This document shows, one piece after another, positions 1 to 60,264 of a DNA stretch of 60,264 bases. The position numbers were made by a program, and so were the translations under genes. The stretch is from assembly GCA_003567855.1 (NCBI GenBank), contig PWYM01000267.1:1-60264 (forward strand). Direction: 5' to 3'. The notes beneath the pieces were generated by a model. That model searched no databases. It saw nothing but the letters and a program-made list of their open reading frames with translations, and was not told where the DNA came from. The stretch comes from Gammaproteobacteria bacterium. Its GTDB lineage: Bacteria > Pseudomonadota > Gammaproteobacteria > Steroidobacterales > PWYM01. The stretch's first letter is position 1, and each line of letters starts with the position of its first letter.

Positions 1-181
1 AGGCGGCTGATTTTCAGCATTTCGGCTCCTGCGGATTCATTGGGGACGATTTTAGTCCTATTTGGCTGTCCACGCCAGAGGTGGAGCCGTTTTCGAACCG
101 GCGCACCGTCGCCTGCGGGGCATTCTGCTATGCTTTCCGGCTGGATCCGCCTGTCAGTCACAGCCTATCGGAGGTCTATAC

Positions 182-1201
182 ATGAGTGCCCAGGAACTCA
201 ACCGCATCGCAACCGCCATGGTGGCGGCAGGAAGGGGCATACTGGCAGCCGACGAGAGTTCGCCGACGATCAAGAAGCGCTTCGATACGATCAGCGCCGA
301 GTCGACCGAGGAAAACCGTCGTGCCTACCGCGAGATGCTTTTCACCGCCGACGGCATGGCCGAACACATCAGCGGCGTGATCATGTTCGACGAAACCCTG
401 CGCCAGTCGTGCGCCGACGGCACACCGTTCGCGAAGTACCTCGCTGACCGCGGCGTCATCCCCGGCATCAAGGTCGATGCCGGCGCCAAGCCGCTCGCCG
501 GATACCCGGGCGAGAAGGTCACCGAGGGCCTGGACGGGCTGCGCGACCGCCTCGCCGAATACCACGAGCTCGGCGCGCGGTTCGCGAAATGGCGCGCGGT
601 GATCGACATCGCCGACGGCATCCCGACCGCGTACTGCCTGCAGGCGAACGCGCATGCGCTCGCGCGCTATGCGGCGTTGTGCCAGGAAGCCGGCATCGTG
701 CCGATCGTCGAGCCGGAGGTGTTGATGGACGGCGGCCATGACATCGCGCGCTGCGAGGAGGTCACCGCCGAGACGCTCTCGCGCGTGTTCCGTGAGCTGC
801 ATGCGCACCGGGTGCTGCTCGAGGGCATGGTGCTCAAGCCGAACATGATCGTCGCCGGCAAGAAGTGCAAGCGCCAGGCCGGCGTGGACGAGGTCGCCGA
901 GGCGACGATACGCTGCCTGCGCCGCTACGTGCCGAGTGCGGTGCCCGGTATCGCATTCCTGTCGGGCGGACAGAGTGCCGAGGACGCCACCGCCCATCTG
1001 AACGCGATGAACCGCGCCGGCCCGCATCCATGGAACCTTACGTTTTCGTACGGGCGCGCGTTGCAGGCGCCGGCACTCGAGGCGTGGGGCGGGAAGGTGG
1101 ACCGGCTGGCGGCGGGCAGTGCCGCGTTCGCAAAGCGTGCCCGCCTCAACGGGCTGGCCACCCTCGGCGAATACCGCGCCGACATGGAGAAGGCCGCCTA
1201 G
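182..1201 (+). CDS. fba: Fructose-bisphosphate aldolase, class I
   Basis: GILAADES, FAKWRAV, VPIVEPEV, LKPNM (Schiff-base Lys), FLSGGQS and FSYGRALQ motifs; GGAGG RBS before ATG 182. Confidence 0.95.
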   Translation: MSAQELNRIATAMVAAGRGILAADESSPTIKKRFDTISAESTEENRRAYREMLFTADGMAEHISGVIMFDETLRQSCADGTPFAKYLADRGVIPGIKVDAGAKPLAGYPGEKVTEGLDGLRDRLAEYHELGARFAKWRAVIDIADGIPTAYCLQANAHALARYAALCQEAGIVPIVEPEVLMDGGHDIARCEEVTAETLSRVFRELHAHRVLLEGMVLKPNMIVAGKKCKRQAGVDEVAEATIRCLRRYVPSAVPGIAFLSGGQSAEDATAHLNAMNRAGPHPWNLTFSYGRALQAPALEAWGGKVDRLAAGSAAFAKRARLNGLATLGEYRADMEKAA

Positions 1202-1223
1202 GGCGCGGCTCGGGCGGCCACGG

Positions 1224-2057
1224 ATGGGTACCCTGCGCGCCGATCGCGGCGACCGGCCGCTGGTCGAGATCCGCGGCCTCGGCTTCCGTCGTGGTGCGGT
1301 CAAGGTCTTTGACGGGCTGGATTTGGACATCCAGCACGGACGCGTCACCGCGATCATGGGTTCCAGTGGCGCCGGCAAGACGACGCTGCTGCGCATGATC
1401 ACCGGCCAGCTGCGCCCGGATGCGGGCAGCGTGCGCGTCGGGCCGTATGACGTGGCCACGCTGTCGGTGGACCGGCTCTACGAGATGCGCCGCAATATCG
1501 GCATGCTGTTCCAGAACGGCGCGCTGCTGACGGACCTCGACGTGTTCGAAAACGTCGCCTTTCCGCTGCGCGAGCACACGCGGCTGCCCGAACGGCTGAT
1601 CCGCCACATCGTGCTGACCAAGCTCGAAGCCGTCGGGTTGCGTGGCGCCGCGCGGCTGCTGCCCCAGGCGCTGTCGGGCGGCATGGCCCGTCGCGTCGCG
1701 CTCGCGCGGGCGGTCGTCATGGACCCCGACCTGCTGATCTACGACGAGCCCTTCGTCGGGCTGGACCCGATCTCGATGGGGGTCGTCGTGCGACTGATCC
1801 GGCGCCTCAACGAAGCGTTGGGCATCACCAGCATCGTGATCTCCCATGACATCCACGAGCTGCGTGACGTATCCGACCATTCGTTCCTGCTCGGCGACGG
1901 CCGCGTGATCGGTGAGGGCGCCCATCGCGAGCTGATGGCGAGCGAGGCGCCGTTGGTGCGCCAGTTCATGCACGGTGAGGCCGACGGACCGGTCGCGTTC
2001 CATTACCCGGCGCCCGACTACGCCGACGACCTGTTCGGCCCGGAGTCGCGCGGATGA
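1224..2057 (+). CDS. mlaF: Mla/Ttg2 ABC transporter ATP-binding subunit
   Basis: Walker A GSSGAGKT, LSGGM signature, YDEPFVGLDP, C-terminal GPVAFHYPA typical of MlaF; followed by mlaEDCB. Start approximate. Confidence 0.93.
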   Translation: MGTLRADRGDRPLVEIRGLGFRRGAVKVFDGLDLDIQHGRVTAIMGSSGAGKTTLLRMITGQLRPDAGSVRVGPYDVATLSVDRLYEMRRNIGMLFQNGALLTDLDVFENVAFPLREHTRLPERLIRHIVLTKLEAVGLRGAARLLPQALSGGMARRVALARAVVMDPDLLIYDEPFVGLDPISMGVVVRLIRRLNEALGITSIVISHDIHELRDVSDHSFLLGDGRVIGEGAHRELMASEAPLVRQFMHGEADGPVAFHYPAPDYADDLFGPESRG

Positions 2058-2821
2058 GCGTACTGCGCGAGCTGGGGGAGTCGTTCGTCTCGTTTCTGCG
2101 CATCCTCGGCGACATGGCGCTGTTCCTGCTGCGCCTGGTCATGTATACCCCCCGGGGACTGCTGCGCTTCCGCCTCGTCGTACACCAGGTCCACAATACC
2201 GGTGCGCTGTCGCTGGTCATCATCATGATCAGCGGCCTGTTCGTCGGCATGGTACTCGCGCTGCAGGGCTTCGACCTGCTGGCACGGTTCAATTCCGAGG
2301 ACGCGCTCGGCACCGCGGCGGCGCTGGCACTGATCAAGGAACTCGGTCCGGTGGTCACGGCGCTGCTGTTTGCCGGTCGTGCCGGTACCGCACTGGCGTC
2401 TGAAATCGGCCTGATGAAGGCGACCGAGCAGCTGTCGGCAATGGAGATGATGGCGGTCGACCCGATGCGACGGGTGGTGCTGCCGCGCTTCCTCGGCGGA
2501 GTGATCGCGATGCCGCTGCTGGTCGCGATCTTCACCGCGATAGGCATTTTCGGTGCCTGGCTCGTCGGGGTGGTGATGATGGGCGTCGACGCCGGTTCCT
2601 TCTGGTCGCAGATGCAGGCCAATGTAAGTGGCGACGAAATTTTCGAGGGCGTGTTCAAGAGCGTGGTGTTCGGGATCGCGGCGAGCCTGATCGCGGTCTA
2701 CGAGGGATACAGGGCGTGGCCGACGGCCGAGGGCGTCGGGCGTGCAACGACCCGGACGGTGGTGCTTACCGCGGTCTCGGTCCTGATCCTCGACTACATG
2801 ATCACCGCGGCACTGCTCTGA
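2054..2821 (+). CDS. mlaE: Mla ABC transporter permease
   Basis: ELGPVVTALLFAGRAG and EQLSAMEMMAVDP motifs; ATGA overlap with mlaF. Confidence 0.95.
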   Translation: MSVLRELGESFVSFLRILGDMALFLLRLVMYTPRGLLRFRLVVHQVHNTGALSLVIIMISGLFVGMVLALQGFDLLARFNSEDALGTAAALALIKELGPVVTALLFAGRAGTALASEIGLMKATEQLSAMEMMAVDPMRRVVLPRFLGGVIAMPLLVAIFTAIGIFGAWLVGVVMMGVDAGSFWSQMQANVSGDEIFEGVFKSVVFGIAASLIAVYEGYRAWPTAEGVGRATTRTVVLTAVSVLILDYMITAALL

Positions 2822-2828
2822 GAGGTGG

Positions 2829-3308
2829 ATGACCATGCAACAGACACGAACGGTTGAACTCGGCACCGGGCTTTTTGTCTTCCTCGGTGTGGTGGCGCTG
2901 TTTTTCCTGACCACCCAGACGACCGGCTTCAGCGGGTTCATGGGGGGGGATGCCTACCGGGTGACGGCGCGGTTTGACAATATCGGCGGGCTCACCACGC
3001 GGGCGCCGGTGACGATGGCCGGAGTGACGATCGGCCGCGTGGAGGCCATTGAATTCGATCCGGAGCGGCTGAATGCCCGTGTGACGATGCGCATCGACGG
3101 GCGCTACGACCAGATTCCCGACGACTCGGAAGCTTCGATCCTCACCGCCGGCCTGCTCGGGGGCCAGTACATCGGCCTCGGCGCCGGCGGGTCGTTCGAC
3201 AACCTTCGCGACGGTGACGAGATCTATCTCACCCAGTCGGCGATCGTGCTCGAGAACCTGATCAGCCGCTTCCTGTTCCAACAGTCTCAGGAGGACCAAG
3301 ATGACTGA
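2829..3308 (+). CDS. mlaD: MCE-domain lipid asymmetry protein
   Basis: N-terminal TM helix, FDNIGGL..APV..AGV.IGRV and ILTAGLLGGQYI MCE motifs. Confidence 0.95.
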   Translation: MTMQQTRTVELGTGLFVFLGVVALFFLTTQTTGFSGFMGGDAYRVTARFDNIGGLTTRAPVTMAGVTIGRVEAIEFDPERLNARVTMRIDGRYDQIPDDSEASILTAGLLGGQYIGLGAGGSFDNLRDGDEIYLTQSAIVLENLISRFLFQQSQEDQDD

Positions 3309-3981
3309 CAAGATCCTGCGCGTGGCGGCGCTTTCGCTGCTGCTGGCCGTGGCCGGCACCGCAGCCCATGCCGAAGAGGAAAAGGACAGGGCCTCGCTCG
3401 CGCCCGATGAGCTGATCCAGTACACCGCGCGCAAGGCGATGGATGAGCTCGAGGAGCGCCGCGCGGAGTTCGAGGAGGACACCGAGGCGCTGTACAAGGC
3501 GATAGACCGGATCCTGCTGCCCGTGTTCGACATCCAGCGCTCGGGTGACCTTGTGCTCGGACGTCACGCGAGGGAAGCGTCCGCGGACCAGCGCCGGCGC
3601 TTCGCACGGGCACTCTACGAGTCGCTGGTGCGCCAGTACGCCGACAACGCCATCGGGTTCTCGCCGGACAGGCTGGTCGTGCGCCCGTTGCGCGGCGATC
3701 CGGATCCACGTGCGACCCGCGTGGAGACCGAGGTGAACCTCGACGACGGCACCAACATCACGATCAACTACGTATTGCGTGAGACTGACGACGGCTGGAA
3801 GGTCTTCGACGTGATCGCCGAAGGCATTTCGTATGTCCGCAACTTCCGCAGCCAGTACGATTCCGAAATCCGCCGCCGTGGGCTCGACGAGGTGATCGCC
3901 CGGCTGGAGCGCGCCATCGAGCGTGGGGAGGTCGACGATGTGGTGCCCGACGTCACGGATGGCGAGGGCGACGCGGGCTGA
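3301..3981 (+). CDS. mlaC: Periplasmic phospholipid-binding protein (MlaC/Ttg2D)
   Basis: Signal peptide, WKVFDVIAEGISYV..FRSQY motif, operon position. Confidence 0.92.
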   Translation: MTDKILRVAALSLLLAVAGTAAHAEEEKDRASLAPDELIQYTARKAMDELEERRAEFEEDTEALYKAIDRILLPVFDIQRSGDLVLGRHAREASADQRRRFARALYESLVRQYADNAIGFSPDRLVVRPLRGDPDPRATRVETEVNLDDGTNITINYVLRETDDGWKVFDVIAEGISYVRNFRSQYDSEIRRRGLDEVIARLERAIERGEVDDVVPDVTDGEGDAG

Positions 3982-4001
3982 GGCCCGCGTGTTCCGTTTT
4001 C

Positions 4002-4319
4002 ATGGCTTCGGCTGACCCCGGACTCGTCGTTCGTGACGGCACGCTCGTCGTCACCGGCGCGCTGACCTTCAGTACCGTAGATGCCGCGGTCTACGAGCGC
4101 AGTCGCGCGCTGGTGGGTGACGCGCACGTGCAGGTGGTGGACCTGTCTGGCGTCAGTGCGGCCGATTCGGCCGGGCTCGCGCTGCTGATCGAATGGCAGT
4201 CCGTCGCTCGTGCCAGTGGCAGGTCCCTGGCGCTGCGTAGCGTGCCGGTCGGACTGCGCGCGATCGCAGACATCTCCGACGTGGAACAGCTCATCGGGAT
4301 GGAAGCATCAGCACCCTGA
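4002..4319 (+). CDS. mlaB: STAS-domain subunit of Mla system
   Basis: VDLSGVSAADSAGLALL STAS motif; last gene of mla operon. Confidence 0.88.
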   Translation: MASADPGLVVRDGTLVVTGALTFSTVDAAVYERSRALVGDAHVQVVDLSGVSAADSAGLALLIEWQSVARASGRSLALRSVPVGLRAIADISDVEQLIGMEASAP

Positions 4320-4399
4320 ATACATGCTCTGGGTCGCCCTGAGTACTGCACCGGGTGGGGGTGCGCCGCGATGGCCGGCGCGGCTGCCGCCGGTCGTCG

Positions 4400-5155
4400 T
4401 CAATCCAGATCGTCGAGATCATCGATGTCGTACATGTCGTACATGTCGTCGTCCGGCGGTTGGCCATCGTGAATCAGGTATTCGCGCCTTTGCAGATAGG
4501 CTTCGCGGATGAGTACGTACGGATCGGCAGCCTGCTTGAGCTGCCGGTCGAACGCCAGCAGTTCCTTGCGCGTCTGGATCGCGAACAGCGCGATGGACTT
4601 GTCGCGCACGCTCGAATTCCCGTAGTAGCGAAGCGGATGCGTATAGGTGTCGGCGAACCTGCCGGCGCCGTCGCGGAACGTCGTTGGCCCCATGAACGGG
4701 ATGAACACGTACGGGCCCGACGGCACGCCCCATACGGCCAGCGTCTGGCCGAAGTCCTCGTCAGAGCGCTCGATCCCAGCGCGCGTCGCGACGTCGAACA
4801 GCCCGCCTATACCGAGCGTCGTATTGACCAGGAAGTGGCCGGTGTCGTCGGCGGCCTGCGCGAACTTGCCCTGCAGCAGTCCGTTGACGACCACCACCGG
4901 CATCCCGAGATTGCGGAAGAAGTTGCCGATACCGGTGCGCACTGGTCGCGGCGTGATGGCACGGTACCCGCGGGCGACGGGGCGCAGCACGTAGCGGTCG
5001 CCAACCTCGTGGATGCGATAGCTCACGCGATTGATCGGTTCCAGCGGGTCGGCGTTGCGCGGCTGGCCGTCATCGCGGGGGGTGGTCGCGCAGCCGGTGC
5101 CGGCGATCATGACGGCCAGTGCGAGCAGCAGGGCGCTCGTGCGGGCTCGGGTCAC
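4400..5155 (-). CDS. mlaA: VacJ/MlaA outer-membrane lipoprotein
   Basis: Lipobox GTGC, DPLEPINR, NTTLGIGGLFD, EDFGQTLAVWGV.SGPY..IPFMGP motifs; GTG start at 5155 with GGAAGG RBS. Confidence 0.93.
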   Translation of the reverse strand: MTRARTSALLLALAVMIAGTGCATTPRDDGQPRNADPLEPINRVSYRIHEVGDRYVLRPVARGYRAITPRPVRTGIGNFFRNLGMPVVVVNGLLQGKFAQAADDTGHFLVNTTLGIGGLFDVATRAGIERSDEDFGQTLAVWGVPSGPYVFIPFMGPTTFRDGAGRFADTYTHPLRYYGNSSVRDKSIALFAIQTRKELLAFDRQLKQAADPYVLIREAYLQRREYLIHDGQPPDDDMYDMYDIDDLDDLD

Positions 5156-5235
5156 AGGGCTTCCTTCCGTGTGTCTCGATGTTGTTGTGTGACGGGCCTG
5201 TCGCCGGCAGTGCAGGGTGTGCGCGCGCTGGCAGC

Positions 5236-6780
5236 TCAGCGTCGACTGGTGCGTGCGTCGCGCGGGCGCTCGCCGCGCTCGGCCTCCTGGCGTTCGAGCT
5301 CGCGGCGCAGGTCCGGCGGTACCACGTCCATGATCCACTCGATGCGCGATTCGAACCGTGCGCGCTGCACGCTCGTGACGTCCGCAGAAGACAATGCCAT
5401 ACGAAGCTGGTTCATCGCCAGCGGGGCGTTGCCGTTCACGATGTGATACTCGGCCATGTAGTAGTGCGCCTCGGCCTCTTCGCCGTTGGCGCTGGCGGCG
5501 AGCGCGATCAGGCGAATCTGCTCCGGCGTGGGAGGCACGTGGTTGAGCACGTCGAGCAGCACGCGGTGGGCGCGCTTGGGGTTGCCCTGCGCCAGCAGCG
5601 CCTCGCTGTAGTGGATCGTCAGCGGCAGGTTGCGCGGAAACAGCGACACGGCGCGCTCGTAGACCTCGATCGCGCGTTCGGCCTGCCCGTTGGTCATGTA
5701 GGAGTCCGCGAGACCGATGTGAAACTGGATGATTTCGGGATGCGCATCAACGAGTTCCCGGAAGGTGGTGTTGGCGATGTCGGCGACCCCGCCCCGGTTG
5801 ACCTGCGCAAGCGCGAGACCGTAACGCATGCCCAACGAGTCGCCGTTAGCCGATTGGGCTTCTATTTCACGCTTGAACCAGTCGACGGCGGAATCCGGGG
5901 TGCTTGAAGACAGTACCCGCAGGCGCGCCTTGATGAGTTCGTAGCTGGTCGAGTCCTCGCGGCGCTCGTGGCGGTCCTGGAGCTGGCGGGCGCGGGCCAT
6001 GCCCTCGGCGATGCGGGTGGTCGTGACCGGGTGGGTCTGCAGCATCTGCGGCGCGCGCGCCTGCCCATAACGGCGCTGCAGGACCTCGAAGAAGCGCGGC
6101 AGGCCCTCGGGGTCGAAGCCGGCCGAGGCAAGCACCTCGATGCCGATGCGGTCGGCTTCATGCTCGTTGGAGCGCGTGTAGGCGATCTGCTGCTCCATCG
6201 CCAGGCCCTGGCCCATCATGATCGCGCCCATCGCCGCGTCGCCACCGCCCGCCATGCCGATGATGACGCCGGCGAGCATGGATGCGAGTGCCATCATCGA
6301 CGACCGCTGGCTGGCCTGAATCGAACGCGAGATGTGCCGCTGCGTGACGTGGGCGATTTCGTGTGCGAGCACGCCGGCGAGTTCACTCTCGTTGCGCGAG
6401 GCCTCGATGAGCCCGCGGTTGACGCCGATATAGCCGCCGGGCACCGCAAACGCGTTGATCGCCGGGTCGTCCACGACGAAGAAACGGAAGCGGAAGTCGC
6501 CGTCGTGGGCGTGGCCTGCGAGCCGGTGGCCGATGTCCTGGATGTATTCGTCGACCAGCGGGTCCTCGACGATCTTGCCGGCTTCGCGAAGCTGGCGAAG
6601 CACCATCCGCCCGATCTGGGCCTCCTGGTCCTTGGACATGACCTGGTCGGACGGCGAACCCATGTCCGGCAGGTTGATGCCCGACTGCGCGGCCGCCGGT
6701 GCGATGGGCGCAAGCAGCAGGCCCGGCAAGAGCAGCAGGAGGACGAGCTGGTGGCGGAGGCTGGACACGATAGGTGGCAC
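5236..6780 (-). CDS. bepA: M48 family metalloprotease with TPRs (BepA/YfgC-like)
   Basis: Signal peptide, LPDMG, INAFAVPGG, HEIAH zinc motif, EHEAD, THP and C-terminal TPR helices. Start approximate (6768-6780). Confidence 0.88.
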   Translation of the reverse strand: MPPIVSSLRHQLVLLLLLPGLLLAPIAPAAAQSGINLPDMGSPSDQVMSKDQEAQIGRMVLRQLREAGKIVEDPLVDEYIQDIGHRLAGHAHDGDFRFRFFVVDDPAINAFAVPGGYIGVNRGLIEASRNESELAGVLAHEIAHVTQRHISRSIQASQRSSMMALASMLAGVIIGMAGGGDAAMGAIMMGQGLAMEQQIAYTRSNEHEADRIGIEVLASAGFDPEGLPRFFEVLQRRYGQARAPQMLQTHPVTTTRIAEGMARARQLQDRHERREDSTSYELIKARLRVLSSSTPDSAVDWFKREIEAQSANGDSLGMRYGLALAQVNRGGVADIANTTFRELVDAHPEIIQFHIGLADSYMTNGQAERAIEVYERAVSLFPRNLPLTIHYSEALLAQGNPKRAHRVLLDVLNHVPPTPEQIRLIALAASANGEEAEAHYYMAEYHIVNGNAPLAMNQLRMALSSADVTSVQRARFESRIEWIMDVVPPDLRRELERQEAERGERPRDARTSRR

Positions 6781-6857
6781 GCTGTTGGGCTGGCGGCTGA
6801 AGATTGGACCCGGACGCCTCCGGGCGGTTCCGGCCCTTGCAGGATTATAGCCCCCGG

Positions 6858-8294
6858 TCAGAGGACTTCCGAGGCGAAATCCGCAAGCCGCGAGCGCTCG
6901 CCACGCAGCAGTGTGACGTGTCCGGCATGCGGCCACTGCCGGAAGCGGCTGACGAGGTAGGTCAGTCCGGAAGTCGATTCCGTAAGGTAAGGGGTGTCGA
7001 TCTGCGCGAGGTTGCCGAGGCAGACCATCTTGGTCCCCGGGCCGGCGCGGGTGATCAGCGCCTTCATCTGCTTGGAGGTGAGGTTCTGCGCCTCGTCGAG
7101 GATCACGAAGCGCTTCAGGAAGGTGCGCCCGCGCATGAAGTTCAGCGAGCGGATCTTGATGCGGTTGCGCAGCAGGTCCTCGGTCGCGGCACGTCCCCAC
7201 GCGCCGCCCTCGCCGGGCCTCGCGAGCACCTCGAGGTTGTCCATCAGCGCCCCCATCCACGGCTCCATCTTTTCCTCTTCGGTGCCGGGCAGGAAGCCGA
7301 TGTCCTCACCGAGCGGGATTGTGACACGCGTCACGATGATCTCGTTGTAGAGGTTCTGGTCCAGCGTCTGAGCGAGGCCCGCCGCGAGCGTCAGTAGCGT
7401 CTTGCCGGTACCGGCGGGGCCCAGGATGGTCACGAGGTCGACGTCCGGGTCCATCAGCAGGTTCAGCGCGAAACTCTGTTCGCGATTACGCGCGTGGATG
7501 CCCCACACCGCGTGACGCTCGTTGCGGAAGTCCTGCGCGACCTCAAGTACCGCGGAGTCGCCGTCGCGCTCGCGCACCAGAACCTCGAAGCGCCGCGCCC
7601 GGGCACGGTCGCTGTACAGGCACAGGTTGGGGCGCCAGCCGCGCACCGCTTCGCCGCGGATGCGATACCAGGTGCGCCCGTCAGCCTGCCAGGACTCCGG
7701 TTCATGCTCGAGGCTGTCCCAGAAGTCGTCTGGCAGTGCCTCCACGCCGGCGTCGAGCACCGCATCGTCTTCGAGCACGGTGTCGCTGAAGTAGTCTTCG
7801 GCGGCGATACCGAGGATCGTCGCCTTGATCCGCAGGTTGATGTCCTTGGTGACGAGGGTCACGCGGTCATCGGGGCGCTCGGCCTGCACGGCCAGCACCG
7901 CGCCGAGGATCACGTTGTCGGCGAGGTTGCGCAGCGGCAGTTCGCCGAGTTCCTCCTGCGCGATGCGCGTGGGGAAAAACAGCCGGCCACCGCCGTGACG
8001 CCCGTGACGCCGGTCGGGTTCCATGCCGGAGGGGATCGGGATGCCGTCCTGCAACGGCGCGCCCGGGTCGAGCTGCTGCATGAGCTCGTTGAGGAACCGG
8101 CTTGCCTGCCGCGCGTTGCGCGCGACGTCAGACAGTCCCTTCTTGGCCGCGTCGAGTTCCTCGAGTACGACCATAGGGATGCAGATGTCGTGTTCGTCGA
8201 AGCGAAAGATCGCCGCCGGGTCGTCCATCAGTACGTTGGTGTCCAGAACGAACACCCGGTTGCCGGCCACGACGGGCTTGGTGCGGGGTGTCAT
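6858..8294 (-). CDS. PIN-domain PhoH-family ATPase (PhoH2/YlaK-like)
   Basis: N-terminal VLDTNVL PIN motif; GPAGTGKT Walker A, MRGRT, DEAQN. Confidence 0.92.
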   Translation of the reverse strand: MTPRTKPVVAGNRVFVLDTNVLMDDPAAIFRFDEHDICIPMVVLEELDAAKKGLSDVARNARQASRFLNELMQQLDPGAPLQDGIPIPSGMEPDRRHGRHGGGRLFFPTRIAQEELGELPLRNLADNVILGAVLAVQAERPDDRVTLVTKDINLRIKATILGIAAEDYFSDTVLEDDAVLDAGVEALPDDFWDSLEHEPESWQADGRTWYRIRGEAVRGWRPNLCLYSDRARARRFEVLVRERDGDSAVLEVAQDFRNERHAVWGIHARNREQSFALNLLMDPDVDLVTILGPAGTGKTLLTLAAGLAQTLDQNLYNEIIVTRVTIPLGEDIGFLPGTEEEKMEPWMGALMDNLEVLARPGEGGAWGRAATEDLLRNRIKIRSLNFMRGRTFLKRFVILDEAQNLTSKQMKALITRAGPGTKMVCLGNLAQIDTPYLTESTSGLTYLVSRFRQWPHAGHVTLLRGERSRLADFASEVL

Positions 8295-8301
8295 CCGGCG
8301 G

Positions 8302-8769
8302 TCAGAGCGCCTTCACGGCTGCGAGGACCTCTTCAGCATGCCCGGCGACCTTGACCTTGCGCCATTCCTCGCGCAGCACGCCGTCGCCGTCGATGACGAA
8401 GGTGCTGCGCTCGATGCCGCGGACCTTCTTGCCGTACATGTTCTTCTGCCTGATTACGTCGAACACGCCGCACAGCGCCTCGTCCTTGTCGGAGATCAGG
8501 TGGAAGGGGAACTCGTACTTGTTTCTGAAATTCTCGTGCGCCTTGAGCCCGTCGCGGGAGATGCCGAAGACGCGGGCACCGGCCCGCCGGAACTTCGCGT
8601 GCAGTGCAGCGAAATCCTGGCCCTCGGTGGTGCAGCCCGGGGTGTTGTCCTTGGGATAGAAGTAGAGCACGACGGGGCTGCCTGCCAGGTCTGCCAGCCG
8701 GACCGTGCCGCCAGTCGATTCAGCTTCAAAATCCGGCACCTTGTTGCCGACTTCAACTGCTGCGCTCAT
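8302..8769 (-). CDS. bcp: Peroxiredoxin Bcp/PrxQ
   Basis: YFYPKDNTPGCTTE, ERSTFVID; gcvR-bcp synteny. Confidence 0.93.
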   Translation of the reverse strand: MSAAVEVGNKVPDFEAESTGGTVRLADLAGSPVVLYFYPKDNTPGCTTEGQDFAALHAKFRRAGARVFGISRDGLKAHENFRNKYEFPFHLISDKDEALCGVFDVIRQKNMYGKKVRGIERSTFVIDGDGVLREEWRKVKVAGHAEEVLAAVKAL

Positions 8770-8797
8770 GAGGTTCCTCCGTGGAGACGTGCGCGGT

Positions 8798-9328
8798 TCA
8801 GCCCTTGACCGGTTCCATGATCGCGTCGAGGTTGTGCTGGTCACAGAAGTCCATGAATTCCTCGCGCAGGCCCGCGATGTGCATGTCGGCAGGGACGTTG
8901 ACCGTCAGCTGTACGGAGAACATCGGCGCGCCCGTATGGGCGGCAGCATAGCTGCGGGTCGAAAGCTCGGCAACGTCGATTTCACGCGTGGCAAAGAAGT
9001 CGGAGAGCTTGTGGACGATACCCGGCTGGTCAAGGCATACGGCGTCGACGGCGTAGGGCAGAAGGTTGTCCCGCGTGCCGCGCGGCTCGCTGCGCCGCAT
9101 GTGCACGTTCATCGACTGGTTCTCGGAGAAACGCCCGAGTTCCTGCTCGAGCCGGGTGACCGTGTGCCACTTCCCTGACACCAGCATCAGTACCGCGAAT
9201 TCCGACGCCAGCGCGGTCATGCGACTTTCGTGGATGTTGCCACCGCAGTCGAGCACCACGCGCGTGAGGTCGCGCAGGATGCCCTTGCGGTCTGAGCCTA
9301 CGGCTGAAATCACCAGCAACTGCTGCAT
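8798..9328 (-). CDS. gcvR: Glycine cleavage system regulator (tandem ACT domains)
   Basis: LVISAVGSDRKGI and DQPGIV ACT motifs; divergent from dapA as in other gammaproteobacteria. Confidence 0.9.
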   Translation of the reverse strand: MQQLLVISAVGSDRKGILRDLTRVVLDCGGNIHESRMTALASEFAVLMLVSGKWHTVTRLEQELGRFSENQSMNVHMRRSEPRGTRDNLLPYAVDAVCLDQPGIVHKLSDFFATREIDVAELSTRSYAAAHTGAPMFSVQLTVNVPADMHIAGLREEFMDFCDQHNLDAIMEPVKG

Positions 9329-9562
9329 GGCGGGGCGGATCCTGGGAATGCTGTGACTGACGCTGGACATGTTCTCTGACGGGCGCGATGCGCGCCAGTG
9401 GAGCGCTGTGGGCCCTGTGGATATGAGAGCCCGAGAAGCCTGAAGCGGGCCGACCGCGCCCACCCGCAGCTGCAACACCGGGCAGCGGGCGTGACCACCG
9501 GCTTGCGTGGGCCAATCCCCAACATTACCATGCGGCGGCCTATATTTTCCAAGGAAACCCGG

Positions 9563-10444
9563 ATGTTCAAGGGCAGCATGGTGGCGCTGGTCACCCCGAT
9601 GACGGTCGACGGCGATGTCGACGATCGGGCGCTCGCCGGCCTGGTCGAGTTCCACGTCGAGGCCGGGACCCGCGGGCTGATCATCGCCGGCACGACCGGT
9701 GAATCGGCCACGCTGCGCCGGGACGAACATGTCGCGCTGATCGCCCGCGCGGTCGAGCTTGCCGACGGACGCCTGCCGATCATCGCCGGCACCGGCTCGA
9801 ACTCCACCGCGCAGACGCTGGACCTGTCGCGGGCGGTGGGGTCGCTCGACATCGCCGCCTACCTGCTCGTCACCCCCTATTACAACAAGCCCACCCAGGA
9901 GGGCCTGTTCCGTCATTTCACGGCCGTTGCCGACGCCGTGGAGCACTCGGTCGTACTCTACAACGTGCCCGGCCGCACGGCCGTGGACCTGCACCCTGAA
10001 ACCGTGGGTCGCCTTGCGGAGCATCCGCGCATCGCGGGACTCAAGGAGGCGATGGCCGAGCTCGACCGCGTCCCGAAACTGCGGGAACTCTGCGGCGACG
10101 GGTTCGGTCTGTACAGCGGGGACGACGCCACGAGCCGCGAGTTCATGCTGCGCGGCGGTGATGGCGTCATTTCAGTCACTGCCAACGTGGTACCAGATTT
10201 GATGAACCAGATGTGCGAGGCGGCATTGGCCGGCGACGCCGACAAGGCCGCAGAGATCGACGGACGCATTACCGGACTGCACGACGCGCTGTTCGTGGAG
10301 GCCAACCCGATCCCGGTGAAGTGGGCGCTGCAGCGCATGGGGCTGATCGATGCGGGCATCAGGCTGCCGTTGACGTGGCTGTCCGAGGGTGGGCGTGACA
10401 GCGTGGAAGGCGCGTTGCGCGACGCCGGGGTGATGCTGTCATGA
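9563..10444 (+). CDS. dapA: 4-hydroxy-tetrahydrodipicolinate synthase
   Basis: ALVTPM, GTTGES, PYYNKP, LYNVPGRT, GLKEA, NPIPVK; AAGGA RBS. Confidence 0.96.
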   Translation: MFKGSMVALVTPMTVDGDVDDRALAGLVEFHVEAGTRGLIIAGTTGESATLRRDEHVALIARAVELADGRLPIIAGTGSNSTAQTLDLSRAVGSLDIAAYLLVTPYYNKPTQEGLFRHFTAVADAVEHSVVLYNVPGRTAVDLHPETVGRLAEHPRIAGLKEAMAELDRVPKLRELCGDGFGLYSGDDATSREFMLRGGDGVISVTANVVPDLMNQMCEAALAGDADKAAEIDGRITGLHDALFVEANPIPVKWALQRMGLIDAGIRLPLTWLSEGGRDSVEGALRDAGVMLS

Positions 10445-10725
10445 GGCTGCGCCGCGCGTGCACCGCCGCACTGGCCCTTGCAACGGCGCTGCTCGTCGGC
10501 TGCGCGGGCATGCGCTGCGAGGACCCGGAGCGCTACGCCGGCGCGCAGAGCATCCCCGAGCTTCGCGTCCCGGGTGACATCGGGCTGCCCGATGAGGGCA
10601 ATGCGCTGCGCATCCCGCCGGCGCCGGAGAGTGAGCCGCAACGCATTCCACGGCGCGGGCCCTGCCTGGAACACCCGCCGTATTACAACCCCGACCTGGT
10701 CGACGAGCGCCCGATCCAGGGCTGA
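10441..10725 (+). CDS. Small lipoprotein at the bamC position (BamC N-terminal-like)
   Basis: Lipobox LVGC; Y..A.....LRVP....P......LRIP pattern; ATGA overlap with dapA. Confidence 0.7.
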   Translation: MRLRRACTAALALATALLVGCAGMRCEDPERYAGAQSIPELRVPGDIGLPDEGNALRIPPAPESEPQRIPRRGPCLEHPPYYNPDLVDERPIQG

Positions 10726-10782
10726 CGCGCGCCGCGCGGATTGAACCGTCGCTGCGGGCGCGCTACTCTTTCTGGCCTTGCC

Positions 10783-10873
10783 GGAGAGGTGGCCGAGTGG
10801 TCGAAGGCGCTTGACTGGAATTCAAGTATACGGTGACCCCGTATCGTGGGTTCGAATCCCACCCTCTCCGCCA
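10783..10873 (+). tRNA. tRNA-Ser (anticodon GGA)
   Basis: GGAGAGG/CCTCTCC acceptor stem, D loop AGTGG, anticodon arm CTTGA-CTGGAAT-TCAAG, long variable arm, GGTTCGAATCC, encoded CCA. Confidence 0.97.
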
Positions 10874-10930
10874 TCCGTTTCGCCGACCACGAGCGGTCGG
10901 CCCGCCTGAGTCGCGGGGGTTTGCAGCCAC

Positions 10931-11602
10931 ATGGCCCTGTATGACCTCGACGCGCACTGCCCGGTATGCGAGTGGGTGCCGCCGCAGTTCTTTCGCGAGG
11001 TCGAGCACAGGCGTTACTGGCGTTGTCCATACTGCCACGCCACCTACCTCGACCGCGCCCAGCTGCCTGATGGCGCGACCGAGCTCGACTGCTACCGTTA
11101 CCATCGCAACGACCCCGACGACCCGCGTTACCGGCGCTTCCTGTCGCCTGCGTTCTATGCGCTCGTGGACCGCCTCGGTGGCGGCGCGCTCGAAGGCCTG
11201 GATTACGGCAGCGGAAACGGCTCGGCGATGGCCGCGATGCTCGAGGAAGTCGGCTACCGCGTGACGCTGTACGATCCGTACTTCCGGCCCGATGCCGCGG
11301 CGCTGGAGCGTCAGTACGACTTCATCACCTGCACCGAGGTCGTCGAGCACTTCCACGAGCCCGGCCGCGAGTTCGACCGGCTCAACCGCCTGCTCAAGCC
11401 CGGCGGATGGCTGGTCGTGCTCACCACCTTTCTCACCGAGGACGCGTGGTTTGCGCAGTGGCATTATCGCCGCGACCCGACGCACGTGATCTTCTACAAG
11501 CCCCCCACCTTCCGGTGTATTGCGGCGATGCGACGCTGGACCTGCGATTTTCCGGCCGGCAACGTCGCACTGTTCAGGCGGATTCCCGGGGTCCGGGTCT
11601 AG
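10931..11602 (+). CDS. Class I SAM-dependent methyltransferase with N-terminal CxxC..CxxC zinc ribbon
   Basis: CPVC/CPYC, LDYGSGNG, FITCTEVVEH, LKPGG, YRRDPTH. Confidence 0.85.
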   Translation: MALYDLDAHCPVCEWVPPQFFREVEHRRYWRCPYCHATYLDRAQLPDGATELDCYRYHRNDPDDPRYRRFLSPAFYALVDRLGGGALEGLDYGSGNGSAMAAMLEEVGYRVTLYDPYFRPDAAALERQYDFITCTEVVEHFHEPGREFDRLNRLLKPGGWLVVLTTFLTEDAWFAQWHYRRDPTHVIFYKPPTFRCIAAMRRWTCDFPAGNVALFRRIPGVRV

Positions 11603-11613
11603 GCGCGGGGCCG

Positions 11614-12687
11614 ATGCGCAGGCGCGAGCGCCAGACCTGGCTGATGTTCTTCGTGCTGCCGGCGGTGGCGTGCATGCTCGCGATCGTCGCCTGGACGTGG
11701 TGGGCCGAGCGCCATCCGTCTATGGAGCGTGAGCTGCGGGAGCAGGCCTACGACCAGCTCGCGACGTGGTTTCCCGAAGAGATGGCGCTGCCCGAGGGGC
11801 AGCGTGGTTTCATTGTACGCACGACACCTGACGGCGTTGCGCACCCGGGTCCGCAGGTGCTGCTGCTTCACGGCCTCGATGAGCCCGGCGGTATATGGGA
11901 CGACCTGGTGCCTGTGCTGGAGGCGGCGGGTATCGCGGCATGGGAGTACCGTTACCCGAACGACCAGGCGATCGACCGCAGCGCCGACCTCCTCGCCGAT
12001 GACTGGCCGGAGCTGCCGGACGACGCGCCCGTGGTGCTCGTGGGCCACAGCATGGGTGGCCTGGTGATCCGTGACTTCGTGACCCGGTGGCGCTATCCCA
12101 GCGGAAGCGCGGAAGCCGAGTCGTCGGCGCTGTCGAATACCGCACCGGTGCGTGGTGCAGTGATGGTCGGTACGCCTAACCATGGCTCGGAGTGGGCCCG
12201 CTTGCGTGTCTGGCTCGAACTTCGCAACCTCGTGTCCACTTTGCAGGAGCGGCGGTTCTCGCTGTTCGCGAGCCTGCGTGACGGCACCGGCGCGGCCAAG
12301 ATCGACCTGCGCCCTGGCAGTGCGTTCCTGGCCGATCTGAACGCCCGCGAGTGGCCGGAGCCGGTGCCGGTGCGCATCATTGGCGGCCTGATCAGCGAGC
12401 CCACCGAGGACATGATCGAAGGTTTCGCGGCGCTGTCGTCCGAACTCGGTGGCGAGGCGTTTCCGCAGGCCCTGCAGGAGTGGTGGTACGAACTCGGCGG
12501 CAACCTCGGTGACGGCGTGGTGCCGGTGGCATCGCTCGCGCTGCCCGAGGCGCCGCCGCCGGTGATCGTCAATGCATCGCACCGCGGCATGCTCACGCGC
12601 ACCCCGCTGGAGGACGACGAGCCCCCGGCGATCGCCGAGATCCTCGCTGTGCTCGACGAATGGCTGGAGGCCCCGCCCGAGCCCTAG
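11614..12687 (+). CDS. Membrane-anchored alpha/beta hydrolase (lipase/esterase, PGAP1-like)
   Basis: N-terminal TM helix; LLHGL oxyanion, GHSMGG nucleophile, GTPNHGS, GDGVV, ASH. Confidence 0.82.
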   Translation: MRRRERQTWLMFFVLPAVACMLAIVAWTWWAERHPSMERELREQAYDQLATWFPEEMALPEGQRGFIVRTTPDGVAHPGPQVLLLHGLDEPGGIWDDLVPVLEAAGIAAWEYRYPNDQAIDRSADLLADDWPELPDDAPVVLVGHSMGGLVIRDFVTRWRYPSGSAEAESSALSNTAPVRGAVMVGTPNHGSEWARLRVWLELRNLVSTLQERRFSLFASLRDGTGAAKIDLRPGSAFLADLNAREWPEPVPVRIIGGLISEPTEDMIEGFAALSSELGGEAFPQALQEWWYELGGNLGDGVVPVASLALPEAPPPVIVNASHRGMLTRTPLEDDEPPAIAEILAVLDEWLEAPPEP

Positions 12688-12689
12688 CC

Positions 12690-13253
12690 CTAGCCCGTCC
12701 ATGCGTCGAGCAGCAGCCACGCGCCGATGGCGGCGAACAGCAGCGCGGCCACCCGTCGCAACAGGCGCAGCGGCAGTCGGCCTGCGAAACGGTGTCCGAG
12801 CCACAGCGCCGGGGTCGTCACCAGCAGGATGCCGAGCGTGCCACCGGCGACGACCGCGATCACGCTGTCGAACATGCCGGCCAGCGTGATCACCGCTAGC
12901 TGCGTCTTGTCAGCCATCTCGAGGATGAAGAACGTGACCGCCGCGGTCACGAAGATGCGCGAGCCGCTGCGCGGGGGGGGCTCATCGTCACTTTCCGGCA
13001 CGAGCACCCAGACGGCCATCGCCAGGAATGCCGTGCCGACGAGCGCGCCGTGCCACGCCGGGTCGAGCAGCGAGAACAGCCATACGCCGACCAGCGCCGA
13101 CAGCAGCTGGTTCGCAAGAAGGCCCACTGCCATACCCCAGAACACCGGCCACGGGCGTCGGTAGCGCAGTCCGAAGACGATCGCGAGCAGCAGCGAGCGG
13201 TCACCGATTTCGGCGATCGCGACCGTGAGCAGCGCGGCGGCAAATGCGTCCAT
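12690..13253 (-). CDS. TMEM165/GDT1 (UPF0016) family Mn2+/Ca2+ transporter
   Basis: Twin motifs EIGDRS and EMADKT in a ~6-TM protein. Confidence 0.9.
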   Translation of the reverse strand: MDAFAAALLTVAIAEIGDRSLLLAIVFGLRYRRPWPVFWGMAVGLLANQLLSALVGVWLFSLLDPAWHGALVGTAFLAMAVWVLVPESDDEPPPRSGSRIFVTAAVTFFILEMADKTQLAVITLAGMFDSVIAVVAGGTLGILLVTTPALWLGHRFAGRLPLRLLRRVAALLFAAIGAWLLLDAWTG

Positions 13254-13479
13254 TGCAAGAATTCCAGGGCCGGCGGCGCGACTGCTCCCCCGGGGAGCGG
13301 CGCAAGTCCATCACGCCCGTGGCATCCGGTCAAGGCAGCGAGGCGGACTGCTCTAGAAAGTTGACCTCGCGCGATGGGAGTCGCCATGCTTGATGGCCTT
13401 ATGCAGGCTCCGACATCGCCCGGCTGGTGCGGCGTGCGGGAGTCGTGTTCCTGACGCTTAGGCGTGAGCTGTTCCTGCG

Positions 13480-14967
13480 ATGAGCCAATTCGCAACATTG
13501 ACCCGCCAGGCATCCGAGCTCAAGCGTGCCGGGCGGCTCGACGAGGCTATTGCCGTGTATCGCCATGCGCTCGCTGTCGCGCCGGCCACCGGCGTGGCCG
13601 AGCACAACCTGGCCGCGGCACTCGGTGATGCCGGCGCTGCGGCCGAAGCGGTGTCGTGGTGCGAGGCCGCGATTCGGCGAGGCCTGTCCGCACCTGAGAC
13701 GTGGCTCGTGCTGGCGCGCGCCGAGCTTGCTCGTGGTCGCTTCGATTCGGCAGAACGCGCCTTCCGCAAGGTGATTCAGCTCCGGCCGGCAATGATCGAA
13801 GCGCACTACGAGCGGGCGCAGTTGGCGTGGATGCGAACCGGTGACCAGGCTCTGGCCTTGCGCGGCATCGACGCGGCGATCCGGAAACTGCCTGACGAGC
13901 CTGCACTCAGGCTGGTCAGGGCGCGCGTGCTACAGTACGCCGGCGATGAAGAGGCCGCCTTTGCGGAACTCAAGCGCGCGCTCGCGCGCTGGCCCGGAGA
14001 CGTCACGCTGCGGGTAGAAGCGGCCTACCTCGGCGTGCTCACTCGGCGCGCGAGACCGGCGATCGCGCATGCGATGCAAGCGCTCGAACATGCTCCGGGG
14101 CACGCTACAGCGATGATGGTGCTGGCATATGCGTTTCTCGCAGCCGGGGACCCCGCGCGGGCGGTAGAGGTTGCGGATCATCTCGCTCGGCACCATCCAC
14201 TGGACCAGGAAGTGCTGGCCGTGCGGGCCACGGGTTGGCGGTTGCTCGGCGATGAGCGATACGCGCAGCTTTATGATTACGACGCTTTCGTCCGCGCGTA
14301 CGAAATCGCGACTCCCGAGGGCTGGAGCAGCCTCCCGGGCTACCTCGATGAGCTGAGTGCGGCGCTGGAACGACTGCACCCGTACCAGAGCCACCCCTTC
14401 GGCCAGTCGGTCCGTCATGGCAGCCAGGTCTCCAACGTGACCGGGTATGATGACCCCGCGGTGCGCGCGTTTCCTGATGCCGTCGCACCCGTCATCGATG
14501 CGCACCTCGAGCACCTGGGGGCGGGCGAGGACCCGCTGCGCTCCCGGAATTCCGGCGGCTGGCGGTTCCAGGGGATCTGGTCCGTGCGCCTGTCGGGGGG
14601 CGGATTCCATGCCAGCCATGTGCATCCACAGGGGTGGCTTTCGTCGGCGTGCTACATCGCGCTGCCGCCCGCGATGGGCCGCGGTGATGGGACAGGCGCC
14701 GGTGGCAGTGCCCGGGCTAATGGCGACGAAGGACGGGTTCCCGTCAGTGACCGGGCAGGGCCCGACCGCGCCGGCTGGTTGCAGTTCGGGGCGCCGGGTA
14801 CGCCCACCCAGCCGGCACTCGATGCGCAGCATTTCGTTGCACCGGCGCCCGGGCGTCTCGTGCTTTTCCCGTCGTACATGTGGCACGGCACCGTGCCCTT
14901 CGACGCAGAGCGCCCGCGCATCACGATCGCGTTCGATGTCGTGCCCCGGCAGCAGGCGCAGGATTGA
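13480..14967 (+). CDS. TPR-repeat protein with C-terminal putative 2OG-Fe(II) oxygenase domain
   Basis: N-terminal Ala-rich TPR helices; WSVRL..GGFH.SHVHP.GWLSS..Y, LVLFPSY.WHGT and RITIAFD motifs. Confidence 0.85.
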   Translation: MSQFATLTRQASELKRAGRLDEAIAVYRHALAVAPATGVAEHNLAAALGDAGAAAEAVSWCEAAIRRGLSAPETWLVLARAELARGRFDSAERAFRKVIQLRPAMIEAHYERAQLAWMRTGDQALALRGIDAAIRKLPDEPALRLVRARVLQYAGDEEAAFAELKRALARWPGDVTLRVEAAYLGVLTRRARPAIAHAMQALEHAPGHATAMMVLAYAFLAAGDPARAVEVADHLARHHPLDQEVLAVRATGWRLLGDERYAQLYDYDAFVRAYEIATPEGWSSLPGYLDELSAALERLHPYQSHPFGQSVRHGSQVSNVTGYDDPAVRAFPDAVAPVIDAHLEHLGAGEDPLRSRNSGGWRFQGIWSVRLSGGGFHASHVHPQGWLSSACYIALPPAMGRGDGTGAGGSARANGDEGRVPVSDRAGPDRAGWLQFGAPGTPTQPALDAQHFVAPAPGRLVLFPSYMWHGTVPFDAERPRITIAFDVVPRQQAQD

Positions 14968-15023
14968 CGCCACCCGCCGCATGTGGCTTTCCGCCTGATC
15001 CCGCGCCGCGACAAATTTCGACC

Positions 15024-15059
15024 AAAAAAAGACCCGCCACACGATCCGTGTGGCGGGTC
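15024..15059 (-). terminator. Intrinsic terminator for the TonB receptor gene
   Basis: 13-bp perfect stem GACCCGCCACACG/CGTGTGGCGGGTC, 3-nt loop, adjacent A7 (U7 on minus strand). Confidence 0.85.
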
Positions 15060-15074
15060 AGGTTTCTGCGCAGT

Positions 15075-15099
15075 CCCGCCCGGCATCATGCCGGGCGGG
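15075..15099. repeat. Perfect 12-bp inverted repeat (GC-rich hairpin)
   Basis: CCCGCCCGGCAT-C-ATGCCGGGCGGG between convergent genes. Confidence 0.7.
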
Positions 15100-15115
15100 C
15101 TAGTACGCGGTTGCC

Positions 15116-18049
15116 TCAGAACGAGACGTTCAGACCGAGCGTGTAGAACCGGCCCACAGCATCATAGACCTGCGGGAACGTGTTGCCACTGTTCACCGCC
15201 GATGTGCTGATGGTGTTGCCGATGTTCGGTGCATCACGATCGAACAGGTTGTTGACCGTGAGCGTCGCACGGACGTTGTCGTTGATGTTCCAGACGCCTG
15301 TCAGGTCGAAGTAGCTGTAGCTGCCGATGGAACGGGCGAAGAACTCCTCGGGAGCGGAGATGCTCCCCCCGTCGATCGCGCCCTGGATATCCGACGGCTC
15401 GGCGTTGAGCCCGTCGAGGTAGCGCCAGTTCAGCGACAGGTTGAAGTCCGCGACGTTCCAGGTCGTGCGCAGGTTGCCCTTCCACTTCGTGACCAGGCGG
15501 CTGCACGCGGTGCTGTAGAAGCCGAGGCAGTCACGGCGGGTCGAGTCGGGCGTCGGCTGCTGCTCGAAGTTCAGCACCCGGGTGACGTTGAGGTTGAAGT
15601 TCAGCCTCCCGAGCCCCGGATCGGCGAAGTCGAAGCCGTAAGTCGCCGCGAAGTCGACGCCGTCGGTGCGGAAGAAGCCGAGGTTGGACTGCGGTGTGAT
15701 CACGCCCAGCGCGTCGCCGGCACCGAGGTCGCCGGTAGTCGCGCTGCGATCGACCAGTGCGCAGGCTTCGTTGAATTCGCGGTTCGGATTGCGGCTCGAG
15801 CTGAAGCAGTCCTCGAGGATGTCACTGGTGCTCGGCGAGGACACCGCGTCGGTGATGCGGATGCGGTAGTAGTCGGCCGTGATCGTCAGGTTCTCGACCT
15901 GTCGCGGCTGCCACACACCACCGATCGTGAACGTGTTGCCGACCTCCGGGCCGAGTTCCGGGTTGCCGCCGGACGTGTTGTTGATCTGGCTGGCTGCCGG
16001 AGGTGCGATCTCGCCAACACGGCCTTCGGGAGCGCCCGTCTGCACGCAGAGGTTGGTCAGCGTACCCGCGACCCCAATGTCGGCCGGATTGATGTTGTCC
16101 AACTGGCACGGATCGGTGTCGAGGCTCGACAGGCCGGTCACGAACGGTGCGAACAGTTCATTGACGTTCGGTGCACGGGTCGCACGCTGGAGCATCGTCC
16201 GGAAACGCACGTCATCCACGGGCTCCCATGCCAGGCCGACCTTCCAGCTGCGGTAGTCGTCCGAATTCTCGCCGGAGTCGAAGTCCGTGTGCCGGATACC
16301 CGCTTCGAGTGTCAGCGAGTTCACGCCGGGTGCATCGGTGACCAGCGGCACCAGCGCCTCGGCGTAGATCTCGTTCAGCTTGAAAGAACCGGCACGGTCC
16401 GGCGTCGCGGCACCGGTGCCGAGCACCTCGCTGTCGATCTGCGACGCCGCGTCGGACGCGGTGAAGGCGCTGACACGGCGGTGCTCTACACCGAAAGCGA
16501 CACCGATCGGTGAACCCGAGGCAAACGGGCTGCGGAAATCGCCGAGATCACCGGAGACCGAGGCCTGGCCGATTTCCTGCTGAACTTCCTGGTTGAGGAT
16601 TGCGTTGAGATCGATGAAGTTCAGCATCTCCTGGGTGATGCCGCCGTCCTCGGTCCACAGGTTCAGCGGTACGCAGCCGCCGCTCGGGTCCACGCAGACG
16701 GCTTCGCCGGTCTCGGGGTCGGGCAGTACGTTCAGTGCCTGGCGCGCAGCCGACAGCGAACCCCATTGGATGCGGGTCTGCGACTGCTTGGCAAGGCCGT
16801 ATGACCACGACACGTCGTAGTCCCAGGTCGGGGTGATGTCGCCCCGGATGCCGAGGTTGTACTGGAACTGCTGGTTCTCGAAGATGTTGAGGCGCGGCCC
16901 GAACTCGGTGAACCGGCGCGGGAACTGGCCGGTGATTGTTTCCGGGTTGCCGGCGACACAGTCACCTATTGCGATGTCGTTCACTTCACAAAGCTGCTCG
17001 CGCGCGGGTTGCGGGATCAGCGGGTTGCCGATCGGGACTTCGAAGATGTTGAAGAACGTCGAACTCGGCGCGAGGTTCGTTTCGACCTCCGCATCGGTGA
17101 AGAAGAGCTCGCCGTATACCTCGGCAAACGGTGCGATCTCGTAGCGGCCGAGTGCGGTGAACTGCGTGCGCTCGAGCGGCGACTGGTAGAGGTTGAGCGG
17201 GTTGAAGTTGTACGGCGTGACCCCCGGTTCGAAAGCACCCGTTGCCGGGTTGAACTGCTGGGTGCCTTCAAGGGCGGTCGTCACCGTGGGCGTCGCCGCC
17301 GACGACCCGAACGCGGCGCCGGTGATGGAGTTGAGCGTCTGTTCACCGATGCCGCGATCGCCCTGCAGCACGGGGTCGGTATCGGTGACGCCGACGCTCA
17401 TGACCACGTTGCCGCGGCCGTCGGACGTGTTCGCGCCGAAGGTCAGGTCGGCGCGGAATCGGTCGCCGTCGTTCTCGTCGGAAACGCCGTAGGAGACGTT
17501 GAAGTCCACACCTTCAAAGTCCCGGCGCAGGATGAAGTTGAATACGCCGGTGACGGCGTCGGCGCCGTAGACGGCGGACGCGCCGCCGGTGATGAGGTCG
17601 ACGCGCTCGATCAGTGCGACGGGGATCGTGTCGGTATTGACGGTACCGCCGAGGCTGAATGGCGTCAGGCGACGGTCATTGACCAGCACCAGGTTCCTGT
17701 TGGAGCCGAGGCCGCGCAGGTCGATCAGCGAGCCGCCGATGGCGCCGTTGTTGGTGCCGGGGCCAAGGTTCGGAATCGCCGCCGGAAGCTGGCTTATGAA
17801 CTCCTCGACCGATGTCGGCTGACGAAGGTCGATTTCCACCTGGTCGACACTGGAAATCGGGCTGTTCGACACCAGGCCCGGGGAGCGGATGCGCGTACCG
17901 GTGACTACGACCTCGTCAATGGCCTGCGAGCCGGGGGGCTGTGTCTGTTGCTGCTGGGCGAAAGCTGCGGTGCCATGCAGCCCCGCACCTGCCACACCGG
18001 CCGTAAGAAGCGCGGTTCGGATCGCGCGGGTCAGTCTTGAATTGGGCAT
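15116..18049 (-). CDS. TonB-dependent receptor (large, Cys-pair-rich)
   Basis: Signal peptide, TonB box DEVVVTG, plug LRGLG..RNLVLVN and IERVD...GASAVYG, VNNLFD, terminal Phe; GGGAG RBS before ATG 18049. Confidence 0.93.
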   Translation of the reverse strand: MPNSRLTRAIRTALLTAGVAGAGLHGTAAFAQQQQTQPPGSQAIDEVVVTGTRIRSPGLVSNSPISSVDQVEIDLRQPTSVEEFISQLPAAIPNLGPGTNNGAIGGSLIDLRGLGSNRNLVLVNDRRLTPFSLGGTVNTDTIPVALIERVDLITGGASAVYGADAVTGVFNFILRRDFEGVDFNVSYGVSDENDGDRFRADLTFGANTSDGRGNVVMSVGVTDTDPVLQGDRGIGEQTLNSITGAAFGSSAATPTVTTALEGTQQFNPATGAFEPGVTPYNFNPLNLYQSPLERTQFTALGRYEIAPFAEVYGELFFTDAEVETNLAPSSTFFNIFEVPIGNPLIPQPAREQLCEVNDIAIGDCVAGNPETITGQFPRRFTEFGPRLNIFENQQFQYNLGIRGDITPTWDYDVSWSYGLAKQSQTRIQWGSLSAARQALNVLPDPETGEAVCVDPSGGCVPLNLWTEDGGITQEMLNFIDLNAILNQEVQQEIGQASVSGDLGDFRSPFASGSPIGVAFGVEHRRVSAFTASDAASQIDSEVLGTGAATPDRAGSFKLNEIYAEALVPLVTDAPGVNSLTLEAGIRHTDFDSGENSDDYRSWKVGLAWEPVDDVRFRTMLQRATRAPNVNELFAPFVTGLSSLDTDPCQLDNINPADIGVAGTLTNLCVQTGAPEGRVGEIAPPAASQINNTSGGNPELGPEVGNTFTIGGVWQPRQVENLTITADYYRIRITDAVSSPSTSDILEDCFSSSRNPNREFNEACALVDRSATTGDLGAGDALGVITPQSNLGFFRTDGVDFAATYGFDFADPGLGRLNFNLNVTRVLNFEQQPTPDSTRRDCLGFYSTACSRLVTKWKGNLRTTWNVADFNLSLNWRYLDGLNAEPSDIQGAIDGGSISAPEEFFARSIGSYSYFDLTGVWNINDNVRATLTVNNLFDRDAPNIGNTISTSAVNSGNTFPQVYDAVGRFYTLGLNVSF

Positions 18050-18548
18050 AACGTTGAAACTCCCTGCTGGGTAAGTTGCCACTGCTCAGGATTTGTCGCG
18101 TACAGGTTGTTCCGGACCCGGAATCGGTCGGATTCGGTCGCGGCTGATATCATGTGTTGTTGTAGAGCCACAGCTAGGTCATTTCCACCGATTCTGATGT
18201 CACAGAACAACCGTCGCGGTAAAAGATAGCTAAGAATTAATTACTTGGGAAGTGGTGGCGAACATACGAGTGTGGTTGTCCGGACCGTGTTCGCAACGCA
18301 TTTGACGTATTGAGTTGATTATCCGAAGTTTATGCATAGGGCGTGTCTTAGAAACCACAGCGTGCAGCGCAAACGAACGCTCCGACACCGGAGTCGTCAC
18401 GCGCAAGCAGCGCCGGGCGCTGATTCGCCCGGCCGAGGCGTGATTTCTCGGCCGGACCCGCCCCGGCATTCACGAGGCCGCGGCCCGGCTGGCATGCGCG
18501 CGAGCTTCCTGCTAGCTTTCCCGCTCGTCATCGCTGTCGGAGCCTGAC

Positions 18549-19541
18549 ATGCCGAATCGTCGGGCACACGGCCTGCCAGTGCCCCTCTCCCACGTTGCCG
18601 TCACCCAGTCGGTCGATCGCGCCCTTGAGATCCTCGGCGACCGCTGGACGACGCTGACGGTGCTCGGCGCTTTCGTGGGCTGTCGGCGCTTCGATCACTG
18701 GCGTGAACGACTTGGCATTTCCCGCAGCGTGCTGGCCAACCGGCTGCGACGCCTTCTCACGGTAGGCATCCTGCTCCGCGAGCCCATCGAGCCGGGCGCC
18801 CGCCGACACGGCTACCGGCTGACCCCGATGGGCCTCGATCTGCATGGCTGGGCGCTGGCCATACGCCACTGGGAGATGTCATGGACTTCCGTCGCTGACG
18901 ACTATCCGCTGTTTCTGCGCCACCGCGTCTGCGGGTCGGCCTTCGAGCCCGAATTCGTCTGCGCGGCCTGTGATGAGCGCGTCGATGCTCCGGATCAGAT
19001 CCAGGTGGCCAATTCGGGCGGCGGAGTGCGGCGCGCGGTGTCGCCGGTTGCCGGTGCGCGGCAGCGGCGATCGACGATCACCCGCGATACCGCCCAGGGC
19101 AGCTTCGGCTACCTCTTCGGCGAGTGCGTGGAAATCGTCGCCGATCGCTGGTCCTTCCTGGTCATCGCCGCGGCGTTTGCCGGTGTCACGCGCTTTCAGG
19201 CGCTCGAGGGCGAGCTCGGCATCGCCAGCAACATCCTCAGCGACAGGCTTCGCAGGCTCGAGGAACTCGGCGTGCTCGAACGCCAGCGCTACCAGGCGCA
19301 TCCCGCCCGCTACGAGTATTGCCTGACCGCATCGGGGCGGGACCTCTACCCGATGCTGCTGATGCTGTCCAACTGGGGAGATCGCTGGCTGTGGGGGCGG
19401 GGCGGGCCATGGCACAGCGTCATCCATCGTGGTTGCGGCCATCCCCTGGAGCTGGTCACGCGGTGCAGCGCCTGTGCCGGGCGACTGCGTCCGCAGGACG
19501 TGCGTCTCGAGCACGCCGGTATCCCCATCTACGGTGGGTGA
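18549..19541 (+). CDS. Tandem HxlR-family winged-HTH transcriptional regulator
   Basis: Two copies of DRW....RF.....LGI....L..RL..L...G.L....Y.LT..G.DL, each followed by H..CG...C..C. Confidence 0.88.
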   Translation: MPNRRAHGLPVPLSHVAVTQSVDRALEILGDRWTTLTVLGAFVGCRRFDHWRERLGISRSVLANRLRRLLTVGILLREPIEPGARRHGYRLTPMGLDLHGWALAIRHWEMSWTSVADDYPLFLRHRVCGSAFEPEFVCAACDERVDAPDQIQVANSGGGVRRAVSPVAGARQRRSTITRDTAQGSFGYLFGECVEIVADRWSFLVIAAAFAGVTRFQALEGELGIASNILSDRLRRLEELGVLERQRYQAHPARYEYCLTASGRDLYPMLLMLSNWGDRWLWGRGGPWHSVIHRGCGHPLELVTRCSACAGRLRPQDVRLEHAGIPIYGG

Positions 19542-19551
19542 GCACGGTCAC

Positions 19552-19598
19552 TTTACGCCACCCCTCTGGCGTGCCTAGAATGGTTTCAAAGTGCAAGT
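19552..19598 (+). promoter_or_regulatory. Putative sigma70 promoter plus operator for the oxygenase operon
   Basis: TTTACG-N18-TAGAAT followed directly by TGGTTTCAAAGTGCAAGT, a motif repeated at 25048. Confidence 0.5.
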
Positions 19599-19619
19599 AA
19601 GTTGCGATGCGGGGTAGCC

Positions 19620-21101
19620 ATGAGTGCAGTCACGCTGAGAAATCTTCCCGAACATGACGGCGCACTGCCTCCCGATGCGCCCGAGTGGATCCGGGACATC
19701 GACAACCCGTACCTCCACGGCGTGTACGCGCCGACGACCCGCGAGGTGAGCGCAAGCGGGCTGGAGGTGACCGGCCGTCTGCCACACGATCTGCACGGGC
19801 TCTACGTGCGAAACGGTCCGAACCCCGTGCACGCGCCGCCCCACCGCCATCACTGGTTCGACGGTGATGCGTGGCTTGCGGCCATCCGCTTCGAGCGGGG
19901 AGAGGCCTCGTTCCAGAGTCGCTGGGTGCACACGAAGGCGTTCGAAATGGAACGCGAGGCCGGGCATGCGATCTGGCCCGGCGTGCTGGGTCCGTACGAT
20001 TTCACGCTGCCCATCGGTCCCATCAAGGACACGGCCAACACCGACATCACCTGGTTCCGGGGGCGGCTCCTGGCATTGTGGTACGACGCCGGTACGCCCT
20101 ACGCGGTCGACCCGCTCACGCTGGACACGCTGGGCCCGGAAGACTTCGATGGACAGCTCGACCAGCGGCTTTCGGCCCACTCCAAGCCCGATGAGCGCAC
20201 CGGTGAACTGCTGTTCTTCAACTACAGCCATTTCGAGCCGTGGCTCGGGTTCGGCGTGATCGATGCTGCCGGGCGCATGGTGCATCGCACCCGCGTCGAG
20301 CTGCCCGGCCCGCGGCTGCCACATGACATCGGTTTCACGGAACGGTACGTGATCCTGCACGACCTGCCGTTCTTCCACGACGTCGAGCTGCTGCGCGACA
20401 AGGGCAAGCGCATCGCGACCTTCCGCGAGGACATGCCCTCGCGCTTTGGTGTGCTGCCGCGTGATGCGGACGGCAGCGAGGTGCGCTGGTTCGAAGCGCA
20501 GGCGGGCTACGTGCTGCACGTGATCAACGCCTGGGAAGAGGGCGACGAAATCGTCATGGACGGCTTCACGTCGACGAACCCGCTGCCGCGTCCCGATCCT
20601 GAAGACGGGTCGCTCAAGGCGATGCTCGCCTATCTCCGGCTGGAGGCTTCGATGCACAGGTGGCGTTTCAACCTGGGCACCGGCGAGACGCGCGAGCACC
20701 CGCTCGATGACACCAACGCCGAATTCCCGATCATCAACAATACGCGCGCGGGATTGCCGACGCGTTACTCATGGAGCCAGGTGATACCGCCTGCGCGCAC
20801 GCTGACCTTTTCCGGCCTGATGAAATTCGACTCGGTCACCGGCCGCCGCCAGCTGTTCGATTATGGTCCCGGCGTCTACGGCAGCGAGGCCGCCTTCGCG
20901 CCCAGGCCGGGCGCGGTGGACGAGGATGACGGTTACGTCACGACCTTCGTCACGGACACCGCCGACTGGAGTTCCTGGTGCCTCGTCTTCGATGCCCGCG
21001 ACATCGCCGCAGGTCCGCTGGCGCGGGTGAGGATTCCACAGCGACTGCCTGCCGGGTTCCACGCCACGTGGGTGGATGGCGCAAGGCTCGACAGACGGTA
21101 G
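19620..21101 (+). CDS. Carotenoid cleavage oxygenase / lignostilbene dioxygenase (RPE65) family protein
   Basis: G.YVRNGPNP, HWFDGD, NT; four Fe His (SAHSK, PHDIG, LHVINAWE, GFHATW); EFP and GSEAAF; EDDGY. Confidence 0.92.
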   Translation: MSAVTLRNLPEHDGALPPDAPEWIRDIDNPYLHGVYAPTTREVSASGLEVTGRLPHDLHGLYVRNGPNPVHAPPHRHHWFDGDAWLAAIRFERGEASFQSRWVHTKAFEMEREAGHAIWPGVLGPYDFTLPIGPIKDTANTDITWFRGRLLALWYDAGTPYAVDPLTLDTLGPEDFDGQLDQRLSAHSKPDERTGELLFFNYSHFEPWLGFGVIDAAGRMVHRTRVELPGPRLPHDIGFTERYVILHDLPFFHDVELLRDKGKRIATFREDMPSRFGVLPRDADGSEVRWFEAQAGYVLHVINAWEEGDEIVMDGFTSTNPLPRPDPEDGSLKAMLAYLRLEASMHRWRFNLGTGETREHPLDDTNAEFPIINNTRAGLPTRYSWSQVIPPARTLTFSGLMKFDSVTGRRQLFDYGPGVYGSEAAFAPRPGAVDEDDGYVTTFVTDTADWSSWCLVFDARDIAAGPLARVRIPQRLPAGFHATWVDGARLDRR

Positions 21102-21190
21102 ACGTGAGGCCCGGGGACGGCCGGCCCGGGGTGCAGACTGAAAGGGGGGAGTCGCGCGTGGTGGTCTGATGGGCCGCCCGCGCCTGACAC

Positions 21191-22537
21191 ATGGACGTCA
21201 ACTACACAGCAGACCGCCCGTGGCCACGTCCCCGCTATGCGTGGTACGTGGTTTTCATCCTGGTCCTCGCGTACACGAATTCGTTCGTGGACCGCCAGAT
21301 CATCGCGCTGCTGGTCGGCCCCATCCGCGCCGATCTCGGGATATCGGATACCCAGATCAGCCTCCTGATGGGTTTTTCGTTCGCGGTGTTTTACTGCCTG
21401 ATGGGGCTGCCGATCGCGCGGTTGGCCGATTCGGGCAACCGTCGCAACATCATCGCCATCGGCATGCTGTTCTGGAGTTTCATGACTATTGCGTGCGGTC
21501 TCGCGCGCAATTACTGGCAACTGTTCGCCGCGCGAGTCGGCGTCGGCGTCGGGGAGGCCGCGCTGTCGCCACCGGCTTACTCGATGCTCACAGACTATTT
21601 CCCCAAGGAGCGCCTGGGGCGCGCGATCAGCGTGTATTCGACGGGCGTCTACATCGGCGCGGGACTGGCCTACGTGCTCGGCGGGTTCGTGATCGGGCTC
21701 GTCGAGGCCGCCGATCCGGTCTCGTTGCCCATGGTCGGTGAGCTTTACCCGTGGCAGCTCGCGTTCCTCTACGTGGGGCTGCCGGGCATCCTGCTCGTGA
21801 TCGTGATGTGGCTCACGGTGCGCGAACCGTTTCGCCAGGGGGTCGGCGTCTCGCAGAAGGCGGTGCCGTTCCGTGACGTCGGGGCCTATCTGCGGTTGCA
21901 CCGCGCGACGCTGACCTGTCACTTCCTCGGGCTCGCGATCATGGGCATGGTCACGATCGCGTTCGTGTCATGGATACCGGAGTACTTCGTGCGCCTGCAC
22001 GGGTGGGCCGCCGCCGATATCGGCCTGGCCTTCGGCCTGGCGCTGATGATCTTCGGCACCGCGGGCGTGTACGCAGGCGGCTGGCTGGCCGACATCCTGA
22101 CGCGCCGCGGGCATCGTGATTCTGCGCTGCGCGCGATCATGGTGGGCTATGCGATGCAGATCCCGCTGGGCCTCGCCGTGGTCCTTGCGCCGAACGGGAC
22201 CGTCGCGGTGATCCTGCTGCTGCCGTTTACGTTTTTCCTCAGCTTTCACCAGGGGCTGACGTTTGCGGCCCTGCAGCTGATCTGTCCCAACCGGTTGCGC
22301 GCGCAGCTCAGCGCGCTTTTCATGTTCGTCGCGAACCTCATCGCACTGGGTGCGGGCCCCACGGTCGCGGCGCTGCTCACCGATTTCGTCTATCGTGACC
22401 CGCAGGCGCTGGGCCTGTCGCTGGCGACCATGGTGGCCGTGCTGATCCCAGTCGGTCTCGTGATCCTGCGGCTGGGACTCGCGCCGTTCCGCGCCAGTGT
22501 CGCGCATGTCGAGGCGGCGGAGACCGCCGGCGCATGA
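21191..22537 (+). CDS. MFS transporter (spinster-like)
   Basis: VDRQII, RLADSGNRR, ARVGVGVGEA motifs; 12-TM-like hydrophobicity. Confidence 0.9.
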   Translation: MDVNYTADRPWPRPRYAWYVVFILVLAYTNSFVDRQIIALLVGPIRADLGISDTQISLLMGFSFAVFYCLMGLPIARLADSGNRRNIIAIGMLFWSFMTIACGLARNYWQLFAARVGVGVGEAALSPPAYSMLTDYFPKERLGRAISVYSTGVYIGAGLAYVLGGFVIGLVEAADPVSLPMVGELYPWQLAFLYVGLPGILLVIVMWLTVREPFRQGVGVSQKAVPFRDVGAYLRLHRATLTCHFLGLAIMGMVTIAFVSWIPEYFVRLHGWAAADIGLAFGLALMIFGTAGVYAGGWLADILTRRGHRDSALRAIMVGYAMQIPLGLAVVLAPNGTVAVILLLPFTFFLSFHQGLTFAALQLICPNRLRAQLSALFMFVANLIALGAGPTVAALLTDFVYRDPQALGLSLATMVAVLIPVGLVILRLGLAPFRASVAHVEAAETAGA

Positions 22538-23481
22538 AACGCATCGTCGCGATCCTCGGCTTCTATGTCCGGCTGATGCCAAGCTTCAGCGCGCTGGGCT
22601 ATCTTGCGCGGCGGCTCACGTGGGGACGGATGCGCGCCGATTTTCACGGGCAGCGATGGGTCGTGACCGGCGGCTCGGACGGCATCGGGCGGGCTATCGT
22701 GCGCGCCGCCGCGCTTGCCGGCGCCGAAGTGATCGCGGTCGCGCGGGCGTCGGAACGTCTCGAGCGCGTCGTCCACGGACTGCCGGCCGACGCGGCGGCG
22801 CGTATCACGACGCGTGCGGCGAATCTGTCGCTGATCCGGGAGACGGCCACGCTGGCGGACAGCCTGGCGACAGCGCCCGGATCGATAGACGTGCTGGTCA
22901 ACAACGCCGGCATCCTGCTGGCTGCACCCGAACCCACCGACGAGGGCCTGGAAGCATCGTTCACGGTCAACCTGCTGAGCCACTACCAGCTGACCGAAGC
23001 GCTGATCGGCGCCGGCGTCATTGGCGCAAACGGGGTCGTCGTGAACATGTCGTCGGGCGGCATGTACAACGTCCCTCTGAACATCAAGGGCCTGCTGCGC
23101 ACCGACCCGGACCGCTATTCGGGCAAGATCGTCTATGCGTGTCACAAGCGTGCGCAGGTCGCGTTGACGGACTACTGGAACGCGCGATACGGCGACAGAG
23201 GCATACAGTTCCACGTGATGCACCCCGGTTGGGTCAGAACCGCCGGCGTGCGCCGCTCGATGCCGCTGTTTGCGAAACTGCAGGCGCCGGTGCTGCGCAC
23301 ACCGCGCCAGGGGGGCGACACGGCGCTCTGGCTCTGCCATGCGAGGCCGCAGCCGCAGCCGGACCGCATCTGGTTCGATCGCCGTCCGCGCGGGGTTCAC
23401 CTCATGGCTGCGACTCGCAACGCGCGCAGTACCCCGGAGGCGCTTGCGGACTACCTTCAATCGATGCTGGAGCGGACATGA
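22534..23481 (+). CDS. SDR family oxidoreductase (DHRS12-like)
   Basis: TGGSDGIG, NNAG, MSSGGMY, YACHK, MHPGWV. Confidence 0.88.
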   Translation: MKRIVAILGFYVRLMPSFSALGYLARRLTWGRMRADFHGQRWVVTGGSDGIGRAIVRAAALAGAEVIAVARASERLERVVHGLPADAAARITTRAANLSLIRETATLADSLATAPGSIDVLVNNAGILLAAPEPTDEGLEASFTVNLLSHYQLTEALIGAGVIGANGVVVNMSSGGMYNVPLNIKGLLRTDPDRYSGKIVYACHKRAQVALTDYWNARYGDRGIQFHVMHPGWVRTAGVRRSMPLFAKLQAPVLRTPRQGGDTALWLCHARPQPQPDRIWFDRRPRGVHLMAATRNARSTPEALADYLQSMLERT

Positions 23482-25004
23482 GACTGCCTGATCTGCTCGA
23501 CTACCACGCCCGCGCGGAACCGATGCGGCTGTTTGCCGCAGACGATCGCACCGAGATCGGTTACGGCGACGCGGCCGCGCACGTCGCGCGGCTCGCGGCC
23601 GGTATGCGCGCCGGCGGCCTGCAGCGCGGCGACCGGGTTGCGCTGCTCGCGCGCAACCGCGCCGAATACGTGCTGTGGCAGTTTGCGTGTGCCCGCGCGG
23701 GTACGTGCCTGGTGCTGTTGAATTTCCACCTTGCCGAGAAAGAACTCGAGTACATCCTCGGTGACTGCACGCCGCGCTGGCTGGTCACCGAGGCGCGTTT
23801 TCAGGCCATGGCCGAACGGCTGAGCCGTGGCCTGAACTCGGTCGAGCGGGTGGTGATGCTCGATGTCGACGGCCATCCCGAGAGCTGGCTCGCGATCGGG
23901 CAGGGCGATCCGGTTCCGGATGCGACAGAGGTGTCCCTCGAGGATGACCTCTACATCATGTACACGAGCGGCACCACCGGTCGGCCCAAAGGCGCGGTAC
24001 ACACGCAGCGCTCCCTGATGACAACGGTCACGCAGCTTGGCATTACGTGGGATATGAATGCCGGCGAGCGCCAGCTCGTCATCGCGCCGCTGTTCCATGC
24101 TGCGGCGTCGATCATGGCGCTGACCGGCATCGTCCGGGGCGGCAGTCTCATCATCCATGAGCGCTTCGACCCGGAGGCGGTGGTGGCAGCGCTGCACGAA
24201 GCGCGCATTGACCGCACCGCGATGGTGCCTTCGATGATACACGCGTGTCTCGAGCATGCGTCCCCGGCGCTGCAGAAGACGCCGCCACCGCTGCGGTCGG
24301 TCATCTACGGGGCTTCGGCGATCGAGACCGGTCTGCTCGAGCGCGCGATGCGCACGTTCGGCTGCGGTTTCATCCAGGGCTTCGGACAGACCGAGTCGAA
24401 TACGCTGACGACGCTGACCGAGGCCGATCACCGCCGGGCACTGGACGGGCACGAGCACCTGCTGAGGTCCGCCGGGCGCGCGGTGCCCGGCACGGCGCTG
24501 CGCATCGTCGATGCCGAAGGGCGCGACCTGCCGCCGGGCGAGGTCGGCGAGATCGTCGCCCGCGGCGAACAGTCGATGCGCGGCTACTGGCGCCGTGACG
24601 AGGCGACCGCCGCGACCGTCGTAGACGGCTGGCTGCATACCGGTGATGCGGGTTGTCTCGATGACGAAGGCTACCTGTACATCCGTGACCGGCTGACCGA
24701 CATGATCATCAGCGGCGGTGAGAACGTCTATCCGCGCGAGGTCGAGAACGTACTCGCCGAACATCCGCAGGTGCTCGAAGTCGCGGTCATCGGCATGCCC
24801 GATCCGCGCTGGGGGGAGGCGGTGACCGCGGTGGTCGTGCCGAGGTCCGGCGAGGTGCCTGTGCTGGATGATCTGCAGGCTTTCGCCGCCGGCCAGCTCG
24901 CGCGCTACAAGTTGCCCCGCCGTCTGGAGATCGTCACGGCCCTGCCGCGCAACGCGACCGGCAAGGTGCTCAAGCGTGAGTTGCGGATCACCTGCGCGAA
25001 CTGA
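23478..25004 (+). CDS. Long-chain acyl-CoA synthetase / AMP-binding enzyme
   Basis: YTSGTTGRPKG, PLFH, GFGQTE, LHTGD, ISGGENVYP, RNATGKVLK; ATGA overlap with SDR. Confidence 0.92.
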   Translation: MRLPDLLDYHARAEPMRLFAADDRTEIGYGDAAAHVARLAAGMRAGGLQRGDRVALLARNRAEYVLWQFACARAGTCLVLLNFHLAEKELEYILGDCTPRWLVTEARFQAMAERLSRGLNSVERVVMLDVDGHPESWLAIGQGDPVPDATEVSLEDDLYIMYTSGTTGRPKGAVHTQRSLMTTVTQLGITWDMNAGERQLVIAPLFHAAASIMALTGIVRGGSLIIHERFDPEAVVAALHEARIDRTAMVPSMIHACLEHASPALQKTPPPLRSVIYGASAIETGLLERAMRTFGCGFIQGFGQTESNTLTTLTEADHRRALDGHEHLLRSAGRAVPGTALRIVDAEGRDLPPGEVGEIVARGEQSMRGYWRRDEATAATVVDGWLHTGDAGCLDDEGYLYIRDRLTDMIISGGENVYPREVENVLAEHPQVLEVAVIGMPDPRWGEAVTAVVVPRSGEVPVLDDLQAFAAGQLARYKLPRRLEIVTALPRNATGKVLKRELRITCAN

Positions 25005-25047
25005 CTCAACGGCTTGCCGGTTCATTCTGCGCGTGATAGCTTCGCGT

Positions 25048-25065
25048 TGGTTCTATTAAGCAAGT
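25048..25065 (+). promoter_or_regulatory. Putative operator, second copy
   Basis: TGGTTCTATTAAGCAAGT, 12/18 identical to the site at 19581-19598, upstream of the second operon. Confidence 0.45.
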
Positions 25066-25191
25066 GTCATGGTCACACCGTGGCCGGTCGGCATCCGGGT
25101 CGGGGGAGTCGGGTTGCCGGTTGTCGGATCTCGTCCGGCATGCGCGAGACCTCCCCCGCTGCAATACCCAATCGGCACAGAGGCTCGCGAC

Positions 25192-27471
25192 ATGAATCAG
25201 CATTACCGTCCGGCAACCCGGCTCACCGCGCTCGCCGCCGCGATGTTCGGCGCAGGTGCAATCTCGCTGGCGGCGTCACCCGACGCGGCCGCCCAGCCCG
25301 CTGAATCCGGTGCGGCCAGCGCCGGCCGGCTCGACGAGGTTGTCGTCACGGCTCGACGCCGCGAGGAAAGTCTCCAGCAGGTCCCCATCGCGGTGTCGGC
25401 GTTCGACGGCGAGCAGCTGAGCCGCGCGGGCATGAATGACCTGTCATCGCTGACCGGACGAGTCCCGAGCTTCACCTTCCAGGAGGCCCAGTCCAACAAG
25501 CAGGACCTGTTCCTTCGCGGCATCGGTACGTCGCGTCTCGATGCCGCGGTCGTCGACCCGTCGATCGGCATGTTCCAGGACGAGGTCTACATCGGGCGCA
25601 GAGGTACCGCACAGCCACCGCTGTTCGACCTGGCGCGCGTCGAGGTGCTGCGCGGGCCGCAGGGTACGCTGTGGGGGCGCAACGTCGTCGGTGGCGCTAT
25701 CGGCATGGTCACCGCCCGCCCCGAGTTCGATCGCTCCGGCGGCATCCAGGTACGCGCGGGCGTGTCGGACGGGCACTTTCGCTCAGCCATCTATGGCGCT
25801 GAAGGCTTCGTCACCGGCGGCATTACCGACCGTATCGCCGGGCGTGCCGCGGTGTACATGAACAGCCACGGAGGCTATTCGCGCAACGTACGTCCCGATC
25901 CCACGCCGACCTCGTCGGGCAACCAGCGCCTCGCCAACCAGGACATGCTGGCGCTGCGCGGTTCGCTGCTGTTCGATATCACGCAGGATATCGAGTTCAA
26001 CCTCGTGGCCGACTTCAGTCGGGACTCTTCGGACGGCGCCTGCCGGCACGCGGTCCAGAACCCGAACACCGCGCCGGGCGCGGCCGCCGGCAGCGGACTG
26101 CTGCCCGAAAACGTCCGTGACTGCGACACGCCGTACCGGCAGTTTACCGACCGCGATACCGCTGGACTCACCGGGCGCCTGGAGTGGAACCTGGACCAGA
26201 TCTCCCTGACCTGGCTGTCCGCCCTCCGCCATGGTGACTCGGTCGATTTCATGTCCCAGTCCGGAACGTCCTCGCCACCGTCGCTTACCGACAGCCTGGT
26301 CTCGTTGGACGAAAACTATCGTGGCCTGACCCAGGAGTTGCGCGTCTCCTCGGATTACGACACCCGGTTCAACTACACGGCGGGGCTCTACTACCTGCGC
26401 GAGCGCACCAACTCGAGTCACACCAACCTCGCGACCTCCTTCGCCAACACCGGACCAGGCTCGCTGGGCGATATTCTCGATGGTGAGTGGGAATACACCC
26501 AGCGTGGCGTCTCCTACAATCAGGGCGTGTTCGCCGAGCTGTACTTCGACCTTTCCGATACGGTGCAGCTGACGCTTGGCGGGCGTTACACGCGTGACCG
26601 CAAGACTTTCTACAATGCGGCGGAGTGTCTTGACTTCGGTCCTCCCGGCTCGATCCTGTGCGTCGCGCCGCTGGGTGTCGCCGAGGACGAGTTCAGTGTT
26701 CGCGTCGACGACACCTGGAACGAATTCACGCCCAAAGTGGCGCTCGACTGGCAGGTGACCGACGAGGCGCTGCTGTACGTGAGCGCCACGCGCGGCTTCA
26801 AGGGCGGCGGCTGGCAGAGCAAGCCGGAGAACGAGGTCGCGGCGCGTGCCGGATACGACCCGGAAACCGCCTGGAACTACGAGGTCGGCGCCAAGTCCGA
26901 CCTGCTTGATGGCCGCCTGCGGCTGAACGTCGCGGCGTTCTACACCGACTTCAGCGATCTGCAGGTCGAAGTGCTCGACGACGAACTGCTCGTGCTGGTC
27001 GTCGACAACGCGGCCGAAGCTACCATCCGCGGCCTGGAAGTCGAAGCCAACTGGTTCGCCACCGAATACCTCTCGCTCTGGCTGAGCGGCTCGCTGCTCG
27101 ACACCGAGTACGAGGACTTCGGGGCCAACACCGGAAATACGCTGCAGTTCACCTCCGAGGAAATGGTCAGCGCCGGATTCGACTGGGAGTTCCCGCTCGC
27201 CAACGGCGGCGTCATCGACTGGCGGATGGAATACCGCTGGCAGGGCACCAAGTACTGGAATCCGGAGAACACGCTCAGCGAGAGCCCGATCGGTCTGGTC
27301 GACGGACGCCTCGCGTACCGGCCCGACCAGGGCAACTGGGAAGTCGCATTATGGGGGCGCAATCTCACCGACACGACCTACCGCGTGGGCGTGATCCCGT
27401 TCATCGGCGACGTGTTCTCACGTTACGCGGCACCGCGCAGCTTTGGCGTGCAGTTCAACGCGAGCTTCTGA
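25192..27471 (+). CDS. TonB-dependent receptor
   Basis: Signal peptide, DEVVVTARRREESLQQVP, EVLRGPQGTLWG, PE...NYEVG.K, GRNL.D, terminal Phe. Confidence 0.93.
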   Translation: MNQHYRPATRLTALAAAMFGAGAISLAASPDAAAQPAESGAASAGRLDEVVVTARRREESLQQVPIAVSAFDGEQLSRAGMNDLSSLTGRVPSFTFQEAQSNKQDLFLRGIGTSRLDAAVVDPSIGMFQDEVYIGRRGTAQPPLFDLARVEVLRGPQGTLWGRNVVGGAIGMVTARPEFDRSGGIQVRAGVSDGHFRSAIYGAEGFVTGGITDRIAGRAAVYMNSHGGYSRNVRPDPTPTSSGNQRLANQDMLALRGSLLFDITQDIEFNLVADFSRDSSDGACRHAVQNPNTAPGAAAGSGLLPENVRDCDTPYRQFTDRDTAGLTGRLEWNLDQISLTWLSALRHGDSVDFMSQSGTSSPPSLTDSLVSLDENYRGLTQELRVSSDYDTRFNYTAGLYYLRERTNSSHTNLATSFANTGPGSLGDILDGEWEYTQRGVSYNQGVFAELYFDLSDTVQLTLGGRYTRDRKTFYNAAECLDFGPPGSILCVAPLGVAEDEFSVRVDDTWNEFTPKVALDWQVTDEALLYVSATRGFKGGGWQSKPENEVAARAGYDPETAWNYEVGAKSDLLDGRLRLNVAAFYTDFSDLQVEVLDDELLVLVVDNAAEATIRGLEVEANWFATEYLSLWLSGSLLDTEYEDFGANTGNTLQFTSEEMVSAGFDWEFPLANGGVIDWRMEYRWQGTKYWNPENTLSESPIGLVDGRLAYRPDQGNWEVALWGRNLTDTTYRVGVIPFIGDVFSRYAAPRSFGVQFNASF

Positions 27472-27472
27472 C

Positions 27473-28003
27473 GTGGCGGCGCGTGACCCCGAACTGCAGG
27501 CGTTGCTCGACAAGCAGGCGATCCACGAACTGCTCGTACGCTATACGCGCGGTATAGACCGCGCCGACGTCGAGCTGCTGCGAAGCTGCTACCACGAGGA
27601 TGCCACCGAAGACCATGCAGGCGTGTTCGTCGGGCGCGCGATGGACTATATCGCGCATATCGAGCACGCGCTGCCACGCGCACGCGTGATGACCCACGCG
27701 GTGTCCAACGTCCTGATCGAGCTCGAAGGCGATGTTGCATGGGCCGAGGCCTATGTCACCACCTATGCACGCATGAAGAAGGGGGAGCAGCGCTTTGACA
27801 CGATGACGCTGGCCCGCACCTTCGACCGCGTGGAACGCCGTGATGGCGTGTGGCGCATTGCCGCGCGACGCATGAGTCTCGAGTGGAACCATGACCTTGA
27901 GATCGCCGAGGGCTGGGGCCATGGCCTCATCGTACCGCCCGACGCCACGCCCGTGCGCGGTGCGAAGAAGCCGGACGACATGATCTACCAGCGCGAACAA
28001 TGA
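27473..28003 (+). CDS. SnoaL/NTF2-like protein (LinA/BaiE/scytalone dehydratase-like)
   Basis: L.DKQAI.EL..RY.RG.DR.D, THAVSN..I...GD.A, RRDG.WRI pattern. Confidence 0.82.
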   Translation: MAARDPELQALLDKQAIHELLVRYTRGIDRADVELLRSCYHEDATEDHAGVFVGRAMDYIAHIEHALPRARVMTHAVSNVLIELEGDVAWAEAYVTTYARMKKGEQRFDTMTLARTFDRVERRDGVWRIAARRMSLEWNHDLEIAEGWGHGLIVPPDATPVRGAKKPDDMIYQREQ

Positions 28004-28770
28004 GCAGGCGAGGCGTGGAGGGTGCGGTCGCGCTGGTGACCGGCGCGAATCGCGGCATAGGCGCGGCGTTCGTCGACGCGCTGCTCGCCGCAGGAGTTCT
28101 GCGCGTGCACGCCGGTGCACGTGATCCGGATACGCTTGCCGGCTTGCTGGAACGCCATGGCGGCCGAGTGGTGGCGCACCGGTTGGACGTGACGCGGACT
28201 GCGGACGTCGCGGCCGTTGCGGCGGCAGCTGCCGATACGACGGTGCTGGTCAACAACGCCGGCGTGTTCCGCAACCAGCGACTGTTCGACACCTCGGATC
28301 CGGAGGCGGCCCGCGAGGAGATGGAAGTCAACTATTTCGGCGTGCTTGCCATGTGTCGTGCATTCTCGCCGATCCTTGCCGACAACGGCGGCGGTGCCAT
28401 CGTCAACGTGCTCTCGGCTGCGGCGCTGGCGAACGTGCCGGTCATGGGCGGCTACAGTCCGTCGAAGGCGGCAGCCCGTTCGCTCACGGCAGCACTGCGT
28501 GCCGAGCTCGGACACCTCGGCATCACCGCACACGCGTTGATCGTCGGCTCGGTGGACACGCGCATGGCAGCGCACGTGCGCGGCGACAAGGCTGATCCGG
28601 CCGACATCGCGCGCGCCGGGATTGCGGCGATACGCCATGACCTGCCGGAAGTCGATACCGACCCGATGGCGGTGGCGGTGCGCGCCGCCATCGCCAGGGA
28701 TCCGCGCGAGTTCGAACGCCAGATGACGGCCATGCTGTCGTCACCAACACTACACACGGGGCGTGGCTGA
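28000..28770 (+). CDS. SDR family oxidoreductase
   Basis: TGANRGIG, NNAG, NVLS, YSPSK. Confidence 0.9.
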   Translation: MSRRGVEGAVALVTGANRGIGAAFVDALLAAGVLRVHAGARDPDTLAGLLERHGGRVVAHRLDVTRTADVAAVAAAAADTTVLVNNAGVFRNQRLFDTSDPEAAREEMEVNYFGVLAMCRAFSPILADNGGGAIVNVLSAAALANVPVMGGYSPSKAAARSLTAALRAELGHLGITAHALIVGSVDTRMAAHVRGDKADPADIARAGIAAIRHDLPEVDTDPMAVAVRAAIARDPREFERQMTAMLSSPTLHTGRG

Positions 28771-29605
28771 CTCCGGTCCGCTGCCCAACGACGGAGTTCT
28801 GCAGATGGACTGGATGGAGTTCCTGACCCTCGCCGGCGCCAATTTCGTGCTGATCATGGTGCTGATGATCGCGTTATGGGGTGTGTCGGTCGCGATACGC
28901 GACTCGAGCATTGCCGATATCTACTGGGGCACCGGGCTGATCATCGCCGCCTGGTTCACATGGGCGATCTCCGATGGCGTCGAAGCGCGGCGCCTACTGG
29001 TGCTCGCCCTGGTCACGGCGTGGGGGCTCCGGCTCAGTCTTTACCTGTTGTGGCGCAACTGGGGCGCGGAGGACGCGCGTTACGCCCGCTTGAGACGCCA
29101 CATCGAGGAACAGGGTGGCAACTACGCGCTGCACAGTCTCAAGCACGTGTACCTGCTGCAGGGCTTTTTCATGTGGGTGATCTCGCTGGTGCTGATCTTC
29201 TCGCTGTCTTTGGATGCACCGCCCACGCTGGGTGTGCTCGCGTGGACGGGTGTCGCGCTGTGGAGTGTCGGCATGTTTTTTGAGACGGTCGGTGACTGGC
29301 AGCTCGCACGTTTCCGTGCCGACCCCGCGAATGCCGGCAAGGTCATGGATCGGGGGCTGTGGCGCTACACGCGTCACCCCAACTATTTCGGCGAAGCCTG
29401 CGTGTGGAGCGGATTCTTCCTGATCGCACTCGAACATCCGGCGGGCATCGTCACCGCGGTCAGCCTTCTCACGATTCTCTACGCGCTCATCGGCCCGACC
29501 GGAAAAGGGCTCCTCGAGCGTCGTATGAGCAAGAAACGCCCCGATTTCGAAGCCTACGTCCGGCGCACCAGCGGGTTTTTCCCGTTGCCGCCGAAGCGGG
29601 ACTGA
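28763..29605 (+). CDS. DUF1295 membrane protein (steroid 5-alpha-reductase/ICMT-like fold)
   Basis: SIAD..WG, WG.RL, ED.RY, GLW..TRHPNYFGE, Y...TS.FFP. Start may be 28806. Confidence 0.88.
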   Translation: MADSGPLPNDGVLQMDWMEFLTLAGANFVLIMVLMIALWGVSVAIRDSSIADIYWGTGLIIAAWFTWAISDGVEARRLLVLALVTAWGLRLSLYLLWRNWGAEDARYARLRRHIEEQGGNYALHSLKHVYLLQGFFMWVISLVLIFSLSLDAPPTLGVLAWTGVALWSVGMFFETVGDWQLARFRADPANAGKVMDRGLWRYTRHPNYFGEACVWSGFFLIALEHPAGIVTAVSLLTILYALIGPTGKGLLERRMSKKRPDFEAYVRRTSGFFPLPPKRD

Positions 29606-29737
29606 GAGGTCTCCCGTCCACCTGCCGCGGCTGGCCACTACGCGACACATGCGCTAACGTCTCGGTCGGCGAATGACTGCCACGGTCGCTCGGAGCGGCC
29701 TGGAGGTCCCGCCTGACATGCAGTCACGGGAGCGAGA

Positions 29738-30631
29738 ATGCGTCGACTCAGGCACAGCCACCCGAACGGCACGGTTTGGTGTGCAGCGCTGGTAACCGCT
29801 TCGGTTATGTGGAGTCCGGCCGAGGCGCAGGCCGAGCCGGCCAACGGCTACCACCGTCCCGACCACGACACCACGGTCTATGCCGGCACTGCGCTCGTCA
29901 GCCGCTACGTCGCGCGCGGCATCGTGTTCGCCGACGGCGCGTCGTTTCAGCCATGGGTGGAATTCGACGTACCTGTGCTCCAGGAGCGTTTCGGCGACAG
30001 CCTCGCGCCAAGATTGCGCTTTGGCAGCTGGAACAGCGTCAACCTCGGTGATTCGGACACCGGTCGACCCCAGGGTGGACTGGAGGAGAACCTGCGGCAC
30101 TGGTACGAAACCGACGTCTACGCCGGTGTCTCGCTCTCACTGACCGAGCGCATGTCCGGCACGTTGACCTACTTCGTATACAGCTCGCCTTCGGACAGTT
30201 TCAGCACCAGCACCGACCTCGAGGCGCGCATCAATTACGCTGATGCCGATTCCTGGCCCTGGCCGGGCTTTGCTCTCAACCCGGCGCTGCGTGTGACGCG
30301 GGAGTTGCGTCGACCCACCGGCTCGGGGCGCTGGTATTACCAGCCGTCGCTCACGCCGAGTCTCACGTTCGGCAACCGGCCGTACACGCTGCAGGTGCCG
30401 CTGGTGGCGGGCTTCTCCCCGGATGACTGGTACGTGGATGCCCAGGGCAATACGATCAGGAGGGGATTTTTCCAGACGGGCCTCAGCCTCGGCATACCGT
30501 TCGAAGTCTGGTCGATCGCGTGGAGCGCGACCGCAGCCGTAGACGCGTACCTGCCTGACAGCGATGCCCAGAACGGCTTCGACGACAGCCTCGAACTCGT
30601 CTGGCGGATCGGTCTGAGTACCGCCTTCTGA
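29738..30631 (+). CDS. Putative outer-membrane beta-barrel protein (TorF/Gcw_chp-like)
   Basis: Signal peptide, S.YV.RG..F....S.QP and E.D.Y.G motifs, alternating amphipathic strands, terminal Phe. Confidence 0.65.
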   Translation: MRRLRHSHPNGTVWCAALVTASVMWSPAEAQAEPANGYHRPDHDTTVYAGTALVSRYVARGIVFADGASFQPWVEFDVPVLQERFGDSLAPRLRFGSWNSVNLGDSDTGRPQGGLEENLRHWYETDVYAGVSLSLTERMSGTLTYFVYSSPSDSFSTSTDLEARINYADADSWPWPGFALNPALRVTRELRRPTGSGRWYYQPSLTPSLTFGNRPYTLQVPLVAGFSPDDWYVDAQGNTIRRGFFQTGLSLGIPFEVWSIAWSATAAVDAYLPDSDAQNGFDDSLELVWRIGLSTAF

Positions 30632-30678
30632 GCGGCAGCTGCAGTGGTCCACATGCACGGGAATTATTGGAGTCCGGG

Positions 30679-32781
30679 ATGAAGGTTCATCCGATCATTT
30701 TCACCGTATCGGCCACGGTGATCCTGCTGTTCCTGATTGCGGGAGGACTGTTCAGCGAAACGCTCGGTCAGGCCCTCGGATTCGCTCAGGACTGGATCAT
30801 CGAGCGCTTCGGCTGGTTCTACGTGGCCGCAGTGGCGGGTTTCTTCGTGTTCGTGATATGGCTGTTCTTCAGTCCGTACGCCAACGTCAAGCTTGGCAAG
30901 GACGAGGACGAACCCGAGTTCAGCTACTGGGCGTGGTTCGCGATGCTGTTCAGCGCCGGTATGGGTATAGGGCTGCTGTTCTTCAGCGTTGCCGAGCCGA
31001 TGCTGCACTTCGCAGACCCGCCAAGGGGGCTGGAGGCTGGCAGTACCGAGGCCGCCCGCCAGGCGATGACGGTCACGTTCTTCCACTGGGGGCTGCATGC
31101 ATGGACGATCTACATCATCATCGCCGCGGCGCTCGCATTTTTCAGCTTCAGGCACGGGCTGCCGCTTGCGCTGCGTTCGGCGCTATACCCGCTGATAGGC
31201 AAGCATGTGCGCGGGCCCATCGGGCACGTCGTCGACATCATCGCCGTGTTCGGGACGGTGTTCGGTCTGGCGACGTCGCTGGGGTTCGGCATCATGCAGA
31301 TCAATGCCGGCCTCAGTCATATCGGCTTTATCGATGAGTCGGTCAGAAACCAGGTGATCCTCATCGCGGTGATCACGCTGGCCGCCACGATTTCGGCCGG
31401 ACTTGGGCTTGACCGCGGCATCCGCAGGCTCAGCGAACTGAACCTCGGACTGGCCGGTGGACTGCTGCTTTTCGTGCTGCTGACCGGCCCGACTCTGTTC
31501 CTGTTGTCGTGGTTCGTGCAGAGTCTCGGCAGTTACCTTACGAATCTCGTGAGCCTCACGTTCAGGACAGATGCACTCATCGGCCTCGAGTGGCAGAAGG
31601 GCTGGACGATGTTCTACTGGGCGTGGTGGATTTCCTGGTCGCCGTTCGTCGGAATGTTCATCGCCAGAATCTCGCGCGGGCGTACACTGCGCGAGTTCAT
31701 TGCAGGCGTCCTCGCGGTTCCGACGACATTGACCTTTTTCTGGTTGACGGTGTTCGGCGGGACCGCGCTGCACATGGAGATTTTTCATGGTATCCCGCTG
31801 GCACAGGCCACCCAGGACAACGTCGCCACCGCAATCTTCACTATGCTCGACCAGTTGCCGATCGCGATGATCAGCGCGACGCTTGCGGTGATCGTGGTAA
31901 CGATCTTCTTCGTGACTTCGGCCGATTCCGGTGCGCTGGTCATCGATGCGATCACCTCCGGTGACCACCCGGAACGCCCTGCCTTCCAGCGCGTGGGCTG
32001 GTCGGTCGCGGTCGGTGGCGTGGCTGCCGTGCTGCTCGTCACGGGTGGCCTGGGTGCATTGCAGACCGCGGCGATCATTACCGCGTTGCCGTTTGCGGTG
32101 CTGATGATATTCATCTGCATAGGGTTGACGCGCGGATTGCGCGCCGAGGTGCGCACCCACGATCCCTTCTCGAGGCTGATGAAACGGATCAAGCGCGTGA
32201 CGGGAATCAACCCCGTGTCGGGTGCCCCCGTAGAACCGGGTGCGCCGGCGTCCGCGATACCGACCTCGCCGCCCCGGGCACAGGTAAGGCCTCCGGCGGC
32301 ACCACGGCCGGGTGATTACTCCGGGATGCCTCGCTTCAGCGGAAACTTCGGCGAGAATCTCGACGCGTTGATGCGGCGCGTGGCCGAGGCGCGCCGCAGC
32401 GAACCGAGTGTCGAGAAGGCCGAACGGGCGGTCAACCGTTTCGTCAGGGACACGGTGCTGCCCGCGTTCGAGGAGATCCGTGAGCGGCTCAAGGCTTACG
32501 GGCGGGAGGTCGTGATCGAGCATACCGAACAGGATGCCTCTCTGGTCGTGATGTACGGTGACCAGGAGGAGTTTGCCTACGGCATTTACGGCCACGTGTA
32601 CCAGCCGCTGGAGTTCGCATTTCCGAATCTAAAGGGGGGCGCCAGCCGTCGACCGCCCGTGGAAAAGGCGGAGGTGGTGCTGCGCACCGGTGGCAGCCGC
32701 GAGTACGAGATCCGTGAGTGGACCCGGGAGGGCATACTCAATGACTTCCTCGATGCCTACGCAACGTGGATGGGCTGGTGA
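30679..32781 (+). CDS. BCCT family (betaine/choline/carnitine) transporter with long C-terminal domain
   Basis: MLFSAGMGIG, FHWGLHAW, WAWWISWSPFVG.FIARISRGRT, TSADSG. Confidence 0.94.
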   Translation: MKVHPIIFTVSATVILLFLIAGGLFSETLGQALGFAQDWIIERFGWFYVAAVAGFFVFVIWLFFSPYANVKLGKDEDEPEFSYWAWFAMLFSAGMGIGLLFFSVAEPMLHFADPPRGLEAGSTEAARQAMTVTFFHWGLHAWTIYIIIAAALAFFSFRHGLPLALRSALYPLIGKHVRGPIGHVVDIIAVFGTVFGLATSLGFGIMQINAGLSHIGFIDESVRNQVILIAVITLAATISAGLGLDRGIRRLSELNLGLAGGLLLFVLLTGPTLFLLSWFVQSLGSYLTNLVSLTFRTDALIGLEWQKGWTMFYWAWWISWSPFVGMFIARISRGRTLREFIAGVLAVPTTLTFFWLTVFGGTALHMEIFHGIPLAQATQDNVATAIFTMLDQLPIAMISATLAVIVVTIFFVTSADSGALVIDAITSGDHPERPAFQRVGWSVAVGGVAAVLLVTGGLGALQTAAIITALPFAVLMIFICIGLTRGLRAEVRTHDPFSRLMKRIKRVTGINPVSGAPVEPGAPASAIPTSPPRAQVRPPAAPRPGDYSGMPRFSGNFGENLDALMRRVAEARRSEPSVEKAERAVNRFVRDTVLPAFEEIRERLKAYGREVVIEHTEQDASLVVMYGDQEEFAYGIYGHVYQPLEFAFPNLKGGASRRPPVEKAEVVLRTGGSREYEIREWTREGILNDFLDAYATWMGW

Positions 32782-32783
32782 CC

Positions 32784-33131
32784 ATGATGCCCGCGTCAAG
32801 GCGCCTGCGCGTTTGTGGACTTGTGCTGGGGATGGCGCTCACGGGCGGCTGCGAGCGCGAACCGCCGGCGCCGGTCGCCGTCGAGCTCGAGCTGTTGGTC
32901 GCTCAGCAGCAGAATTTCCGCGGCCAGCTCGTGCAGACTTCGGGCACCGTGCGGGGCTTCGATGATCCGCGCCACTTCTGGATCGAGGACGACGCACTCA
33001 ACCGCGTGGAACTGGTGCCGGCCGATTTCGTCTCGGAATTCGTCGACAGGGAAGTGACCGTGATCGGGCGTTTCACGGTGCCCGACGGCGAACAGGGCCG
33101 GCGTATCGACGTGCGCACGATCAGGCCCTGA
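32784..33131 (+). CDS. Hypothetical lipoprotein (possible OB-fold)
   Basis: Lipobox-like TGGC; G..V...G.V and V.V.G.F beta pattern; 2 bp after BCCT stop. Confidence 0.6.
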   Translation: MMPASRRLRVCGLVLGMALTGGCEREPPAPVAVELELLVAQQQNFRGQLVQTSGTVRGFDDPRHFWIEDDALNRVELVPADFVSEFVDREVTVIGRFTVPDGEQGRRIDVRTIRP

Positions 33132-33162
33132 AGTCGCCTCGCGGGCGTCGATCGCTTACCCT

Positions 33163-34401
33163 ATGCGGTTTGGTTCGCGCCCGAGGTTCGCCCCCGTGTC
33201 AGACAACGCTTCCGAGTCCGTGACTGCGCCCGTGCGCCGGCTGACCGTCGACGGTGCCGAGGTCACGCTGCTGGGCACGGCGCATATTTCCCGGCGCAGC
33301 GCCGAGGACGTGCGCGAGGCGCTTTCGAGGGAAGACTTCGACGCGGTCGCAGTCGAACTCTGCCGGCCGCGGCTCGAGCGCATGACGGATAGGCATGACT
33401 GGCGCGACCTCGACCTGCTCGCGGTGATCCGCTCGGGCCGTGCCGGCATGGTAGCCGCCCAGCTTGCGCTGTCGGCCTACCAGAAGCGGCTCGGGGAACA
33501 GCTCGGTGTAGAGCCCGGCAGCGAGATGGCCGCCGCGGTGGCCGTCGCGCGTGAGCAGGGGCTGCCGCTCTGGCTGGTGGACCGCGATATCGGTATCACG
33601 ATGAAACGCGTCGTGCGCGGCGTTCCATGGTACCAGCGCTGGACGCTGATCACCGGCATCCTGACGACCTTCCTGACCCGCAGCCGCATCGATGAGCGCC
33701 AGGTCGAGGCGCTCAAGCAGGGCGACATGCTCGAGAGCACGTTCACCGAGTTTGCTGAGTCCTCACCTGCACTTTACGAGGCACTGGTCGCCGAGCGTGA
33801 CCGGTACATGGCCGCGCGGCTGCGCGAGCAGATCGCGCGCGAACGCCCGCAGCGCGTCCTCGTCGTGATCGGCGCCGGGCACCTCGACGGCTTGGCAAAA
33901 GCGCTGGAAGGTGACGCCGACCCGCTGGCGACGCAGCGCACACTCGAAGCGATTCCGCCGCGCGGACGCTTCCTGCGGCTGCTGCCGTGGTTGGTCGTCG
34001 GGGTGATCTTCACCGGCTTCGCGATCGGGTTCTCACGCAGCCCGGAGCTCGGGCGCCAGCTCGTCGTCGAGTGGGTGATGATCAACGGGACGCTTACGGC
34101 CGTAGGCGCGCTGCTCGCGCGTGCACACCCGTTGAGCATCGGCGCCGCCTTTCTCGCCGCGCCGCTCACGTCGCTGAACCCAACCGTGGGTGCGGGCATG
34201 GTCATCGCCGCGGTGCAGACCGCCGTGGCGCCGCCGCGCATGCAGGATTTCGACACCGTGCGCGAAGACATCGTCAGGCTGGCCGGATGGTGGCGCAACC
34301 GGGTGTCGCGCATACTGCTGGTGTTCGTGTTCTGTACCGTCGGATCGGCCGCGGCGACCTACATCGCCGGGTTCAGGATTTTCGAACGGCTCGCATCCTG
34401 A
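33163..34401 (+). CDS. TraB/PrgY (pheromone shutdown) family protein
   Basis: LLGTAHIS, VAVELC, PG.EM, DRDI, ERD.YMA, VIGAGH; C-terminal TM helices. Start may be GTG 33196. Confidence 0.88.
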   Translation: MRFGSRPRFAPVSDNASESVTAPVRRLTVDGAEVTLLGTAHISRRSAEDVREALSREDFDAVAVELCRPRLERMTDRHDWRDLDLLAVIRSGRAGMVAAQLALSAYQKRLGEQLGVEPGSEMAAAVAVAREQGLPLWLVDRDIGITMKRVVRGVPWYQRWTLITGILTTFLTRSRIDERQVEALKQGDMLESTFTEFAESSPALYEALVAERDRYMAARLREQIARERPQRVLVVIGAGHLDGLAKALEGDADPLATQRTLEAIPPRGRFLRLLPWLVVGVIFTGFAIGFSRSPELGRQLVVEWVMINGTLTAVGALLARAHPLSIGAAFLAAPLTSLNPTVGAGMVIAAVQTAVAPPRMQDFDTVREDIVRLAGWWRNRVSRILLVFVFCTVGSAAATYIAGFRIFERLAS

Positions 34402-34449
34402 CCGGCTGTGGTTGCACGCGCGGCGCGAGACCCGCTGCTGCGGGTCTTC

Positions 34450-35010
34450 TCACGATGCCTCGTGCCACTTGATCGAGCACCCCATGCTCGGCGTCTGCGC
34501 CTGCGGGCCCTCGCCCGATTCGGCAACCAGCATCATCGCATCGAGCAGCTCGCGCGGCGCGTCCGCTGGCGGAGGCTCGGTGCGGCCCGCATCGAGCCGG
34601 CCTCGGTACTGCAGTTCGAGTTTCGCGTTGTAACCGAAGAAGTCCGGCGTGCACACGGCGCCGTAGGCGTGGGCGACCGCCTGGCTTTCGTCGATGAGGT
34701 ACGGGAACGTGAAGCCGTGGGTCTTCGCGAATACCTGCATGTTTTCGAACGAGTCTTCGGGATAGTTTTCGGTGTCGTTGGGCATGATCGCGACGGTGCC
34801 GATGCCAGCGTGTGCCAGCGCCTGGCAATCGCGGACGATGCGCGGGATCGCCGCTTTCACGTAAGGGCAGTGATTGCAGATGAACATCACCAGCAACCCC
34901 CGTTCGCCACGGCAGTCGGCCAGTGTCCACGTGCGCCCGTCGACGCCGCGCAGCGCAAAGTCCACGGCCGGCTGGCCGAAATCACACACCGGGGTTTCCA
35001 TTCTGGGCAT
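34450..35010 (-). CDS. Thioredoxin-fold/AhpC-TSA family protein (PRX-like1)
   Basis: FICNHCPYV, A.CTPDF, YRGR.D, GCSIKW. Confidence 0.9.
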   Translation of the reverse strand: MPRMETPVCDFGQPAVDFALRGVDGRTWTLADCRGERGLLVMFICNHCPYVKAAIPRIVRDCQALAHAGIGTVAIMPNDTENYPEDSFENMQVFAKTHGFTFPYLIDESQAVAHAYGAVCTPDFFGYNAKLELQYRGRLDAGRTEPPPADAPRELLDAMMLVAESGEGPQAQTPSMGCSIKWHEAS

Positions 35011-35045
35011 TTCTGATCCTCCAGGCGGACTGGGGGCGACGGCGC

Positions 35046-35795
35046 TCAGTCGAGCCAGAGGCCGCAGCCGCGATAAGTGCGTTCATTGCGCGTGACGTTG
35101 ACCTGCAGCGGGTATCGCTGACCGGCCATGTCCTCGATGCATTCGCGCTGTTCGATGGCGATCGCGAGGCGTTCGCCGGAGTCGGTGCGCGTCTCCAGTT
35201 CCCACCTGTACATGCCGCGACCGGCCGACGCGTCGGCGAGCCGGAACCGGTATTCGCGCTCGCCGTAGTCGGCCAGCCAGGTGCTGTCGTCACCGTCGCG
35301 CAGCAACAGGCGCCAGCCCGGCTCGTTGCCGCGCCCGAGCAGCACCGCGCCCTCGGCGCGGGCTTCCTCCCAGCCCTGCCACACGCGCGCGGACACGCAG
35401 TGCCATTCGCCGTGGCCGGCGACCCGATAGTCGGCATCGACCTCGCGCAGCGTAAGCTCCCGATCGTCGGACGAGAACCGCTGGTGGTCGCCGCGAGTCG
35501 GCGCCAGCTGCAGGGCCGCATCACCGCGCCCGACGACCACGCCATCGCTATCCCGCTCTATGGACAGCATCAGCGCAGCGTCGCAGACGAAGAACGTGCT
35601 GTCGGCGGCGGGCGACGTATCCATAGTTTCGAGTTCGGGGACGGCATCGAGGGCACCCCGCTGGGTGGTGCCGGCACAGCCCCAGAGCAGCAGGGCGGGC
35701 AGCACGACTGCGAGCGCGTGGCCGGCGAACCTGACGGCGAGCCGACCGCGGTGCGCAGCCCGGCAACGACGGCGAGAGGGAGCGTGACAGGACAT
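35046..35795 (-). CDS. Lipoprotein with MliC-like and COG3650-type domains
   Basis: Lipobox LWGC; GRGNEPGW, C..DM.G..YP, YRGCG. Start uncertain. Confidence 0.65.
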   Translation of the reverse strand: MSCHAPSRRRCRAAHRGRLAVRFAGHALAVVLPALLLWGCAGTTQRGALDAVPELETMDTSPAADSTFFVCDAALMLSIERDSDGVVVGRGDAALQLAPTRGDHQRFSSDDRELTLREVDADYRVAGHGEWHCVSARVWQGWEEARAEGAVLLGRGNEPGWRLLLRDGDDSTWLADYGEREYRFRLADASAGRGMYRWELETRTDSGERLAIAIEQRECIEDMAGQRYPLQVNVTRNERTYRGCGLWLD

Positions 35796-35908
35796 CGCGA
35801 TCACTATACCCATACACGGGCGGCCACCCAAGTTCGCGCGGACGGGCCGGCCGGTGAGAGAATGGTCCGTCCTTTCACCGCGCCGGCGGGTGCCGGCTGG
35901 GAGTGCAG

Positions 35909-36673
35909 ATGGCCGCAGCTCATGAGCCGCTGAAGGGTCGCGTGTCCGGCGAGGAGTGGGCGCAGCGCGTGGATCTTGCGGCGTGTTACCGGCTGATCGC
36001 GTCATTCGGGTGGGACGACCTGATCTTCACGCATATTTCAGCGCGGGTGCCGGGCACGCATGACGCGTTTCTCGTCAACCCGTATGGCCTGCTGTTCGAC
36101 GAGATCACGGCATCCAGCCTCGTCAAGGTCAATCTGGGCGGCGAGGTCGCCGATGATGCCCGCGGGTCGATCAATCCGGCCGGTTTCACGATACACAGCG
36201 CCGTGCACGAGGCGCGACCCGACGTCGACTGCGTGGTCCACCTGCACACCCCGTCGGGGGTCGCGGTGTCGGCGCAGGAGCACGGGCTGCGCCCGATCAC
36301 GCAGACGGCACTGCTGCCGTGCGCATCGCTCGCCTACCATGACTACGAGGGCCTGGCGCTGAACGCCGACGAGAAGAAGCGCCTCGTGGACGACCTCGGC
36401 GACCGCAGTTTCATGATCCTCCGCAATCACGGCACGCTCGCAGTCGGGCCCAGCATTGCCGATGCGTTTCTGGCGATCTACGTGCTGGAACGCGCGTGCG
36501 AGGCGCAGGTGCTGGCACAGTCCGGTGGCGGGGCGCTGCGGGAGGTACCACGTGCGATCGTCGATGGCATCCGGGAGCAGGCCGCGAAGGTCACCGGCGG
36601 CCTCGGGGGACAGCTCGCGTGGCCGGCGCTGCTGCGCCGTCTCGACCGGCAGGATCCGTCGTTCAGGCACTGA
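35909..36673 (+). CDS. Class II aldolase/adducin family protein
   Basis: DLAACYR, THISARVP, GFTIHSAVH, VHLHT, LRNHG. Confidence 0.9.
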   Translation: MAAAHEPLKGRVSGEEWAQRVDLAACYRLIASFGWDDLIFTHISARVPGTHDAFLVNPYGLLFDEITASSLVKVNLGGEVADDARGSINPAGFTIHSAVHEARPDVDCVVHLHTPSGVAVSAQEHGLRPITQTALLPCASLAYHDYEGLALNADEKKRLVDDLGDRSFMILRNHGTLAVGPSIADAFLAIYVLERACEAQVLAQSGGGALREVPRAIVDGIREQAAKVTGGLGGQLAWPALLRRLDRQDPSFRH

Positions 36674-36722
36674 TCGCCGCCGTCAAGCTGTCGTGCCCGG
36701 CGTCATCCTGATACCCTTGACT

Positions 36723-36834
<112 letters not shown>

Positions 36835-36880
36835 ACTGAATCCAACCGCGGCCGGCGCAACGCGCCGGCCAGGGGCTCCC

Positions 36881-38536
<1,656 letters not shown>

Positions 38537-38560
38537 TCTCGCATAGTAAATGGAGCACAG

Positions 38561-38893
38561 ATGATGAAGGGCGGAATAGGCCAGCTCATGAAGCAGGCCC
38601 AGCAGATGCAGGAAAACATGCAGAAGGCGCAGGAGGAGCTTGCGCAGACCGTGGTCACCGGCGAAGCCGGAGGCGGCATGGTGCGCGTGCAGATGACCTG
38701 CCGCCACGAGGTGCGCGCGGTCGAGATCGACGACAGCCTGCTCGGCGATGACCGTGACATGCTCGAGGACCTGATCGCGGCTGCGTGCAACGACGCCGCG
38801 GCGCGCGTCGAACGGACCACCCAGGAGAAAATGTCCGGCCTGACCTCGGGCATGCAGCTGCCGCCGGGCATGAAGATGCCGTTTCAGCTCTGA
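38561..38893 (+). CDS. ybaB: YbaB/EbfC nucleoid-associated protein
   Basis: [26 protein letters not shown]; dnaX-ybaB-recR synteny. Confidence 0.95.
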
Positions 38894-38956
38894 CGCGGTC
38901 ATGGGCTTCACGGCGTTTCGGCGGGTCGCGGCCACGCGTTGCGGGTACCCGCAGGG

Positions 38957-39583
38957 ATGAGCTATTCACCGCTGGTCACCGAGCTGATCGATGCCTTGCG
39001 CCGGCTGCCGGGTGTTGGCCGCAAGAGCGCGCAGCGCATGGCCTTCCACCTGCTCGAGCACGACCGCGATGGCGCCAGCCGACTCGCGGGCGCATTGCAG
39101 GAAGCCGTCGCGCGTATCGGAAACTGCCAATCCTGCCGGATGCTCACCGAGCAGGCCCATTGCGAGGTCTGCCGCTCCAGTCACCGCAGTACCGCGCTGC
39201 TGTGCGTCGTCGAGTCACCCGCCGACGTGATCGCGATAGAAGACACGGGCAGTTTCGAGGGCCGCTACTTCGTGCTGATGGGCCACCTGTCTCCGCTGGA
39301 TGGCGTGGGCCCCGCCGAGCTCGGTCTCGACCGTCTGCAGTCGATACTGGCCAGCGGTGACGTCGAGGAGCTGATCATCGCGACCGGCGCCACCGTGGAA
39401 GGCGAGGCCACGGCTGACCTGCTCGCCGATCTGGCGGCACAGCATGGCGTGAACGCGTCGCGCATCGCGCATGGCGTACCCATAGGCGGCGACCTCGAGT
39501 ATGTCGATGCCGGCACGCTGTCGCGCGCGCTTTCGGGGCGTCGCCGGCTCGCCCGCGGCGCGGGCGGCCACGAGGACATCTGA
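38957..39583 (+). CDS. recR: Recombination mediator RecR
   Basis: LPGVG.KSAQR HhH, C4 zinc finger, Toprim CVVE, EGEATA, G.PIGG.LEY.D. Confidence 0.96.
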
Positions 39584-39623
39584 GCTTCACGGCGGGGCCG
39601 CCCGCCGGACCGAACAAGGGGGA

Positions 39624-39992
39624 ATGCCGATGGCGGAGATAGTGAGCGACCCGGATTGCCTGTTCTGCCGGATGGTCGCCGGCGAGATCGCCGTCGATCG
39701 CGTGTACGAGGACGAAAACGTGCTCGCGTTCAACGATATCAATCCACAGGCGCCGACCCACGTGCTGATCATTCCGCGTACCCACATCGCGACCGTCAAC
39801 GACCTGCAGCCCGACCATCACGCACTCGCAGGGCGGCTCTACACGGTCGCCGCGAGAATCGCGCGTGAGCGCGGGGTCGCCGACGACGGCTACCGGCTGG
39901 TCATGAACTGCAATGCCGATGGCGGCCAGTCGGTCTATCACATCCATCTGCACCTGCTCGCCGGCCGCAGGATGCAGTGGCCACCCGGTTGA
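39624..39992 (+). CDS. hinT: Histidine triad nucleotide-binding protein
   Basis: CLFC, DINPQAPTH, GQSVYHIHLH, WPPG. Confidence 0.92.
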   Translation: MPMAEIVSDPDCLFCRMVAGEIAVDRVYEDENVLAFNDINPQAPTHVLIIPRTHIATVNDLQPDHHALAGRLYTVAARIARERGVADDGYRLVMNCNADGGQSVYHIHLHLLAGRRMQWPPG

Positions 39993-39996
39993 AGCC

Positions 39997-40950
39997 TCAG
40001 CGGCGCACCCGCGGATCGTTGAAGCGCTCGGCGAGCTGCAGCAGCTGCGCGTAGCTCTGGTAGCGACGCTGCGACACTTCACCTGCTTCAACTGCCCGCA
40101 GCACCGCGCATCCCGGTTCAGCGCGATGGTGGCAGTCCTGGAACCGGCACGCGTCGGCGCGCGCGACGATCTCCGGATAGCCCCGCTGCACGTCAGCCGG
40201 TGGCGGCAGCGGCGGGCTGTAACCACGTACGCCCGGCGAGTCGATGACCGCACCTCCGCCCGGCAGCCGGAACAGCGTGGCCGTCGTCGTCGTGTGACGA
40301 CCTTCGCGGGTGCGCGCCGAAATGTCGCCCACCGGCTGTGAGGCCGCGGGCACCAGCGCGTTGACCAGCGACGACTTGCCCACGCCGGACTGGCCGACGA
40401 AGCTTGCAACCTCGTCGGCAAGCGCTGCGGCGAGTCCGGCAAGGTCATCTTCAGCTGCGTCGCCGACGCGCGTTCGCATCACCGTGTAACCGGCTGCTGC
40501 ATAGTAGTCGAGGCCGCTGGACAGCGCGGGCGACCAGTGGTCGCGCAGATCGGCCTTGTTGGCCACGACCAGCGCGCGCAACCCCAGTAACCCGGCCGCG
40601 CACAGGTAGCGGTCGGCAATGAACAGGTCGGGTGGCGGTAATGGCGCGATGACGACGACCAGCATCGTCAGGTTCGCCGCAAGCGGTTCGGGACGGCCCC
40701 GGCTGTCTATGCGCTCGAGGCACGACCGGCGCCGTCCCACCCGCACAATCCGTCCCGGGTCACCGTTGCGTGCGGGCAGAAAATCGACCTCGTCGCCAGC
40801 CACCGGCCGCAGGTTGCGCCGGGCCGCAAGACAGTGGTCACGGGTGCCGTCCACGCGGTCCTCGACGAGAAAGCCGCTTCTGTAGCGCGCGACGACGACG
40901 CCCGTGCGGGTGTCGCGCTGCGGGGGTGGCTGGGGTCGCGCGCGTGTCAT
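39997..40950 (-). CDS. rsgA: Ribosome small subunit-dependent GTPase
   Basis: [31 protein letters not shown]. Confidence 0.94.
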
Positions 40951-41039
40951 GCGTCGGCAGTATAGCGCCCGGAGTGTGGCCGACGCCGGCTTGCGACCCC
41001 GTTATACTGCAGCCTGGAGAATACGGAGTCAGCGGCGGA

Positions 41040-41612
41040 ATGGAACCCAGTGCCGACAACCTGATCTGGCTGGATATCGAGATGACCGGGCTCGACCCCG
41101 AGCGTGACCGCATCATCGAGATGGCAACCGTGGTCACCGACCGGGAGCTGCACGTGCTCGCCGAAGGCCCGACACTGGTCGTGCACCAGAGCGACGAGGT
41201 GCTCGACGCCATGGACGAATGGAATACGCGCCAGCACGGAGGATCGGGCCTGATCGGGCGCGTGCGCCACAGCAGCATGACCGAGCGCGAGGCGGAGCTG
41301 ATCACGCTGACCTTCCTCGGGCAGTGGGTGCCGCCCGGATGCTCGCCGATGTGCGGCAACAGCATCTGCCAGGACCGACGTTTCCTCGCGCGCTACATGC
41401 CGGAACTGTCCGCGTATTTTCACTATCGCCACCTCGATGTCAGTACGCTCAAGATCCTGGCTCGTATGTGGGCGCCAGAGGTTGCCGACGCATTCACGAA
41501 GGAATCCAGTCATCTCGCGCTGGACGACATATACGATTCGATCGCCGAGCTGCGCCACTACCGGGAGCGCCTGCTTCGCGGCGACCTCAGCGCTATGTCA
41601 GGCGCGCGATGA
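41040..41612 (+). CDS. orn: Oligoribonuclease
   Basis: [31 protein letters not shown]; divergent from rsgA. Confidence 0.96.
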
Positions 41613-42217
41613 CCGACAAGCCTTTTTCGCCCGCATGCGAGCGCAACCGCGAGCCGATTCTCGCGGTGCTGGGCGAGGTATTCGAGCACGCGCACGCCGT
41701 GCTCGAAATCGGGTCGGGGACCGGCCAGCATGCGGTGTACTTTGCGCGAGCATTGCCGCATGTCCAATGGCATCCGAGTGACCGCGCCGAGTATCACGAT
41801 GGCATAGAAGCATGGCGTGCCGACGGGGGTACTGACAACCTGCATCCGCCGCTGCTGCTCGACGTGAACATGCCACAGTGGCCGGTCGTCGACGGTGTCG
41901 ATGCGGTGTTCAGCGCCAACACCGCGCACATCATGAGCTGGCAAGAGGTCTGCCTGATGCTGCGCGGCGTTGCGGCGCTGCTGCCTGGCGGCGCACCATT
42001 CTGCCTTTACGGACCATTCAATCGTGCCGGTGCATTCACCAGCGACAGCAATCGCGAGTTCCACCAGTCGCTGCAGCTTCGGATGCCGCACATGGGACTG
42101 CGCGACATTGACGCGCTGCGCGAAGAGGCCGAGCCGCAAGGACTCATGCTCGAGGCCGTGCACGAGCTTCCGGCCAACAACCTGATGCTCGTGTGGCGTC
42201 GCACACACGCGCCTTGA
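41609..42217 (+). CDS. DUF938 family SAM-dependent methyltransferase-like protein
   Basis: [33 protein letters not shown]. Confidence 0.9.
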
Positions 42218-42257
42218 GTGGCTTGCGGGCACGCCGGTGCCCGTGCAGTAAGCGGTT

Positions 42258-42890
42258 TCAGTGGCGTGCGGGGGCGCGGCTGCGCAGCCAGAAGTAGTAG
42301 ACGATGCCGGTGAGCGCGCCGCCGAGGTGCGCGCCATGGCCGATGGGCAGTCCGCCACCGTCGAGCTGCGCGGTGAGCCCCCAGATGTCTATCGCGATGA
42401 ACGCCAGCGCGGCGAGCAGCGCTGGCGCCGGGAGGATGCCGAAGATCAGGATCTTCTGGCGCGGGAACGACAGCGAGAACAGCAGCAGCAGCCCGGCCAC
42501 GGCGCCCGAGGCACCCAGTGCCGGCAGCTCCGGGGGGCGGCCCAGCAGCAGTGTCGAAGTGGCCGCATGTGCGATGCCGCTGACCACGGCAGCGACAAGG
42601 TAAAACGCGAGAAAGCGCTTCACACCCATCAGGATTTCGAGTACCCGCCCGAAACTCCACAGCACCAGCATGTTGATCATCAGGTGCAGCAGCATGTTGT
42701 GCGAGAACGCGGAGCCGACGAGCACCCAGTAGCGCCCGTCGGCCAGATGCTGCCAGCTGACGAGAAAGTTCGCCGCCATCAACTCCACCGGCAACATGAA
42801 CCATGCTGCGAACACGGCGATGTTGATGGCCACCAGGATCGGTACCACGACGGCTGTAGGGTAGTTCGAGGGTTTCTGGTTTGTATCCAA
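42258..42890 (-). CDS. Rhomboid family intramembrane serine protease
   Basis: H...HL..NM, GASG catalytic Ser, AHLGG catalytic His. Start approximate. Confidence 0.9.
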   Translation of the reverse strand: MDTNQKPSNYPTAVVVPILVAINIAVFAAWFMLPVELMAANFLVSWQHLADGRYWVLVGSAFSHNMLLHLMINMLVLWSFGRVLEILMGVKRFLAFYLVAAVVSGIAHAATSTLLLGRPPELPALGASGAVAGLLLLFSLSFPRQKILIFGILPAPALLAALAFIAIDIWGLTAQLDGGGLPIGHGAHLGGALTGIVYYFWLRSRAPARH

Positions 42891-43028
42891 GCGTCTGTCA
42901 GCCGTAATGGTGTGAATCAGCGTGCAGGATAGCGCCGTAGCGATGACGGTGCACGGGCCTGCGCAGGGCGCGCAGTGCGGCCGCACGCGCGGAGGCGGCG
43001 CACGCCGGGTGCACGGCGGTGGCTGGCA

Positions 43029-44408
43029 CTATCCGTCGCTGACGCCGAGCCGGCGGTAAAGCGTGCGTCTGCCGATGCCGAGCACCTCGGCTGCGCGCCG
43101 CTTGTTGCCGCCGAGCTGCTCGAGCACGTGGCGAATGTAGCGCAGTTCTATATCGGCAAGCGGCTGCAGTTCCCCCGGCGTCCAGACGCTGTGCGGCTCG
43201 CTCGTTTCGGCCGGGGCGCGATGCAGGCGCCGGGGCAGCGCCGCCGCCTCGATGGTGTCGTCGTTGCTGAACGCAACCGCGCGCTCGAGCGCGTTGGACA
43301 GTTCCCGCACGTTGCCCGGGAAGCGGTAAGCGCGCAGCAGTTCAAGCGCATCCGGGGCCAGTGCGGGCGTGTCGCCGCCGGCCGGCGAGAAGCGCGCGAT
43401 GAAGTGGGCGGCGAGCAGCTCCATGTCATCGCCGCGTTCGCGCAGTGCCGGCACCTCCAGCGTGAACGTCTCCAGGCGGTAGAACAGGTCTTCGCGAAAG
43501 TTGCCCTGCGTGACTTCGGCCTCGAGGTCACGGTTGGTGGCCGCCAGCACGCGTACGTCGACCCGGGCCTCCCGGTTGCCGCCGACCGGCCGCACGCTCC
43601 CGTCCTCCAGTACGCGCAGCAGCTTGGCCTGCATCTCTACAGGCATTTCTCCAATTTCGTCGAGCAGCACGGTACCGCGTGAAGCCTCTGCGAAGAGTCC
43701 GTCGCGGGCATTGCGCGCGCCGGTGAACGCGCCGGCCACATGCCCGAAGAGTTCGCTTTCCATCAGTTCGGCCGGGATACCCGCGCAGTTGATCGCGACG
43801 AAAGGGCCGCCCGCGCGGTCGCTCTCTTCATGGATCGCGCGGGCGACGAGTTCCTTGCCGGTGCCCGACTCTCCGGTGATCAGCACCGGGCCCTGCGCGT
43901 TTGCGACCCGGCGGATCTGCTCGAACAGCCGCCGCATCGCGGTGCTGCGCCCGATCATGCCGTGGAAGTCCTCGGAGCCGAGCAGCGTCCGGTAGTGGGC
44001 AACCTCCTCGCGCAGGCGACGCGTCTCGAGCGCGCGTTCGACTGCAAGTCGCAGGTGGTCGAGCTTCAGCGGCTTGGTCAGAAAGTCGTCGGCGCCCACT
44101 TTCAGCGCTTCCACAGCCTGCTCGACCGTGCCGAAAGCCGTGATCATGATGAACGCGGGGGGGATCGACGCCTCCTTCAGCTCGCGCAGCAGCGCGAGCC
44201 CGTCCTGGCCGGGCAGACGCAGGTCGCTGACGACCAGCGCCGCGGGCCGCGAGCGATGGGCGGCGAGCGCTTCCTGTACGTCGCCCGCGGTACGCACGTC
44301 GTGGCCGGCATCGCCGAGCTCGTCGGCGAGCAGCTCGCGCAGCGCGTCGTCATCCTCGACGATCAGCACCGCGGCCTGCGCTCGATTGTGATGCACCACG
44401 CCGCTCAT
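43029..44408 (-). CDS. Sigma54-dependent response regulator (NtrC/AtoC/ZraR family)
   Basis: Receiver (VEDD, DLRLP, KP), GESGTGKE, GAFTGA, LLDEIG, PGNVREL, C-terminal Fis HTH. Confidence 0.95.
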   Translation of the reverse strand: MSGVVHHNRAQAAVLIVEDDDALRELLADELGDAGHDVRTAGDVQEALAAHRSRPAALVVSDLRLPGQDGLALLRELKEASIPPAFIMITAFGTVEQAVEALKVGADDFLTKPLKLDHLRLAVERALETRRLREEVAHYRTLLGSEDFHGMIGRSTAMRRLFEQIRRVANAQGPVLITGESGTGKELVARAIHEESDRAGGPFVAINCAGIPAELMESELFGHVAGAFTGARNARDGLFAEASRGTVLLDEIGEMPVEMQAKLLRVLEDGSVRPVGGNREARVDVRVLAATNRDLEAEVTQGNFREDLFYRLETFTLEVPALRERGDDMELLAAHFIARFSPAGGDTPALAPDALELLRAYRFPGNVRELSNALERAVAFSNDDTIEAAALPRRLHRAPAETSEPHSVWTPGELQPLADIELRYIRHVLEQLGGNKRRAAEVLGIGRRTLYRRLGVSDG

Positions 44409-45880
44409 GCCCGGTGCCCGCTGGTGTTGAGCAGCAGCCGGAAGCGGGCGCCGCCGAGTGGTGATTCGTCCACGGAGATGCGTCCCCCATGCGCTTCGGC
44501 GATCGCGTGCACGACAGAGAGTCCGAGCCCCGTGCCTTCGCCGACGGTTTTGGTCGTGTAGAAAGGTTCGAAGAGGTGCGGGCGCACCGACTCCGGAATG
44601 CCCGGGCCGTCGTCCTCTACGATGAAACCGCGTCCCTCGTCGTCGTCGAACCAGCTGATCCGGACGCGGCCGCGCGGTGTGGCCTGCATGGCATTGCGCA
44701 CGAGGTTGACCAGCGCCTGTTCGACGCGGATGCGGTCGACGTCCAGTGCCGGCCCGTCCCCGTCGCTTTCGCCCGGTGTCTCGATCACGGTATCGCTGCG
44801 TTCCAGGTCCGGTGCGAGCTGCGACAGCGCGCACTGGACCAGCCTGTTCGCATGTTCGGGCCGACGCCGCAACGGGTTCCGACGGGCGAAGTCCATGAGC
44901 TGGCGCACGATATGTTCCATGCGTGCCACTTCTCCACGGATGCGCTCGAAGGCGCGGCGCAGCGGGTCATCGAGCGCGTCGTGGCGCAGGCCGCGCTGTG
45001 CGCTCGCGTCGACGGTGGCGAGCGGTGTGCCCAGCTCGTGTGCGACCCCGGCGGCGAGCTGTCCGACCGCGGCGAGCTTTTCGGACTGCGCGAGCTGCTC
45101 CTTGAGCGTGATTTCCGCGGCCCGGCGCTGCACCAGCTCGCGGTGCGTACTGACGACCCCATCGAGCATCCGGTTGATGCTGCCGGACAGGGCGCGCAGC
45201 TCCAACGGTCCGCTGGTGCCGATCCGGTGGTCAAGGTCGCCGCCGGCCACCCGATCCATCGCCCTTTCCATTCGCGAGACATGCCGGCCGACCGCGCGAT
45301 GGTGGCCGAGGAAGATCACGCCGGTCAGCAGCAGGCCCAGCAGCACGGCGCCGGCCACGGTCCAGGCGCGCAGTTCGGAGAGGTAGTCCTCGAAGTCGCT
45401 GCCGCGCCGGGTGACCTGGAGCAGGCCGATGATGCGGCCACCGGCGTCGGTCAGCGGCTGGAAGTACGAGTAGACCTCCTCGTCGCCGAGGTCCTCGAAG
45501 TCGCCGCCGCGTTCGCGCCCTGTGGCGAGCTGGACGACCTGGTCGCTCGGCATCGCCGCACGCGGCGTTCCGGTGGATGCGATGCGTCTTCCCTGTTCGT
45601 CGTACACGTAGACGCCGTAGACGAGGCCGATGCGCCCGGCCGACAACAGCACGCTTTCGACGCCGGCGAGCTCGCGGTTGGCCAGCGCGTGGCTGAGCGG
45701 CAGCGTCATCGCGCGGGTGACCAGCTCGATGTCTTCCTGCATGCGCGTCGCACCCTGTCGCTCGACCGCGGCGAGGCCGAGCCAAGCGGCGAAGCCGGCG
45801 AGCAGCATGCAGGGCAGCAGGATGAATGCGGTGACGGCGAGCCGAAGCGAATAGCCGCGATAGCGGCGAAGGCGTGGCAC
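44405..45880 (-). CDS. Sensor histidine kinase (HAMP + HisKA + HATPase)
   Basis: Two TM helices, HAMP, AHELGTP H-box, NLVRNA, DDGPG, GTGLGL; overlaps RR start. Confidence 0.93.
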   Translation of the reverse strand: MPRLRRYRGYSLRLAVTAFILLPCMLLAGFAAWLGLAAVERQGATRMQEDIELVTRAMTLPLSHALANRELAGVESVLLSAGRIGLVYGVYVYDEQGRRIASTGTPRAAMPSDQVVQLATGRERGGDFEDLGDEEVYSYFQPLTDAGGRIIGLLQVTRRGSDFEDYLSELRAWTVAGAVLLGLLLTGVIFLGHHRAVGRHVSRMERAMDRVAGGDLDHRIGTSGPLELRALSGSINRMLDGVVSTHRELVQRRAAEITLKEQLAQSEKLAAVGQLAAGVAHELGTPLATVDASAQRGLRHDALDDPLRRAFERIRGEVARMEHIVRQLMDFARRNPLRRRPEHANRLVQCALSQLAPDLERSDTVIETPGESDGDGPALDVDRIRVEQALVNLVRNAMQATPRGRVRISWFDDDEGRGFIVEDDGPGIPESVRPHLFEPFYTTKTVGEGTGLGLSVVHAIAEAHGGRISVDESPLGGARFRLLLNTSGHRA

Positions 45881-45897
45881 GGTGGCAGACTCCGGGC

Positions 45898-45932
45898 ACG
45901 TATGAATGTGCCAACATAGCACATTCATACGT
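45898..45932. promoter_or_regulatory. Perfect 14-bp inverted repeat, candidate operator/enhancer
   Basis: ACGTATGAATGTGC-N7-GCACATTCATACGT, AT-rich, just upstream of the kinase gene. Confidence 0.6.
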
Positions 45933-46059
45933 CAAATCTGTCTCAGGATGACCTCGAAGTGTGCCATATTGGCCATTCCCGCGAAGGTCGGACGTGAATA
46001 CCGTCGGTCGGACCGGCGAAGGTGGACGCCGCCGAACGGTCCGTGAGGTCCGCGCGATC

Positions 46060-46449
46060 TCAGGCCGAGAGGACGAACAGCAGGATCGTGCAGGCCAGGC
46101 CCGCCGTCCACGCCAGCGTGCGCAGCGTCGCCAGATCGGCCATGTAAAGCCCGCCGTAGACGAGGCGTGCGGCGATGAACACGAGCGCGAGCGTGTCTAT
46201 CGTGGCTTGGGAGGTGCCGGCGAGGTGGGCGATGATTACGCCGGCGGCGAACGGTGCGAAGGCCTCGAACGCATTCTGCTGGGCCCAGTTCGCCCGCTGT
46301 GGCCAGCCCTGCAGCCGCGCGAGATAGTCACGTGGCGCGTTGTTGTCGAGGCGCCCCGCGCCAGTACGCATGCCACCAGCCTTCGCGCATGCGGTCCAGA
46401 CTATGGGCATCAGCGCCGCGGCGAGCACGCACCAGTAGGCGATGGTCAT
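46060..46449 (-). CDS. MAPEG family membrane protein
   Basis: DN..PR, RA..A..N.FE, R..Y...Y..D...R motifs. Confidence 0.87.
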   Translation of the reverse strand: MTIAYWCVLAAALMPIVWTACAKAGGMRTGAGRLDNNAPRDYLARLQGWPQRANWAQQNAFEAFAPFAAGVIIAHLAGTSQATIDTLALVFIAARLVYGGLYMADLATLRTLAWTAGLACTILLFVLSA

Positions 46450-46452
46450 GGG

Positions 46453-48819
<2,367 letters not shown>

Positions 48820-48918
48820 CTCAACTCCCTTTGCGCGCTGCTTGGTGACGGCGACCGGCTCGTGCAGAATCAGCCGGGCCCAGCAAACTGGCTGGCGCGG
48901 AACAGCAAGTATCTACAG

Positions 48919-49737
48919 ATGCAGCGAACTGTCTATTTCGTATCGGACCAGACGGGCGTGACGGCGGAAACGCTGGGTCACAGCCTCTTGACACAGTTCG
49001 ACGGCCAGGAATTCCGGCTCGTGACTGTGCCATTTATCGATTCGGTTGACAAGGCAAGAGCCACCGTCGAGCGGATCAACATGGCCGCCGAGCGCGAGGG
49101 CGTGCGGCCGATCGTATTCAGCACGCTGGTACAGGACGAATTGCGCACCGTGGTCCGGCAGGCCAATGCGCTGTTCCTCGATTTTTTCGATGCGTTTCTG
49201 GGCCCGCTGGAGCTTGAGCTGCAGATGCAGTCGACGCATACCCTGGGGCGCGCGCACGGCGTGACCGACACCGCGTCGTACATGCGCCGCATCGAGGCGA
49301 CCAACTTCGCGATGGCCCACGACGATGGTGGCACCGCGCGTAGCTACGAGATGGCCGATGTGATCCTCATCGGCGTGTCAAGGTCGGGGAAGACGCCGAC
49401 ATGCCTCTACATGGCGTTGCAGTATGGCGTGTACGCAGCAAACTATCCGCTGACCGAGGACGAGCTCGAAACCGCGACGCTGCCGCCGGCGATCCGCAGC
49501 TATCGCGACAAGCTCTACGGGCTCACGATCTCGCCCGAGCGGCTGCAGCAGATCCGTCGCGAACGCCGGCCTCACGGCCGCTACGCATCGCCACAGCAGG
49601 TGCGTTTCGAGCTGCGCGCCGCGGAAACGCTGTACAGGCGCCAGTCCATTCCCTTCATCAACACCACTGACAAGTCCATCGAGGAAATTGCCGCGGCCAT
49701 TCTCAACGAGACGGGTGTCGAACGGCGCGTGCGCTGA
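48919..49737 (+). CDS. ppsR: PEP synthase regulatory protein (kinase/pyrophosphorylase, DUF299)
   Basis: VSDQTG.TAE, HDDG, GVSRSGKTP, SIEEIA; divergent from ppsA. Confidence 0.95.
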   Translation: MQRTVYFVSDQTGVTAETLGHSLLTQFDGQEFRLVTVPFIDSVDKARATVERINMAAEREGVRPIVFSTLVQDELRTVVRQANALFLDFFDAFLGPLELELQMQSTHTLGRAHGVTDTASYMRRIEATNFAMAHDDGGTARSYEMADVILIGVSRSGKTPTCLYMALQYGVYAANYPLTEDELETATLPPAIRSYRDKLYGLTISPERLQQIRRERRPHGRYASPQQVRFELRAAETLYRRQSIPFINTTDKSIEEIAAAILNETGVERRVR

Positions 49738-49740
49738 AGC

Positions 49741-51366
49741 TCACACGCGCAGCGTGGGCGCAGACAGCCCCGTGTAGTGCTCGATACGTCCCAGCGACGC
49801 GGCGGTGTGGCCGAGCGCGGCGAGCACATTGCGGCTGGCCTGGGCGATCGCCTCCGGTGCGGTGACATGTTGCTCTAGGTATACGCGCAGCGTCGCCCCG
49901 CGGGTGCCGGTGCCCGACAGCCGGTAGATGATGCGGCTGCCGTCGTCGAGCAGGACCTCGATGCCCTGGTGCTCGGAGTGGCTGCCGTCGACCGGGTCTT
50001 CGTACGCGAAGTCGCGCATCGAGTGAACACCGCGGGGCGGTGCAGCCCCCGGCGTGCAGGCCGCGCGCAGTCCTTCGACCAGGGCGTTTGCAGCATCGGC
50101 GTCGGCGATCTGCCAGTCTTCACGAAGGTAATGATGGCGTCCGAAACGCTGCCAATGCGCGTCGAGCAGTTCAGGGATGCTGCGCCGTGCGTCGGCGAGC
50201 ACGTCCAGCCAGAACAGGACCGCCCAGAGCCCGTCCTTTTCGCGCGCGTGGTGGCTGCTGGTGCCGAAACTCTCCTCTCCGCACAGGCCGAGTTGGCCGT
50301 CCTCGAGCAGGTTGCAGAAGAAACGCCAGCCGGTCGGCGTGACATGACACGGTATGCCCAGCGCGTCGGCGACCGCGTCGATCGCGCGACTGGTGGGCAT
50401 CGAACGGGCGACGCCCGGGAGGCCTTCCCTGTAACCGGGCACCCGGTGATGTTGGGCGGCGAGGACCGCGAGGCTGTCACACGGGTGCACCAGTCCACCC
50501 GGGCCGAGAATCATGTTGCGGTCGCCGTCGCCGTCGGACGCGGCGATCAGGTCCGGCCCACCGGTGGCCTCGGCGGCGCGCAGCAGTTCCGGCGCTTCGA
50601 CGGGATTCGGGTCCGGGTGCAGGCCGCCGAAGTCGGGCAGCGGGGTCGCGCGCTGCACGGCGCCTTCGGGTGCGCCGAGCAGGTCGCAGAAGATGTGCCG
50701 CGCGTACGGGCCGGTGACGGCGTTCATCGCGTCGAAGTGCAGGCGAAACCCGCTCGCAAGCAGCGCCCGGATACGGTCGAAGTCAAACAGCGACTGCATC
50801 AGCGCCGCGTAGTCGCTGACCGGGTCGACGATCTCGATGACGCAATCTCCGAACGCGTGTACGCCGAGGGCGTCCAGCGGCGGGACCGCAAGGTCCGTGC
50901 AGATGCGGTAGGCCCCGATGGATCGGCTGCGCGCGTAAATGGCCTCGGTGAGCGCCTCGGAGGCCTGTCCGCCGCTGGCGACATTGAACTTGATACCGAA
51001 GTCGCCGTCGGGGCCGCCGGGGTTGTGACTCGCGGTCAACAGGAACCCGCCGTCGGCGCGGCGATGGCGGATCAGGTGAGACGCTGCGGGCGTGGACAGC
51101 AGACCGTCACGCCCGATGATCACGCGCGTTACGCCGTTGGCCGCGGCCATGCGGATCAGCGTCTGCAGCGCTTCGGCGTTGAAGTGACGGCCGTCGCCAC
51201 CGGCAATCAGTGTGGCGCCGTCCGGCAGGTCAGCGATGTCGAACACGCTCTGGAGGAAGTTCTCGAGGTAGTGCGGTTGCCGGAACGTCGCCACCGGGCG
51301 ACGCAGCCCGGCGGTGCCCGGACGCTGGTCGTCATACGGACGGGTCTCTACCTGCTGATGCTGCAT
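49741..51366 (-). CDS. pgm: Phosphoglucomutase (alpha-D-glucose phosphate-specific)
   Basis: PGTAGLR, TASHNPGG, DGDGDR, CGEESFG, RLSGTGT. Confidence 0.94.
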   Translation of the reverse strand: MQHQQVETRPYDDQRPGTAGLRRPVATFRQPHYLENFLQSVFDIADLPDGATLIAGGDGRHFNAEALQTLIRMAAANGVTRVIIGRDGLLSTPAASHLIRHRRADGGFLLTASHNPGGPDGDFGIKFNVASGGQASEALTEAIYARSRSIGAYRICTDLAVPPLDALGVHAFGDCVIEIVDPVSDYAALMQSLFDFDRIRALLASGFRLHFDAMNAVTGPYARHIFCDLLGAPEGAVQRATPLPDFGGLHPDPNPVEAPELLRAAEATGGPDLIAASDGDGDRNMILGPGGLVHPCDSLAVLAAQHHRVPGYREGLPGVARSMPTSRAIDAVADALGIPCHVTPTGWRFFCNLLEDGQLGLCGEESFGTSSHHAREKDGLWAVLFWLDVLADARRSIPELLDAHWQRFGRHHYLREDWQIADADAANALVEGLRAACTPGAAPPRGVHSMRDFAYEDPVDGSHSEHQGIEVLLDDGSRIIYRLSGTGTRGATLRVYLEQHVTAPEAIAQASRNVLAALGHTAASLGRIEHYTGLSAPTLRV

Positions 51367-51421
51367 GATTCAAGCCACCTTTCTCATGGGCCGGGCACGG
51401 ACTGGATGATATATTCAGATC

Positions 51422-51910
51422 ATGGACGACTACATTGTGCCCGACAGGTTATGTGCGCCGCGGCCGCGAAGTTTCGTGGCGCTCATGGCGCTGTATGAAA
51501 GCAACTGGGACCGGCTGCATGCGCTGGTGCCGGCACTGTCGCGGCTGCGTGGCCCGCAGGTCTCGCGGGTGCACGAGGACTGCGACGTACACCTGGAAGT
51601 GCTCGAGCGTACCCGCTACACGACCACGCTGCGCCTGACCTACCTGTTCGATTGCGGTGACGCGCGCGGCGAGGTGCGTGACCCCGACGTGGTCGTGCGC
51701 GTCTACCACGACGCCCGCCAGGTCGAAGCGATGAACTGCGCGCGCGTGCATCGTCACGAGGTGCTGCGCCGTCTCGCCGCCGCGCACGTCGAACTCGACC
51801 ACCGCTGGAGCCGTAACGTGCTGCTCAACAAGTGGCTCGAGTATCTGCTCGACTGTGGCCACCTGTTCGCCGGGCTGCACAGCCAGGGCGGCACCGGAAC
51901 CGCGGGCTGA
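51422..51910 (+). CDS. DUF1249 (YqiB-like) protein
   Basis: LYESN, RYTT, VRVYHDA..VEA, N..L.KWL.Y....GH. Confidence 0.85.
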   Translation: MDDYIVPDRLCAPRPRSFVALMALYESNWDRLHALVPALSRLRGPQVSRVHEDCDVHLEVLERTRYTTTLRLTYLFDCGDARGEVRDPDVVVRVYHDARQVEAMNCARVHRHEVLRRLAAAHVELDHRWSRNVLLNKWLEYLLDCGHLFAGLHSQGGTGTAG

Positions 51911-51992
51911 ATCACGCTTTGGCGCCGCCGGTCGCGCTAGGCTTGCAGACGGTTTAGGGCGGCCGGAAGGACATCCGGGCAGGATCTGGACG

Positions 51993-53018
51993 ATGGTGGC
52001 TACATTGATTCGTCGCGGCGAGCACGCCGGTGCAGAGGTGGGCGACGAGCGGCTGCTCCGCCTCTACTGGAATCGTGCCGAGGTCAAGAAAGAACTCGCA
52101 CGACTCCGGCGCGAGCGCCATGAACTGCTCGAACGCGTCAGCGACCGCGAGGCCGACACCCAGCGGGTCAAGGAACAGCTCGAGTCGCTGGAGCGCCTGC
52201 TCGCCGATCGCCATGCCGCGGCCGGCGCCATTGTGCATTTCCAGTTGCGCCACCTCTGGCGTACCGCCTCCGACAAGGTTCGCCGCTTTGGTGGTGAACT
52301 CGCCGAAAAACAGGAGCGGCGGGAGGGCGAGCGGCTTGAGGCCGAATTCCGGCGCCGCCAGAGCCTGCTTATCGTCGACCTGGACCGCCAGGCCCGTACC
52401 GCGGAGACCGAACTCACCGACCTGGAGCAGCGCGTGGAGGCGCTGCGGCGCCTGCAGGCCGGCCTGCCGTTCTGGCGTGTGCTGCGCCGCCGGGAGCTGC
52501 GCCACCAGCTCGACGGGCTGGAAACCCGGCTCGCCGAGCAGCGCGGCGAGCACGAAAGCCTGCGACGCCAGCGCCAGGTGCTCGTCGAGGAGCCCTGCCC
52601 GGAATTTCCCGGCCTGTCGCTTGAAAGCCGTCGCCTGCTCAACCTGGCCATCATCGCCATGGCGCAGGAACTGGTGCTGTTTTTCAGCGCCGAAGACGTG
52701 GCGGTACGCGCCCGCGCGGCGATGACCGAGGACGTGCGCAACGCCGACTACGGCGCGCGAGAGGTGTGCGAGCGGCTTTCCCGTCACGTGGACGAACGGC
52801 TGGCCGCGCTCGCTGACGCCGGAGATATCAACGCACGCGTCAAGCGACGCACCGAGTTCCTGCGCACCAGCGTCGAGTACCGTCGAGAAGACGAGAGCGT
52901 TCCACTCGCGCAGTCGTTGTCGGAAATCCCGCAGCGCCCGCTCGCCTCCGAGAAGGATTGCATCGCCGTCAACGTGCTTGCCGACGAGTACTGGGACCTC
53001 TACGAAGCGCTGCACTGA
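51993..53018 (+). CDS. Hypothetical coiled-coil protein
   Basis: Long uninterrupted ORF with GC3-rich codons; extended E/R/L heptad segments; no recognisable catalytic motif. Confidence 0.7.
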   Translation: MVATLIRRGEHAGAEVGDERLLRLYWNRAEVKKELARLRRERHELLERVSDREADTQRVKEQLESLERLLADRHAAAGAIVHFQLRHLWRTASDKVRRFGGELAEKQERREGERLEAEFRRRQSLLIVDLDRQARTAETELTDLEQRVEALRRLQAGLPFWRVLRRRELRHQLDGLETRLAEQRGEHESLRRQRQVLVEEPCPEFPGLSLESRRLLNLAIIAMAQELVLFFSAEDVAVRARAAMTEDVRNADYGAREVCERLSRHVDERLAALADAGDINARVKRRTEFLRTSVEYRREDESVPLAQSLSEIPQRPLASEKDCIAVNVLADEYWDLYEALH

Positions 53019-53076
53019 CCGGGCGGCATCACTCTGTTAGCATCCGGGCTCAGACCCTGTCACCCGGAGAGCGCGC

Positions 53077-53679
53077 GTGAATCGACCCGTATCCGCAAGT
53101 CCAGCTCCAGTGCCGCGCCGCGGCCTGTTCGTCACAGCTGCAGCCGCCGCCGTGTTCACGGTCGCCTGCGCCGATTCCGGTGGCTCCGCGAGTGATGGCG
53201 CCGGAGCGGCCACGATCCAGTCGGCGAGCGTGCGGTTCCATGACGCGGACGAACGGTCCATCGGCGAAGCCCGATTGACCGAAGGCCCGAACGGCGTCCT
53301 GATCGACCTCGAGCTCGACGGGCTGCCGCCGGGCTTCAAGGCGATTCACATCCACGATACGGGCACCTGCGATGACCACCACGACGGCTTTCAGGCCTCG
53401 GGCGGCCACCTCAATCCGGACGGGCGCCAGCACGGGCTGATGAACCCCGAAGGGCCCGACGCCGGGGACTTCCCCAACATCTACGTGCACGACGACGGAC
53501 GGGTGTACGCCCAGCTGTTCACGCCTTACGCGTCGCTTGGCGGTGCGGGCGGACGCGCGTGGATTCTCGACGAATCCGGTGCCGCGCTGGTGATACACGA
53601 AAACCCCGACGATCACTACACCCAGCCCATCGGCGGCGCCGGCGCGCGTATCGCCTGCGGCGTGGTCGAGGCCGACTGA
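53077..53679 (+). CDS. sodC: Cu/Zn superoxide dismutase family lipoprotein
   Basis: Lipobox TVAC; IHIH, GGH.NP, HG, GD.PN, VIHE..DD, GARIACG. Confidence 0.9.
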   Translation: MNRPVSASPAPVPRRGLFVTAAAAAVFTVACADSGGSASDGAGAATIQSASVRFHDADERSIGEARLTEGPNGVLIDLELDGLPPGFKAIHIHDTGTCDDHHDGFQASGGHLNPDGRQHGLMNPEGPDAGDFPNIYVHDDGRVYAQLFTPYASLGGAGGRAWILDESGAALVIHENPDDHYTQPIGGAGARIACGVVEAD

Positions 53680-53686
53680 GGCCCGC

Positions 53687-56600
53687 TCAGGCCAGCGGGG
53701 CGGGGCGGCCTAGGCGGCCGACGCGCCGTGACCATGCAGCGGTGTCGTCGAGCAGGCTGTAGACGTAGGGCACCACCACCAGCGACACCAGCGTCGAGAA
53801 CAGCAGGCCGCCGATGATCGCGCGCGCCATAGGGTAGTAGGGCGGGCCGTCACCGCCGACCTGGGTCGTGCCGAGCGCGAGCGGCGCGAGCCCCAGCACC
53901 GTTGTCGCGACCGTCATCAGTATGGGGCGCAGCCTGTTGCGACCGCCGGTGAGGATTGCCTCCAGCCGCGGCAGTCCCTCGCGACGCAGGTTGTTGATGT
54001 GGTCTACAAGCACGATGCCGTTGTTCACGACGATGCCCATCAGGATCATGATTCCTATCGAGGCCATGAACGAAAAGGTCGTGCCCGTCAGCGCGAAGAA
54101 CACGAGTACACCGACGATCGAGAACGCGATCGAAACCAGTATGCTCAACGGGTGGATCGCTGATTCGAACAGTGCCGCCATCACGATGAATATCAGCACC
54201 ACCGCAAGCAGCAGGCTCTGAAAGATGATGGCCTGGCTCTGGTCGGTACGCTCGAGTCCGCGCCCGAAACGCCAGTCGTACCCCGGCGGCAGCTCGAATT
54301 CTTCCATGACTTCGCGCACGCGTGGCCGAATCTCTTCGGCGGAGACGCCGTGGGGCAGCACACCGGTGAGCGTCACCGCGGTCTCGCGATCGACGCGGCG
54401 GATCGCGCGCGGCGCCGGCACGGTTTCGAATGCCGCAAGACTGCCGAGCGTGACCCGATCACCGTCGGGCGTATACAGCGGCAGCCGGGCGAGATCCTCG
54501 AGGCTTTGGCGGTCAGACTCGCGGTAGGCGAGGCGGACGGCGATTTCGCCTTGGTCGCCCCGGTATTCTCGAAGCCGGTCACCGCGCAGCGCCACGCGGA
54601 TCGCGTCGGCGATGTCGCGGTTGCCGAGGCCGGCGCGCGCAGCGCGCTCGGCGTCGATCGAGATGCGGACCTCGCGTTCACCTGAGCCCAGGTCGGCATT
54701 CAGATTTTCGAAGATATCGAGGGCCAGCAGCCGGCGCCGCAGTTCCGGCACGAGGTCTGCGAGCACGTCGGTCGAATCACCACGCACGATCATCTGGAAG
54801 CCGTCACCGCCGCCCTGCTGTTCGAACTGGAAGCTCGGTTCCCCGATCGCAATGGTGGGCAGTCCGGCCTGGATTTCGCGGATCACCTCGGCGGTCGGCA
54901 CGCGCTTGCCGGGCCCTTCTCGCAGCAGGATCGTCGATTCGGCGCGGCCCTCGTCATAGAAGCTGTATACCGACTCGATGTCCAGGCGGTCGCGGTTGTC
55001 GAGCAGGTAGGCCTCGACGCGCTCCACCGCCGAGGCGACCCGATCGAGCGAGTGGATGCCCTGCACGTGATAGGGCATGAATAGGCGCCGCGAACTTTCC
55101 TGCGGAAATGCATCGAAGGTGATGAATCGCGGCGGGAGGACCAGCCCGGCGACGAGGATCGAAAGCACGACCACGCCGGTCCAGACACGTCGGCGCAGTG
55201 CCAGCGCGAGCGCGCGCGCGTACAGGTCCGACAGGCGCAGCAGCCAGCCTCCGGCTCGCGGCGGTGGCGGCGTCGGCAGCCGCGCGGCAAGCATCGGGAT
55301 CAGCGTCTGGGCGATCAACAGCGACGCAATGACCGCGACGGTGATCGTGACGGCGACGTGGGTCAGGAATATCGTGATGTCGACCTTCTCGCCGAAGGCG
55401 ATGGGCGCGAACACCGCAATGGTCGTCGCCGTGCCGGCGATCACCGCAAGCCCGACCTCCCGCACGCCGGCAATGCTTGCGCCGTGTGGGTCTTCGGGGG
55501 CCGCCTGGCGATAGCGCGCGATGCTCTCCGTGACGACGACGGAGTTGTCGACGAGCATGCCGATCGCCAGCATCAGGCCCATCATGCTCAGGATGTTCAG
55601 CGAAATGCCCGCGAAGTACATCGCTGCGAGCGTGATCAGCAGTGCGAACGGGACCGACAGCGTCACCAGCAGGGTCATGCGCCACTGGCGCAGGAAGACG
55701 TACAGCACCGCGAGCGCCAGCAGCGCACCGATGAGCCCCGCCTGCAGCAGGTCGGTGAGTGACTGGCGGATGCTGGTCGCCTGGTTGTCCAGGTCGAAAA
55801 TCTGTATGCCCTGCATTTCGGGCAGCTCACCGATGCGCGCGAGTTCGTCACGCACACGGTCGGCGACCTCCACGATGTTTGCCCCCGGCGTGCGGTAGAT
55901 GTTGAGCGCGGCCGCGTAGGTCCCGTTGAGACGGCGCCCGTAGCTGCGATCGGGCGCGCGCAGCGCGATCTCGGCGACGTCGCCGAGGCGCAGTCCGGCG
56001 GCATTGAGCGCCAGCTCACGGATGTCGTCGAGGCTCGTGAACTGGCCTGCCGGACGTACCGCGAAGCGCATGCCGTCGGCGCTGATGCGTCCGGCGCTGA
56101 CGGCGAAGTTGCTGCGCTCCAGGCGGTGGCGCAGGTCACCAAGTGCGAGTCCGTGCGCAGCGACGCGATCGGCGTCGAGCAGGATGCGGATCTCGTCGGG
56201 TTCCACGCCCTGCAGATCCACGCGGGAGACGCCCTCGAGGCGTTCGATGCGACGCTTCACGCTGCGGTCGAGGAGTTCGAACTCGCCCGAGATGTCGCGG
56301 TCGCCCGAGAAACGCAGCACCATGATCGGTTGGTCGCCGGTAGACCCGGTGTAGATCTGGATCCGGCGCAGGTCGGCGGGCAGCCGGTCGCGGATCGCCT
56401 CCACCCTGGCGCGCGCGTCGATGCCCGCGGTGGTCATGTCGTGGTCCCAGCCGAACTCCATCATCACTTCGACGCGGCTTTCACGGCTGGTCGACGTCAT
56501 CGATCGCAGTCCGGGCAGCGTTGCCAGGACTTCCTCGACGGGGCGCGTGATCTCGCGTTCGACCTCGGCCGGCGTGGAGCCCTCGTAGGGAATGACGACG

Positions 56601-56737
56601 AACATGCCGGGCCAGTCGATGTCCGGAAAGCGCTCCAGCGGCAGCAGTCGGCCCGACAGCAGGCCGATCACCGCGACCGCGGCAAACACCATCAGGCAGG
56701 CGACGGGGCGCCGCAGTGCAAGCTCGGTGTGCCTCAT
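53687..56737 (-). CDS. RND efflux permease (AcrB/AcrD/AcrF family), second subunit
   Basis: A..RP start, AIGMLVDNSVVV, LFES, GIVVNNGIVL, RLRPILMT, IIGGL. Confidence 0.92.
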   Translation of the reverse strand: MRHTELALRRPVACLMVFAAVAVIGLLSGRLLPLERFPDIDWPGMFVVIPYEGSTPAEVEREITRPVEEVLATLPGLRSMTSTSRESRVEVMMEFGWDHDMTTAGIDARARVEAIRDRLPADLRRIQIYTGSTGDQPIMVLRFSGDRDISGEFELLDRSVKRRIERLEGVSRVDLQGVEPDEIRILLDADRVAAHGLALGDLRHRLERSNFAVSAGRISADGMRFAVRPAGQFTSLDDIRELALNAAGLRLGDVAEIALRAPDRSYGRRLNGTYAAALNIYRTPGANIVEVADRVRDELARIGELPEMQGIQIFDLDNQATSIRQSLTDLLQAGLIGALLALAVLYVFLRQWRMTLLVTLSVPFALLITLAAMYFAGISLNILSMMGLMLAIGMLVDNSVVVTESIARYRQAAPEDPHGASIAGVREVGLAVIAGTATTIAVFAPIAFGEKVDITIFLTHVAVTITVAVIASLLIAQTLIPMLAARLPTPPPPRAGGWLLRLSDLYARALALALRRRVWTGVVVLSILVAGLVLPPRFITFDAFPQESSRRLFMPYHVQGIHSLDRVASAVERVEAYLLDNRDRLDIESVYSFYDEGRAESTILLREGPGKRVPTAEVIREIQAGLPTIAIGEPSFQFEQQGGGDGFQMIVRGDSTDVLADLVPELRRRLLALDIFENLNADLGSGEREVRISIDAERAARAGLGNRDIADAIRVALRGDRLREYRGDQGEIAVRLAYRESDRQSLEDLARLPLYTPDGDRVTLGSLAAFETVPAPRAIRRVDRETAVTLTGVLPHGVSAEEIRPRVREVMEEFELPPGYDWRFGRGLERTDQSQAIIFQSLLLAVVLIFIVMAALFESAIHPLSILVSIAFSIVGVLVFFALTGTTFSFMASIGIMILMGIVVNNGIVLVDHINNLRREGLPRLEAILTGGRNRLRPILMTVATTVLGLAPLALGTTQVGGDGPPYYPMARAIIGGLLFSTLVSLVVVPYVYSLLDDTAAWSRRVGRLGRPAPLA

Positions 56738-59700
56738 GTCCGTGCCTCCTGCACGCCGCCGGTGGTCGCCGCGGCGGGTTGTCCGGCGCCCGCGAGCAGG
56801 GAGTAGACCACCGGGATCACCACCAGCGTCAGCAGCGTCGCGGTCAGCAGCCCGCCGATCACCGCGATCGCCATCGGCGCGCGCACTTCGGCGCCTTCGC
56901 CGAAGCCCAGCGCCATCGGCAGCAGCCCCAGCGCGGTCGTCATCGTCGTCATCAGGATCGGCCGCAGCCTGGCGCGGGTCGCGTCGCGTATCGCCTGCAT
57001 CTTTTCCACGCCGCGGTCGCGCAGCTGGTTGATGAAGTCGACCAACACGATCGCATTGTTGACAACGATCCCGGTGAGCATGATCACGCCTATGAAGGCG
57101 ACCACGCTCAGCGTAGTACCGGTCAGCCACAGCGCGAGCACCACGCCGACCAGCGCCAGCGGGATCGTGAACAGGATCACGAAGGGGTGGACCAGGGACT
57201 CGAACTTCGACGCCATCACGAGGTAGACGAGGAACACGGCCATCAGCAGCGAGAACTGCATCGAACCCAGCGCTTCGCGCATTTCCTCCGTCTGGCCGGT
57301 GATGCGCAGCGACACCCCCTCGGGTAGCGGCACCGACGAGAGCAGCGCCTCGGCGGCCACCACGGCGCTGCCCAGATCGCCGCGCTCGATGCCGGCCGAG
57401 ACGGTCGCCGCACGCGACTGGTCGACGCGCCGGATCTCGGCCGGGCCCGGCATGACCCGGATATCGGCGACCGCCTCCAGGGGGACGGGGCGGGCCGAGT
57501 TCGGGTTCATGATGAGGTTGCGCAGTTCGGCGATGGAGGTGTTGCGCGCATCCACGCTGCGCACGAGCACATCGATCTCGCGATCACGCCACGTGTAGCG
57601 GGTCGCCACGTCGCCACGCACGTTCGCGACGACGCGGTCGGCCACGTCGCGCACCACGAGGCCGAGCTGCGCGGCACGCGCGTGGTCGAACACCACCTGC
57701 AGCTCCGGGTTGCCGGTTTCGACGCTCGACCTGATGTCGGCAAAACGGTCATCGCCGGCGAGCGTGGCGGCGACAGCCGACGCGGTGACCGCCAGCGCGT
57801 CGAGGTCGTGTCCGGAAATTTCAACCTCCAGTGGGGTCGCGAAGCTCAGGATCTCGGGTCGCCGGAATTCGTAGTCCACGCCGGGAATCCGATCGAGCTC
57901 GGTACGCATCCGGCGCATCGCCGCGTCTTCGTCGGCACGCGTCGTGCCGCGCGCCAGGCGTACGTGCAGCGTGCCGGTATGTTCACCGGCGTCCACCGGA
58001 TTGGCGTCGAGGCGGTGGCCGGTGCCCGCGGCCGAATAGGTCAGCGTCACCCCGTCGACGGCGGCGGCGGCGCGCTGCGCCCCCTGTATCGCGCGGTCGG
58101 TCTGGGCGAGCGACGCGCCCGGTCGCAACCGGATGTCGACCGCGAACTCGCCCTGCGAAAGCTGTGGCACCAGCTCGGTGCCGAGTCGCGGTACCAGCAG
58201 CATCGTGCCCGCGAACACCGCGGCGGCCGTGACGACGACCACGCCCCGGCGTCGCAGTGACGCATCGAGCAGCGGGACATACACGTATTCGGCGACGCGC
58301 AGGAACCCCTGGCAGGGCCGCACCAGCAGCACCCGGGCCAACGCACGCACCCCGCGGGCGCCGAAACGCAGCGGCCTGCGCAGCTGTCGCAGCAGCCAGC
58401 CCACGGCCCGCGTACCGCGACCCGGCGGGCTCTCGGGCTCCGGCGGCAGCGTCGTGCCACGCCGGGCACCGGCCGACGCGAGCATCGGCAGCAGCGTCAG
58501 TGCGACGAGCAGCGACAGCAACAGCGCAAAGGTGACCGTCAGCGCCTGGTCGCGGAACAGCTGGCCGGCGATGCCGGTGACGAACACCATCGGGAAGAAC
58601 ACCGCGACGGTGGTCAGCGTCGCCGCGGTGACTGCGCCGGCGACCTCGCGGGTGCCCTCGCGCGCCGCGGTCAGCAGGTCGTCGCCGTTTTCCCGGCGAC
58701 GCGTGATGTTTTCCAGCACGACGATGGAGTTGTCGACGAGCAGTCCGATCGCGAGCGCGATACCACCCAGTGACATGATGTTCAGCGTCAGTCCGGATGC
58801 GAACATCAGCAGGAAGCTGCCGACGACCGAGACCGGTATCGCAAGCCCGATCACCACCGTCGCGCGCAGATCGCGCAGAAAGCCATAGAGCAGCAGTACC
58901 GCGAGTACGCCACCGATGAGTGCTGCCGACTGGACCTGGTGGATCGCCGATGCAATGAAGACCGACTGGTCATTGACGATCGTCAGTCGCACGTTGTCGG
59001 GCAGTTCCCGGCGCAGTGCCTCCACGCGCTCGTGCACGGCCGCTGCCGTACGCACCGTATTCGCATCGCCCTCCCGGTAGAGGCCGAGCTCGATGCTTTC
59101 CCGCCCGTCGACCCGGGTGATGGTCTCGCGTTCGCGGTGGCCGCGGGTCACCTCGGCGACGTCGCGAAGGTAGACGGGCTGGCGATCACGCACTGCGATG
59201 ATTGCACCGGCCATGTCGTCCACGGTGCGGAACTCGTTGACCGTGCGCACCAGGAAGCGCTCGACCCCCTGTTCGAGCCGGCCGCCGGACAGATTGACGT
59301 TTTCAGCCCTCAGCCGCGCCGCGACCGTCTCTACTGACAGGCCTAGCTGCGACAGGCGCTGCTGGTCGGCGAGCACGTGGATCTCCTCCTCGAGACCACC
59401 GCTGACGTGGACCGCGGCAACACCGCCGACGGATTCGAGTCGCCGCTTGATCTGCTCTTCGGCGTAGGTGCGCAGGACCTGCAGCCGTTCGTCAGGGTCA
59501 CGGTATTCGAGCAGCCCGTTCGCTGTACTGCGGACCTCATCGTCATCGGCGGCGATCGCGAGCCGCATGATCGGCTCACTCGCGGGGTCGAATCTGAGCA
59601 GCAGCGGGCGGCGCGCCTCGAGCGGCAGTTCGAGTACGTCGAGTTTCTCGCGCACCTCGATGCCGGCGACGTCCATGCGTGTGCCCCACGCGAACTCGAG

Positions 59701-59976
59701 CGTCACGTCCGACTGCTCGGCGCGCGAGACCGAACGCACCCGTCGAACGCCGCTGACCACGCCCACGGCGTCCTCCACCGCGCGCGTCAGAAGCGTCTCG
59801 ACCTCCTGCGGTGCCGCCCCCGGCAGTTCGGTGCGCACCGTGAGGGTCGGGTACGCGAGATCGGGCAGCAGCGTCACCGCGAGCCGTGACAGCGCAACCA
59901 GCCCGAACAGCACCAGCGCGAAGGTGAACATGGCCACCGTCACGGGCCGATCGGTGGCGACATCGATGAGCTTCAT
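56734..59976 (-). CDS. RND efflux permease (AcrB/AcrD/AcrF family), first subunit
   Basis: RPV, AIGLLVDNSIVVLEN, FES..HP, GIVVNNAIVL, RLRPILMT, VIGGL. Confidence 0.93.
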   Translation of the reverse strand: MKLIDVATDRPVTVAMFTFALVLFGLVALSRLAVTLLPDLAYPTLTVRTELPGAAPQEVETLLTRAVEDAVGVVSGVRRVRSVSRAEQSDVTLEFAWGTRMDVAGIEVREKLDVLELPLEARRPLLLRFDPASEPIMRLAIAADDDEVRSTANGLLEYRDPDERLQVLRTYAEEQIKRRLESVGGVAAVHVSGGLEEEIHVLADQQRLSQLGLSVETVAARLRAENVNLSGGRLEQGVERFLVRTVNEFRTVDDMAGAIIAVRDRQPVYLRDVAEVTRGHRERETITRVDGRESIELGLYREGDANTVRTAAAVHERVEALRRELPDNVRLTIVNDQSVFIASAIHQVQSAALIGGVLAVLLLYGFLRDLRATVVIGLAIPVSVVGSFLLMFASGLTLNIMSLGGIALAIGLLVDNSIVVLENITRRRENGDDLLTAAREGTREVAGAVTAATLTTVAVFFPMVFVTGIAGQLFRDQALTVTFALLLSLLVALTLLPMLASAGARRGTTLPPEPESPPGRGTRAVGWLLRQLRRPLRFGARGVRALARVLLVRPCQGFLRVAEYVYVPLLDASLRRRGVVVVTAAAVFAGTMLLVPRLGTELVPQLSQGEFAVDIRLRPGASLAQTDRAIQGAQRAAAAVDGVTLTYSAAGTGHRLDANPVDAGEHTGTLHVRLARGTTRADEDAAMRRMRTELDRIPGVDYEFRRPEILSFATPLEVEISGHDLDALAVTASAVAATLAGDDRFADIRSSVETGNPELQVVFDHARAAQLGLVVRDVADRVVANVRGDVATRYTWRDREIDVLVRSVDARNTSIAELRNLIMNPNSARPVPLEAVADIRVMPGPAEIRRVDQSRAATVSAGIERGDLGSAVVAAEALLSSVPLPEGVSLRITGQTEEMREALGSMQFSLLMAVFLVYLVMASKFESLVHPFVILFTIPLALVGVVLALWLTGTTLSVVAFIGVIMLTGIVVNNAIVLVDFINQLRDRGVEKMQAIRDATRARLRPILMTTMTTALGLLPMALGFGEGAEVRAPMAIAVIGGLLTATLLTLVVIPVVYSLLAGAGQPAAATTGGVQEART

Positions 59977-59991
59977 GGTTGCCGCCCCGGA

Positions 59992-60264
59992 TCAGGAGTC
60001 GAGGTCGGCCGTGTCGCCGATCAGTTCGACGCGGGCACCGTCACGCAGGCCGCTCTGGCCGACGATGACGACGCGGTCGCCGGGCTCGAGTCCGTCGACG
60101 ACCTGGACGCGGTCGCCGCTGGCATAGCCCGTGGTGATGCGCTGCCGCTCGGCCGTTCCGTCGTTGATCCGGAACACCGCGTCGGCCCCGTCGCCGTCGA
60201 GCAGCGCGACGCGAGGAATCAGCAGCGCGTCGGGGCGGCTGTCGTAGATCACCGAGACCCGGCC
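59992..60264 (-). CDS. RND periplasmic adaptor (MFP), C-terminal part only
   Basis: LLIP..AL, V.V..GL..GD.VV..GQ..LRDG C-terminal MFP pattern; runs off the window edge. Confidence 0.85.
   Translation of the reverse strand, partial: GRVSVIYDSRPDALLIPRVALLDGDGADAVFRINDGTAERQRITTGYASGDRVQVVDGLEPGDRVVIVGQSGLRDGARVELIGDTADLDS

Follow-up and report, generated by a model that had tools for sequence, protein, structure and literature searches.

Does a block of nine co-oriented genes on a gammaproteobacterial contig (PWYM01000267.1) serve the import and oxidative cleavage of a polyene, and is that polyene taken up from outside or made by the host itself? We analysed the 60,264-nucleotide stretch that carries the block (hereafter the window), together with other contigs of the same genome and related loci in other genomes. 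With a probability that we put at roughly one half, the block imports an apocarotenoid-like polyene, cleaves it, reduces carbonyl/enone groups and provides for CoA activation.

Gene content, packing and the regulator

The initial annotation had described nine co-oriented genes, and the ORF map together with Pfam confirms them as real and tightly packed, all on the plus strand between 18549 and 29605. A tandem-HxlR regulator of 330 aa (18549..19541; two HxlR domains, 131.4 bits, 2 stretches) is followed by a carotenoid-cleavage-oxygenase (CCO) family enzyme of the non-stilbene type (19602..21101; RPE65, E 1.3e-127, whole model matched), a Spinster-like MFS transporter (21191..22537; MFS_1), a classical short-chain dehydrogenase (SDR1; 22534..23481; adh_short) and a 508-aa acyl-CoA ligase (23478..25004; AMP-binding and AMP-binding_C). 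Then come a TonB-dependent receptor (25069..27471; Plug and TonB barrel), a SnoaL_4 (NTF2-like) protein (27443..28003; SnoaL_4, E 8e-22), a second short-chain dehydrogenase (SDR2; 28000..28770; adh_short) and a DUF1295 membrane protein (28763..29605; 217.6 bits). The genes overlap by 4 nt at three start/stop junctions and by 8 nt at one. The three ATGA overlaps previously noted, at 22534 (MFS/SDR1), 23478 (SDR1/ligase) and 28000 (SnoaL/SDR2), can be read directly in the sequence. The receptor probably begins with Met42 (25192), the first residue of a signal-peptide-like stretch; a 187-bp gap would then remain after the ligase. The TTG start of the SnoaL gene is uncertain. Downstream, orf297 (29738..30631, plus strand), a possible small outer-membrane barrel whose translation displays a signal peptide and a C-terminal Phe, has no Pfam or NCBIfam match and no homologue in the 160 CCO loci described below; its membership of the cluster is uncertain. 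Overall, the block is probably a working accessory locus whose genes form two transcription units, preceded by a dedicated regulator gene.

In the regulator, an H-x2-C-x9-C-x2-C motif comes after each of the two winged-helix halves, and 36-37 of 37 homologues conserve the residues concerned (H125/C128/C138/C141 and H293/C296/C306/C309). Its closest solved relative is PA1607 (2f2e, E 1.6e-17), and YodB is also among the solved relatives; HxlR-family members such as YodB are electrophile sensors. No characterised tandem-HxlR member was found in literature and solved-structure searches. The regulator promoter is presumed to lie in the 466-bp intergenic region (18083..18548) that separates it from a divergent TonB receptor on the minus strand (15116-18082), where no significant promoter or operator was found. 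Between the regulator and CCO genes, a promoter-like site (TTTACG-18-TAGAAT, 19552..19581, plus strand) encloses a perfect palindrome (ACGCCA-N6-TGGCGT, 19555-19572), a tentative promoter and a tentative operator candidate, respectively. Note that promoter, terminator and operator scans all returned chance levels, with 2 promoter-like sites against 2.1 expected from shuffles, hence no excess, and 5 occurrences of the palindrome pattern with <=2 mismatches against 6.18 expected.

The oxygenase and the accompanying enzymes

The CCO, whose start is probably the ATG at 19620 and whose database form counts 493 aa, shows neither a signal peptide nor a TM segment in our scans. Among PDB entries, a carotenoid 9,10-dioxygenase matches it best (9luz, E 4e-74, 253 bits, residues 37-495 aligned). 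Its clade, for which no characterised member was found, counts 177 proteins, of which 176-177 retain the four His and two of the three second-shell Glu. In lignostilbene dioxygenases (LSD), the 4-hydroxyl group is bound and activated by Tyr-101 and Lys-134 (PMC8191317); their counterparts in PbLSD are Tyr103 and Lys135 (PMC6097328). The window CCO carries Val128 at the Tyr position and Trp160 at the catalytic Lys position. Across the clade, the Lys position is occupied by W/F/Y in 136/40/1 members and never by Lys; 175 of the 177 have an aliphatic residue at the Tyr position, and only 1 has Tyr there. We therefore rejected a stilbene-type CCO, given these residues and the best solved relative.

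These residues also contradict the lignostilbene or resveratrol pathway that the initial annotation had named as the alternative to exclude. In a broader form, this alternative holds that the block degrades lignin- or plant-derived phenylpropenoid or stilbene acids (lignostilbene, resveratrol or isoeugenol routes), the ligase being a hydroxycinnamate-CoA synthetase. Indeed, the ligase finds its best PDB match in a feruloyl-CoA synthetase (8wev, E 1.4e-90), so that the enzyme suits phenylpropenoid acids as well as polyenoic acids; stilbene enzymes belong to the same superfamily as the CCO (177-188 bits, E ~1e-51 to 1e-54); and sphingomonads import lignin-derived acids by pairs of a TonB receptor and an MFS transporter. 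We nevertheless consider it highly improbable, on account of the active site, of scores of 254.6 and 221.3 bits against the NCBIfam LSD equivalogs (cut-offs 800 and 650) and of the absence from the window of aromatic ring-cleavage, vanillin and vanillate genes. The equivalog of the mycobacterial 13,14-cleaving enzyme is not reached either (260.9 bits, cut-off 675).

The "Spinster-like" label of the transporter is supported by human SPNS1 and SPNS2 among its solved relatives (9.1e-14 to 1e-10), and Spinster transporters carry lipids. The protein has about 10 hydrophobic segments by hydropathy; among solved structures, it matches 6e8j best (E 5e-53), with D-galactonate transporters next at about 1e-15. 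SDR1, which bears a hydrophobic N-terminal extension, had been called DHRS12-like; it matches generic SDRs only, and we do not retain that label. SDR2 falls into the NCBIfam subfamily PRK08264.1-4 (NF006118, 307.2 bits, cut-off 279), and the ligase passes NF004837 (488.8 bits, cut-off 476). The SnoaL_4 protein, with Rv3472 as best PDB match (E 5.7e-6), is a candidate isomerase, hydrolase or dehydratase.

The DUF1295 protein has four hydrophobic segments and no solved relative detectable by sequence. Its family matches, among them a partial one to Steroid_dh (residues 161-231, 41.8 bits, cut-off 22.6), suggest kinship with steroid 5-alpha-reductase and make it a candidate NAD(P)H ene-reductase. 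No bacterial DUF1295 protein with a known cofactor or substrate was found in the literature looked at; the fungal UsgR, described as DUF1295-like, is an ene-reductase that reduces an enone C=C bond (PMC8597850), and DUF1295 relatives turn up next to rhodopsin genes (bioRxiv 10.1101/2021.02.16.431466).

The SnoaL/NTF2 fold includes ketosteroid isomerases. The block could thus be a set for modifying sterols or cyclic terpenoids, in which the SDR, NTF2-like and DUF1295 proteins act as 3-beta-HSD, ketosteroid isomerase and 5-alpha-reductase on an imported substrate, the oxygenase serving another step. The Steroid_dh match agrees with such a role, as do ligase matches to steroid-24-oyl-CoA synthetase and to the FadD3 family acyl-CoA ligase, both sub-threshold. 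These steroid equivalogs stay, however, below their cut-offs (302.8 of 750 and 330.1 of 657), steroid ring-degradation genes are absent from the window, and the repeated adjacency of DUF1295, SnoaL and SDR1 to CCOs would be left unexplained, which makes this reading very improbable in our view.

Recurrence in other genomes and the phototrophic host

We compared 160 CCO loci spanning Actinomycetota, Bacillota, Chloroflexota, Bacteroidota and Pseudomonadota. Neighbours of the CCO include an SCP2-type thiolase (82/160), a ~570-aa CoA ligase (64/160), a thiolase (55/160), an NMO-family flavoenzyme (46/160) and a tandem HxlR (39/160), and less often DUF1295 (14/160), SDR1 (6/160), SnoaL (5/160) and a TonB receptor (4/160), counts that are not independent since the loci were chosen by CCO similarity and include related genomes. 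For a two-copy gene, a 12.4-kb flank and a 3.5-Mb genome, the rough chance expectation is about 1/160. Co-occurrence in other genomes, put forward in the initial annotation as a check, is thus borne out for the tandem-HxlR, DUF1295, SDR1, SnoaL and TonB-receptor families. One Lysobacterales MAG contig (L043) holds 7 of the 9 window families, including an SDR2 homologue (56%) adjoining DUF1295. In Hyphobacterium sp. SN044 (L065), one 12.5-kb locus contains a ligase, DUF1295, CCO, SnoaL, SDR1 and two thiolases, and further an NMO, a second CCO and a second ligase. SDR1 homologues of 43-49% identity are found in L043, L065 and L067. In the tree, the window CCO lies closest to those of L001 and L002, two loci that have DUF1295 and thiolases, L002 additionally having HxlR and NMO.

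The window-type ligase, MFS and SDR2 are CCO neighbours in 1/160 loci each, so part of the block may be a local mosaic. Taken to its end, this would make the block an assembly of unrelated co-oriented accessory genes with no common substrate, divided into a unit of CCO and regulator and a unit of the TonB receptor and the genes after it. The likely gap ahead of the receptor, the other TonB-receptor-plus-ligase pairs of the host (contigs C79, C122 and C69) and a DNA/synteny search in the genus, which found no syntenic copy of the block and nothing beyond the upstream receptor, are consistent with it. We regard it as improbable, as MFS-SDR1-ligase and SnoaL-SDR2-DUF1295 are each translationally coupled, SDR1 from one half and SnoaL and DUF1295 from the other all adjoin CCOs in other genomes, sharing one apparent operon with the CCO in L065, and seven families stand together in L043.

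The route had been called complete. It is not: the window contains no aldehyde dehydrogenase, thiolase, hydratase or enoyl reductase, and the commonest CCO partners, the ~570-aa ligase/thiolase/NMO core, are absent from it and located on another contig of the same genome (C264), adjoining a paralogous tandem-HxlR regulator and a TonB receptor 35% identical to that of the window. The host genome (G000) has an L065-like inventory plus an aldehyde dehydrogenase, spread over the window, C264, C285 and C197. A functional link between the window and C264 is one we infer from other genomes only.

The earlier statement that the window has no carotenoid-synthesis or rhodopsin genes holds for the window and fails for the genome, since contig C117 carries pufL, pufM, CrtE-, CrtB- and CrtI-family genes and bch-like genes. 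The host is a pufLM phototroph with crt genes. As it makes its own carotenoids, an exogenous substrate is not to be assumed, and internal turnover or a stress role is possible. The phototroph would then cleave its own, possibly oxidised, carotenoids, DUF1295 and the SDRs would detoxify enals and enones, the HxlR-type protein would sense electrophiles as YodB does, and the MFS would export the products. Consistent with this, pufLM is present in 5/5 sister genomes searched, a ChrR-type cupin protein on contig C72 is paired with a TonB receptor and an MFS of 55% identity, and a Chlamydomonas DUF1295 gene is induced by singlet oxygen (PMC4067076). We hold this scenario to be unlikely, though worth weighing, because a TonB-dependent receptor and a CoA ligase point to uptake and degradation more than to detoxification, the CCO neighbourhood is found in many non-phototrophs (e.g. 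Amycolatopsis, Bacillus), and orthologs of the window CCO are absent from 6 sampled phototrophic genomes of the same genus and the regulator type from the 5 searched. The C285-type CCO and the C264-type module are all that these sisters retain; given these absences and that of a syntenic copy, the block is dispensable for the genus. Near-identical DNA occurs in soda-lake, salt-lake and alkali-sediment metagenome runs, with no RNA run among those listed; soda, salt and alkali lakes are rich in carotenoids.

The proposed route and its known relatives

For the import-and-cleavage reading, we infer the chemical steps, substrate, direction of transport and regulation as follows. The substrate would be a hydrophobic polyene or olefin, such as an apocarotenoid or a carotenoid acid. 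It would cross the outer membrane through the TonB-dependent receptor, and either it or a product would cross the inner membrane through the Spinster-like MFS. In the cytoplasm, the four-His iron oxygenase would cut the compound at a conjugated C=C bond and release two carbonyl fragments. SDR1 and SDR2 may then turn carbonyls into alcohols or alcohols into carbonyls, the NTF2-like SnoaL protein may shift a double bond or open an epoxide, and the DUF1295 membrane protein may reduce the resulting enone or enal. The ligase would convert a carboxylate fragment to its CoA thioester, and further breakdown could proceed by the C264 aldehyde dehydrogenase, ~570-aa ligase, thiolase and NMO-family flavoenzyme. 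Sensing and repression are presumably the task of the tandem-HxlR protein, in which two His-Cys3 motifs are invariant. No characterised counterpart of this gene set emerged from literature searches, in line with the initial annotation, which knew of no characterised pathway with this combination.

Individual parts do have known relatives. The regulator shares the winged-helix HxlR domain with the one-domain regulators HxlR (7bzd), YodB (5hs7) and PA1607 (2f2e), but fuses two such domains, each with an invariant H-x2-C-x9-C-x2-C motif. [quoted passage not shown] The CCO has the RPE65 fold in common with the plant-type CCD1-like 9luz, 9m3e and 9m6z, VP14 (3npe) and Synechocystis ACO (2biw) and, like plant-type CCD1, VP14 and ACO, has four iron-binding His and a residue other than Lys at the stilbene-specific position; unlike plant-type CCD1, it is bacterial and lies in a catabolic-looking operon with transporters, a gene context that, to our knowledge, plant CCD1 does not have. 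The bacterial CCOs MtCCO (Rv0654), NosCCD, NACOX1, SaCCO and PpCCO, set beside the window CCO by description, cleave (apo)carotenoids in vitro or in carotenoid-producing E. coli; the available part of the source describes enzyme activities, and no uptake, regulator or CoA-dependent follow-up (PMC5133782). Finally, LsdA and LSD4 of Sphingobium SYK-6, NOV1 and PbLSD (5v2d) belong to the same superfamily; their gene partners differ and their Tyr-101/Lys-134 pair is replaced here by Val128/Trp160, yet in these systems cleavage of an olefin to two aldehydes is the entry step of bacterial catabolism, as we likewise propose for the present locus.

Gene order, surroundings and host of the block

The block comprises nine ORFs, all on the + strand. 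It opens with a regulator carrying two HxlR domains (18549–19541) and an RPE65/carotenoid-oxygenase enzyme (19602–21101; full-length Pfam match, E 1.3e-127), followed by an MFS transporter (21191–22537), a first short-chain dehydrogenase (SDR1, 22534–23481), an AMP-binding ligase (23478–25004), a TonB-dependent receptor (25069–27471), a SnoaL_4 protein (27443–28003), a second dehydrogenase (SDR2, 28000–28770) and a DUF1295 protein with a partial, above-cut-off match to steroid 5-alpha-reductase (28763–29605). These Pfam assignments agree with the nine labels of the initial annotation, and the ATGA overlaps that it placed at 22534, 23478 and 28000 are present in the sequence. The oxygenase likely starts at ATG 19620, since the form found in the protein collection is 493 aa long. 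In a hydropathy and signal scan, a signal-peptide-like stretch of the receptor begins at Met42; a start at this position would separate the receptor from the ligase gene by 187 bp. The likely layout is the regulator gene, then oxygenase–MFS–SDR1–ligase, then receptor–SnoaL–SDR2–DUF1295.

The remaining window is mostly housekeeping (Mla, DnaX, RecR, PEP synthase), together with AcrB-type efflux pumps. Upstream, a 988-aa TonB receptor is encoded on the minus strand, divergent from the block (15116–18082), and an ORF at 13480–14967 encodes TPR repeats and, at its C-terminus, a 2OG-Fe(II) oxygenase domain (2OG-FeII_Oxy_5, E 2.8e-21). The gene orf297 (29738–30631), flanked by DUF1295 and a BCCT transporter gene, encodes a protein with a signal peptide, a beta-rich composition and a C-terminal Phe; it resembles a small outer-membrane barrel by these features, and neither a Pfam or NCBIfam family match nor a homologue among 160 related-oxygenase loci was found.

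Metagenome runs with soda lake, salt lake and alkali sediment labels contain near-identical block DNA; no RNA run is among those listed. In five runs, 0.72–0.98 of the sampled words are present, and one of the five may be the source. Across 14500–33500, all 30 bins are covered by contigs from three more runs; being contigs, these bear on gene order and not on expression. The upstream region/regulator/oxygenase junction and the receptor/SnoaL/SDR2 junction are each spanned by single contigs; as these come from further runs, the gene order seen locally does not stem from a single assembly. In the same contig comparison, ‘joints’ with sides of 21–23 letters were discounted as noise contributed by other organisms or paralogues. 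Contig depth is about tenfold higher over the BCCT transporter gene (30350–32251) in the runs compared, probably from similar genes of other sampled organisms.

The host assembly (3.5 Mb, 302 contigs, 87.55% complete) carries pufL and pufM on another contig, C117, together with CrtE-, CrtB- and CrtI-family genes (polyprenyl synthase, phytoene synthase and phytoene desaturase), a NifH/BchL-like gene and a Mg-chelatase subunit gene, and pufLM is found in all five same-genus genomes searched. Judged by this gene content, the host is an anoxygenic phototroph and most likely makes carotenoids. Rhodopsin (PF01036) and Blh (PF15461) were not found in the assembly, which is 87.55% complete, and the control genomes gave none either, so this negative carries no weight.

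The oxygenase and its partner proteins

The oxygenase matches the RPE65 family (PF03055) over the whole model (positions 1–469 of 469; 427.1 bits, cut-off 27). The iron-binding residues His193, His241, His306 and His487 are all present, align with histidines in the solved structures 9luz, 3npe and 5v2d, and are invariant in 176–177 of the 177 aligned clade members. The closest solved structure is the carotenoid 9,10-dioxygenase 9luz (E 4e-74, 253 bits), followed by maize VP14 (202 bits), the Pseudomonas lignostilbene enzyme 5v2d (188 bits), the Synechocystis apocarotenoid oxygenase (180 bits), NOV1 (178 bits) and LsdA (177 bits).

Lignostilbene dioxygenases (LSDs) and other stilbene-cleaving enzymes depend on a residue pair: Tyr-101 and Lys-134 of LSD4 form hydrogen bonds with the 4-hydroxyl of the substrate (PMC8191317), with Tyr103 and Lys135 as the equivalent residues of PbLSD (PMC6097328). 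In a pairwise alignment to 5v2d, the chain of which has a 20-residue tag offset that we counted by hand, Val128 occupies the LSD Tyr position and Trp160 the LSD Lys position. Across the 177 clade members, the Lys position is occupied by W (136), F (40) or Y (1), and the Tyr position by L (74), I (50), V (46), M (5), Y (1) or T (1), i.e. by L, I, V or M in 175. The LSD equivalogs of NCBIfam are not reached (NF053778, 254.6 bits vs 800; NF053780, 221.3 vs 650), nor is the top-scoring NCBIfam model, the 8'-apo-carotenoid 13,14-cleaving dioxygenase equivalog NF052295 (260.9 bits vs 675). Taken together, the residue, equivalog and structure matches describe a superfamily member that, by these sequence measures, is not of the lignostilbene type and lies outside every characterized subfamily, nearest to the carotenoid-type enzymes. 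Cleavage of a carotenoid or apocarotenoid is its putative activity, proposed from its sequence likeness to the carotenoid 9,10-dioxygenase.

The DUF1295 protein matches PF06966 over its full length (217.6 bits, positions 1–235 of 235) and Steroid_dh over model positions 43–113 of 150 only (41.8 bits, cut-off 22.6); a sequence search for a solved relative found none. UsgR, a fungal protein resembling DUF1295, has ene-reductase activity (PMC8597850); DUF1295 genes are also reported beside rhodopsin genes (bioRxiv 10.1101/2021.02.16.431466), and a DUF1295 gene of Chlamydomonas is reported to respond to singlet oxygen (PMC4067076). From the Steroid_dh match and these three reports, we infer a putative NAD(P)H-dependent enone reductase, the activity being carried over from UsgR.

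For the transporter, the closest solved relative is 6e8j (E 5e-53, 184 bits), which we take to be a bacterial Spinster homologue; the next family, the D-galactonate transporter, scores 60 bits, and matches to human SPNS1 and SPNS2 range from 9.1e-14 to 1e-10. On these similarities the MFS protein is classed as Spinster-like. It has ~10 hydrophobic segments and the DUF1295 protein four, and no signal peptide or membrane segment was found in the oxygenase, SDR1, SDR2 or SnoaL protein. The ligase falls narrowly within NCBIfam NF004837, a subfamily of long-chain-fatty-acid ligases (488.8 bits, cut-off 476). Its nearest solved relative is the feruloyl-CoA synthetase 8wev, which suggests an alpha,beta-unsaturated acid as substrate; either a polyenoic (apocarotenoic) acid or a cinnamate would match this. 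SDR2 belongs to the NCBIfam subfamily PRK08264.1-4 (307.2 bits, cut-off 279), and SDR1 matched nothing among solved structures at E 1e-15 and generic SDRs only at 1e-8.

Neighbourhoods of related oxygenases, and the genus

Among 8000 candidates scored in the protein collection, at least 4299 relatives of the oxygenase were found at E ≤ 1e-30, and the closest non-identical ones (57–60% identity) are all named only ‘carotenoid oxygenase family protein’. We compared the neighbourhoods of 160 loci, the best 80 from species genomes (top identity 53%) and the best 80 from metagenomes (top 52%), a set from which records of the window's own genome may be absent. Queries were the window proteins and neighbour proteins from five loci (Pfam was run on 70 neighbours), and a match had to cover ≥50% of the query and pass an identity threshold of 28–40%, depending on the family. 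The mean flank per locus was 12.4 kb, many loci being short. Beside the carotenoid-cleavage oxygenase (CCO), we observed an SCP2-type thiolase at 82 of the 160 loci, a ~570-aa ligase at 64, a thiolase at 55, an NMO-family flavoenzyme at 46, a tandem-HxlR gene at 39 and DUF1295 at 14; SDR1 (6), SnoaL (5) and the TonB receptor (4) follow, with the MFS, SDR2 and the window-type ligase at one locus each and orf297 at none. Note that these counts are not independent, as loci were selected for the similarity of their oxygenases, and related genomes contributed some of them; as a rough chance yardstick, our own arithmetic for a two-copy gene in a 3.5-Mb genome with a 12.4-kb flank gives ~1/160. The carriers include Amycolatopsis, Bacillus/Peribacillus, Chloroflexia, Saprospiraceae, myxobacteria and alpha-, beta- and gammaproteobacteria.

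In an annotated locus of a Lysobacterales MAG (L043), seven of the nine window families are present (SDR2 56%, MFS 52%, SDR1 49%, oxygenase 46%, DUF1295 44% and regulator 35% identical; the ligase differs). A 12.5-kb locus of Hyphobacterium sp. SN044 (L065) holds a ligase, DUF1295, oxygenase, SnoaL, SDR1, two thiolases, NMO, a second oxygenase and a second ligase. Two side-by-side oxygenase paralogues are found in many related loci (L043, L065, L067, L074, L075, L140 and others). In a FastTree phylogeny of 177 oxygenases, the window enzyme belongs to a 17-member clade (support 0.874), where its closest relatives, from loci L001 and L002, both have DUF1295 and thiolases as neighbours, and L002 also the regulator and NMO. 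A ‘type B’ oxygenase clade (23 members, support 1.0) is the usual neighbour of DUF1295, SnoaL and SDR1. Acyl-CoA dehydrogenase and hydratase genes are absent from the conserved core of the annotated loci, so the downstream chemistry would not be ordinary beta-oxidation. Of the four partners that the conserved neighbourhood would place within about 10 kb of the CCO (~570-aa ligase, SCP2-type thiolase, thiolase and NMO), the window has none; its tandem-HxlR gene lies directly upstream of the CCO, and the two are likewise paired at 39 of the 160 loci.

The regulator matches HxlR (PF01638) over two stretches (131.4 bits, cut-off 20.8), and an H-x2-C-x9-C-x2-C motif follows each half (H125/C128/C138/C141 and H293/C296/C306/C309). 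Both His-Cys3 motifs are kept in 36–37 of 37 tandem-HxlR homologues from many taxa (the window and 36 from the fetched loci), and they look like a metal or redox site outside the HxlR family model. Among solved proteins, the closest have a single HxlR domain (PA1607, E 1.6e-17, then HxlR and YodB), and the ESM Atlas contains several clusters of 300–340-aa double-HxlR proteins, none with an assigned function. We infer control of the block by this regulator from gene position only. A promoter-like site at 19552–19581 encloses a perfect 6+6 palindrome, ACGCCA-N6-TGGCGT (19555–19572), of which the block has no second good copy; with ≤2 mismatches, five copies occur in the window vs 6.18 expected. 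Over 17900–33300, promoter-like (2 vs 2.1 expected) and terminator-like sites (9 vs 7.9 expected) are not above chance. A crude search for a shared inverted repeat in 40 regions, of which 39 precede tandem-HxlR genes and the last precedes the window CCO, gave no common operator, and an inverted-repeat scan of seven intergenic regions found nothing shared.

Elsewhere in the host assembly, a PaaN-type aldehyde dehydrogenase, a thiolase, a ~570-aa ligase (48% identical to the Amycolatopsis one) and an NMO gene form one run on contig C264, divergent from another tandem-HxlR gene with 40% identity to that of the window, after which comes a TonB receptor (35%); together these genes occupy about 4787–14287. 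This run is the conserved partner set of the oxygenase clade, no oxygenase adjoining. The SCP2-type thiolase is on contig C197, and a second oxygenase, 43–44% identical to the window's, stands alone beside purL on contig C285. A second receptor-plus-Spinster-like-MFS set lies on contig C72 (2691–7909), where a TonB receptor occurs with a ChrR-type cupin protein and an MFS that shares 55% identity with the window's.

In each of six sister genomes of the genus, the top oxygenase match reaches 42–43% identity to the window enzyme, and none of the window's type was found. The regulator search in five sister genomes returned one match each, 57–60% identical to the C264 copy, whose orthologues are thus present in all five. 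Since the sister genomes have a single C264-type regulator each and gave no oxygenase of the window's type, the block is, on these comparisons, an extra, species-level version of a system whose core the genus keeps. A DNA search of the block region in seven genomes gave a long match to the upstream receptor alone; 15116–18082 is the only part of 14000–33900 with a long DNA match in sister genomes (65–72% identity). Two sister loci with an ortholog of this receptor (64% aa identity) have no flanking genes in common with the window, and SDR1 homologues in five sister genomes (51–59% identity) have no other cluster gene within the fetched 12–20 kb. By these synteny searches, the genus is too diverged for defining insertion boundaries.

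A possible route for carotenoid fragments

The initial annotation had read the block as a route of import, cleavage, redox steps and CoA activation; the observation behind it is real, and its interpretation is here partly reworked. The most far-reaching reading, which we hold tentatively with a probability of roughly 0.3, is that the window is one form of a widespread, undescribed bacterial system consuming carotenoid fragments. One to three CCD1-like oxygenases would belong to such a system; a DUF1295 membrane ene-reductase, an NTF2-like enzyme and SDRs would tame the ring or enone end, and a CoA ligase, two thiolases and an NMO-type flavoenzyme would shorten the chain. Control would lie with regulators of a new class, in which one chain carries two HxlR domains and two His-Cys3 sites of metal or redox type; these may sense an apocarotenoid or its aldehyde. 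The version of the soda-lake phototroph would have gained TonB-dependent import and a Spinster-type lipid transporter. If this holds, the cell could harvest the pigment debris of its neighbours or recycle its own.

We regard the cross-phylum neighbourhood as a more important result than the block, the substrate of which is a guess. Carotenoids are produced in very large amounts and, to our knowledge, their consumption by bacteria, or that of their fragments, is essentially unknown; the block and its relatives provide a concrete gene set for such a pathway. Full-text searches of the literature, covering main texts, gave no paper in which a bacterial RPE65-family oxygenase is tied to a CoA pathway, HxlR, NMO, thiolases, DUF1295 or TonB receptors. 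Cultured carriers include Hyphobacterium sp. SN044, Amycolatopsis ponsaeliensis RTGN1, Bacillus sp. FJAT-29814 and Parahaliea mediterranea DSM 21924. The neighbourhood would offer first functional contexts for DUF1295, for tandem-HxlR regulators with His-Cys3 motifs and for bacterial Spinster homologues, and even with another substrate it would still mark a cross-phylum catabolic module.

In outline, lignostilbene systems resemble the block, in that catabolism begins with the opening of an olefin by an oxygenase; they differ in the Tyr/Lys pair that defines their enzymes, which the block's oxygenase does not have. Characterized bacterial carotenoid oxygenases are described as isolated enzymes without a pathway (PMC5133782).
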